A stretch of DNA of 32,000 bases from an uncultured archaeon (GCA_964551375.1 CAZKBG010000001.1:450001-482000); one strand, 5' to 3'. Positions 1 through 32,000 are shown, counted from the stretch's first letter. Notes: generated by a model from the sequence alone, not told the origin. Translations and numbers: made by a program.

Positions 1-1
1 A

Positions 2-361
2 TGCATCGCAGTATGCCCGTTTGACGCAATAGACGCCAACTGGATAAGCACGCTTCAAAACGAATTCCTTGAAAAAATGGCTGAATACGCATACGCTGCC
101 CAGAAAGGCAAGAAAGTAGTTTATATTAACTTTATTTTCAACGTGACAAAAGAATGCGACTGCATGGACAAAGCGCAAAAAATAATTGCAAAAGACATTG
201 GAATCATGGCTTCAACCGACCCCGTGGCGCTTGATAAAGCAAGCCTTGAGATATTAGCGAAAAGCGAGAAACGAAAACTATTCGGCGGAGAGCATGTGTT
301 TGAATATTCCGAAAAAATCGGGTTAGGGAATAGAAAATACGAACTGATAAACATGAACTAA
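2..361 (+). CDS. DUF362-family Fe-S protein, C-terminal fragment (5' end lies upstream of the window)
   Basis: The frame is open from nt 2 (CIAVCPFDAIDANW, a CxxCP ferredoxin-type motif) into the tracked ORF 77..361. The C-terminus (KKVVYINFIFNVTKECDCMD...GIMASTDPVALDKASLEIL...GLGNRKYELI) matches the DUF362 C-terminal pattern as I remember it. Confidence 0.6.
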   Translation, partial: CIAVCPFDAIDANWISTLQNEFLEKMAEYAYAAQKGKKVVYINFIFNVTKECDCMDKAQKIIAKDIGIMASTDPVALDKASLEILAKSEKRKLFGGEHVFEYSEKIGLGNRKYELINMN

Positions 362-428
362 CTTTTCAAAAGCAAGCATTTAGAACAAAACAATTACTTA
401 TATTAATCCCTAAAACAAAGATGATATT

Positions 429-1634
429 ATGCCAAAAAAAGAACAAAACTTAAAAAATATCAAAAATACCAATAATGCAAACCAAAAAGAAGACAAAAAG
501 ACAATGAAGGCATTCTCGATTGCGACTTTTTTAAACGATATGGGAAGCGACATGATAAACCCAATCTGGCCGATGTTTCTAACATCATTTCTTGGAATCA
601 ACATGTCGCTTTTGGGACTGATTGACGGACTGGGAGACGCAATTGTATCAATTTCACAGGCAATAAGCGGATACTACTCCGACAGATTAAGAAAAAGAAA
701 AATATTCATCTGGACAGGATACTTCTTCTCAGGAATAGCAAGACTCGGATACGCAATTTCAACCACTTGGCCGATGATAATACCTTTTAGAATAATTGAC
801 CGCGCAGGAAAAATACGCGGAAGCCCAAGGGACGCAATGGTGGCGGATATTTCAACCGAAAAAAACAGGGGAAAGAATTTCGGGCTCCTAAGAACAATGG
901 ACAACTTTGGCGCAGTAGCAGGAATTTTATTATGCTTATTTTTCATAAACATACTCGCGCTTGATTTGACAACAATTCTGTTAATCGCATCAATCCCCTC
1001 AATAATCGGCGCGGGAGCAGTAATATTTTTAATAAAAGAAAAAAAACTTGAGGGGTTAAAACTTTTCAAAGGACTCCAATTCAAAAACTTGAACAAAAAC
1101 TTCAAGCTGTTTGTGGTAATAAGCGCAGTATTTGCATTAGGCTCATTCAGCTACTCATTCTTACTGCTCTTCGCGAAGTACCTTGGATGGAATATAACAA
1201 CCGTGCCGATACTTTACTTAATTTTCACTCTTGCCGCAGCTTTTCTCTCGCTTCCCTTTGGAAAGCTTTCAGATAAAATAGGAAGAAAAAAAGTAATTTA
1301 CATTTCACTTGCGCTATGGGCATTAAGCTGCATATTATTCATCACCATGAGCGCATGGTGGATAATAGTAATTATATTTATCCTCTACGGACTTCACAAA
1401 GCAGCGCTTGAACCTGTGCAAAAAACCTTTGTGGCAGAACTTGCACCTGAAAAATTCAGGGCAAGCGCTCTTGGAGGCTTTCAAATGGTAATCGGACTCT
1501 GCGCGCTCCCCGCATCAGTAGTAGCAGGAATCCTCTGGGACAACATTAACCCGACAGCCCCGTTTATTCTTTCATTAGGACTCACAATAATTGCATTTGT
1601 GCTTTTAGTATTTGTAAAGGAAAATAAAAAATAA
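429..1634 (+). CDS. MFS transporter
   Basis: 401-aa ORF that is hydrophobic throughout, with roughly 12 helices in two halves. Each half has an MFS motif-A-like loop (YYSDRLRKRKIF and GKLSDKIGRKKVIY). The N-terminal Lys/Asn-rich tail suggests the true start may be the internal ATG at 504 (MKAFSIA). Confidence 0.85.
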   Translation: MPKKEQNLKNIKNTNNANQKEDKKTMKAFSIATFLNDMGSDMINPIWPMFLTSFLGINMSLLGLIDGLGDAIVSISQAISGYYSDRLRKRKIFIWTGYFFSGIARLGYAISTTWPMIIPFRIIDRAGKIRGSPRDAMVADISTEKNRGKNFGLLRTMDNFGAVAGILLCLFFINILALDLTTILLIASIPSIIGAGAVIFLIKEKKLEGLKLFKGLQFKNLNKNFKLFVVISAVFALGSFSYSFLLLFAKYLGWNITTVPILYLIFTLAAAFLSLPFGKLSDKIGRKKVIYISLALWALSCILFITMSAWWIIVIIFILYGLHKAALEPVQKTFVAELAPEKFRASALGGFQMVIGLCALPASVVAGILWDNINPTAPFILSLGLTIIAFVLLVFVKENKK

Positions 1635-1669
1635 AAAGCTTTTTAAAAACTAATTGAAAAAAATAAGAA

Positions 1670-1742
1670 TAGCCCCTCCCAGATTCGAACTGGGGTCCTA
1701 GGCTTCAAAGGCCTATGTCCTTAGCCGCTAGACGAAGGGGCT
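1670..1742 (-). tRNA. tRNA-Gln (anticodon UUG)
   Basis: The reverse complement AGCCCCTTCGTCTAGCGGCTAAGGACATAGGCCTTTGAAGCCTAGGACCCCAGTTCGAATCTGGGAGGGGCT(A) folds as a cloverleaf. Acceptor AGCCCCT/AGGGGCT, D stem GTCT/GGAC, anticodon stem TAGGC/GCCTA with loop CTTTGAA, T stem CCCAG/CTGGG with loop TTCGAAT. The A1:U72 pair is typical of archaeal tRNA-Gln. No CCA is encoded. Confidence 0.9.
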
Positions 1743-1869
1743 TGCTAATTAGCTAACACAATTACGATTGTAAAATAATTGATTATGGGTAGCAATTTAA
1801 AGCTTTTCATGAACTAATTTTTATGTAATATAAGGTGAGCCAGAGGCAATCTTAGATAATTAAGCAAAA

Positions 1870-1943
1870 GGGCGGTTAGCTTAGCTGGTTGGAGCACACG
1901 ACTGATAATCGTGCGGTCGGGAGTTCAAATCTCCCACTGCCCA
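1870..1943 (+). tRNA. tRNA-Ile (anticodon GAU)
   Basis: GGGCGGTTAGCTTAGCTGGTTGGAGCACACGACTGATAATCGTGCGGTCGGGAGTTCAAATCTCCCACTGCCCA is a 74-nt cloverleaf. Acceptor GGGCGGT/ACTGCCC, anticodon stem CACGA/TCGTG with loop CTGATAA, T stem GGGAG/CTCCC with loop TTCAAAT, discriminator A. No CCA is encoded. Confidence 0.9.
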
Positions 1944-1948
1944 CTATT

Positions 1949-4687
1949 TTATTCAGCATTCTTAAATTTCCAAGTCACTTCTCTTGCAATAACCATAATG
2001 CCTGCGCTTGCTCCGCGCGAATCCTTCATGAGCGACGCATTAAGCTCAACTTTAACTTTCTTACCGCTCTTTTTAATCAAGTCAATCATGTAAGGCCTAA
2101 TCTCAGCACCAGCAAGCCGCTTTTTAAAATTAGCCACAACAATTGCCCTTGATTTAGTATCAATAATGCTTGAAGTAAAAATATTTTTGCCTATAAGCTC
2201 AGATTTTTTATACCCAAGCAATAAAGTGCACTTGTGGTTGGCTTCAATAATGCTCCCCTTTGAATTCAAAATAAATATAGGGTCAACTGCATTTTCAAAC
2301 AACTCATTAAATTTATTTTCAGAAGCCTTTGCAGTCATCTGAACGCTCTTTACTTTCTTAAGATCAGTCACTGAACCAACTATTCCGCCTATTTTGCCTT
2401 CAGCATCGTAGAACAGCGCCTTTGAAAGCAAAACTTCATGGAATTTCTTGTCGGAGGCAAAATACATCACCACTTCAATGCTCTCCGAGCCCTTTGATGG
2501 ATTGTTGATTAAGTTTGAATCAAGCGCAACATACATATCAGCATACTCTTTTTTGAACAATTGATGAGCAGTCTTGCCAATAATATATTCATTCTTAAGC
2601 CCCATAACAACCTCTTCATAGCTTTTATTACATCCAATATATTCCCCTTTAGTATTTTTATAAAACATAGGAATATTTACTCCGTCAAGTATTGACTGAA
2701 GGAATCTATGGCTCTCTTCAAGTTTAGTCTCAAGCTTGAGCTTTTCAGTAACATCCCTTGAGACAATTACAATGTAATCCTTTGTAAGAGTTGCACGCAT
2801 ATCAAGCACATGCCAGCTGCCGTCCTTAGCTTTGAACCTGCCTGAGACCATAATCGGCTTAATTGCATCAGATTTCCAAAATTCAACTTTGCTTTTTATA
2901 TATTCTTCAGCAATTTTCATTAATTTTCCTTTATCGTCAGGATGAGCATAATACAACGCAGGCTTTCCAATTATTTCTTCAGGAGTATAGCCAAGTATTG
3001 AATATGAAGGGCTCGCATAAACATGCTTAAACGAAGGAAGCAAATCAACAATTGCAATCATATCAGCGGCGTTTTCTGATATAAGCTTGAAGAATGACTG
3101 GCTTTCTTTAGCGCTTGCTTCAGCCGCGCGAATATCAGTTATATCCTCCCCTGAACTTAAAGTGCCTATTTTATTTCCAAATTCATCCCTTATAATTGAA
3201 TTATGCCACTTAACAAGCCTGATTTTTCCAGATTTTGTGAGAACCGAGCCATCAACATCCTCATTCTCATCAGGACCTTCGCTATTTACCGACATTAACT
3301 GGGAAAATACTTTTGAAACATTAGCCCGCTCTGATTTTGGCAGAGATATTTCAAACCAATTCTTTCCTTCAAGCGAGCCATATTCATATCCTAAAATTTC
3401 ATAACCTTTCTTGTTAAGCAGAGTAATGCATCCAGCCTTGTCAAGCGCAACAATAATGCTTCCTGTTAAATCAAGGTATTTTTGAGCCTTGGCTTCAGCC
3501 TTCTTTTTAGCGTCAATCGCTTCCCCTAACCCAATATCTTCCTTGCTCAAATCGGCTCTAAGAATTGCAAGCTTTAAACTTGCAAGTATTCTATTCAAAG
3601 AATCAGTAAGCGACTGAACCTCGGCAATATTGCTCTTTTCAAGATCGACTTCAAGCTTTCCTCTTGTTATTTCATCAACCCTCTTAGTCAATTTTAATAA
3701 CTGCCTTGAAATAAACTGCGAGGAAATAATTGATAATAAAATTGCAATAACTAAAAGAGCTCCAAGTATATACACAATATTCTGTCGCATATTTTCAAAA
3801 ACATGGGCTTCGCTTGAAATGTTTGTTGTCACAAGCGCAACTGCGACTTCTTCTTTTGAATTATCAAGAAGAACAAATCCCCCGCACGAATAATGCTCTG
3901 TTTGATCAGAAATTAATTTTGTAAAATGCTTCGATGCTTTTACCCCAAAAACAGTATCTTGAGTAAAGCAGTTGGAGCTGATAAAATTATCCTCCTCTCT
4001 TGAAATCAGCACATACTCGCCATAATCATCCCAATTATCCGCCCGGCCTGATTCAGATAAATACTCTAAATATCTTTCTTTATTGAGCTTAGCCTTTGGA
4101 ACAAATAACGCATAAACATCCGCGTGCTTTTCTGAAATTGAAGCAAGCAGAGTGTCCACATCAATCGCGCTTTCAACATACCCTTCCAAATTATTTTTTG
4201 AATAATAAGGAGATATTACCCTTAGAGAAAAATCATTTTTCCCAACCTCAATCCCAGAGCTTGTTGAAGAAGAAATTTGCGCATTCAAAAAAGACTGTCT
4301 TGTTAACACATCCCCGAATTCTTTCGGCTCATAGGGCCTGAAAAACACTTCTCCGTCAGGAAGAATAAAATACATTCGGCTTATTTTGCCGCCATCCTTT
4401 AACTCATTAAACAGAGGAAGAACTTGCTCCATTAATTTCTCTCTATTTCTTTCAATTAAACCCCCCATTAATGAATCATTTGACATAATGAGCTGGTTTA
4501 CTGAAGTCAAAATACCTATTTCTTCGCTCAAATAAACATTAAACTCATTTTCAAGATTATGCAATTTCCCGCCAGCTACTTCAGAAAGAGCCGTTTGTTC
4601 AATCTTTAGTGAAGCAAAATAAACTCCTAAAACTATCACTAAAGTAATCGCAATGATCTGCAAAAACAAAATGTGCGAAATCTTCAT
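1949..4687 (-). CDS. Membrane sensor protein: TM, Cache-like extracellular domain, TM, HAMP, four PAS domains, no kinase or other output domain
   Basis: Track ORF is 1949..4708. I prefer the ATG at 4687 (MKISHILF), which is preceded by GAGGGATAAA and sits 1 nt after the upstream kinase stop. The Cache-type pattern is MYFILPDGEVFFRPYEPKEFGDVLTRQSF...GIEVGKNDFSLRVISPYY...EGYVESAIDV, followed by a second TM (NIVYILGALLVIAILLSIISSQF). The HAMP-like linker is followed by four PAS-like units of about 120 aa. The protein ends inside the last PAS (VIAREVT), with no H-box or ATPase motifs. Confidence 0.8.
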   Translation of the reverse strand: MKISHILFLQIIAITLVIVLGVYFASLKIEQTALSEVAGGKLHNLENEFNVYLSEEIGILTSVNQLIMSNDSLMGGLIERNREKLMEQVLPLFNELKDGGKISRMYFILPDGEVFFRPYEPKEFGDVLTRQSFLNAQISSSTSSGIEVGKNDFSLRVISPYYSKNNLEGYVESAIDVDTLLASISEKHADVYALFVPKAKLNKERYLEYLSESGRADNWDDYGEYVLISREEDNFISSNCFTQDTVFGVKASKHFTKLISDQTEHYSCGGFVLLDNSKEEVAVALVTTNISSEAHVFENMRQNIVYILGALLVIAILLSIISSQFISRQLLKLTKRVDEITRGKLEVDLEKSNIAEVQSLTDSLNRILASLKLAILRADLSKEDIGLGEAIDAKKKAEAKAQKYLDLTGSIIVALDKAGCITLLNKKGYEILGYEYGSLEGKNWFEISLPKSERANVSKVFSQLMSVNSEGPDENEDVDGSVLTKSGKIRLVKWHNSIIRDEFGNKIGTLSSGEDITDIRAAEASAKESQSFFKLISENAADMIAIVDLLPSFKHVYASPSYSILGYTPEEIIGKPALYYAHPDDKGKLMKIAEEYIKSKVEFWKSDAIKPIMVSGRFKAKDGSWHVLDMRATLTKDYIVIVSRDVTEKLKLETKLEESHRFLQSILDGVNIPMFYKNTKGEYIGCNKSYEEVVMGLKNEYIIGKTAHQLFKKEYADMYVALDSNLINNPSKGSESIEVVMYFASDKKFHEVLLSKALFYDAEGKIGGIVGSVTDLKKVKSVQMTAKASENKFNELFENAVDPIFILNSKGSIIEANHKCTLLLGYKKSELIGKNIFTSSIIDTKSRAIVVANFKKRLAGAEIRPYMIDLIKKSGKKVKVELNASLMKDSRGASAGIMVIAREVTWKFKNAE

Positions 4688-4688
4688 T

Positions 4689-6941
4689 TTATCCCTCAAA
4701 ACACACATCTATTTCTTTTGAAAACTGGATATACTTCTGCTTGTTGATAATACCAATCTTTTCCAAGTATTTAATATATTCCAAAAGATTTTCCTTTGAA
4801 ATTCCTTTCTTTCTCTCAAACTCAACAAACTCTTTCTCCCCAAGAGGCCCCAAAATTTCCTTAAATAAAGCCTCAACTTTGCCTGAAATTGACTCCTTCT
4901 GCGAGAAAAGAAGCTTAATCGGCTTTAATTCCCTTGTAGGCGAGAACGGAACTGTAAAATAAATCTTTGTGCCTTTGCCCGCATCGGACTCAATCCAGAT
5001 TTTTCCTTTCTGCGATTCAATAATCCCCTTGCAGATAGTTAAACCAAGCCCCGTGCCTCCGTACTGGCGATACATTGTCTGCTCCGCCTGGAAGAACGGC
5101 TCAAATAAGCGCAACTGGTCCTTAACGGCAATTCCTATTCCGCTATCTTTCACGCTGAACAAAATATGCTCATCCTCAACACTTACTTTCACCTCAATTG
5201 TAGAAGACTCGGGCGAAAACTTTTTTGCGTTATTAATCAAGTTTCTCAAAACCTGCATTGTCCTGTCCGGATCAACTTCAATAACGGGCAATTTGCCCAT
5301 GTCAAGAGCAATTTTTATCTTCTTTTCAGGAAGGAAATTATCCATTTCCTTAACCAGCGAAACAATATAGCTTTCAAGATTAACTTTTACAAAATTAAAC
5401 TTTAATCTTGCGGCTTCAATTCTTGACACTTCCAAGAAATCCATAATAATCCTGTCAAGCCGCATCGCATTTCTTAGAACTATATCAATAGCCTCTTTCT
5501 GCTTGTCAGTCAGCTTTCCAAAATATCCTTCAGAGAGCATTTGAAGCTGGGCTCGCATAGGAGTCATAGGGCTTCTTAATTCATGGCTTGTAATTGACAA
5601 AAACTCCGTTTTAGCCCTGTCAAGCTGCCTGTGCTCATCTTCAGAATTTGAAAGAACTTTTGCAGTAATATTAATTGAGTTCGCAAGATTTTCAAGCTCA
5701 TCGCCCGTCGAAATATCAAGGCGGGTTCCGTAATTTCCGGCTTTTATTTTTTCCATCGCATTTTGAATTTTTCCAATGGGCTGGGTTATGAGAGTATAAA
5801 TAATATACCCAAGCGCAACAACAAAAAATATTATTGTGAGAATCATTATCCCAAGATTTCTTGAAAAAGTAAGCGACAGGGCGCGCGAATTTGAAAGCAC
5901 TGAATTTGCCTGCATCAAAGCATCCTCTTTTCCAACAGCAATCACAAGATACATCTCGCCCTCGTCAAGATTTAGCTTCTTGTATGCCCCCATATACTCC
6001 GTTCCGTCTTTTTTAAACCCAAAATTTCCCGAATCCTCAGAAAAATAATCCTTATTAAAAAAAGACTGCGCCGCAACCGATTCATCAACAGCATAATGCC
6101 CTTCATAATCCCCAAAATTTTCCTGTGTAACAATTGTTTTTGAAATAGTCACAGGCCATGGAAGAATCACTCCAGAATTGTTCATATATTTGGTATCAAC
6201 AAGCTCGGCAAACCCAGTATTGTAATAATAAAACAAATAATGGTCAACATCCCCTGTTATTACGCTCTGCTTAAAATTTACAACAAACAATCCTATTCTT
6301 TCGCCGTTAACATCAACAGGCTTCACAAAACGAATTACAGGAGTTTTTGTCCTGTCAGAAATGCTTATTTCAGAAATGTAATTACTCCCTTCTGGAGCAA
6401 CTCTCTTATCCATCGACTGCTTAAACCAGCTTTTAGTATTTTTGCAGTCCATAACGTCAATTTCAGAAAAAACAACCCCTGCAACAACACAGCCCTTGCT
6501 TGAAAACAGCCTCACCGCTTCAACCTCGTCATTTCGCAGAGCGAGAACGTCCTTAAAATATAAATTAATCTTGCTAACCGAATTTTCATCAAGGCAATCA
6601 GCCGGATTTTCACAAGAACTGCTTTTCACAAGAATATCTTTCATGTCATCGTATCTGTCATCAACTATTGACTCAAAAATCGCATCATAATCATCCTTGT
6701 TTGACTCAATATTGCTCGCAAGCCAACTCGCATCGTCAATTAAGGCATAATTCACCTGTGCCTCTATTCCTTCAATATACTTTAAGTTTGATTCCTCAAT
6801 CGAATTATTGAACGAATAAAGCGCGAGAAAACTCGTAAGGCACAACGGAAGCAGAACTACAAGAAGAGACAATAAAATCAATTTTCTTCTTATATTCCCA
6901 AGGAAGAATTTCCTCAAAGAAAACCCTGCTTTATCAGCCAT
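4689..6941 (-). CDS. Sensor histidine kinase (TM, dCache-like domain, TM, HAMP, HisKA, HATPase_c, ~81-aa C-terminal extension)
   Basis: H-box FLSITSHELRSPMTPM, N-box LRNLINNAKKF, G1 VKDSGIGI, F-box LFEPFFQ, G2 GGTGLGLTICKGI. The HAMP region is ITQPIGKIQNAMEKIKAGNYGTRLDISTGDELENLANSIN. The extracellular part carries the Cache pattern SWFKQSMDKR...YISEISISDRTKTPVIRFVKPVDVNGERIGLFVVNF. Confidence 0.9.
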   Translation of the reverse strand: MADKAGFSLRKFFLGNIRRKLILLSLLVVLLPLCLTSFLALYSFNNSIEESNLKYIEGIEAQVNYALIDDASWLASNIESNKDDYDAIFESIVDDRYDDMKDILVKSSSCENPADCLDENSVSKINLYFKDVLALRNDEVEAVRLFSSKGCVVAGVVFSEIDVMDCKNTKSWFKQSMDKRVAPEGSNYISEISISDRTKTPVIRFVKPVDVNGERIGLFVVNFKQSVITGDVDHYLFYYYNTGFAELVDTKYMNNSGVILPWPVTISKTIVTQENFGDYEGHYAVDESVAAQSFFNKDYFSEDSGNFGFKKDGTEYMGAYKKLNLDEGEMYLVIAVGKEDALMQANSVLSNSRALSLTFSRNLGIMILTIIFFVVALGYIIYTLITQPIGKIQNAMEKIKAGNYGTRLDISTGDELENLANSINITAKVLSNSEDEHRQLDRAKTEFLSITSHELRSPMTPMRAQLQMLSEGYFGKLTDKQKEAIDIVLRNAMRLDRIIMDFLEVSRIEAARLKFNFVKVNLESYIVSLVKEMDNFLPEKKIKIALDMGKLPVIEVDPDRTMQVLRNLINNAKKFSPESSTIEVKVSVEDEHILFSVKDSGIGIAVKDQLRLFEPFFQAEQTMYRQYGGTGLGLTICKGIIESQKGKIWIESDAGKGTKIYFTVPFSPTRELKPIKLLFSQKESISGKVEALFKEILGPLGEKEFVEFERKKGISKENLLEYIKYLEKIGIINKQKYIQFSKEIDVCFEG

Positions 6942-6951
6942 AAAAACTAAA

Positions 6952-7482
6952 TCACTTCAAGTTAATTACTTTATCAACAAACATTCCTGTCTCCTGAATC
7001 AAAAGCGACTGCTCGTTTGTATTAAGCGCGTAAAACACAGCCTTTGATTTTGAGGATTTTATTTTATTTATCAGCATCGAAACAAACTTTTGAACAGGCT
7101 CTTTTTTTTCGTAAATCAAAAGATTTGTCAGGGAATCAAAAATAACATACTCATAATCATGCCCCAAAAACCTGCTGACTGCAAGCGAAAGCTCGGTTAA
7201 CGCTCCCGGAGAATTAATGTAATAGCATCCTTTTGTCTGGTCGGGCACTTCTTTAATGGTTTTTGTGATAGCATCAATAAAAACAATATTATTCACATTT
7301 ATTTTGTTCTTTTTGAAAAGCTCCTTTAAAGAATCAAAGGTTTTATTCAGTGTCACATAGCAGACATTCTTTTTCGCAAGAATTTTAGCAATCTCAAGAA
7401 TTGTTTCATTATAATCAAGGCTGTCAACTAAAAGTAAAACCGTCTGGTTGCTCTTTAATTCATTTTCAATATTTATCTTCAT
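6952..7482 (-). CDS. KaiC/RecA-fold paralog lacking the Walker A P-loop (predicted inactive ATPase-like adaptor)
   Basis: The 176-aa protein is colinear with the KaiC-like ATPase at 8311..9108. TVLLLVDSLDYNE sits where FVLLAGGAGTGKT is, CYVTLNKTFDSL matches IYVSLEENYDQ, YVIFDSLTNLL matches RLVIDSISVLE, and FVDKVINL matches VADGVILL. There is no GxxGxGK[ST] motif anywhere. Confidence 0.65.
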   Translation of the reverse strand: MKINIENELKSNQTVLLLVDSLDYNETILEIAKILAKKNVCYVTLNKTFDSLKELFKKNKINVNNIVFIDAITKTIKEVPDQTKGCYYINSPGALTELSLAVSRFLGHDYEYVIFDSLTNLLIYEKKEPVQKFVSMLINKIKSSKSKAVFYALNTNEQSLLIQETGMFVDKVINLK

Positions 7483-7566
7483 TAAAATACCTTTTCCATT
7501 TTGTCCATCATTTTTATTTTTTATTTTGCATTTAACTTTTCATTCCAATTAAATCCAAAATTATTT

Positions 7567-7938
7567 CTATTTTGTAAGCTCCCTTACTTTAGCCACTAAC
7601 TCATTGATATCAAACGGCTTCTGAAGAAAATCAACAACATTGCCTTCTTTTAGCAAATCTTCCCTCTCGGCTTCGGATAATCGCACAACGCTAAGATATG
7701 CAACTTTTATTCCCTTGATTTTAGGAATTATTTTTTTCACAGGAGTTCCCGGCATCATGATATCCATAAGGATAAGATCCGGCTTGTCCTTTTTTAATTT
7801 TTCAAGACAATCGTCGCCGTTTATCGCAGTAAGCACCTTAAAACCGTTTCTCTCAAGAACAGTCTTCACAGTGTACCTAATATCGTCCTCGTCATCAACG
7901 ACCATTACCACTTTTTCAGTTGTGTTTTTCTCCGCCAT
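7567..7938 (-). CDS. Stand-alone response regulator receiver (CheY-like)
   Basis: VVMVVDDEDD acidic pocket, phospho-acceptor context DLILMDIMMPG, conserved Lys in FLQKPF. At 123 aa there is no output domain. AGGTGGTAAA precedes the ATG. Confidence 0.9.
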   Translation of the reverse strand: MAEKNTTEKVVMVVDDEDDIRYTVKTVLERNGFKVLTAINGDDCLEKLKKDKPDLILMDIMMPGTPVKKIIPKIKGIKVAYLSVVRLSEAEREDLLKEGNVVDFLQKPFDINELVAKVRELTK

Positions 7939-7946
7939 TTTACCAC

Positions 7947-8297
7947 CTAAGCAACAAGCTTCTTTACTATTTTAACATACTCCGACTCATCAAAGGGTTT
8001 CTGGATAAATCCGTCAACCTTTGAAAGATTAACCTCTTTTTTAGGAACAATTGACACAAACGCAAGCTTGCATTTGCCATTCAAACGCTCCCTCAAAAGC
8101 CTTGCAAGATCATAACCCGACAAGGTATTCATTTTTATATCAAGCAAAACAAGATTAAACTTTTCCAGCTTGAATAAATCCCACGCAAGCGCGCCGTTTG
8201 TCGCAACGTGAACTTCAATGCTTTCCTTTTCAAGAAGCTTTTTTGCTCTTTGCAGGTAATTGAAGTCGTCATCAACCAGCAGCACTTTTTTAACCAA
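7947..8297 (-). CDS. Stand-alone response regulator receiver (CheY-like)
   Basis: KVLLVDDD, LVLLDIKMNTLSG and IQKPF motifs. Track ORF is 7947..8348 with a TTG start that overlaps the KaiC-like gene by 38 nt. I prefer the in-frame TTG at 8297, which follows TAG-CGGAGGTGGTGCG: the KaiC stop, then a strong Shine-Dalgarno sequence with 5-nt spacing. Confidence 0.85.
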   Translation of the reverse strand: MVKKVLLVDDDFNYLQRAKKLLEKESIEVHVATNGALAWDLFKLEKFNLVLLDIKMNTLSGYDLARLLRERLNGKCKLAFVSIVPKKEVNLSKVDGFIQKPFDESEYVKIVKKLVA

Positions 8298-8310
8298 CGC
8301 ACCACCTCCG

Positions 8311-9108
8311 CTAGAATGTTTCGAACGATTCTTCGAAAGGATAAACAACCATTCCTTCCCTCTTCTTTATCTGAACAGGGCGGATTTTTAACGAGTGATT
8401 TGTCGCACGCATTTTTCTCACGCTGATTGCTCTGTTTAGAACATTCTCTTTCTTATCAAGCAGAAGCAAAATTACCCCGTCTGCAACAAATTCTTCAACA
8501 CCGCTTCGCGACATGCTGACTCGGTCTTCTTTTGTTTCTGAAATCGCAAGAGTGGTAACGCCAGTTTTTTTCAAAGCATTCGCAAGATCAACAATGCTTC
8601 TCCTTGTTTTGAATCTGTCCTCAAAATAAAGCTCAAGAACCGAGATTGAATCAATAACCAGCCTCTTTGCGCCGATTGAATCAATCGCATCAAGAATACT
8701 TTCAATTAATTTGTCAAAATCATAAATCTTGGGCTCAAGAACCAGAACCTGTCTTGTTGCAACAAGCTTAGTTAAGTCCATTCCAAACCCGACCATCTGA
8801 AGCTTGTTCTGGTCATAGTTTTCTTCAAGAGAAACATAAATTCCCTTCTCGCCGTTAATTGCCCCAAAAGTCAAAAAATTCATCCCAAAAATAGTTTTTC
8901 CTGTTCCAGCTCCGCCCGCAAGAAGAACAAAAGAATTTTTCGGCAGTCCGCCCTCAATAAGCTCATCAAACCCTTTAACTCCTGTGGCAACTCTTTCAAT
9001 TTCAGGCTGTTTTACTTTAGAAAAATCGATGCTTGAAGCAAGGTCCTTAGATTTTTTTGATTTAGAAAAATTCTTTTTAGACACAATATCTCCCCAAACA
9101 ACTAGCAT
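8311..9108 (-). CDS. Single-domain KaiC-like / RecA-superfamily ATPase
   Basis: ATGVKGFDELIEGGLPKNSFVLLAGGAGTGKTIFGMNF is the KaiC-type N-terminus with Walker A. Walker B is KRLVIDSISVLE. It is the first gene of the signalling operon. A GTG at 9084 preceded by GGGGAG is an alternative start. Confidence 0.85.
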   Translation of the reverse strand: MLVVWGDIVSKKNFSKSKKSKDLASSIDFSKVKQPEIERVATGVKGFDELIEGGLPKNSFVLLAGGAGTGKTIFGMNFLTFGAINGEKGIYVSLEENYDQNKLQMVGFGMDLTKLVATRQVLVLEPKIYDFDKLIESILDAIDSIGAKRLVIDSISVLELYFEDRFKTRRSIVDLANALKKTGVTTLAISETKEDRVSMSRSGVEEFVADGVILLLLDKKENVLNRAISVRKMRATNHSLKIRPVQIKKREGMVVYPFEESFETF

Positions 9109-9134
9109 TATAACGATTTTCTGATTTTTAATTG

Positions 9135-9142
9135 TTTTTATA
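9135..9142 (-). promoter_or_regulatory. Putative TATA box of the KaiC-like signalling operon
   Basis: The minus strand reads TATAAAAA, centred about 30 nt upstream of the ATG at 9108. This fits an archaeal leaderless or short-leader promoter. Confidence 0.35.
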
Positions 9143-9157
9143 CGAAAAAAAAGGAAG

Positions 9158-9166
9158 TTATATAAA
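9158..9166 (+). promoter_or_regulatory. Putative TATA box of the solo pilin gene
   Basis: TTATATAAA lies about 30 nt upstream of the ATG at 9196, back to back with the oppositely oriented box at 9135..9142. Confidence 0.35.
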
Positions 9167-9195
9167 CAAAAAATGCGTTGGTTTGACGGATAATA

Positions 9196-9651
9196 ATGAA
9201 AGAAAACGCCAAAATGAACAATAAAGCGCAGTCCGGACTTGAGTATTTAATGACTTACGGATGGGCAATAATAGCAATTGCCGTGATTGTCGGAATAATT
9301 ATGGTGCTTTTAGGCAATTCCACAACAGTTCAGCAGTGCAACATGAGCCCGTCACACGGGGCAATCACTTATGTTGAAAGTTCAGCGCTGGCAAACACAT
9401 TTACTTTCATAATAAAAAATGACACAGGAAAAACAATCACTGGAGTAACTTACTCTTTTAAAGGAAACTTCGCACAAAGCGCATCAACTACAAATGACAG
9501 TTCAATTACAGCAAATTCAACCGTGACAAAAACAGTTTCAAACACAGGACTTTCAAAACAAATGCCTTATGATGAAACTATCACAATTAATTACAACAGA
9601 CAGGGCGTTTTGATGTCATCAACACTAAACTGCACAGGAACAGTACCATAA
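9196..9651 (+). CDS. Archaeal type IV pilin (class III signal peptide); candidate major pilin
   Basis: The N-terminus MKENAKMNNKAQSGLEYLMTYGWAIIAIAVIVGIIMVLL has the [KR][GA]-Q-x-x-L-E-Y class III signal followed by a hydrophobic helix. By my count there are six N-x-S/T sequons (NST, NMS, NDT, NDS, NST, NCT) in the ~110-aa mature part, plus two Cys. It has its own promoter. Confidence 0.8.
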   Translation: MKENAKMNNKAQSGLEYLMTYGWAIIAIAVIVGIIMVLLGNSTTVQQCNMSPSHGAITYVESSALANTFTFIIKNDTGKTITGVTYSFKGNFAQSASTTNDSSITANSTVTKTVSNTGLSKQMPYDETITINYNRQGVLMSSTLNCTGTVP

Positions 9652-9824
9652 AAGCCAAATAATATCAGCAGTGAAAAAAAGACAAAACAAAAGAACTTTT
9701 TTTATTGAATAAAATGAATTATAATCAGGCTCAAAATTCAACCCCGTCCGCGCATTTAAAAAAAATAAGCAAGTTTTAGAACGCATGCTTCGGGCGCAGA
9801 TTAGCCGTGATTTTTTTTATTTAA

Positions 9825-10841
9825 CTAAAACAAAACTATGTTTTTTAATCCAATCATCTGCCCAAGCATCAGAACTGCAATAAAATAAACCGCAAGCGAA
9901 ACGATGATAAGAATAGGGAAGAATCTCAAACCAGCAAGCTCCCTTCCGTACCTTATTATTCCGATTAAAAGACTTGCAAAAAATGATGTGCAGAACAGGC
10001 ATGCAAATGAAAAAAACCTAATCATTTCAAAAGGAACCTGCTGTTTTTGGGTCGTGTCCCCAAACAGAGTTGAAATGAACGGGATTGAATGGCTGTCAAC
10101 ATTTTCAGGAATTGAAATAGTCTTCTGGTCAGACATCATCTGGGAAACAACAACACCAGAGCCAAAAAGCATGGGCGCGCCTATAGCAGCAGCTATGATA
10201 ATTAAGAAAATGTACATGGAAATATTCGCTTTAATCTCGCTGTTTATCGCTTCTTCCTCTCTCAAATCCTTTGAAACTCTAAGAAGCAGGCTTCCAAAAG
10301 AGCCTCCTTTTTTTATTCCTTCAATAAGCAGCCAGATTGTTTTTCCAAGAACATACGAATTAACTTTTTTAGAAATGGTTGTTAACGCCTCTTCAAGAGT
10401 TCTGCCCGAAAACATTTCCTTTGCGGCGCGCTTTAACAAAAGCGCAAGCTCTCCAAATTCAGGGCGCGCAGACTCAACAAGCGCATTTTCAACAGTAAGC
10501 CCCGAGTTAACATTGGTGGCAACAAGCTCAAGCGCATTGGGAAGATTCTGCTCAACCCTTCTGACTCTTGCAAGCTCATAATAATCAAGCACAACATAAA
10601 TAGCAAATAATATTATTACAGCCGCAGCAAAGAATGCCCCAATTGCATAAAAAATTGACTTATAGACAAAGAATATGTCAAATCCTGCCAAAGCTCCCAG
10701 CATAAAAGGGAGCGCCATCAAAAATCCGATTATTTTTCTTTTTGAAACCTTATCTCCTTCAATCCAGAGCTTACGCTCAAAAGCATCAGTAATAAAAGAA
10801 GGAAATAAATCCCCAATCCTAAGCCAAATTGCCCCCTTCAT
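9825..10841 (-). CDS. Pilus platform membrane protein with a single T2SSF domain (TadC/FlaJ-like)
   Basis: The T2SSF-type cytoplasmic block is QNLPNALELVATNVNSGLTVENALVESARPEFGELALLLKRAAKEMFSGRTLEEAL...GSFGSLLLRVSKDL. It is flanked by TM helices. The start abuts the previous gene's stop (TAAATG). Confidence 0.8.
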   Translation of the reverse strand: MKGAIWLRIGDLFPSFITDAFERKLWIEGDKVSKRKIIGFLMALPFMLGALAGFDIFFVYKSIFYAIGAFFAAAVIILFAIYVVLDYYELARVRRVEQNLPNALELVATNVNSGLTVENALVESARPEFGELALLLKRAAKEMFSGRTLEEALTTISKKVNSYVLGKTIWLLIEGIKKGGSFGSLLLRVSKDLREEEAINSEIKANISMYIFLIIIAAAIGAPMLFGSGVVVSQMMSDQKTISIPENVDSHSIPFISTLFGDTTQKQQVPFEMIRFFSFACLFCTSFFASLLIGIIRYGRELAGLRFFPILIIVSLAVYFIAVLMLGQMIGLKNIVLF

Positions 10842-11738
10842 TTAAACACTCCCCATTAAACTTGGCCTTCTTGATTTCATAAAACCAACAAGCATAAATT
10901 GCGCAACAACTACTCCGACTAATAAAATTATAAACAAGGAAGAGCTGATTTGAACTCCGGGAAGCGAATTCATCACAGCAAGGAAAGTCAAAGCCATTGC
11001 GGGAACAATAACCGCTATCATCATGTAAACAAGAGTAAGAACTCTAAGAGAAGAACCGTAAGCAATAATTTGTGTTTTTTGATATCTTTCAAGAGATTCA
11101 AGACTTTCTTCAATAACCTGCGCAATCGGCGCGCCTGCTTTCATTCCTGATACAATCTGCCACAATACTTTGCTCAAAAACTGGCTTGAATTTTTTGAAG
11201 CAACATCCTTAAGCACCTCATCTTCCTTTTCACCCGAGTTAAGCCTTTTTGCAATTCCCCTAAAAACTGCCCCCATTTCTCCAAGCTCATTTCTTGACAC
11301 AATAACCATCGCATCAAAAAGGCTCACACCTGCTTCAAGCTGGACAAGAACAACTTTTAATCCAAAGATTAAGTTTGAATCAATTGAGGCAACTTTCTTC
11401 TGCATGTAAATTGTGGGGAACAAAAGCATTCTAATAAAAACAAGAACCCCTATGGCAAGCCCTACTCCAATTCCAGCAATAATCGCCAAGTCAAATTTCG
11501 CAAGCGAAAGAGTGCCCGCAATAACAAAAGCAATAATCACGCCGTAAAAGAGCGAGCTAAAAATTGACACGGCAAAATAATCATCGCTTCCCATGTCAAT
11601 GCCTGCCTGCTCAAGCACCGTGTCATAGCCAGGAAAGAAACTTCCAATAAATTCTCCGACTCCAAGAAACGGCGCGCTGAGTTTTTTAGCAGTATTCTCG
11701 CTTATCGGCACGAACAAAAAGTTTGTCATCAAAATCAC
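10842..11738 (-). CDS. Pilus platform membrane protein with a single T2SSF domain (TadB/FlaJ-like)
   Basis: The T2SSF-type block is LIFGLKVVLVQLEAGVSLFDAMVIVSRNELGEMGAVFRGIAKRLNSGEKEDEVL...GAPIAQVIEESLESLE, with flanking TM helices. The start is GTG at 11738 or ATG at 11729, directly after the ATPase gene. Confidence 0.8.
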   Translation of the reverse strand: MILMTNFLFVPISENTAKKLSAPFLGVGEFIGSFFPGYDTVLEQAGIDMGSDDYFAVSIFSSLFYGVIIAFVIAGTLSLAKFDLAIIAGIGVGLAIGVLVFIRMLLFPTIYMQKKVASIDSNLIFGLKVVLVQLEAGVSLFDAMVIVSRNELGEMGAVFRGIAKRLNSGEKEDEVLKDVASKNSSQFLSKVLWQIVSGMKAGAPIAQVIEESLESLERYQKTQIIAYGSSLRVLTLVYMMIAVIVPAMALTFLAVMNSLPGVQISSSLFIILLVGVVVAQFMLVGFMKSRRPSLMGSV

Positions 11739-11740
11739 TC

Positions 11741-13300
11741 TTATTCAAACAAAAGCCTCGGGTCCTTCCCTTTTTGAGAAAACTCATAAACTAAATCAGG
11801 CGACTGATAGTACTTTGCAAAAATCATTCCCAAGTCATCAAGTCTGAAAATATTGTTTTTCACAAGCCAATCAAGTATTTTTTCCTTCTGCTTTAATTCA
11901 GAATCTATTTCTCCCGCGCCCATTCCGGTGTGAACGCTGATTAAGTCATAGAATCTCACGCTATCATGCTGTTTTTTGATAATGCCCTTTGTTGAAATAT
12001 ACCTAAACAAAACATTTGCCTTTGCGGACTGTTCAATTCCCCTGTCTTCAACTACAATTTCAGAAATCTGGTAAATTGACCTCTGGCTTGTCTTGCTGTT
12101 TCTAAAAAGAGTAATGTTAAGCCCGATTGACGCAAGCATCCCTTGCGGAATATCAAGCGGAGGGTTAGCAAATCTTCTAATTGTTTCCTCAGCAGTATCC
12201 GCGTGGAAAGTAGCATACACACTATGCCCTGTGTTCATCGCTTCAAACATTACTTCCGCTTCCTTCTGCCTTCTAACTTCCCCAACAACTATTCTATCCG
12301 GACGCATTCTCAGCGAGTTCACCAAAAGGTCAAGCATTGAAATCTCCCCCTTGCCTTCAGTGTTTGCGGGCCTTGAAACCATAGGCACCCAGTGAAGGAA
12401 TTTAGGAAGAGTTAATTCCCTTGTGTCTTCAATTGAAATTACTCTCTGAGTAGGAGGAATTAATGAAAGGCACGCGTTAAGAAGCGAAGTTTTACCGCTT
12501 GCTGTGCCCCCAGAGAAAATTACATTAAGCTCGTAATGCATAGCCATCCATATAATTGCCATTGATTCGCTTGAAGCGCTTCCGTTTGAAATTAATTCTG
12601 TAACAGTCCAGGGATTTCTTCTAAATCTTCGGATTGTAATAGTATTGCCGTGAGACGACACAGGGTTAAGCGTCGCATTAGCTCTGTCCCCGCTTGAAAG
12701 ATGCGCGTCAAGAAGCGGAGTAAGAACGGTAATCTGCTTTCCTGATCTTCTTGCAATGATTGAAGCAAAGTTTTCAATTTCTTTTTCAGAATCAAACCAT
12801 AAATTAGTCTTCATCCAGCCGTATTTTTTGTGATAAATCCACGCAGGCTCAATAGCCGAGTTAAGCACTATTTCTTCAATATTGTCATCGAGAAGAACAT
12901 ATTCCAAATCCGCGAGCCCCAGCATTTCGTTAATTAAAATTTCAACAAGGACTTCAATATTCTTTTTTTCAGAGCCGAACAATCTTTTTGCCAAAAGCTC
13001 ATGCGCAAAAAACGAGAAATCTTTTCTCACAGATTCTATAAATTTCTGGTCAACCATTTTCTCAACAGGGATTTTTGAACGAGAAAGAATTTCAATTTTA
13101 ATTTCATCAAGAGTAATTCTTGTTCCGGAGCCAACTTCAGGATAAGATATGTGGTAGTGCGGAACAAAATCCTTAGGATCGTTGAATAAAATAACTTTAA
13201 CCGCAGCCTTGCAGTTTTCAATAGGATATTCGCCAATCATTGCTTCAGGATTAACAATCTCAGCTTCTCTTCTTCTGATACCGCTGCTTGATTCATTCAT
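11741..13300 (-). CDS. Type IV pilus / secretion ATPase (FlaI / PilB / VirB11 family)
   Basis: Walker A is FSGGTASGKTSLLNACL. Other family motifs are VISIEDTRELTL, the Asp box RPDRIVVGEVRRQKEA, and the His box NTGHSVYATFHA. Confidence 0.9.
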   Translation of the reverse strand: MNESSSGIRRREAEIVNPEAMIGEYPIENCKAAVKVILFNDPKDFVPHYHISYPEVGSGTRITLDEIKIEILSRSKIPVEKMVDQKFIESVRKDFSFFAHELLAKRLFGSEKKNIEVLVEILINEMLGLADLEYVLLDDNIEEIVLNSAIEPAWIYHKKYGWMKTNLWFDSEKEIENFASIIARRSGKQITVLTPLLDAHLSSGDRANATLNPVSSHGNTITIRRFRRNPWTVTELISNGSASSESMAIIWMAMHYELNVIFSGGTASGKTSLLNACLSLIPPTQRVISIEDTRELTLPKFLHWVPMVSRPANTEGKGEISMLDLLVNSLRMRPDRIVVGEVRRQKEAEVMFEAMNTGHSVYATFHADTAEETIRRFANPPLDIPQGMLASIGLNITLFRNSKTSQRSIYQISEIVVEDRGIEQSAKANVLFRYISTKGIIKKQHDSVRFYDLISVHTGMGAGEIDSELKQKEKILDWLVKNNIFRLDDLGMIFAKYYQSPDLVYEFSQKGKDPRLLFE

Positions 13301-13968
13301 TCAAGATCACCTTTCTCGCTAAAAACAATCCGTGGATTTCCCATTAGGGGATAAAATATTTTCATTCTGCCAGATTCTTCAAATACTCTTGCGAGCTCAA
13401 GAACGTCACTCTCTTTAACTGCGAGGGATTTTGACAAATCTGCAACTGAAACTGATTTTCTTACCGAGACAATAGAATACATTCTGTCAAAAATCGTCTT
13501 AACTTGATTTGAGCCTATTATTCCACCGTCAACAATTGATTTATCAGATGCATTTTTCTTATCCTTTGCGCTTATTGACGCCCACTTGCCTCTGCCTCCT
13601 TTTCCTTTATTGACCAAAATTATATTCTCTCTTGCAGCCCATCTCTTTCTCTTAACTTCAGGAGGACAAATTAAGTTTGACTTGCTCACGCTTGACAACT
13701 TTTCACTGTCATCGCAAATTTCATTAAAACTGGGTTTTGAGGATTGTTTGTTTTTCAAAGAAACCGCCTTTTTCGGCTTAACTGCCCCTTTAGAAAAAAC
13801 TTTTTTTGAAATAACTTTTGCTTTTTTCTTTATTCTAACCCCCTTATTGGTTTTTTTTTCATTTTTTTTAGCAGTATCTTTAACGCTGGCTTTAGCCTTA
13901 TTTTTGGCTTTGCCTTTAACCCCTCTTTTTCCGCCAAGGATTTCGTCTATTAGTTGAATATTAACCAT
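13297..13968 (-). CDS. Hypothetical protein: Lys-rich N-terminal half plus a C-terminal winged-helix-like domain
   Basis: The N-terminal ~100 aa are very Lys-rich (KGKAKNKAKASVKDTAKKNEKKTNKGVRIKKKAKVISKK). The C-terminal ~70 aa (SVADLSKSLAVKESDVLELARVFEESGRMKIFYP) look like a wHTH. Its stop overlaps the ATPase start (ATGA at 13297..13300). Confidence 0.55.
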   Translation of the reverse strand: MVNIQLIDEILGGKRGVKGKAKNKAKASVKDTAKKNEKKTNKGVRIKKKAKVISKKVFSKGAVKPKKAVSLKNKQSSKPSFNEICDDSEKLSSVSKSNLICPPEVKRKRWAARENIILVNKGKGGRGKWASISAKDKKNASDKSIVDGGIIGSNQVKTIFDRMYSIVSVRKSVSVADLSKSLAVKESDVLELARVFEESGRMKIFYPLMGNPRIVFSEKGDLE

Positions 13969-14059
13969 TTTTTACGCCATCTCAGTAAAATTATCACTAT
14001 TAAATAGGATTTTGTGGTTTTTTAACTTAATTACCCCCATAAAACCCAAAAAATATACC

Positions 14060-14929
14060 TCACTTATATCCACCAATACTTGGAGAAATTACTATCGCAT
14101 CGTCATTAACCCCTGCGCTTACAACCGAATCAATAAAATAAACATTTGAATCCAAATTAACCACTCTTGAAGCTGATTTCCAGGTTAAATTACCCACAGC
14201 ATAAGTGAAATTCAAATCGTTTGCTGAGCCAAGAGCGCCTGTAGTCATTATAATCGAACCGCTTTGAAGAGCATCAATGCTGTTGTCAAAATTAACTTTA
14301 AGCGTCCCGTTCTGGCTCCACACTCTAACTTTTAACCGCACAGGGTTGGCGCAAGAAACGCACAACGGAAGACTCGTTGAACTTACATTCATATCGCTTG
14401 TAACATTCACATCATAAAAAATTGTTGAGAATTTTCTTGCGCCGTAATTATATCTCACAATAGTATTATCAGAGAAGCCGTTTGTAAGCGAATGAACCAC
14501 ATTAAAGTCCTTTCCCCAAACTTGTATTTTTCCCGCATCAATTAATCCAAGATTTATTGAAACAGCGCCGTTGAATTTTGAGGAAAACAAGCTGTTCACT
14601 TTTGAAACCGCTCCAGAGATATTATTTCTCTGAGAAAGATTTGGAAAAGATTCCCTGAAGTTAAAACTGTTAAAATCAGATGAAAAAGTTACTCCGCCCA
14701 CGTTTGAATAAATTGAACTCAAAATGGATGCTGAAGAAACTTTTAAAGAAGCCGCGCTTTGGGAAGCAAGAATTCCGTTAAATGAAGTATTTGCTCCATT
14801 AGTAACTGCGCCCTCAAAGTAAGCAACTGAAATTAATAAAAGCGCGATGAAAAGAGTGGATAAAGTAACAAAAACTCCCCTCTCGCCGACAGCTGGCCGG
14901 CTTTTATTTCTTTGAATTTTTGATTTCAT
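14060..14929 (-). CDS. Pilin-like / pilus-associated protein (possible class III signal)
   Basis: The N-terminus NKSRPAVGERGVFVTLSTLFIALLLISVAYF has a basic residue, Gly, then a hydrophobic helix. The remainder is Ser/Asn-rich with many N-x-S/T sequons. Its start overlaps the previous gene's stop (ATGA at 14926..14929). Confidence 0.55.
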   Translation of the reverse strand: MKSKIQRNKSRPAVGERGVFVTLSTLFIALLLISVAYFEGAVTNGANTSFNGILASQSAASLKVSSASILSSIYSNVGGVTFSSDFNSFNFRESFPNLSQRNNISGAVSKVNSLFSSKFNGAVSINLGLIDAGKIQVWGKDFNVVHSLTNGFSDNTIVRYNYGARKFSTIFYDVNVTSDMNVSSTSLPLCVSCANPVRLKVRVWSQNGTLKVNFDNSIDALQSGSIIMTTGALGSANDLNFTYAVGNLTWKSASRVVNLDSNVYFIDSVVSAGVNDDAIVISPSIGGYK

Positions 14930-15366
14930 TTAGGCCACACCCTTGCCTTAGCAACGCCCAGATAATTAATATCATTATTTGCAAAAATCACAAAAGGGCG
15001 CGAAGTCTCAACAACCCCAATAACATTAGTATCTGCTGCATTAGCCACAGTTATTGAATCAATAAGAGCCATTGTGTTTGAATTGTATCTTGAAAATAAA
15101 ATGCTGTAATTATAATTTGGAGGCATATTTTGGGCAACGGCTGAATTTAGAGAAGAGTAGTTAAAAGAAGAAAGCGCGCCTGTTTTATCAAGCACGTTTA
15201 GTAAATCCAAAGAAACCTGTTTTTGAAAAGCCTTTGGAGAAGATGCTACCTGCGAATAAGAAACCGAGAAAAATAATCCAAGCGAAATTATAAGCACAAT
15301 AATCGCAAACACCGCATCAAGGCTGAAATGAAAGCCCTTATTGTTAATTTTAAAATTACTTTTCAT
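14926..15366 (-). CDS. Minor pilin-like protein (class III signal peptide)
   Basis: MKSNFKINNKGFHFSLDAVFAIIVLIISLGLFF has a KG/F cleavage-type motif followed by a hydrophobic helix. Confidence 0.7.
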   Translation of the reverse strand: MKSNFKINNKGFHFSLDAVFAIIVLIISLGLFFSVSYSQVASSPKAFQKQVSLDLLNVLDKTGALSSFNYSSLNSAVAQNMPPNYNYSILFSRYNSNTMALIDSITVANAADTNVIGVVETSRPFVIFANNDINYLGVAKARVWPK

Positions 15367-15802
15367 ACAAAATCACCGTTGCTTTCAGCGCAGTGTTGTT
15401 CATAGTAATAATTCTTTGAATTGAAATTGCCTGCCTTACTCCGCTCTGCCCGTAATTAAGATAAGTCGCTCCAGCTCCTGAAATAGTAACTTTGAAATCA
15501 TACCCTTCAATCCCAAGCTCCCTTTTCATGGAATTATAATCAACAGCTGAAAAACAGGAAAGCTTCTGCTGGGAGATTACATTCTTTTCAACTGCAAGCC
15601 CTCCAGCAAGGCAGTTTGTATCTGAAAAAATTGCTTCGGAAAGATAAAAAACATCAGACTGCATCTGATAAAGAGACTGCGTTTCAATTGCCGAACCCAG
15701 ATGCGAAAAAGTGAGCCCTGCCCCGAACCCCACAATAATTGTCGCCACAAGCGCAGCAGCCATTATGTCAAACCCTTCCGCCTGCCCCTTGTTATCCATC
15801 AT
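15356..15802 (-). CDS. Minor pilin-like protein (class III signal peptide)
   Basis: MMDNKGQAEGFDIMAAALVATIIVGFGAGL has a KG/Q motif followed by a hydrophobic helix. Confidence 0.7.
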   Translation of the reverse strand: MMDNKGQAEGFDIMAAALVATIIVGFGAGLTFSHLGSAIETQSLYQMQSDVFYLSEAIFSDTNCLAGGLAVEKNVISQQKLSCFSAVDYNSMKRELGIEGYDFKVTISGAGATYLNYGQSGVRQAISIQRIITMNNTALKATVILYEK

Positions 15803-15819
15803 ACAAATCCCAAATTTAA

Positions 15820-16206
15820 TTAATTATTTATAAAAATAAAATTGCCGTCATACGAAATCCATAAATTTCCAACATTTAAATTTCTGTCAAGATTTGTCTG
15901 GAGAGTTTTGCAGAAAATTCCGTTAAAACTCTGAGAAGCGTAATAATTCACGTAAATAGTGTCGTTTGCGAGCCGAAAGTTTCTGTCAATAACTCCGTTC
16001 CAGTCAAGAGAACTATACTTTGCCGAATAAATTGCTTGCGCAATTGAATCGCAAATAACTTTATCATTCACCTGGTCAGTGCTTGCCTGAATTGCCTGCG
16101 CTTGAGTTGAGGTAAAATAAAAAACTCCAATAAAGAAAATCAAAAAGACAACCATGCCGGACATTGTCTCAAGCGACACTTGGGCGCGTGAATTAGAACG
16201 AAACAT
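15820..16206 (-). CDS. Minor pilin-like protein (class III signal peptide)
   Basis: MFRSNSRAQVSLETMSGMVVFLIFFIGVFYF has an RA/Q-V-S-L-E motif followed by a hydrophobic helix. GCGGGGTGTAATCA precedes the ATG. Confidence 0.7.
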   Translation of the reverse strand: MFRSNSRAQVSLETMSGMVVFLIFFIGVFYFTSTQAQAIQASTDQVNDKVICDSIAQAIYSAKYSSLDWNGVIDRNFRLANDTIYVNYYASQSFNGIFCKTLQTNLDRNLNVGNLWISYDGNFIFINN

Positions 16207-16209
16207 TGA

Positions 16210-17313
16210 TTACACCCCGCCGGCAACATATTTCTTTAATTGGAAATAGTCAAAATCCCAATACTGCGCATTACCGCCTGAACTTTTTATAACCTGAATT
16301 ATTGGCCCGCAAGAATTAGCAATGACATTAGGAATGTTTGTTGTTATTACCCCAATATTAGTATCTATTCCGGTAAAAGTATTTCGAATATAAAAAGTAA
16401 TAACAGAAGCGTCTGAGTTGCTTTCAATCTTAAAATCATTCCAATTATTGTCGAGATGCACCCCTGTATCAATTCTTGTTCTTACGCCACCTTTTGCGGT
16501 AACTATATTCCAAGTAGGAATTGTGGTAACAGCAGAGTTATCCTCTTCAATATATACTCCGTCAGTAAAATCACCGTTGGTTGTATTATCCCCGCAGCCG
16601 ATTCTTAAAATAAATTTATTCGACTGAGTCAAGTCGCTAAAAAGCTTTGCATTAAATTCCATTGTTTCATTTCCTGTAAAAAACATTGAAGTAGTTCCAA
16701 GGTTTATTGTAGCATATTTGTTGTTACCAGTTCCAGGATTCATCGAAAGTATCCCCATTCTATTAACATCAGCAACATCAAATGAAACACTTGCACCACC
16801 GCCTGAACTCGCAGAATTCCAACCCAGCTGCCCAATCTGCCCGCTTGTCAAATCCCTACCCATGAATTCTTCCTTAAAGATTAAACTATTATCAAGCGTC
16901 GGAGGCGTATAACCATAATCTCCCATATCAACGCTTAACGCGCCTGTACCTGCGGTGCTAGTTAAAATGCCTTTTCCAAGAGCTGATAAGTATGTTTCAT
17001 TTGAAAGTGAGTTGCTGTCAGTTTGAGTGATGAAATTTGCATCGCTAAAAGTATTTCCATTATACCTGTTTAAATCCGAAATTTTATAACAAGTCAAAAA
17101 ATCGCAGATAAAATTCTTATCCGACTTTAAGACATCAATTGTGTTTAAATCAATCAGCCACTTATTTGAAGTGTTCAATAAACCAAGAGAATAAACATTC
17201 CCGTCAGTAAAAGCAGCAAATGCATTGCATGAAAAAAAAAGCACTGCAAAGATAGCAGCGATTTTAAAATAATCCACTACCTTCCCCCCGGAATAGGTTT
17301 GATTAAAGTCCAA
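16210..17313 (-). CDS. Secreted protein with a Sec-type signal peptide; paralog of the C-terminal module of the upstream 589-aa pilin
   Basis: Signal-peptide-like (V)DYFKIAAIFAVLFFSCNAFA/AF. Residues ~38-367 align colinearly with residues ~270-589 of ORF 17277..19046. The track start at 17313 is a TTG inside the upstream gene. An in-frame GTG at 17277 overlaps the upstream stop (TAGTG) and follows GGGGGGAAGG, so it may be the real start. Confidence 0.7.
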   Translation of the reverse strand: MDFNQTYSGGKVVDYFKIAAIFAVLFFSCNAFAAFTDGNVYSLGLLNTSNKWLIDLNTIDVLKSDKNFICDFLTCYKISDLNRYNGNTFSDANFITQTDSNSLSNETYLSALGKGILTSTAGTGALSVDMGDYGYTPPTLDNSLIFKEEFMGRDLTSGQIGQLGWNSASSGGGASVSFDVADVNRMGILSMNPGTGNNKYATINLGTTSMFFTGNETMEFNAKLFSDLTQSNKFILRIGCGDNTTNGDFTDGVYIEEDNSAVTTIPTWNIVTAKGGVRTRIDTGVHLDNNWNDFKIESNSDASVITFYIRNTFTGIDTNIGVITTNIPNVIANSCGPIIQVIKSSGGNAQYWDFDYFQLKKYVAGGV

Positions 17314-19046
17314 TAATCAACAACAGCAGTTCTTGCAGTGGTTCCGGCGCTTTTAATTATATAAAAAGTAGGTCCTGTTTCTCTCCCTGCTGCAATAGGC
17401 ACATTTGAGCCGATTACTCCAACATTTGTGTCATTAATGTAAAAAGTCGCGCCGTTGCCTGTTGCATTAAAATCAATTTTGAATCTTGCCCAGCTGGTGC
17501 TCACAGCAGCAGACGTATTTACTTTTGTTCGGGTTGAGTTATTTGAAGCAGCAATTCTCCAATTCAAAGACTGAGTCCTGTCATATTCGAAATACACTCC
17601 GTCAACAAAATCAGCGCTTGGAGAATCCCCTAAACCCATTCTAACAATATAATTATTTGTTGCATCAGCAAGAATAGGAAGCTGCATGCTAAATTCAATA
17701 ACTTCGTCTCCGGATAAACGAACAGTAGTAATTCCAAGATCAACGCAGGATCTTCCTTTCGCAGTTGTTCCGGTAGTCATAGTCAATAATCCAATACGAT
17801 TAACATCAGCAAGCCCGCAAGAAGCAGCAGCGCCTGCGCCGTTCACAGTAAGCGACCAGCCAAGTGCACCAAGCCTTCCTGTAACATTGTTTGAGCCAAC
17901 AAACGGCTCTTGAAGAACTGTCGCATAAGATAAACTCCCTGGAATATAATCAAGCCCAGGAGTTACTGTTTGAAGCACTCCGTTTCCATCATGCTTCAAT
18001 AACCCAGTCGGAAGAGTAGATAACGCAAATGCATTAGGAAGACGAGCATCAGGAGTTCGAATTATATAATTTGCATCAGCAGGCGCCCCCGCAGGACCAA
18101 GCCTGTTAAGGTCAGAAATCAAGTAACAAGTATTTGCGTCGCAAAGCTTATTCAAATCCGATTTTAAGAAACCTATTGTGTTCAAATCAATCTGCCACTT
18201 ATTTAAAATACTCAACAATCCGAGAGAATAAACATTCCCGTCAGGAGTACCGCCAACACAAGCGCCTTGAGTAACGCATTGCGCAGAATTTATTGAAACC
18301 TGAATAAAAGTAGTTGCTGAGCCGATATTAGAATCAATTCTTAAAATTCCTGAATAAACACCCGCGGTTTGATTTGCAGGGAATGATATTGTAAGATTGA
18401 CATTTTGTGATGCATTTGCATCAAGAGCGGATGGAAGAGCGCCAAGAGAAACAAGCGGAGAAACATTCCCTGTTATTGAGGAAGTAAAACTTCCGGCTTT
18501 TCCGCCGGATTGATTCCAAAGATTAATCGGATGACTTGTATTATACCCAGTATTATAGTCAACCGCAACCAAAATCATTGCGGGAGTAAGGCTTATTCCA
18601 AGAGTTTCACTTGCAAGACTCACAGCCCCAGACGAATCAACTTCAAGAGTAAGAGTTTGAACCCCTTCAGTTATAGGAAGAGCTCCGGAAACATTTGCTT
18701 TTGTGTCAGCATAATAAGTGACATTTCTATCCCCTGAAAGAATAACCAATCTTACCAAATTATTCTGCAAAGAATATGAAATAACATCAGGAGGCATTTC
18801 AACATCAACGCTGATCCTGCTTCCAGGGCCAAGAGCATACACCTGATTAATTGCGGATGCAATTTTATTCACCGCAGTAATAGCTTTTGAGTCATTAATT
18901 GAATTAGTCACCGTGCTTGTGGAGTAAAAGAAAATAATTCCCACAAAAACCAGCACAATTCCAGCAACCACAATATATTCCAGCGCAACCTGCGCCCTGC
19001 TTTTGCCGCGTGTGTTATTATTGATTGAATTAAGAATTTCCAACAC
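17277..19046 (-). CDS. Large pilin-like protein: class III signal peptide, Ig-like middle region, and a ~320-aa C-terminal beta-rich (lectin/jelly-roll-like) module; candidate pilus adhesin
   Basis: The N-terminus NNNTRGKSRAQVALEYIVVAGIVLVFVGIIFFY is an RA/Q-x-x-LEY class III signal. The middle region has a CARDB/Ig-like pattern (NVNLTISFPANQTAGVYSGILRIDSNIGSATTFIQVSIN). The C-terminal module starts at GNVYSLGLL and contains LGALGWS...ADVNRIGLLTMTTG...IVRMGLGD...DFVDGVYFEYD...WARFKIDF...TFYIND. It is the first gene of the operon and uses a GTG start at 19046. Confidence 0.75.
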   Translation of the reverse strand: MLEILNSINNNTRGKSRAQVALEYIVVAGIVLVFVGIIFFYSTSTVTNSINDSKAITAVNKIASAINQVYALGPGSRISVDVEMPPDVISYSLQNNLVRLVILSGDRNVTYYADTKANVSGALPITEGVQTLTLEVDSSGAVSLASETLGISLTPAMILVAVDYNTGYNTSHPINLWNQSGGKAGSFTSSITGNVSPLVSLGALPSALDANASQNVNLTISFPANQTAGVYSGILRIDSNIGSATTFIQVSINSAQCVTQGACVGGTPDGNVYSLGLLSILNKWQIDLNTIGFLKSDLNKLCDANTCYLISDLNRLGPAGAPADANYIIRTPDARLPNAFALSTLPTGLLKHDGNGVLQTVTPGLDYIPGSLSYATVLQEPFVGSNNVTGRLGALGWSLTVNGAGAAASCGLADVNRIGLLTMTTGTTAKGRSCVDLGITTVRLSGDEVIEFSMQLPILADATNNYIVRMGLGDSPSADFVDGVYFEYDRTQSLNWRIAASNNSTRTKVNTSAAVSTSWARFKIDFNATGNGATFYINDTNVGVIGSNVPIAAGRETGPTFYIIKSAGTTARTAVVDYWTLIKPIPGGR

Positions 19047-19068
19047 CCGATAGGAATAGTTTTTTCAC

Positions 19069-19076
19069 TTTAATAA
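19069..19076 (-). promoter_or_regulatory. Putative TATA box of the pilin operon
   Basis: The minus strand reads TTATTAAA, centred about 26 nt upstream of the GTG start at 19046. This fits a leaderless transcript. Confidence 0.35.
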
Positions 19077-19181
19077 GGTTTTCCAAGCAGCAAAAATTCA
19101 GCAAATCGCCAAAACAAGCGATTATACCCAGTTTATACGGTTTAAAAAACCTCCCCTAAATGCAATAATTAGTGATTGTAA

Positions 19182-20177
19182 ATGACAAAAAAAATTGACC
19201 CAAAAAAAGCCCTGTTCAAAAAATCAGTGGAGCTTGGGGAAGGAAAAATACAAGGCTATAATTTTGACGAAGCGTTTGATGCTAAAAAATTCTTTGACTC
19301 GTTTAAAGACACCGGCTTTCAGGCAACAAATCTTGGAAAAGCAATTGAACTTACAAAAAAAATGCAAAAAGAAAGCGCATTCATATTCCTTGGATTCACT
19401 TCAAACGTAGGAACAAGCGGATTAAGAGAACAAGTAACTTATTTGACAAAAAATAAATTAGTTCACTTTTTATTGACAACAACAGGAGGGCTTGAAGAGG
19501 ACATAATCAAAACGCACGGGAACTTTCTTCACGGCGATTTTGAAGCAGACGGAGCAGAGCTAAGAGAAAAAGGAGTAAACAGAACAGGAAATATTTTTGT
19601 TCCAAACGAAAGATACATCTGGTTTGAGCAGTTCATGCAGCCTTTTTTGAAAAAACTTTACGATGAGCAAAAAAAGACCGGAAAAATAATTGACAATGTT
19701 GAATTTATCAAAAAACTCGGAAAAGAGCTTGAGGGAAAAGCAAATTCAAAAGAAAGCTTCACTTACTGGGCATACAAAAATAACATTCCGCTGCTATGCG
19801 TTCCGCTTGCCGACGGAGCAATAGGAGACCACATTTACCTTTTCAAAAAAGAACACCCTGACTTTATGATTGATTTAACAAAAGAACTTGAAGTGCTTTA
19901 CGACACTGCAATAATACAGGATAAAATCGGAGCAATAATAATCGGCGGAAGCGTTCCAAAACACCACATCATGGCGGCATGCATGCTAAGAGAAGGAGCT
20001 GATTACACTGTTTACATTAACACTGGATATGAAGGGGAAGGAAGCAACGCAGGAGCAAACCCGGAAGAAGCAAAATCATGGGGCAAAGCAGCTCACAACA
20101 AAGACAGCGTAAAAGTTTGGTGCGAAGCAACAATCGCATTCCCAATACTTGTAGCAGCAGGATTTAAGTTGAAATAA
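19182..20177 (+). CDS. dys: Deoxyhypusine synthase
   Basis: The 331-aa protein carries family-typical blocks: FLGFTSNVGTSGLREQVTYLTKNKLVHFLLTTTGGLEEDIIK, VPNERY, IIIGGSVPKHHI, and EEAKSWGK near the C-terminus. The family is found in archaea and eukaryotes. Confidence 0.9.
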   Translation: MTKKIDPKKALFKKSVELGEGKIQGYNFDEAFDAKKFFDSFKDTGFQATNLGKAIELTKKMQKESAFIFLGFTSNVGTSGLREQVTYLTKNKLVHFLLTTTGGLEEDIIKTHGNFLHGDFEADGAELREKGVNRTGNIFVPNERYIWFEQFMQPFLKKLYDEQKKTGKIIDNVEFIKKLGKELEGKANSKESFTYWAYKNNIPLLCVPLADGAIGDHIYLFKKEHPDFMIDLTKELEVLYDTAIIQDKIGAIIIGGSVPKHHIMAACMLREGADYTVYINTGYEGEGSNAGANPEEAKSWGKAAHNKDSVKVWCEATIAFPILVAAGFKLK

Positions 20178-20184
20178 CAAATTA

Positions 20185-20202
20185 AAGCAAAATATTTTGC
20201 TT
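20185..20202. terminator. Perfect 18-nt palindrome between convergent genes (possible bidirectional terminator)
   Basis: AAGCAAAAT/ATTTTGCTT lies 8 nt after the dys stop and about 29 nt from the stop of the convergent phosphatase gene. It is flanked by A/T runs. Confidence 0.3.
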
Positions 20203-20230
20203 CTTTAAAAAAAGTCAGCCAAAATAAAAA

Positions 20231-20800
20231 CTACTTAAACTCAACCACATATTTTCTAAAATCGCTTGGGTGATGCGCAACAGCCGCCGCCCTGCTCGGA
20301 GATAACCCTTCAAGATACTCTACCACAAGCTTTATTGAGTCCTCATGCGCGCAAATTGCAACATTTTTTCTTTCTTTTTTCATAAACCTCAAAACATCGC
20401 TCATGAAAGGAAAAACCCTTTTTGAAACTGCAAGCAGGCTTTCCCCATTAGGAATTTCAAAATGATACTGCCCGTGAGGGTCAAGAGCTTTTTTTGAATT
20501 TAATTTAAATTCATCAGCAGAAATAAAACCAGTAATTGCGCCAAAATTTCTCTCACGCAATCTGTGGTCAATTACAACTTTAGCCCTTAAATGAGTTGCA
20601 AGAGTTATTGCAAGAGTTTCTTTTGAAGCGATTAAATCAGAACAGAACGCAACATCAATTCTTTCATTTTTTAATTTTCTTTCAAGCTCTCTTGCCTGAT
20701 TCTCGCCCTTGCTGCTCAAAGGCAAATCAACCCAGCCAGTAAGAAGATTATCAGCAAAATGAAGCTCCCCGCTTCTAAAAACAATAATTGATAGTTTCAT
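20231..20800 (-). CDS. Histidine-phosphatase (phosphoglycerate-mutase-like) fold protein with a degenerate catalytic motif
   Basis: IIVFRSGELHFADNLLTGWVDLPLSSKGENQA aligns with the canonical RHGE-x-x-N...TGW-D-x-x-LS-x-x-G block, but RHG reads RSG. RERNFG and CAHEDS correspond to the E and distal-H motifs. A TATA-like AATAAATAAAAA is centred about 28 nt upstream of the ATG. Confidence 0.7.
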   Translation of the reverse strand: MKLSIIVFRSGELHFADNLLTGWVDLPLSSKGENQARELERKLKNERIDVAFCSDLIASKETLAITLATHLRAKVVIDHRLRERNFGAITGFISADEFKLNSKKALDPHGQYHFEIPNGESLLAVSKRVFPFMSDVLRFMKKERKNVAICAHEDSIKLVVEYLEGLSPSRAAAVAHHPSDFRKYVVEFK

Positions 20801-20918
20801 ATAGTAATTAGCACTGGACGAGTTTTTATTTATTAACTACGCTTAAGAATTTTCAAAAAACAAATCAATAGTTAACTTGTCCAATAAATTGAGTTTGGTT
20901 TAAGCAAAAGCTGTATTC

Positions 20919-21056
20919 ACAAACCAACCTCTTTCTCCCAAAGCTCAACAACGATACCGCACGCACCGTTTCGCCGGTGCATCACGATGCCGGGACAAAC
21001 CCGGCTGCGCAACAATAACTTCTACAAACCAACCTCTTTCTCCCAAAGCTCAACAA
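20919..21056. repeat. 33-nt perfect direct repeat (20919..20951 and 21024..21056) duplicating the 3' end of the wHTH regulator gene
   Basis: acaaaccaacctctttctcccaaagctcaacaa occurs twice, 105 nt apart. The copy at 21024..21056 encodes the last 10 codons (VELWEKEVGL) of ORF 21022..21558. The downstream copy keeps the same reading frame and ends in TGA instead of TAG. Confidence 0.9.
20952..21023. other. 72-nt GC-rich insert with two perfect hairpins, bracketed by the 33-nt direct repeat
   Basis: The sequence is cgataccgcacgcaccgtttcgccggtgcatcacgatgccgggacaaacccggctgcgcaacaataacttct. Hairpin 1 is GCACCG-tttcgc-CGGTGC and hairpin 2 is GCCGGG-acaaa-CCCGGC. G+C is about 60% by my count (about 70% over the first 58 nt), in an AT-rich intergenic context. 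Confidence 0.6.
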
Positions 21057-21558
21057 AGTTATCAACAAGCTCGTCAAGAAAACTCTTTTTATATTCTACA
21101 AAAAGCCCCATGATGCTGTCCTTATCGCCCAAATTAAAATAAATTTTCCCCCGGATTGTTTTCTGAAGAACTATCTTGGAAGAAAGAAGCTTCTGCATAT
21201 GAAAACTTGTAGTCGAAAGCCCAAGACCTACATTTTTTGAAATCACAGGAAGAGTAGCCCTTCTTTTCTGCATCAAAAACAAAACAATTTTTCTAACTGA
21301 ATCCTGCCTCAAAAGATTCATCAGCTTAGTATCCCTAACATCAGTCTGCAGAGCATAAAAACGCGAAAACTTCCCCTCTTTTTCTTCGCGGATAAAATTT
21401 TTCTTTTTTAAATAATCAAGATGATACTGCATTGCGCCGTTTGCAATATTAGTCCTTCTCTGGACTTCCCTAAAATGAAGCCCGGGATTTTTTACAATAG
21501 TAGAATAAATCCGGTCTCTTGGCGTAAGTGCTACCGCTTCATCAAGGCGCTTTAACAT
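21022..21558 (-). CDS. Transcriptional regulator with two winged helix-turn-helix domains (ArsR/TrmB-like)
   Basis: The first wHTH is IYSTIVKNPGLHFREVQRRTNIANGAMQYHLDYLKKKNFIREEKEGKFSRFYA. The second is IVLFLMQKRRATLPVISKNVGLGLSTTSFHMQKLLSSKIVLQK. Confidence 0.75.
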   Translation of the reverse strand: MLKRLDEAVALTPRDRIYSTIVKNPGLHFREVQRRTNIANGAMQYHLDYLKKKNFIREEKEGKFSRFYALQTDVRDTKLMNLLRQDSVRKIVLFLMQKRRATLPVISKNVGLGLSTTSFHMQKLLSSKIVLQKTIRGKIYFNLGDKDSIMGLFVEYKKSFLDELVDNFVELWEKEVGL

Positions 21559-21577
21559 AAGTACTCACCCTGCACAC

Positions 21578-21940
21578 TCATTTTCTGAATATAGCCACAA
21601 AAAGCCCCGCAATAATCAATAAGTCAAAGAAAGACTGGATTGAGTAATTGAAAAAGTTCCCGCTTGAAACATACAAATCAAGAACAACCAAAAGCGACTT
21701 AATAAAAAATAACGCAAACGCAGCGCTTACCCACGCAAGCTTAGACGACTTCTTTTTCTTCCACGCAAGCGCGGAGATGGCAAAAATACCAAGCGAAACA
21801 AGCAAAAGAACCCACACAATTACCGGCTCAATAATCCCGATTGCGGCTGCAGGCGCCCTTAAAGGATCCCAAGGCGCGGCAAAAACAACCGATGCTAAAA
21901 ACAAAAAGAATAAAGAAACTGCCACTATTTTCGCAATCAT
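21578..21940 (-). CDS. Small integral membrane protein (about 4 TM helices), function unknown
   Basis: The 120-aa protein has four hydrophobic segments. GGGTGGTGTAA (Shine-Dalgarno) precedes the ATG. It lies 19 nt upstream of the wHTH regulator on the same strand. Confidence 0.6.
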   Translation of the reverse strand: MIAKIVAVSLFFLFLASVVFAAPWDPLRAPAAAIGIIEPVIVWVLLLVSLGIFAISALAWKKKKSSKLAWVSAAFALFFIKSLLVVLDLYVSSGNFFNYSIQSFFDLLIIAGLFVAIFRK

Positions 21941-21998
21941 TTACACCACCCAAATAATGCCGGCCAGAAACCTTTCCAGCTCGCAAAAATATAACACA

Positions 21999-22019
21999 CA
22001 AGAGGTTAAAAACCTCTTG
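21999..22019 (-). terminator. 9-bp perfect hairpin downstream of gatB (possible operon terminator)
   Basis: CAAGAGGTT-aaa-AACCTCTTG. On the minus strand it is followed by TGTGTTATATTTTTGCGA, which is T-rich. It lies between the gatB stop (22111) and the next gene's start (21940). Confidence 0.35.
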
Positions 22020-22110
22020 AGGTGAAATGACAGGACTGACAAACACTTGTTTGCCCTTTATTAAAGCGGTTTTGGTACAATTATTACCACTAAAAACTTC
22101 TGTAGAAAAA

Positions 22111-23520
22111 TTAAATTTTTGCTAGTTTTTGTTTTAACTTTTCCTGCACATCTTTAGGACTCGTAGTGCCCTTTGTTTCCCTCATTACAAGACCCGCGAG
22201 GAAGTTAAACGATTTTTCGTTTCCTGATTTAAAATCAGCAGCAGCTTTCTCATTTGAGGCAATGACTTTCTCAACAATAGCGTCAAGATTAATCGCCGAG
22301 GAAATTAATAGATTGTTCTTTTCCAAGTAAGCTTTCGGAGAGGATTTGTCTCCAGAAATATAATTAATCACAGCCTGTTTGGAGTTTTTATCAGAAACTT
22401 TTCCAGCCAGAAGAAGGGCGACAAGCTCTGCTAAATCGCCCGCATTTATTTTAACATCCTTCCAGTCAAGCGAGTCATGATTTAAAACCGCAAGCACTTC
22501 CCTAGTCAGAATTCTTGCGCTCAAAACCGGATCAGCCTTTTTTTGAGTCAATTCATCAAACAATTTTCCTAAATTAAAATCCCTGCACAAAACTTTTGCG
22601 TCATATTCGCTCAATTTAAATTCGCTGATAAGCCGTGATGCTTTGGCATCAGGAAGCTCAGGCATTTCAGCTTTTACTTTAATCAAATAATCCCTGCCCA
22701 AAGATACTTTCACAAGATCAGGATCAAAAATATATCCATAATCATCTTCAGTTTCTTTCTTTCTTAGTTCAACAGTGGTTGAATTTTCAGCATTAAACGC
22801 TCTTGTGTGCTGCTCAATTACCCTGCCCATTTTTACTTCCTGCTTCTGCCTTGCAATTTCATAAGTTAAAGCAGTTTCAGCCGCGGCAAAACCAGAAACA
22901 TTTTTTATTTCAACTCTCTTCCCGCCGTTGATTGAAACATTGCAGTCAACTTTAAGCGTAGTATCAGGCTTGAGCACGTGAAGATAACTTAAAATATTTT
23001 CCAGTTTATTCAAAAACTCCCTTGCTTCCTGCGGAGAGGACAAATCAGGCTCTGTAACAATTTCAACAAGCGCTAAGCCTGAGCGATTGTAATCAATTAA
23101 AACATAAGAACTCTTCCCCATTCCGTCAGGATGAACAAGCGCCGCGGGGTCCCATTCAATATGCGCTCTTTTTATTTTTATTTTCTTTCCGCCAGAAAGA
23201 AGCATGAATCCGTTTTCAGCAACAGGAACTTCATACTGCGTAATCTGATAATTCATGCTCATATCAGGATAAAAGTAAGTTTTTCTGCTGAAGAAAAAGT
23301 TCTCATTAATTTTGCAATTTAATGCAAGTCCAACTTTAGTCCCAAGCTCAACCGCAGCTTCGTTTAAAACAGGCTTGCTTCCTGGATGCCCAAGGCAAAT
23401 AGGACAGCACGCCGTATTAGGTTCGACTGCGTCAGTGCTGCATGAACAAAATAGTTTTGATTTTGTTCCAAGATAAGCATGAATCTCAAGTCCGATTATT
23501 ACGCTTGTATTATCCGCCAA
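22111..23520 (-). CDS. gatB: Asp-tRNA(Asn)/Glu-tRNA(Gln) amidotransferase subunit B
   Basis: VIIGLEIHAYLGTKSKLFCSC...CPICLGHPGSKPVLN is the GatB N-terminal signature, and the C-terminal tail is YqeY-like. The TTG start directly follows the GNAT stop (TAATTG). Confidence 0.9.
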   Translation of the reverse strand: MADNTSVIIGLEIHAYLGTKSKLFCSCSTDAVEPNTACCPICLGHPGSKPVLNEAAVELGTKVGLALNCKINENFFFSRKTYFYPDMSMNYQITQYEVPVAENGFMLLSGGKKIKIKRAHIEWDPAALVHPDGMGKSSYVLIDYNRSGLALVEIVTEPDLSSPQEAREFLNKLENILSYLHVLKPDTTLKVDCNVSINGGKRVEIKNVSGFAAAETALTYEIARQKQEVKMGRVIEQHTRAFNAENSTTVELRKKETEDDYGYIFDPDLVKVSLGRDYLIKVKAEMPELPDAKASRLISEFKLSEYDAKVLCRDFNLGKLFDELTQKKADPVLSARILTREVLAVLNHDSLDWKDVKINAGDLAELVALLLAGKVSDKNSKQAVINYISGDKSSPKAYLEKNNLLISSAINLDAIVEKVIASNEKAAADFKSGNEKSFNFLAGLVMRETKGTTSPKDVQEKLKQKLAKI

Positions 23521-24000
23521 TTATTCCACCCTCATAATCATTCTTGTCATAAGCGGTTTTAATCCATTTTTTGTGTAAAGCCCTATCGCAGCAGTATTTG
23601 ACACATCAACATCCAATACAACAAAATCCGCCGAAACCCTTTTTCCAAATCGCTTCGCTTCAAGGAATAATCTTTTTGCAACGCCCCTTCTTCTAAATTC
23701 AGGCTCAACAAACATATCAGTTACTGCCGCTTGTTTTTTATATTTAAAAATTGGAATCCCTTCTTTATATGTGCAGAAAATATACCCCACAATTTTTCCC
23801 CCGCTCTGCGCAAGGTAAAACATTGAATTCTTTGAAGCAAGGTGTTCAGTAAAAAACTTTTTCACCTGCTTTTGGAAATTAACCTGAAGCGAGTAAAATT
23901 TGTCAATATCTTCATGCGAGCGCGCAAGTTTTTCCTGCAAAGACACAAGCGTGTCAAGATCCTTAATAGTCGCAGGCCTATAATTTATTTCATCACTCAT
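23521..24000 (-). CDS. GNAT-family N-acetyltransferase
   Basis: The acetyl-CoA binding motif is VEPEFRRRGVAKRLFLEA (Q/RxxGxG/A type). At 159 aa it has the typical GNAT length and layout. It is embedded between gatA and gatB with an ATGA overlap at 23997..24000. Confidence 0.8.
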   Translation of the reverse strand: MSDEINYRPATIKDLDTLVSLQEKLARSHEDIDKFYSLQVNFQKQVKKFFTEHLASKNSMFYLAQSGGKIVGYIFCTYKEGIPIFKYKKQAAVTDMFVEPEFRRRGVAKRLFLEAKRFGKRVSADFVVLDVDVSNTAAIGLYTKNGLKPLMTRMIMRVE

Positions 24001-25421
24001 GAATCATTCACCTTTCCAAAAGAATACAGCCTTTTTTCCTGCAAGTGAGGCGCAACCGCCATCAAGCCGACAGGAAGTCCCTGGCTAAATCCAGCATTAA
24101 TGCTTAAGTGAGGCAGTCCGGCAAGATTAGCAGGAACCGTGCACAAATCCATCGCAAAATTCTGCATAGGAGTAAGCTTCTCAATCTCATCAAACTTTGG
24201 CGCAATAACCGGCATTGTAGGATACAAAAGCAAATCATAACTTTTAAACGCGCTGTTAAATTCATTGATTAATTTTGTTCTAACTCTCATTGCTTTTAAG
24301 TAATAAGCGTCACGATAGCCCGACATTCTTGCAAAAGTTCCAAGAATTATTCTTCTCTTAGCTTCATCACTAAATTCTTTGCTTCTGATTTCAGAAAAAT
24401 ACTCGTCAAAATGCTTGCCTTCAACTGCCCCTTGTGCGCCGTACCTTAACCCAGAAAGTTTTGCAAGATTTGTGGATGCTTCGCTTGTCGCAATCACATA
24501 ATACGCGCTAAGAGCGTACTTTACATTCAAAGGCAGACTCACTTCTTCAATTCTATAAAATTTTTTCAACTCATCAATCTTCTTCTGAACAACTTCCCTC
24601 ACAAGAGGGTCGCATCCTTCAAAAAAATCTTTCACAACAGCCATTTTCTTTAAAGGATAATCTTCAGCCTTAAATCCGTTTGAAAGAGAAGTGGAGTCCT
24701 TTGAATCAGGCCCGCTGATTGCTTCAAGCAAAAGCGAAGCATCTTCAATATTTTTCCCGATGCTCCCGATTTTATCAAGCGAATTCGCATAATCAATTAA
24801 TCCAAATCTTGAAACAAGCCCGTATGTTGGAGTGATTCCAACACAGCCGCAAAAACTCGCAGGAGCAGCAATGCTCCCCCCAGTGCTTTCCCCGATTGCA
24901 ATATGATAATTTTTTGTAAACGCAGTAAATCCCGCAGCCCCTCCGCTTGAGCCCCCGCAGGAGCGCAGATTATCAAAAGGATTTTTTGGAACCTTTTCAG
25001 TGTGAGTCGCAAATGTTCCGAACCCAAATTCATCCTGCGTAGTTTTTGCCAATATTATTGCCCCTTCAGCTCTTGCGCGCTCAATAACAGTCGCATCAAA
25101 AAGAGGCTTGTATCCTTTAAGTATTTTTGAGCCCGCTTTTGATTCAATCCCCTTAACGCAGATCGCATCTTTAACAGTAACAGGAATTCCAAAAAGTTTT
25201 CCATTATATTTAGAGTCTTTTTTTTCAAAACTCTTCTTAAGTTCAGCAACCTGCCTCAACACATCCGCTGAATCAAACTCTTCAATATAGTTCAAGCCCT
25301 TTGCCTGAGTAAATCTAATTTCCTGAATAATTTGAGCAACATTATTTTCAACCACAGAAAAGTCTTTTTTTGCCGATTCAACAAAAAACCTTGCAGTATC
25401 TTCGCGTTTCATCAAAATCAC
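23997..25421 (-). CDS. gatA: Asp-tRNA(Asn)/Glu-tRNA(Gln) amidotransferase subunit A (amidase signature family)
   Basis: The amidase signature is GGSSGGAAG...GESTGGSIAAPASFCGCVGITPTYGLVSRFG. The track start at 25421 is a GTG; the ATG at 25412 (MKREDTA) is an alternative. Confidence 0.9.
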   Translation of the reverse strand: MILMKREDTARFFVESAKKDFSVVENNVAQIIQEIRFTQAKGLNYIEEFDSADVLRQVAELKKSFEKKDSKYNGKLFGIPVTVKDAICVKGIESKAGSKILKGYKPLFDATVIERARAEGAIILAKTTQDEFGFGTFATHTEKVPKNPFDNLRSCGGSSGGAAGFTAFTKNYHIAIGESTGGSIAAPASFCGCVGITPTYGLVSRFGLIDYANSLDKIGSIGKNIEDASLLLEAISGPDSKDSTSLSNGFKAEDYPLKKMAVVKDFFEGCDPLVREVVQKKIDELKKFYRIEEVSLPLNVKYALSAYYVIATSEASTNLAKLSGLRYGAQGAVEGKHFDEYFSEIRSKEFSDEAKRRIILGTFARMSGYRDAYYLKAMRVRTKLINEFNSAFKSYDLLLYPTMPVIAPKFDEIEKLTPMQNFAMDLCTVPANLAGLPHLSINAGFSQGLPVGLMAVAPHLQEKRLYSFGKVNDS

Positions 25422-25453
25422 ATTTTATTATTAAACAAAAATTCCAAAAATTC

Positions 25454-25753
25454 TCACAGAGCCTTCGGTCCCTTAAAATAATTATTTTCCCTAAGCTTTG
25501 CGCTTGCGTTCTTTAAAGCATCCTCAACCGAAAGCGAAGGCTTAACTTCATCCTTCCTAAACTTGTTGCTCATCTCAATAGGCTGAAAACTCGGCTCTTC
25601 AGCAGCATTAATTTCATCCAGCTTGTTAAAAGAATCAAGAATAATTTCTTTTATTTGAGGAACAAACTTTTCAAGCTCCTCTTCAGTCAAATTAAGCCTT
25701 GCGTTAAGAGCAACTTTTCTAATCAAATCCTTAGTAACTTCAATATTAGCCAT
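25454..25753 (-). CDS. gatC: Asp-tRNA(Asn)/Glu-tRNA(Gln) amidotransferase subunit C
   Basis: The ~99-aa protein starts MANIEVTKDLIRKVALNARLNLTEEELEKFVPQIKEIILDSFNKLDEI, a GatC-typical pattern, and sits directly upstream of gatA. The track ORF starts at a TTG at 25771. I prefer the ATG at 25753, which sits ~26 nt downstream of a TTAAAAAA box. Confidence 0.8.
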   Translation of the reverse strand: MANIEVTKDLIRKVALNARLNLTEEELEKFVPQIKEIILDSFNKLDEINAAEEPSFQPIEMSNKFRKDEVKPSLSVEDALKNASAKLRENNYFKGPKAL

Positions 25754-25775
25754 ATCAGAACAATAATGCAAAAGG

Positions 25776-25783
25776 TTTTTTAA
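25776..25783 (-). promoter_or_regulatory. Putative TATA box of the gatC-gatA-GNAT-gatB operon
   Basis: The minus strand reads TTAAAAAA, centred about 26 nt upstream of the gatC ATG at 25753. Confidence 0.3.
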
Positions 25784-25820
25784 TGAACAAAGACGCTAAT
25801 TTTAGCTAAGGGTAAACAAT

Positions 25821-26351
25821 ATGCCGGGCGGAAAAGTACATGGAGGAGGAGGACACGGAAGGCACTCAAGAGAACAGAGGCGAAAATTAATCCACCAAGT
25901 ACGCGCTGAAGAAGGAATACAACGACAGCAGGCAAAACGAGAAAGATATTTTGAAAGAAAATATGAAGGACTTGCCGCGCACTTTGACGCAGTGATAAAA
26001 CCAACCGCCCAAAAAGCGCTTGCAAATATTCAAGCCGCGATGAAGCCAAGCGCTCATGGAAAATCCCTTATTCGCCAGCAGGCAATAATAAGACTCCTTG
26101 CAGTTGACGCATGGCATCACGAAGAAGCGGTGAAAAAAGCAAAAGAACTTCACGTCGAAGATCACCTAAATCCTGAAAAGTTCCACATACTTGAAAGAGA
26201 ACAGCGCGAAACGCTTTGGAAAGAAATCTTAAGCAAAAAAGTCGTGGGAGGAACGGTTCTCATCCCAAGAAAACCAGCAGAGCTTAAAGAAGAAATTGAA
26301 AAATGGAAGGGAAGAGTAAAACACATGTCAAATGGGCAATATCTTAGGTAA
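25821..26351 (+). CDS. Hypothetical basic protein with a Gly/His-rich N-terminus
   Basis: 176-aa ORF beginning MPGGKVHGGGGHGRHSREQRRK. The rest is predicted helical and rich in K/R/E/Q/H. I recognise no motif. It is divergent from gatC. Confidence 0.45.
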   Translation: MPGGKVHGGGGHGRHSREQRRKLIHQVRAEEGIQRQQAKRERYFERKYEGLAAHFDAVIKPTAQKALANIQAAMKPSAHGKSLIRQQAIIRLLAVDAWHHEEAVKKAKELHVEDHLNPEKFHILEREQRETLWKEILSKKVVGGTVLIPRKPAELKEEIEKWKGRVKHMSNGQYLR

Positions 26352-26405
26352 AAAAATTTGGTGATTTTAGTTTTTTAAACTTGCAACTGAATTTATTTAT
26401 TAAAT

Positions 26406-27374
26406 TCAATACTCGCTCATTAGTTTCTGCTTGTGCTGCTTTAAGGGTTTAGCAGTGAATCCAAGCCGATTCAATTTTCTTGCAAACTCTTCGCAAAATC
26501 CATGGTCAGTAAGAACAAGCTTGGGATTTGATGCTTTAACATACGCAATCAAATCATTAAAATCAGCATGATTGCTTAGTTTAAAAGTCCTGTCAAACGC
26601 CCCTCTAAATTCCCACCCAGTCACAAGCGCTGAGTGAATTTTTCTTTTATCAAAATGCTCAAGCGTTGCAAACAAATGCCTATCAACCATCTGCGGAGGC
26701 ATGATTAAAACGCTTGATTCTTTAAGATTATGATCAAGCTTCAAATAATTTCCAAGCTTTATTCCATATTTTTCATAAATTTTATTCGCATCAAAGATAG
26801 AATCATGAACAATCGGCACAACCCCCGCTTCGTTTGCAATCCTTGTAAGCTCCTGACTCTTCCCAAGCGAATACCCCGCAAGAAGAACAAGCCCTTCTTT
26901 TGAATTCTTCTTAACCCAGTCAATCATTTCACTAACAACATCCTCCTGCTTTGGAAAAACATATTCAGGAGAGCCAAAAGTTGTCTCAAGCACAAGCGTT
27001 TCGCACTCAACAGGCTCTGCTCCCTTAAATAAAAGAGAATCCTGAAGCCTAAAATCAGAAGTAAACACATGCTCTTTTCCATCATGCGAAAACTTCGCCT
27101 GCGCAGAGCCGAGAATATGCCCGTTAGGAAACAATTCAAGCTCAAATTCATCAAACTTTGTTTTTTTATTAAAATCAATGCTTGAAAACTCCGCTTCCCC
27201 AAACCTAAGCTTCACAAAATCAATCGTTGGAGGGGTTGCAAAAAACACGGATTTTTTTGACAATTTTACATGATCAGAATGCGCATGAGAAAGAAAAACC
27301 TGCCTCTGCTTTGGCGCTCGGTGAGGGTCAATACAAAGCGATGAAAAAGTAATACCATTATCCTGGCGAAACAT
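26406..27374 (-). CDS. Metallo-beta-lactamase fold, beta-CASP-type nuclease (short form, ~322 aa)
   Basis: MBL motifs are LSHAHSDH (HxHxDH), NGHILGS and FTSDF. Beta-CASP-like motifs are LETTFG (A), LSNHAD (B) and LTDHG (C). The track ORF extends to 27539. I prefer the ATG at 27374 (MFRQDNG), which removes a hydrophobic nonsense extension and sits about 26 nt from a TTTTATAC box. Confidence 0.75.
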   Translation of the reverse strand: MFRQDNGITFSSLCIDPHRAPKQRQVFLSHAHSDHVKLSKKSVFFATPPTIDFVKLRFGEAEFSSIDFNKKTKFDEFELELFPNGHILGSAQAKFSHDGKEHVFTSDFRLQDSLLFKGAEPVECETLVLETTFGSPEYVFPKQEDVVSEMIDWVKKNSKEGLVLLAGYSLGKSQELTRIANEAGVVPIVHDSIFDANKIYEKYGIKLGNYLKLDHNLKESSVLIMPPQMVDRHLFATLEHFDKRKIHSALVTGWEFRGAFDRTFKLSNHADFNDLIAYVKASNPKLVLTDHGFCEEFARKLNRLGFTAKPLKQHKQKLMSEY

Positions 27375-27395
27375 ACTGTAATAATCTTGCTTAAA

Positions 27396-27403
27396 GTATA
27401 AAA
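27396..27403 (-). promoter_or_regulatory. Putative TATA box of the MBL nuclease gene
   Basis: The minus strand reads TTTTATAC, centred about 26 nt upstream of the ATG at 27374. Confidence 0.3.
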
Positions 27404-27449
27404 GCACTATTAAGCCACGACTGATGTTTTGTCCAGCCATAGAGAAATG

Positions 27450-27457
27450 TATATATA
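27450..27457 (+). promoter_or_regulatory. Putative TATA box of the coiled-coil protein gene
   Basis: TATATATA is centred about 27 nt upstream of the ATG at 27480. Confidence 0.35.
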
Positions 27458-27479
27458 CAAAAAAACCCTTTATTCTCGC

Positions 27480-28520
27480 ATGAGCCAGGCGCTGGAAAAT
27501 AAAGTAGAGAAAGCAATTGTAAGCATTAACGAGCTTCATGACACAATAGCGAAAGTAAACTGGGCAACGCTAAAAAGGGACGGATTTGTTTTTGAGCTTG
27601 AACACAGCGACAAAAGACTCAAAGACATTTATCTTGCGCTCAACGAGATAAATAAAGAATTAAAGCTCCTCCTTGAGAAAAATACTCCAACTCTTGACTC
27701 CATATTAAGCGAACTTTCAAGGGAAATGACAATAATTGAGTCAAACATAATAATGGAGAAAAAGAAAAAACTAAGGCAGGAAATGGTAAACGCGCTTGAA
27801 TCAGTTGACGTGCCCGATTTATACTCCTCACTTCAGCAGAAAATATTATCACTTTCATTAAAATTAAGATATAACATTGACAGAATCAAAAATTTCCTTT
27901 CAGCAAGAAAAATGCCTTTTGTAAAAAAAGGCTCAACAGCAAAACACCTTCTTGACGCGCTCTCAATGAAAGAGCAGGAACTAAACGAACTCAAACAAAA
28001 ATCATTAGAGCTGAAAAGAAAATCCTACTTTGGAAATGTAACAGAAAAAACAATTGCCGACATCGAGTCAGAGCTTCATGAAATGGACAAAAAACTCAAC
28101 GAAACAGTGACTGAAACTTCAAAGTCGCTTAAAACCCACTTTGCGCAGATAAATTACGTTGAAGGAAGTTTCATTGACCTCAAAAAAAGAGTTGAAGAGA
28201 TTGACGCCACCCACTCGCAATTTTCCAAAAAAGCTCTTGAAGTAATAAGAGAGCTCAAAAAAGAAAGAGATTTTGCAAAAACCCTCGCGCTTGAAATGGA
28301 GCACGAAACCCACAGCAGAAGAAACGAATACACAAAGCAGATTCTTTCAATTGAAGAAAAAAAGAATGCGATTGAAGAACGCCTCGCTGAAAAGCACGAT
28401 AAAGAAACAGAACACATCAAACGACAGCTTGAAGAGAAAAGCGCGGCATTAAAACACGCTCACAAACTAATTGAAAAACTTGAAAATGAAGTAAAAGAAC
28501 TAAAATCCCAAAAAGCATAA
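27480..28520 (+). CDS. Coiled-coil protein, function unknown
   Basis: The ~346-aa protein has a K/E/L-rich heptad-like sequence throughout (for example LEEKSAALKHAHKLIEKLENEVKELKSQKA) and no TM or catalytic motif. The track start at 27429 precedes the TATA box, so I use the ATG at 27480 (MSQALENK). Confidence 0.6.
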   Translation: MSQALENKVEKAIVSINELHDTIAKVNWATLKRDGFVFELEHSDKRLKDIYLALNEINKELKLLLEKNTPTLDSILSELSREMTIIESNIIMEKKKKLRQEMVNALESVDVPDLYSSLQQKILSLSLKLRYNIDRIKNFLSARKMPFVKKGSTAKHLLDALSMKEQELNELKQKSLELKRKSYFGNVTEKTIADIESELHEMDKKLNETVTETSKSLKTHFAQINYVEGSFIDLKKRVEEIDATHSQFSKKALEVIRELKKERDFAKTLALEMEHETHSRRNEYTKQILSIEEKKNAIEERLAEKHDKETEHIKRQLEEKSAALKHAHKLIEKLENEVKELKSQKA

Positions 28521-28556
28521 TTGATAAAATGTAAATAATAAGTTCTTTTGCAATCT

Positions 28557-28973
28557 TTATTCAACAAGAGGAGCGTCTTTTGGCTCAAAATCCCGCTCTT
28601 TAAATAAAATGCTGATTGCAGTCTTTGAAATCTCGCCAATAAGCCTTGCTTTTTCATCCTCAAACTCCGAATCATCAAGCCCTGAAACAGAATCAACTTC
28701 AACTGCCTTTAATATTCTTGTATTTGAAGCAAGTTCCACATCAATAAGCTTCTTTTTAATAAAATCAGCCTCTTCCTCTTCCTCAACCATTGCAAAAACA
28801 ATCAAAAAGTCGCTTTCCTTTGAGCATTCAAGCGCAACAAACGGCAAATCAATAGTAACAGGCACATATCTTGTTTCAAGCTCAAGCCCGGAGATATTCT
28901 TTCCAAGCGCTCTTCCAAGCTCAGGGAATATTTTTATCTGCGTGTCTTTTGTCGAGATCAACGAAATTTTCAT
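28557..28973 (-). CDS. Acidic small protein with possible lumazine-synthase / archaeal riboflavin-synthase-like fold (divergent)
   Basis: From memory, the 138-aa layout parallels archaeal RibC. KISLIST matches KVGIVDT, YVPVTIDLPFVALECSKESDFLIVFAMV matches [29 protein letters not shown], and there is a C-terminal helix ending in ILFKER. This is a by-eye comparison with low certainty. Confidence 0.3.
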   Translation of the reverse strand: MKISLISTKDTQIKIFPELGRALGKNISGLELETRYVPVTIDLPFVALECSKESDFLIVFAMVEEEEEADFIKKKLIDVELASNTRILKAVEVDSVSGLDDSEFEDEKARLIGEISKTAISILFKERDFEPKDAPLVE

Positions 28974-29090
28974 ACACTAAATAACACAACAACCTAATTT
29001 AATTCTTTCACTTTCGCCTAAAAAAACAGGATTTTTTCAAATACACAATCTTTATAAAAAAGAACTTCTTAGTTATTGCAGTGTTATTTG

Positions 29091-30746
29091 ATGTATGACA
29101 AGGATTTTGGCGGGCCAGACTTTGGTTCCGGAGACGGATTAGGCGATAACCAAGTCCAGGGATTTAACGTGCCAAACATTGACACGGGCGCAATGAGAGA
29201 CATGGCAGGGGACGCCGCAAATGCAGGCGCAAACATGGGAAAAAAAATCCTTCCAATCGCAATAATACTAATAATCCTGCTTGCAGTAGGGTTTTTTGTT
29301 TTTACATACGTCGGCTCCCAAAAGGACGTTACAATTGAGCTTCAGGACATTGACGGAAATCCCGTAAGCGGAAGAATTACAAGCTTTAAGGACCCTGCCC
29401 TAAAAGCAGTTCCAACAAGCCCAAAGGAAGGACCTGAAACAACATTTAACGCAAAAGTATTCCCAGGCGACCACAAAATAAGCGTGAGCGCAACAGGATA
29501 CAAGCCAGTTTCAAATAAAACTCTCACAATCACTTCAGACAAAACATCATACCCTGTTACACTTACAAGAGACATATCAGCAAGCTTTGACATACAGCTT
29601 CCTGCAGAAATCTTTGAAGGACAGTCAGTAGCTGGAAAATTAGTGGTTCAAAACAACGGAGGAGAATTTAACACAAGCGACATTACTCCCACAGTCACAG
29701 GGCCAATTGAAGTAAAAATGGAACTAAGCGGCTCTGATATAATTGCAACAGGCGGCGCGGTTTCACTTGACTTTAATATGAAAACAAAAGCCGGGACAGC
29801 AATCACTGCAGGGCAAAAAGTTTCAGTAACATTTAAAGTAAACGGCTCTGAAGTAACAAGCGAAAAAGTCGAGCTTAGCGCATTCCCCGGAGTTAAAACA
29901 ACCGAAGTCACAGTAAGCGGAGTGGAAAAACTCGGCGAAACAAAAGCAATAGGATTAACAGCAGGAACCGACTTGCAGGTAAAAATTACTATTAAAAACG
30001 CAAACAAAAAAGCGCCTTTAAAAAATTTAAGAATTGAAATAGTCCCTGATTCAGAATCAAGCGCGACAAGCGAGTGGATTAGATTTGCAGAGCCAAGCGC
30101 AGAAAGCCGCCTTGTAAAAACAGCCGACGAATTACTGCCAAACACCACGCTCACAGTGACTGTGTTTGTTGAACCCCCAATTGAATCAAAAATAGGCGAT
30201 TCGTTCCAGGGAAGCTTCAAAATTAACGCATTATCAATGAACGGAGAAGTGTCAAAAGTAATGAACTTAGAAGTTACAAAAGAAATCAAAGCGCTCCTCA
30301 ACCTTGTGATTACACCACAAAATCCATCAATAACATGCAAAACAAGCGACAGCATATGCACAACACTCCAATACAGAAATGTAAGCGGAACTCCGACAGC
30401 ATACCTTGAAAATGTGGGGGATATAACAATACTAAAGCCAATAAATATTGCAATTGATGTTTCAGACCCTACAACAAGCACGCTTTGCACTTCATGGATT
30501 TCAACATTCAACCCAGATTCAGGAATGCCTGACGGAGCAGGCGGGTACAACATACAAAAAGATTTGACTGCAAAAGGAACAACAGGAAGCAAAACTTCTG
30601 TTGAAATGGATATTACATCAGTGATTACAGACGAATCAACACAAATAACATGCCCAATAAAATACACTTTCACAGACCCAACAACTGATTTAGTAAAAAC
30701 AAGCAAACTTTCAATGACAATAAAAAGAACAATAAGCACATCATAA
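29091..30746 (+). CDS. Single-pass membrane-anchored surface protein with CarboxypepD_reg/PEGA-like and repeated Ig/CARDB-like domains
   Basis: The N-terminal tail is Gly/Asp-rich and the TM is KKILPIAIILIILLAVGFFVFTYV. Next comes VTIELQDIDGNPVSGRI...FPGDHKISVSATGYKPVSNKTLTI, a PEGA / carboxypeptidase-regulatory pattern. Several beta-sandwich-like repeats follow (GQSVAGKLVVQNNGGEFN, LQVKITIKNANKKAPLKNLRIEIVP). The track start at 29076 is a TTG; the ATG at 29091 is preferred. Confidence 0.65.
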   Translation: MYDKDFGGPDFGSGDGLGDNQVQGFNVPNIDTGAMRDMAGDAANAGANMGKKILPIAIILIILLAVGFFVFTYVGSQKDVTIELQDIDGNPVSGRITSFKDPALKAVPTSPKEGPETTFNAKVFPGDHKISVSATGYKPVSNKTLTITSDKTSYPVTLTRDISASFDIQLPAEIFEGQSVAGKLVVQNNGGEFNTSDITPTVTGPIEVKMELSGSDIIATGGAVSLDFNMKTKAGTAITAGQKVSVTFKVNGSEVTSEKVELSAFPGVKTTEVTVSGVEKLGETKAIGLTAGTDLQVKITIKNANKKAPLKNLRIEIVPDSESSATSEWIRFAEPSAESRLVKTADELLPNTTLTVTVFVEPPIESKIGDSFQGSFKINALSMNGEVSKVMNLEVTKEIKALLNLVITPQNPSITCKTSDSICTTLQYRNVSGTPTAYLENVGDITILKPINIAIDVSDPTTSTLCTSWISTFNPDSGMPDGAGGYNIQKDLTAKGTTGSKTSVEMDITSVITDESTQITCPIKYTFTDPTTDLVKTSKLSMTIKRTISTS

Positions 30747-30819
30747 AAACCGGCTTTTTTAAATTATTCAACCCCCCAACCAAAAAGCTTTTTATTGTAC
30801 AAACCCCAAATACTATCGC

Positions 30820-31440
30820 ATGCCAATTGAACAAATAAAGCCTATACGCTATACTGACGGCTATGAAAGCGCTGAAAAAGAAGACGATGAAATAGTACTA
30901 CCTTCGCTTAGTGAACTTCGAAAAAAAACAATGGACAAAGAGAAAACCATTGAAGACTCCCACAAGCAGATTCACACTGCAATTAAATCAGCCGCCCTTC
31001 CTCGAAAATCATCCGAAAGATACGACAAACAGTTTGGAAAAAAGAACGAACGAAGAGCATACAAGTGGGCAATCGCATTATTCTGCATCGCAATTGTAAT
31101 AACATTCTTTGCCCAGCCAAGCATAGTATTCACAACATCAGGAAGCGCGCTCCTGCTAAAAAATTACTCAGGAAGGGAAATAACTAATGTAACTGTTTTC
31201 ACTTCAGATGATTTATTAAGCTCTCAAAAAACGCCTTATGCAGTTTTTGACAGCATCAAACCGTTTGAAGAAAAAGAAATAAAAAGCGACAAAGTCCGAA
31301 TGCTCATAGCCCTAAGCGACAGACAGCTTCCCGCAGTAGGAGTTGCGCCAATTTCCGACCAAAACATTAATAATGACAAAAACTCTAATACTCCTGCAAG
31401 CCTAAATGATATTTACAACCAAGTAAAGGGTGGACAATAA
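30820..31440 (+). CDS. Single-pass membrane protein, function unknown
   Basis: The 206-aa protein has a charged N-terminal ~80 aa, the TM WAIALFCIAIVITFFAQ, and a ~110-aa C-terminal extracytoplasmic part. Confidence 0.5.
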   Translation: MPIEQIKPIRYTDGYESAEKEDDEIVLPSLSELRKKTMDKEKTIEDSHKQIHTAIKSAALPRKSSERYDKQFGKKNERRAYKWAIALFCIAIVITFFAQPSIVFTTSGSALLLKNYSGREITNVTVFTSDDLLSSQKTPYAVFDSIKPFEEKEIKSDKVRMLIALSDRQLPAVGVAPISDQNINNDKNSNTPASLNDIYNQVKGGQ

Positions 31441-32000
31441 TGCCTGCTGATGAAAAAAGCATAATAAAAATAATCCAGAAAATGGTACAGGACAACGAGC
31501 CTGAACAAAAAATAGTTGAAACCCTTCAAAGCATGGGAGTAGAACAAGACCAGGCAAAAAGACTCTTATTGATTGCGCAGGCGGATACTTTCACTCTTCT
31601 TGGAGCGGAGCTTGATAAAATTGTTGCAGAAAAAATGGCTGTTCAAAAAGAAATCCTGCAAAAAGAATCCGCAGCATTTATTAATAATGTTTTAGAGCAA
31701 AAGAAAAAAGAAATACGAGTTGAAATGGAGAAAGAGCTCCTTAGATACAAAACAGATTTGTTTGACAATCAGAAAAAATTCCAGGACAGCATTAACGAAT
31801 CCATCGAAAAAATCGCAAAACTAAACGAGCAATCCTACGCGATGAGCGAAGAAAACAAAAAAATGATAGAAACTGTGAATAAAGACTTGTCAGAGACAAA
31901 ATTAAAGGGAATAAAAGTAAGGCGCTCAATTGCAAGAACAATGCTAATGGTATTTGGAATAGCTGCATTTTTAGCCGCAGGCGGGTTAATAGTTTACACG
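31440..32000 (+). CDS. Coiled-coil membrane protein, N-terminal part (3' end beyond the window)
   Basis: This ORF is absent from the ORF track because it has no stop in the window. The ATG at 31440 overlaps the previous stop (TAATG), and the frame stays open for 187 codons to nt 32000: MPADEKSIIKIIQKMVQDNEPEQKIVETLQSMGVEQDQAKRLL...coiled coil...RSIARTMLMVFGIAAFLAAGGLIVYT (TM). Confidence 0.6.
   Translation, partial: MPADEKSIIKIIQKMVQDNEPEQKIVETLQSMGVEQDQAKRLLLIAQADTFTLLGAELDKIVAEKMAVQKEILQKESAAFINNVLEQKKKEIRVEMEKELLRYKTDLFDNQKKFQDSINESIEKIAKLNEQSYAMSEENKKMIETVNKDLSETKLKGIKVRRSIARTMLMVFGIAAFLAAGGLIVYT

Follow-up and report, generated by a model that had tools for sequence, protein, structure and literature searches.

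The window analysed here, a 32,000-nt stretch of DNA from the genome of an uncultured archaeon (G000), holds six open reading frames (ORFs) that follow one another on the minus strand beside a Tad-like type IV pilus locus. An initial annotation had ordered these genes as KaiC-like ATPase, receiver, receiver, P-loop-less KaiC-like paralog, histidine kinase and kinase-less sensor; the ORFs lie where it placed them, and their domain matches agree with that order. The features of the locus are:

8311-9108, minus strand: KaiC-like ATPase (PF06745, E 1.5e-59)
7947-8348, minus strand: ORF of REC1, a stand-alone receiver, 7947..8297 when read from its TTG (PF00072, E 3.1e-17)
7567-7938, minus strand: REC2, a stand-alone receiver (PF00072, E 2.5e-19)
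7483..7566, minus strand: AT-rich spacer of 84 nt between REC2 and the dead KaiC gene (from the sequence)
6952-7482, minus strand: dead KaiC (iKaiC), a P-loop-less KaiC-fold protein of 176 aa (fold model, Foldseek, hhalign)
4689-6941, minus strand: membrane histidine kinase with HAMP, HisKA and HATPase_c (Pfam and NCBIfam)
4692..4940, minus strand: C-terminal tail of the kinase, 83 aa, conserved among cassette kinases
1949-4708, minus strand: kinase-less co-sensor (dCache_3 at E 6e-11, HAMP and PAS families in Pfam; TIGR00229)
9109..9195, no strand: divergent region of 87 bp between the KaiC gene and the solo pilin gene (from the sequence)
9196..9651, plus strand: solo type IV pilin with a class III signal peptide (N-terminus ...AQSGLEYLMTYGWAIIAIAVIV)
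9825-10841, minus strand: TadC-like pilus core gene (Pfam T2SSF)
10842-11738, minus strand: TadB-like pilus core gene (Pfam T2SSF)
11741-13300, minus strand: PilB/ArlI-family ATPase of the pilus core (Pfam T2SSE; NCBIfam FlaI/TadA-type models)

Junction lengths, read from the sequence, are also as first described. REC1 follows the KaiC gene after 13 nt if it starts at TTG 8297, a start read from the sequence and from the orthologue in the near-identical relative G004 (~90% identical), and preceded by the Shine-Dalgarno-like motif GGAGGTG. REC1 and REC2 are 8 nt apart, and the dead KaiC and kinase genes 10 nt; the kinase and co-sensor genes are separated by 1 nt or overlap by 20 nt, depending on the co-sensor start chosen (4687 or 4708, respectively), and the co-sensor is predicted to be translationally coupled to the kinase. 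Between REC2 and the dead KaiC gene lie 84 nt, a possible site for an internal promoter; other genomes have 2-13 nt at this junction, which makes a spacer of such length a peculiarity of this lineage.

An intact and a dead KaiC-fold protein

The product of 8311-9108 belongs firmly to the KaiC family, as had been proposed. It scores 201.6 bits against a PF06745 cut-off of 26.6, and its translation keeps the Walker A motif GGAGTGKT, the catalytic Glu pair in SLEEN and the Walker B motif RLVIDS. NCBIfam models for KaiC (E 1e-37 to 1e-50) score far above those for RadA, RadB and DnaB, with ArlH at 1e-11 and RadA/RadB at ~1e-4, values that rule out a recombination paralog of the RadA/RadB type. Comparison with the G004 orthologue suggests that the start may alternatively be GTG 9084, giving a product of 257 aa. 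A circadian KaiC (circ_KaiC / PRK09302) is rejected by the single domain, the length of 265 aa and the scores reached (171.6 bits against 408, 104.7 against 546), and none of the window's ORFs looks like KaiB. ArlH/FlaH is likewise rejected, at 45 bits against an NCBIfam equivalog cut-off of 215 and with Tad-like pilus genes, not arl genes, as neighbours. Where in the family, then, does this ATPase belong? Pilus-adjacent KaiCs, this one included, form one clade (support 91/89), and an AU test, for which the groups were named with a first tree already at hand, rejects its union with the KaiCs found near cassettes like the one described below (p 0.0072). By its sequence it is classed as a KaiC of the pilus-locus type.

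The product of 6952-7482 has kept the fold and lost most of the catalytic motifs. Its AlphaFold2 model (pLDDT 91.6) finds its best Foldseek matches in ArlH/FlaH (4YDS), PH0284 (2DR3, TMq 0.74) and KaiC, and in an hhalign alignment with KaiC (E 2.4e-4) the P-loop is deleted and Asn-Lys stands in place of the catalytic Glu-Glu, with the Walker B Asp retained, which bears out the earlier description of a P-loop-less paralog. The replacement motifs are invariant in 26 orthologues. All Pfam matches are sub-threshold, whether to DUF7504 (23.3 bits against a cut-off of 27), to DUF7090 and KaiC (both below 14 bits) or to DUF835, and no NCBIfam threshold is reached; membership of DUF7504, DUF7090, DUF835 or MEDS is rejected on the missed gathering cut-off, and a few distant members of the dead-KaiC family pass that of DUF7504. 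Close homologues number 366, at 58-94% identity, and a tree with weakly supported deep branches places the protein in a receiver-partnered subfamily. The KaiC/RecA fold, the loss of motifs and the genetic coupling to a receiver that mark an iKaiC response-regulator output domain are all found in it.

A two-component cassette and its putative output

Classical two-component motifs are complete in the kinase and in both receivers, in line with the first reading. The kinase carries the boxes SHELRSPMT (H), NNAKKFS (N), DSGIGI (G1), FEPFFQ (F) and GGTGLGL (G2), and REC1 and REC2 each keep the acidic pair (DD), the acceptor Asp (within LLDIKM in REC1), the Ser and the Lys. A genome-wide HATPase_c search returns this kinase and, as its only other match, topoisomerase VI B, and the genome encodes only these two receivers; the five genes from REC1 to the co-sensor are the only two-component system in the genome of this tiny DPANN archaeon.

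Of the two Cache sensors originally named, the co-sensor stands, with dCache_3 at 42.8 bits against a cut-off of 25.7, but the kinase does not. Its outer domain of ~310 aa, set between two transmembrane segments and followed by HAMP, HisKA and HATPase_c, has no Cache match in Pfam even at E 10 and no match in the PDB, and does not resemble the dCache_1 domains found in other cassette kinases; its only match, below threshold, is to HK_sensor_dom_bact. In the co-sensor, dCache_3 is followed by a transmembrane segment, HAMP and four PAS stretches, the number claimed, by NCBIfam TIGR00229, with no output domain. The conserved C-terminal tail of the kinase, which the initial annotation lacks, carries the motif LGPLGExEF...YIxxLxKxGI, and in 28 of 37 cassette kinases more than 100 residues remain beyond the G2 box, the tail sometimes being duplicated. 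Weak, sub-threshold matches (E 0.013-0.1) connect it with the HxlR, pRN and MCM winged-helix families, and another weak match with NirD-like 4CH7, and it is possibly a winged-helix-like or docking module. The claim that the operon has no DNA-binding output holds for the receivers; in the kinase, the tail has these weak winged-helix resemblances.

A survey of 74 loci in distinct other genomes bears on what the receivers do. In 54 of 71 loci the gene immediately upstream of the dead KaiC gene encodes a receiver, the adjoining receiver is of the REC2 type in 49 of 56, and a second one further upstream is of the REC1 type in 20 of 25. The two neighbours also occur as natural fusion proteins, in ~13 protein clusters of Thermoplasmatota, with their domains in the order of the genes; REC2 itself shares 53% identity with the receiver half of these fusions, and those halves share 53-57% with REC2 orthologues. 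The predicted structure of one fusion reaches a pTM of 0.69, a value that is neutral on whether REC and dead KaiC form a fixed interface. Adjacency and fusions together suggest that REC2 and the dead KaiC are most likely the two pieces of a split response regulator. A different division of labour, in which the receivers, CheY-like, would have the pilus machine as their direct target and the dead KaiC would be an ArlH-like structural or assembly partner of KaiC, or in which the kinase tail would provide a winged-helix, DNA-binding transcriptional output, is improbable. Archaeal stand-alone receivers do commonly act by protein-protein contact (PMC5847659), the dead KaiC matches ArlH/FlaH best in fold, this genome has six other dead-KaiC paralogues that manage without any receiver, and the tail has its winged-helix resemblance; but the REC2-type adjacency and the natural fusions argue for one acting unit, and every winged-helix match of the tail falls below threshold. 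On the split-regulator reading, the output of the cassette is probably a catalytically dead KaiC-like protein.

The cassette, the pilus locus and their junction

Beyond the receivers, a kinase lies at most three genes downstream of the dead KaiC gene in 40 of 65 loci, many of the other loci have PAS or Cache proteins after the kinase, and the same order recurs on metagenome contigs carrying Pfam calls. REC1-REC2-deadKaiC-kinase-cosensor can be recognised from this gene order as a cassette spread over DPANN and some Thermoplasmatota. The impression of a system unusually elaborate for a small genome is right in that it is the only one there, but such cassettes are common in DPANN (2,323 cluster representatives).

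Does the KaiC ATPase belong to this cassette? That all six genes descend from one ancient operon, with the active/inactive KaiC pair at its core, is very improbable. The identical order in G004 speaks for it, as does the presence of a P-loop KaiC no more than 10 kb from the cassette in 25 of 73 loci (the baseline being ~11%, itself an estimate from six KaiC genes in 1.09 Mb). Yet KaiC lies directly upstream of REC1 in no examined locus outside G000 and G004, the arrangement is missing in G014 and G027, and the nearby KaiC, where present, usually comes after the kinase and sensors and is mostly of a different, longer type from another clade. The synteny survey therefore contradicts a single six-gene unit: conservation of gene order, which had been implied for the whole, extends widely for the five cassette genes and only to these two genomes for KaiC at their head.

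What surrounds the KaiC gene in relatives is instead the pilus. KaiC is conserved beside pilus core genes in G004, G014, L090, G016, G025 and a second, paralogous locus of G000 (861868-869311), which reads ATPase-TadB-TadC, pilins, KaiC, deadKaiC, has no two-component genes and has its like in G014, G016 and G025. Pilin and KaiC genes diverge in the same way in G004, G014, G025, G016 and the paralogous G000 locus, with orthologues of the solo pilin at the same position in G004 and G014 and two paralogues there in the second G000 locus; KaiC-deadKaiC pairs adjoin pilus or pilin genes in several relatives. In G014, a member of the same genus, KaiC and a dead KaiC of the receiver-partnered type sit at the pilus locus, and REC2, the kinase and, directly after it, the orthologous sensor are on another contig.

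These observations are best read, with moderate confidence, as two modules placed end to end, in which a receiver-controlled dead KaiC would engage the pilus KaiC. The first is the KaiC ATPase, as part of the neighbouring pilus locus; loci of this type normally have a pilin gene transcribed divergently and, next to it, KaiC with a dead KaiC-fold partner immediately behind. The second is the two-component cassette. Signals from outside and inside the cell would be sensed by the outer domain of the kinase and by the dCache/HAMP/4xPAS co-sensor, the kinase would autophosphorylate and pass the phosphoryl group to REC2, with REC1 as a second acceptor or a sink, and phosphorylated REC2 would alter binding by the dead KaiC. 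In this genus the receiver-controlled dead KaiC occupies the place of the usual dead partner, and for that reason it most likely engages the active pilus KaiC and would set the activity of the pilus ATPase or the expression of pilins.

Could the two modules be neighbours by accident? The cassette would then be self-contained, with its target elsewhere, for instance the KaiC at G000:C1:431815, ~20 kb off, which has its own dead partner and falls in the wider clade that holds the cassette-type KaiCs, or another protein altogether; the pilus KaiC would lie upstream by chance, perhaps read through into REC1. This reading is a good deal less likely, though not negligible. Pilus genes show no enrichment near cassettes (8 of 73 flanks, against 14% of the G000 chromosome lying within 10 kb of pilus core genes), most cassettes stand in unrelated contexts (mechanosensitive channels, transposases, giant proteins, P-type ATPases), cassette-linked KaiCs are a separate clade, and in G014 the kinase module lies apart from the pilus locus. 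Against chance stand the 13-nt junction between KaiC and REC1 with its ribosome-binding motif, the receiver-type dead KaiC of G014, still beside the pilus KaiC after the kinase module had moved, the fact that these pilus loci normally have a dead KaiC after KaiC, and the at least three types of junction through which the cassette meets pilus genes (L078, G027:C52, L090, L092, L101). The missing enrichment suggests that the pilus link is local to this genus. Pilus control as the output of the joined modules, which had been proposed from position, is plausible: the clade of the KaiC and the KaiC-deadKaiC pairs beside pilus genes favour it, but the cassette at large does not.

Comparison with known systems

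A 2017 mBio paper by Makarova et al. is said to describe response regulators of archaea whose output domains are KaiC-type and inactivated. As in such iKaiC regulators, a receiver is coupled here to a KaiC-fold domain devoid of ATPase motifs, and signalling would use protein contacts rather than DNA binding; here, however, receiver and dead KaiC are encoded separately, within the constant gene order REC1-REC2-deadKaiC-kinase, and the dead KaiC represents a family of its own, of 175 aa, below Pfam and NCBIfam thresholds. Published fusions of receivers to inactivated KaiC domains comprise iKaiC-REC, REC-DUF835 and MEDS-REC (Galperin et al. 2018, PMC5847659), and the same census found DPANN, to which this cassette belongs, almost free of two-component systems.

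KaiC ATPases have also been tied to archaeal pilus loci, as predicted regulators for which a second interacting component was postulated (Makarova, Koonin and Albers 2016, PMC4858521). These too are single-domain KaiC ATPases beside VirB11/TadC-type pilus operons, but in this archaeal order the second component can be named, as the dead KaiC directly downstream of KaiC, and in this genus it would be under receiver control and linked to a sensor kinase. ArlH (FlaH) regulates ArlI, the ATPase of the archaellum, and binds it depending on its own phosphorylation state (PMC8978795); it is likewise a KaiC/RecA-fold protein beside a PilB/ArlI-family ATPase. There are no archaellum genes here, and the dead KaiC, lacking a P-loop, differs from the ATP-binding ArlH.

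The KaiC-like CirA of Haloferax volcanii, which regulates arl genes (PMC10983859), resembles the present case by description: it is single-domain, encoded beside filament genes and transcribed apart from them, and works in a network that includes a two-component system (PMC10983859; PMC13464002). CirA is, however, haloarchaeal, acts on arl transcription, motility and cell shape, and has been described with neither a dead-KaiC partner nor an adjacent kinase. Cyanobacterial KaiC with SasA/CikA-RpaA is another KaiC ATPase coupled to a histidine kinase and a receiver, but it has two domains, works with KaiA and KaiB and signals to the kinase; here there is one domain, neither KaiA nor KaiB is seen, and the signal is proposed to pass from the kinase towards KaiC. 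The known kinds are the iKaiC outputs of response regulators and the pilus-linked KaiC ATPases, and here the two are joined in one tiny DPANN genome.

The sensing operon and its genome

The DPANN are very small archaea, most of which live on host cells, and type IV pili are strong candidates for their means of attachment to those hosts. To our knowledge, almost nothing is known of how these archaea sense and regulate. A survey of archaeal two-component systems from 2018 recorded almost none in this group (PMC5847659). The source genome (G000; 1.09 Mb in 10 contigs, 93% complete, with the window at G000:C1:450001-482000) is a DPANN genome whose nearest relatives in public collections carry the labels Woesearchaeota, Nanoarchaeota or Pacearchaeota. 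The initial annotation had proposed a six-gene KaiC/two-component operon in the window, with pilus assembly as its possible output. ORF listing and translation bear out six minus-strand genes running in the same direction, and the junction lengths hold when read from the sequence: 13, 8, 84 and 10 nt for the first four, and 1 nt or a 20-nt overlap for the fifth.

Genes of the operon, with Pfam and NCBIfam assignments
8311-9108, minus strand: KaiC family ATPase (PF06745, E 1.5e-59)
7947-8348 (ORF), minus strand: REC1, stand-alone receiver, start TTG at 8297
7567-7938, minus strand: REC2, stand-alone receiver
6952-7482, minus strand: P-loop-less KaiC-fold protein (dead KaiC); a sub-threshold DUF7504 match, nothing else
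4689-6941, minus strand: histidine kinase, HAMP-HisKA-HATPase_c
1949-4708, minus strand: co-sensor of 919 aa, dCache_3-HAMP and four PAS domains, without an output domain

The KaiC, the kinase and both receivers translate with a full set of catalytic motifs, and GGAGGTG precedes the TTG start of REC1. Genome-wide searches found two receiver domains in all, REC1 and REC2, and a sole histidine kinase, that of the operon; a second kinase was ruled out, the other HATPase_c match being topoisomerase VI B. The same genome encodes six full-length KaiC ATPases, seven members of the dead-KaiC family and seven pilus-type ATPases. Against NCBIfam, the product of 8311-9108 matches KaiC models at 1e-37 to 1e-50, ArlH at 1e-11 and RadA/RadB at about 1e-4; RadA/RadB or DnaB identity (about 1e-4 or worse vs 1e-50 for KaiC) was rejected, and ArlH membership is excluded by score and gene context. 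A role in anti-phage defence was also rejected, PADLOC returning weak matches to generic domains and no more.

The Cache fold previously assigned to the outer domain of the kinase (~310 aa) was not confirmed by Pfam, PDB or comparison with the dCache_1 kinases of related cassettes. The C-terminal tail of the kinase (83 aa, residues about 668-750; window 4692-4940, minus strand) is conserved and unannotated, with the motif PVKEIKPIKLLFS...LGPLGExEF...YIxxLxKxGI, and 28 of 37 cassette kinases have a tail of similar size, duplicated in some. It has no significant Pfam or PDB match and belongs to no known family; the resemblances found are weak and of winged-helix type only (HxlR, pRN, MCM_C and the NirD-like 4CH7), and the tail might serve in docking or in DNA binding. 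Elsewhere in the genome, G000:C2:22831-24390 encodes another membrane sensor without a kinase (519 aa; an outer domain, a HAMP and a single PAS), with a HAMP and linker much like those of the co-sensor. The genome thus has two output-less sensors and one kinase.

The dead KaiC and its probable receiver

No Pfam or NCBIfam model scores above threshold on the dead KaiC of the window. Its AlphaFold2 model (pLDDT 91.6, from an alignment of 26 orthologues) has as top Foldseek matches ArlH/FlaH 4YDS, the KaiC-like PH0284 (2DR3, TMq 0.74) and KaiC, and profile-profile alignment (hhalign) to a KaiC alignment gives an E of 2.4e-4, with the P-loop deleted. The Walker B Asp is retained, and Asn-Lys stands in place of the catalytic Glu-Glu inside the invariant motif YVTLNKT. 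Close homologues number 366 (about 175 aa, 58-94% identity), and clustering at 50% identity leaves the family with 2,323 representatives at E <= 1e-3, or 1,434 at <= 1e-10. All 26 family members match DUF7090 and DUF7504 weakly, and many also match KaiC or DUF835. In a tree of the family whose deep support is weak, the window's protein falls in a receiver-partnered group, and the six other G000 paralogues fall in a group whose partners are KaiC or pilus genes. One subfamily of about 285-298 aa (P0281, P0298, P0311, P0327 and about 20 more) carries the domain N-terminally, followed by an unannotated extension of ~110 aa; in larger proteins of 396-847 aa the domain is internal, one of these having a weak CheC-like match.

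At two loci of Thermoplasmatota a receiver and a dead KaiC form one protein, the receiver being N-terminal and the dead KaiC, which bears YVTLNKT, C-terminal; a database search revealed about 13 clusters of such fusions, 284-335 aa long. Their receiver half aligns with REC2 and its orthologues at 53-57% identity, and the two halves, in the order of the genes, are separated by no more than a short linker. By the Rosetta-stone argument, these natural fusions suggest that REC2 works together with the dead KaiC as a single response regulator. They agree with the published iKaiC-REC, REC-DUF835 and MEDS-REC architectures (PMC5847659). The AlphaFold2 model of one natural fusion (pLDDT 86, pTM 0.69) is too low in confidence to define an interface between receiver and dead KaiC; the fusions offer a ready-made construct for structural work.

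The cassette across genomes

Loci with the dead KaiC were compared in 74 distinct genomes, sampled from groups that include Woesearchaeota, Nanoarchaeota, Pacearchaeota, Iainarchaeota, Micrarchaeota, Undinarchaeota, Aenigmarchaeota and Thermoplasmatota. In counts that are approximate, ORFs at foreign loci being called by a simple longest-ORF rule and named from phmmer comparison with the window's proteins, and that come from related genomes, hence not independent samples, a receiver lies directly upstream of the dead KaiC at 54 of 71 loci and a kinase at most three genes downstream at 40 of 65. The adjoining receiver is of REC2 type in 49 of 56 cases, and the next one upstream is of REC1 type in 20 of 25. 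On metagenome contigs whose genes carry Pfam annotation, the order is REC-REC-deadKaiC, then a dCache-HAMP kinase, then more Cache or PAS sensors; some have tandem REC-deadKaiC repeats, and the surroundings are unrelated. The source genome holds, as its sole one, a dominant and widely conserved sensing cassette whose predicted output is a KaiC-fold pseudo-enzyme and not a DNA-binding domain.

In several other genomes (L040 at 6450-7454, L044 at 10580-11581, L064, L066 and L090) an NMT1/phosphonate-binding-type periplasmic solute-binding protein of about 335-345 aa, which the window lacks, sits between dead KaiC and kinase and may present a ligand to the latter. Up to three REC-deadKaiC units in tandem precede a single kinase in L042 (5978-9528) and L044 (8224-10496); a hemerythrin gene directly precedes KaiC in L042, and a hemerythrin-KaiC fusion lies downstream in L044. 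Three cassette contigs binned as Sulfurovum, Chloroflexota or 'bacterium' (L083, L087, L091) are probably mis-binned DPANN rather than transfers, since their proteins are ordinary members of the archaeal family.

What does the cassette keep company with? A P-loop KaiC is found in 25 of 73 flanks against a baseline of about 11%, a rough estimate from six genes in 1.09 Mb, so that linkage of the cassette to KaiC appears real. Pilus genes occur in 8 of 73 flanks, no enrichment over the 14% of the G000 chromosome found 10 kb or less from pilus core genes, and there is therefore no general link of the cassette to the pilus.

The pilus-locus KaiC and its possible control

A paralogous pilus locus of the same genome (G000:C1:861868-869311) contains, in this order, a gene like that of the Lys-rich 223-aa protein of the window, a pilus ATPase, TadB, TadC, two opposite-strand pilins, a KaiC and a dead KaiC that overlaps the KaiC by 4 nt; it shares the layout of the window's pilus locus, and two-component genes are absent from it. 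KaiC followed by dead KaiC also adjoins pilus or pilin genes in two comparison genomes (G016, G025), and KaiC-deadKaiC pairs occur in three more (G028, G034, G036). The dead KaiC directly downstream is a concrete candidate partner for pilus-locus KaiCs. In a maximum-likelihood tree, the KaiCs of the window, G004, G014 and L090 and the G000 paralogue form a clade of five (support 91/89), all pilus-adjacent, and a second clade, also with strong support, holds the KaiCs that usually adjoin the cassette. Union of the window's group with the cassette-adjacent KaiCs was rejected by an AU test (p 0.0072) on a grouping picked only once a first tree had been viewed.

The 223-aa protein (window 13297-13968, minus strand) is translationally coupled to the pilus ATPase and matches no family found; a weak paralogue (E 1e-5) occupies the equivalent place in the second pilus locus (G000:C1:868904-869311), and the G004 orthologue has 307 aa. 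The region 18-30 kb before the window (G000:C1:419807-432705) holds one more pilus core set, the third, comprising an 802-aa ATPase, TadB and TadC, with a dead-KaiC-family gene directly upstream. In the same region, about 6 kb beyond this set, are a KaiC (431815), which clusters with cassette-adjacent KaiCs of other genomes, and a divergent dead-KaiC-like gene (431181). Some 50 kb of this chromosome is rich in pilus, KaiC and signalling genes.

The rival possibility, that KaiC module and cassette are mere neighbours in the window, carries substantial weight. The order from pilus ATPase to kinase is identical in G004 (same genus, about 90% identical to G000). G014, from the same genus at 50-70% identity, keeps its pilus genes together with an opposite-strand pilin, a KaiC and a convergent dead KaiC, and has REC2, kinase and sensor on another contig. 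G027, of another family, has pilus genes, REC1, REC2 and dead KaiC with no KaiC between, and a second kinase-REC-deadKaiC set elsewhere. G000 and these three genomes offer a natural junction of both modules, relevant to whether KaiC hubs take two-component input.

Judged from sequence, the window's operon is a pilus-locus KaiC joined to a DPANN two-component cassette, and in this genus a putatively receiver-controlled dead KaiC fills the slot of the constitutive dead KaiC of sister pilus loci. With its place in that slot, the likeliest output in this case is the KaiC and, by way of the KaiC, the pilus, the pilus step being read from local synteny. Such an output is consistent with KaiC ATPases reported in association with archaeal pilus loci (PMC4858521), with the action of ArlH on ArlI (PMC8978795) and with the regulation of arl genes by the KaiC-like CirA (PMC10983859).

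A model in which a phospho-switchable pseudo-ATPase controls the pilus, and the widespread REC2-deadKaiC cassette is the main DPANN signalling device, coupled to different KaiC hubs in each lineage, could have merit but is rather unlikely. In this DPANN lineage the sensor kinase would act through the split REC2-deadKaiC regulator, which would either attach to the ring formed by a KaiC ATPase dedicated to the pilus or poison that ring, and outside cues, possibly host contact, would thus govern pilus assembly. If true, this route would differ from PilS/PilR and Pil-Chp in bacteria, and from the link between Che and the archaellum in archaea.

Follow-up and report, generated by a model that had tools for sequence, protein, structure and literature searches.

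The window analysed here is a 32,000-nt stretch of DNA from an uncultured archaeon that carries the operon of a type IV pilus. The first gene of this operon encodes a protein of 589 aa, which is present in identical form in public collections. Along this gene, on the minus strand, we distinguished the following features:

17277..19046, minus strand: modular type IV pilin of 589 aa with a GTG start, first gene of the pilin operon (open reading frame)
18993..19046, minus strand: class III (prepilin) signal peptide, residues 1-18, predicted cleavage SRA/QVALEY (FlaFind-like pattern)
18615..18992, minus strand: pilin module, a long N-terminal helix (17-72) followed by a beta-sheet (77-144) (AF2, pLDDT ~66-86)
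18279..18554, minus strand: possible Ig-like beta-sandwich spacer, residues ~165-256 (AF2 strands, pLDDT 50-64)
18102..18242, minus strand: two-Cys connector, copy 1, residues 269-315 (DGNVYSLGLL..NKWQIDLNTIG.LKSD.N.LCDANTCY.ISDLNR; paralog comparison)
17925..18101, minus strand: single copy of a fibre repeat, residues ~316-374 (YIIRTPDARLPNAFALSTLPTGLLK..GNGVLQ...DY; profile match)
17292..17924, minus strand: head, a ConA-like jelly roll of the SO2946-like_C family, residues ~375-585 (PF22237, E 3.4e-15; pLDDT 85-97)

The gene that follows on the same strand encodes a shorter protein with the same C-terminal architecture:

16210..17277, minus strand: Sec-signal paralog of 355 aa with the same connector, repeat and head (open reading frame; P0028)
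17215..17277, minus strand: Sec-type signal peptide MDYFKIAAIFAVLFFSCNAFA/A (read by eye)
17065..17205, minus strand: two-Cys connector, copy 2 (alignment of the paralogs)
16213..16878, minus strand: diverged SO2946-like head of the secreted paralog (alignment to the head of the pilin)

Comparing the two proteins by BLASTP gave one alignment, in which residues 269-588 of the 589-aa protein are colinear with residues 37-366 of a 367-aa reading of the paralog (40% identity, 12 gaps, E 4e-73). A previous sequence-only reading of this DNA had aligned the common module of ~320 aa by eye; the paralogy is now formally established. It had also pointed out an identical stretch of 22 nt, which indeed occurs exactly twice in the window, at 17186 and 18223, with 0 occurrences expected from shuffled sequences. 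The stretch is the exact core of a longer direct repeat at the 5' edge of the module:

17102..17207, plus strand: copy A of the direct repeat, 106 nt long; its identity to copy B is 81%, and the 22-nt exact match lies within it
18139..18244, plus strand: direct repeat, copy B, 106 nt, 81% identical to copy A

The shared module is not one unit. It consists of three separable pieces, i.e. the CxxxxCY connector, the fibre repeat and the ConA-like head. The connector is the best conserved part of the pair (73% at the amino acid and 82% at the nucleotide level), while outside of it the DNA of the two genes is ~45-55% identical.

The paralog had previously been taken to begin at TTG 17313 (367 aa). 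A start at GTG 17277 (355 aa) is more likely and was preferred: this codon overlaps the upstream TAG by one base (taGTG), it lies after a GGGGGGAAGG stretch, and gene callers place the start at the same position. The protein then opens with a signal of the n-h-c type, read by eye as MDYFK-IAAIFAVLFFS-CNAFA/A, with a basic n-region, an h-region of ~12 aa and a small-x-small cleavage site. The class III motif is absent from the paralog, and equivalent Sec signals are present in three homologous partners (L018_332, P0011 and L017_826). A Sec-type signal ending in AFA/A is thus predicted for the second protein. Within this signal the residues FSC may represent a lipobox-like element.

The N-terminus of the 589-aa protein is of a different kind. 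The class III pilin signal that had been read there holds, since SRA/QVALEY and the adjoining hydrophobic stretch fit a FlaFind-like pattern (RAQVAL at residue 17, maximum hydropathy of 3.29 at residue 25). The motif recurs in the downstream 128-aa pilin, and the Pfam profiles Class_IIIsignal and DUF7287 match the protein weakly, below their cut-offs. In an AF2 model based on a shallow alignment, the part following the signal forms helices (17-44, 50-72) and strands (77-144) at a pLDDT of ~66-86. A pilin of 135 aa that stands alone at the L049 locus of a distant relative aligns along its entire length with residues 17-142 (30% identity, E 2e-17). As this region corresponds to a complete pilin, the protein of 589 aa is of the modular pilin kind. 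A fold search with the full-length protein returned matches to the head only and none bearing on the pilin fold. Relatives of the pilin-plus-spacer part are rare, with one protein found in 5.8 billion and a further three metagenome loci.

Further pilus genes are located on either side of the machinery genes of the operon:

14060..16206, minus strand: genes of four more pilin-like proteins (128, 148, 146 and 289 aa), in all of which [KR][GA] precedes a hydrophobic N-terminal stretch
9825..13300, minus strand: pilus machinery, a T2SSE-type ATPase (11741..13300) and two T2SSF platform proteins (Pfam)
9196..9651, plus strand: candidate major pilin of 151 aa (NNKA/QSGLEYLMTYGW...), 37% identical to the L049 pilin at the same position (E 9e-23)

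Orthologues of the further pilin-like genes come after the big pilin at four related loci (L013, L014, L017 and L018), and the T2SSE/T2SSF synteny of the window is repeated at two of them (L017, L018). The closest named relatives of the ATPase belong to DPANN archaea (Diapherotrites, Micrarchaeota). Of two further contigs anchored on the ATPase, one (L051) is without a pilin operon upstream of it and the other (L052) ends before that region. No prepilin peptidase gene was recognised within the window.

Since the 589-aa gene heads the operon, its product could be the main shaft subunit, which would give a thick pilus bearing heads along its whole length. We regard this as very improbable: The small pilin QSGLEYLMTYGW next to the machinery genes is conserved between the window, L049 and L050, the L049 orthologue of the pilin module is just one of several small pilins of its operon, and bulky modular pilins are thought to be held at pilus tips (PMC8179133). 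The 589-aa protein is probably located at the tip.

Between the pilin module and the head lie the spacer and the stalk. For the spacer, the Ig-like character proposed earlier receives weak support from predicted strands at a pLDDT of 50-64 and from weak Pfam hints; its sequence is kept at 45% identity in P0027, L014 and L016. The connector is a ~47-aa CxxxxCY element that recurs in other archaeal surface proteins (P0169, P0133, P0076 and, twice, P0081). The fibre repeat is widespread: Profile positions 55-113 match 1627 proteins, which usually contain 2-12 copies each. The stalk as a whole (residues 255-373, fibre repeat included) is not resolved in either AF2 model, so that the models lend no support to an oligomeric stalk.

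The head was the part of the module for which a family could be named. Residues 416-577 match Pfam PF22237 (SO2946-like_C) over profile positions 1-163 of 163 with 56.9 bits, the gathering cut-off being 27 bits. The module, for which the sequence-only reading could name no family, is thus assignable in part. AF2 modelled the C-terminal ~210 aa confidently (pLDDT 85-97) as an all-beta ConA-like jelly roll, in agreement with the ConA/LamG-type jelly roll behind a two-Cys subdomain that had been suspected from the motif spacing. Foldseek matches in the PDB comprised lectins, the receptor-binding domains of botulinum and tetanus toxins, GH16 enzymes and SO2946. The latter (2a5z) matches at an E of about 1e-6 and a TM of 0.60-0.63 (best values 0.62-0.63), with the best target-normalised TM among the top hits. 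Sequence searches of the PDB with the protein or with the family profile gave no match, so that within the PDB the link of the head to SO2946 is due to the fold comparison. In PHROGs and NCBIfam neither the 589-aa protein nor the paralog found a match. For the head of the secreted paralog there was no direct Pfam match either. This head is strongly diverged (36% identity to the head of the pilin) and keeps all nine residues that are invariant in the family (G, G, D, D, G, Y, T, N, P).

In terms of sequence, the closest relatives of the head lie in structural modules of tailed phages. Relatives are encoded at 29 IMG/VR loci, and fold matches in BFVD (E 1e-18 to 1e-15) are uncultured Caudovirales proteins, including SO2946-like fibre proteins and fibre proteins with an Mtd-N domain. 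Elsewhere the domain forms the C-terminal tip of phage or bacterial fibres of 551-2902 aa, one of which contains a collagen-like run. Pseudanabaena phage Pan5 has it at the end of a 973-aa protein whose gene adjoins that of a short-tail-fibre RBD. For SO_2946 itself, a protein of LambdaSo, the annotation gives a carbohydrate-binding module and a position adjoining the tail fibre gene (PMC4112983). A scan of genome contigs for the family returned 8 loci, all in bacterial MAGs and several on evident phage contigs, with no archaeal genome among them. The 589-aa protein is thus very probably a modular pilin with a head of the phage-fibre-tip type.

GH16 glucanases and laminarinases account for many of the best fold matches in the PDB, which raises the question whether the head is an enzyme, e.g. 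a GH16-like glycanase, cutting a polysaccharide of the host or matrix at the pilus tip. Depolymerases are, moreover, often carried on phage fibre tips. However, a regular-expression search found the GH16 catalytic motif E-[ILV]-D-[IVAF]-(x)-E in neither the 589-aa protein nor the paralog, and we rejected a GH16 role on this basis. The acidic residues of 'FEYD' vary across the family alignment, the best TM-scores and identities belong to SO2946, and the viral matches are non-enzymatic tip domains. An enzymatic head, GH16-like or similar, appears most improbable. The module also had no match to any well-characterised family with a non-adhesive role, and an adhesin function of the pilin and its head is likely.

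The resemblance to the fibre tips of LambdaSo (SO_2946, PDB 2a5z), Pan5 (Pan5_18) and uncultured Caudovirales is close: Family and fold of the head are the same, with up to 44-47% identity, and the head likewise sits at the C-terminal end of a fibrous stalk with fibre repeats upstream. In contrast to these, the head in the window comes from a cellular operon for a type IV pilus, the chromosomal synteny of which is conserved, and it is joined to a pilin or a Sec signal instead of a virion. The operon is flanked by housekeeping genes (deoxyhypusine synthase, GatA/GatB). Given this context and the synteny with L017 and L018, a provirus origin was rejected. The two genes are not phage tail-fibre genes; they are part of a chromosomal pilus operon, and only the head and the repeat are common to phage proteins.

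Modular pilins are known from bacteria, and the modules grafted onto them most often include ConA-like lectins (PF13385) (PMC8179133, PMC9934059). In Streptococcus sanguinis, for example, PilB carries a vWA module and PilC a ConA-like lectin module (PMC8179133, PMC9934059). Like these, the 589-aa protein combines a small pilin module with a bulky C-terminal binding graft, probably at the tip. It consists of a pilin plus an extra module, as in the definition used for the bacterial set (PMC8179133), and works like that set. It differs in being archaeal, in its class III signal, in a head from the SO2946-like phage-fibre-tip family on a phage-fibre-like stalk, and in its pairing with a secreted paralog that has the stalk and head in common with it. 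The bacterial prepilin N-methylation motif IPR012902 had no Pfam match in the protein at E up to 1; owing to this and to the archaeal-type signal it lies outside the bacterial set.

The arrangement of a pilus-displayed and a secreted copy, which the sequence-only reading had considered unusual, is real and recurs at three related loci (L013, L017 and L018). At L018 the pilin has 582 aa and the Sec copy 332 aa, each of them with a PF22237 head on a TNWQ stalk, and L013 has the same gene order followed by a small pilin. At L017 a 528-aa pilin and an 826-aa Sec protein share the TNWQ stalk and a different 'head B' (68% identity). At L014 and at the solitary L016 gene a big modular pilin is found without an adjacent secreted copy; hence either the big pilin can do without a secreted partner, or the gene of the partner lies elsewhere. 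Signatures shared within a lineage amounted to 29 and 33 positions, compared to 2 across lineages, which shows that each lineage formed its pair, or homogenised it, on its own. Orthology of the secreted copies across lineages, as suggested by a shared 'GG' loop, was rejected on the same counts.

This homogenisation, together with the 106-nt repeat and its exact core, is what one would expect if the tandem copy served mainly as a recombination donor, with gene conversion varying the head of the pilus (host range or antigenic variation) as for the silent pilin cassettes of Neisseria. Synonymous sites in the stalk are in fact unusually similar (16/22 alike in the window pair, 23/24 and 21/25 in the L017 pair). 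The recombination between the tandem copies that had been envisaged earlier thus gains some support, as the stalk is the most similar part of each pair, synonymous sites included. Nevertheless, a mere donor role is improbable. The paralog is a complete gene with signal peptide, Shine-Dalgarno-like stretch, intact frame and all family invariants, and is therefore not a silent cassette; the DNA identity outside the connector is too low for frequent conversion.

The secreted paralog could also act alone, as a free or envelope-associated lectin (matrix, aggregation, blocking) that shares ancestry with the head of the pilin and has no link to the pilus. Its gene has a separate start codon and signal peptide, the divergence of its head could mean a different ligand, the big pilins of L014 and L016 do without a partner, and the LamG_3 and DUF2341 domains that the L017 Sec protein carries in addition suggest functions of its own. 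Three observations would be unexpected for such a lectin or speak against it: Head and stalk types always match within a pair, in three independent pairs; the stalk, not the head, is better conserved between partners in all three pairs compared; and the genes are adjacent in all four loci with a pair, and overlapping in the window. Taken together, we consider an independent lectin unlikely.

Slightly favoured over the alternatives as a whole is a reading in which the 589-aa protein is a modular minor pilin with a phage-fibre-type head as adhesin and the secreted copy cooperates in adhesion; architecture, fold, family, paralogy and the recurrence of matched pairs at related loci are shown, and we infer the tip location, the ligand binding and the cooperation. 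A complete small pilin module bears, in turn, a beta-rich spacer, a disulfide-type connector, one fibre repeat and the C-terminal head. The head would most likely bind a surface glycan on a partner cell or substrate, and in this respect the pilus would work like the receptor-binding fibre of a phage. From the next gene the same connector, repeat and head are exported via Sec, free of a pilin anchor, and this copy would work with the pilin in the same adhesion step. Cooperation would most likely involve docking of the secreted copy on the matching stalk of the pilin to yield an oligomeric head; a physical joining of the secreted copy to the stalk and head of the pilin is put forward tentatively. 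Alternatively, the secreted copy may be a bridging factor like CofJ and TcpF of type IVb pili.

In these latter systems, CofB/CofJ of ETEC and TcpB/TcpF of Vibrio cholerae, a large minor pilin with a lectin-type tip domain and an operon-encoded secreted protein cooperate in attachment, and CofB forms a trimeric tip complex (PMC6048534, PMC9565799). The operon in the window resembles CofB/CofJ (PMC6048534) in its arrangement. CofJ and TcpF are described as distinct proteins, whereas stalk and head of the partner in the window are paralogous to those of the pilin itself. A further precedent is PilC/PilY1, a non-pilin adhesin that joins a minor-pilin tip complex, where adhesin contacts at pilus tips are supplied in cis (fused) or in trans (separate) (PMC13533445). 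It has no sequence or fold relation to the proteins of the window, in which cis and trans versions stand side by side.

Going further, pilin and secreted copies might form a hetero-oligomeric, phage-fibre-like tip via the shared stalk (e.g. one pilin and two free chains), with stalk-and-head cassettes that are traded with the gene pool of phages and replaced in both genes at once. This is quite unlikely in our estimate. If true, the pilus would literally be tipped with a phage-type receptor-binding fibre, the pair would determine host or surface specificity in these DPANN archaea, and it would possibly target receptors that are also used by phages of their partner.

Little is known of the means by which DPANN archaea recognise other cells or surfaces and keep hold of them, and few are cultured. 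The locus provides concrete, testable candidates: a candidate device in which the pilus tip is formed by a pilin with a phage-type binding head, and each head is accompanied by its secreted twin. Heads and stalks vary between close relatives, as in phage receptor-binding proteins, and the head/stalk pairs are good candidates for choosing what the cell sticks to. The locus carries the 'modular pilin' idea from bacteria into archaea and links pilus adhesins to the domain pool of phage fibre tips; its side-by-side cis and trans copies provide a natural system for how non-pilin adhesins join type IV pilus tips. We know of no equivalent head or pair described for the type IV pili of ultrasmall episymbionts, and a search of one collection of papers found none joining DPANN, pilin and concanavalin. 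Among such episymbionts, the Saccharibacteria use type IV pili for host-cell recognition and binding (PMC9894109, PMC11623550); they are small-genome organisms like the archaeon of the window, but bacterial.

Upstream of the pilin gene one further element was read from the sequence:

19069..19076, minus strand: TTATTAAA, which may be an archaeal TATA box and lies ~26 nt before the GTG

As a TATA box, TTATTAAA would imply a possible leaderless transcript of the 589-aa gene.

The 589-aa modular pilin and its secreted paralog are encoded by neighbouring genes on the minus strand. The features of the pair are (residues refer to the 589-aa protein):

17277..19046, minus strand: open reading frame of the 589-aa protein, GTG start
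16210..17313, minus strand: paralog, 367 aa if the first TTG is taken as start
16210..17277, minus strand: better placement of the paralog, 355 aa from a GTG that gene callers also use
Residues 1-18: class III signal, SRA|QVALEY
Residues 269-315: connector, CxxxxCY motif
Residues ~316-374 (window 17925-18101): one copy of the fibre repeat, ~55 aa, YItQTpdg.LsnEQALs.LatGllKnttgTGvLs..a..G.DY
Residues ~375-585: head, PF22237 SO2946-like_C

The sequence-only reading had proposed that both proteins carry paralogous modules. BLASTP indeed aligned them in a single colinear stretch (residues 269-588 versus 37-366, 40% identity, E 4e-73). The reported 22-nt identical stretch was recovered as well, with exactly two occurrences versus 0 expected by chance, and lies at the centre of a longer direct repeat (106 nt, 81% identity). 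At the gene junction (...GGGGGGAAGGTAGTGGATTATTTTAAA) the GTG of the paralog shares one base with the upstream TAG and is preceded by a purine-rich stretch. Together with the start used by the gene callers this favours the 355-aa product, and translation of the paralog is probably coupled to that of the pilin. N-x-S/T sequons number 15 in the pilin (17277-19046) versus 4 in the secreted paralog (16210-17277), so the two proteins may be glycosylated differently.

The class III signal claimed for the pilin N-terminus was confirmed. AF2 predicts behind it a long helix (17-72) and a beta-sheet (77-144) at a pLDDT of about 66-86, then a beta-rich segment of low confidence (170-254); residues 255-373 were left unresolved, while the head (375-585) exceeded 90, in agreement with a module-only model. 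In L049 (13454-18941), a Diapherotrites-like pilus locus at greater distance, an entire 135-aa pilin aligns end to end with residues 17-142 (30% identity, E 2e-17), which makes everything past about residue 145 a graft on a normal pilin. Very few relatives of the pilin-plus-spacer part were found. The equivalent pilin of L049 is this plain 135-aa protein; the large protein of its pilin cluster (772 aa) has a class-III signal and a vWA domain and recalls S. sanguinis PilB.

The shared module is a composite of connector, repeat and head. Its earlier description as not assignable to a named family had to be dropped for the head, which matches PF22237 with 56.9 bits versus a cut-off of 27; the fibre-repeat segment itself matched no Pfam model in the proteins scanned. 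The expected ConA/LamG-type jelly roll was found: Foldseek against the PDB returned the ConA-like lectin/glucanase superfamily. Among the hits were a phi24B protein, the lectins Emp46p and ERGIC-53, the binding domains of botulinum and tetanus toxins, GH16 enzymes and SO2946 (2a5z), the last with the best target-normalised TM of 0.60-0.63. An enzymatic head is rated lower, since the GH16 catalytic motif is absent. Predicted viral structures matched much more strongly than the PDB (E 1e-18 to 1e-15); these hits come from uncultured Caudovirales, with SO2946-like and Mtd-N-terminal-domain fibre proteins among them.

By sequence the head family is small (21 matches, best 42% identical), and in IMG/VR 29 contigs encode relatives at 30-46% identity. 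Its members are phage-associated. The homologue P0001 sits in a module with Mu-type portal, S49 protease and capsid genes, and a Blastocatellia MAG homologue lies in a prophage between head-decoration-like and tape-measure genes. SO_2946 is encoded next to the tail-fibre gene, and its annotation is that of a LambdaSo protein bearing a carbohydrate-binding module (PMC4112983). The domain also forms the end of other fibres, 551-2902 aa long, of which one has a collagen-like run, and of a 973-aa protein of Pseudanabaena phage Pan5 whose gene adjoins that of the short-tail-fibre RBD. The pilin head is 44% identical to that of phage P0001 versus 36% to its own paralog. The 589-aa protein thus fits a modular pilin with a phage-fibre-tip-type binding domain as head. 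From the fold and the role of the family on phage fibres we infer that the head binds carbohydrate.

The connector is the best-conserved part between the paralogs (73% aa, 82% nt), and the two copies agree at 16 of 22 synonymous third positions. An exhaustive profile search detected it also, among others, in giant signal-peptide proteins (P0081, with two copies and LamG, P0133 and P0076) and in P0169, a 603-aa archaeal-type pilin (HRA|QNSTEYLV). Here a Phage Tail Collar domain (PF07484, E 3e-24) and a region resembling the Gp10_C baseplate domain come after the two-Cys connector. P0169 is thus another pilin onto which parts of a phage tail have been grafted, the second such case. The fibre repeat occurs in 1627 proteins, mostly as 2-12 tandem copies; some of these proteins additionally bear the Pfam domain 'Phage tail repeat like'.

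Downstream of the pair, four more small proteins on the same strand have [KR][GA] and then a hydrophobic stretch at their N-termini. They are followed by the Lys-rich protein, a T2SSE-type ATPase, two T2SSF genes, and then a KaiC-like ATPase, two receiver proteins, a HAMP histidine kinase and a PAS sensor:

13297-13968, minus strand: Lys-rich 223-aa protein, just upstream of the ATPase
9196..9651, plus strand: 151-aa small pilin, NNKA|QSGLEYLMTYGW..., divergent, flanked by the platform genes and the KaiC-like gene
1949-9108, minus strand: signalling genes (KaiC-like ATPase, two CheY-like receivers, DUF7504-like protein, HAMP histidine kinase, PAS/dCache sensor)

The 151-aa pilin is kept at the same position in five related loci (L049, L050, L017, L051, L052) and is likely the shaft subunit, i.e. 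the major pilin. That the big pilin forms the shaft is therefore rated lower. Instead, the 589-aa protein would reside at the pilus tip, given this separate small pilin, the several minor-pilin-like operon genes and the known bulky modular pilins (PMC8179133). Conservation of the Lys-rich protein is confined to its last ~70-80 residues, which match the C-termini of longer proteins in the same position (855 aa in L017, 656 aa in L018). The signalling genes come after the pilus genes; this adjacency, syntenic in L017, suggests that pilus activity is under signal control. The flanking housekeeping genes encode deoxyhypusine synthase, GatA/GatB and tRNAs, and the named relatives of the ATPase belong to Candidatus Diapherotrites and Micrarchaeota, which marks the source as a DPANN archaeon. 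Long ORFs of 377, 363 and 556 aa (26406-28520, 29076-30746), some overlapping on opposite strands, had no Pfam match.

The arrangement of a pilus-type and a secreted copy, noted before for the window, recurs in three related loci. L018 (ATPase 67% identical to the window's) encodes a 582-aa pilin, with a 332-aa Sec-signal protein in the next gene; the two have PF22237 heads, and four small pilins and the machinery genes come after them. The stalk of this pair is unlike the window's, with two DTNWQTSW..FDANMK elements and one NYPxxCPxGxAIxDINxTxFTC element. In L013 the Sec-signal homologue P0011 comes after the end of a PF22237 protein and before a small pilin. L017 (ATPase 69% identical, full synteny including KaiC and two-component genes) encodes a 528-aa pilin whose TNWQ stalk, the type seen in L018, and head B (68% identical) are shared by its 826-aa Sec-signal partner. 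Head B, a C-terminal domain of ~150 aa without Pfam match, replaces the SO2946-like head in L017 (1157-5242) and L014 (1957-3612); the secreted L017 protein additionally bears LamG_3 and DUF2341 domains.

In the L018/L013/L016 clade the pilin copies group together (78-85% identity), as do the secreted copies (60%). Within lineages, 29 positions are common to the window pair only and 33 to this clade only, versus only 2 linking secreted copies across lineages. By these counts each lineage made its own pair, or kept the two copies alike, separately. In 3/3 pairs the similarity is higher in the stalk than in the head: 73% versus about 25-50% in the window, 63-77% versus 37-57% (one window at 70%) in L018, and 77-83% versus 47-67% in L017. 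Synonymous-site identity of the stalk is likewise high.

The secreted twin is the unusual part of the locus. The repeated, independent maintenance of matched pairs, the conservation of stalk above head and the tight gene linkage argue that pilin and twin would act jointly, most simply by association of their stalks. We rate lower that the secreted protein acts independently as a lectin, or that it serves as a recombination donor. Against an obligate partnership, L014 (pilin with head B) has no adjacent secreted copy and L016 a solitary PF22237 pilin. Precedent for a secreted partner of a tip pilin, as proposed here, is provided by CofB/CofJ (PMC6048534) and TcpB/TcpF (PMC9565799), and for fused and separate copies by adhesins whose contacts can come either in cis or in trans (PMC13533445).

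Bacteria are already known to have modular pilins that carry lectin modules; in the literature library searched, no paper brought DPANN, pilin and concanavalin together. What is new here is that the setting is archaeal (DPANN), that the head family is shared with phage fibre tips and comes with phage-like stalk elements, that stalks and heads are exchanged like cassettes between close relatives, and that the matched secreted paralog is conserved.

L012, which lies on one contig with L015, has a decayed copy of the orthologous big-pilin gene (5100-5560). A Gln codon of the relatives, CAA, is an in-frame TAA here; beyond it a deletion has fused the stalk directly to what is left of a hemerythrin gene, its 3' end, and a tRNA comes next. 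In L014 the hemerythrin gene is intact (4948..5355).
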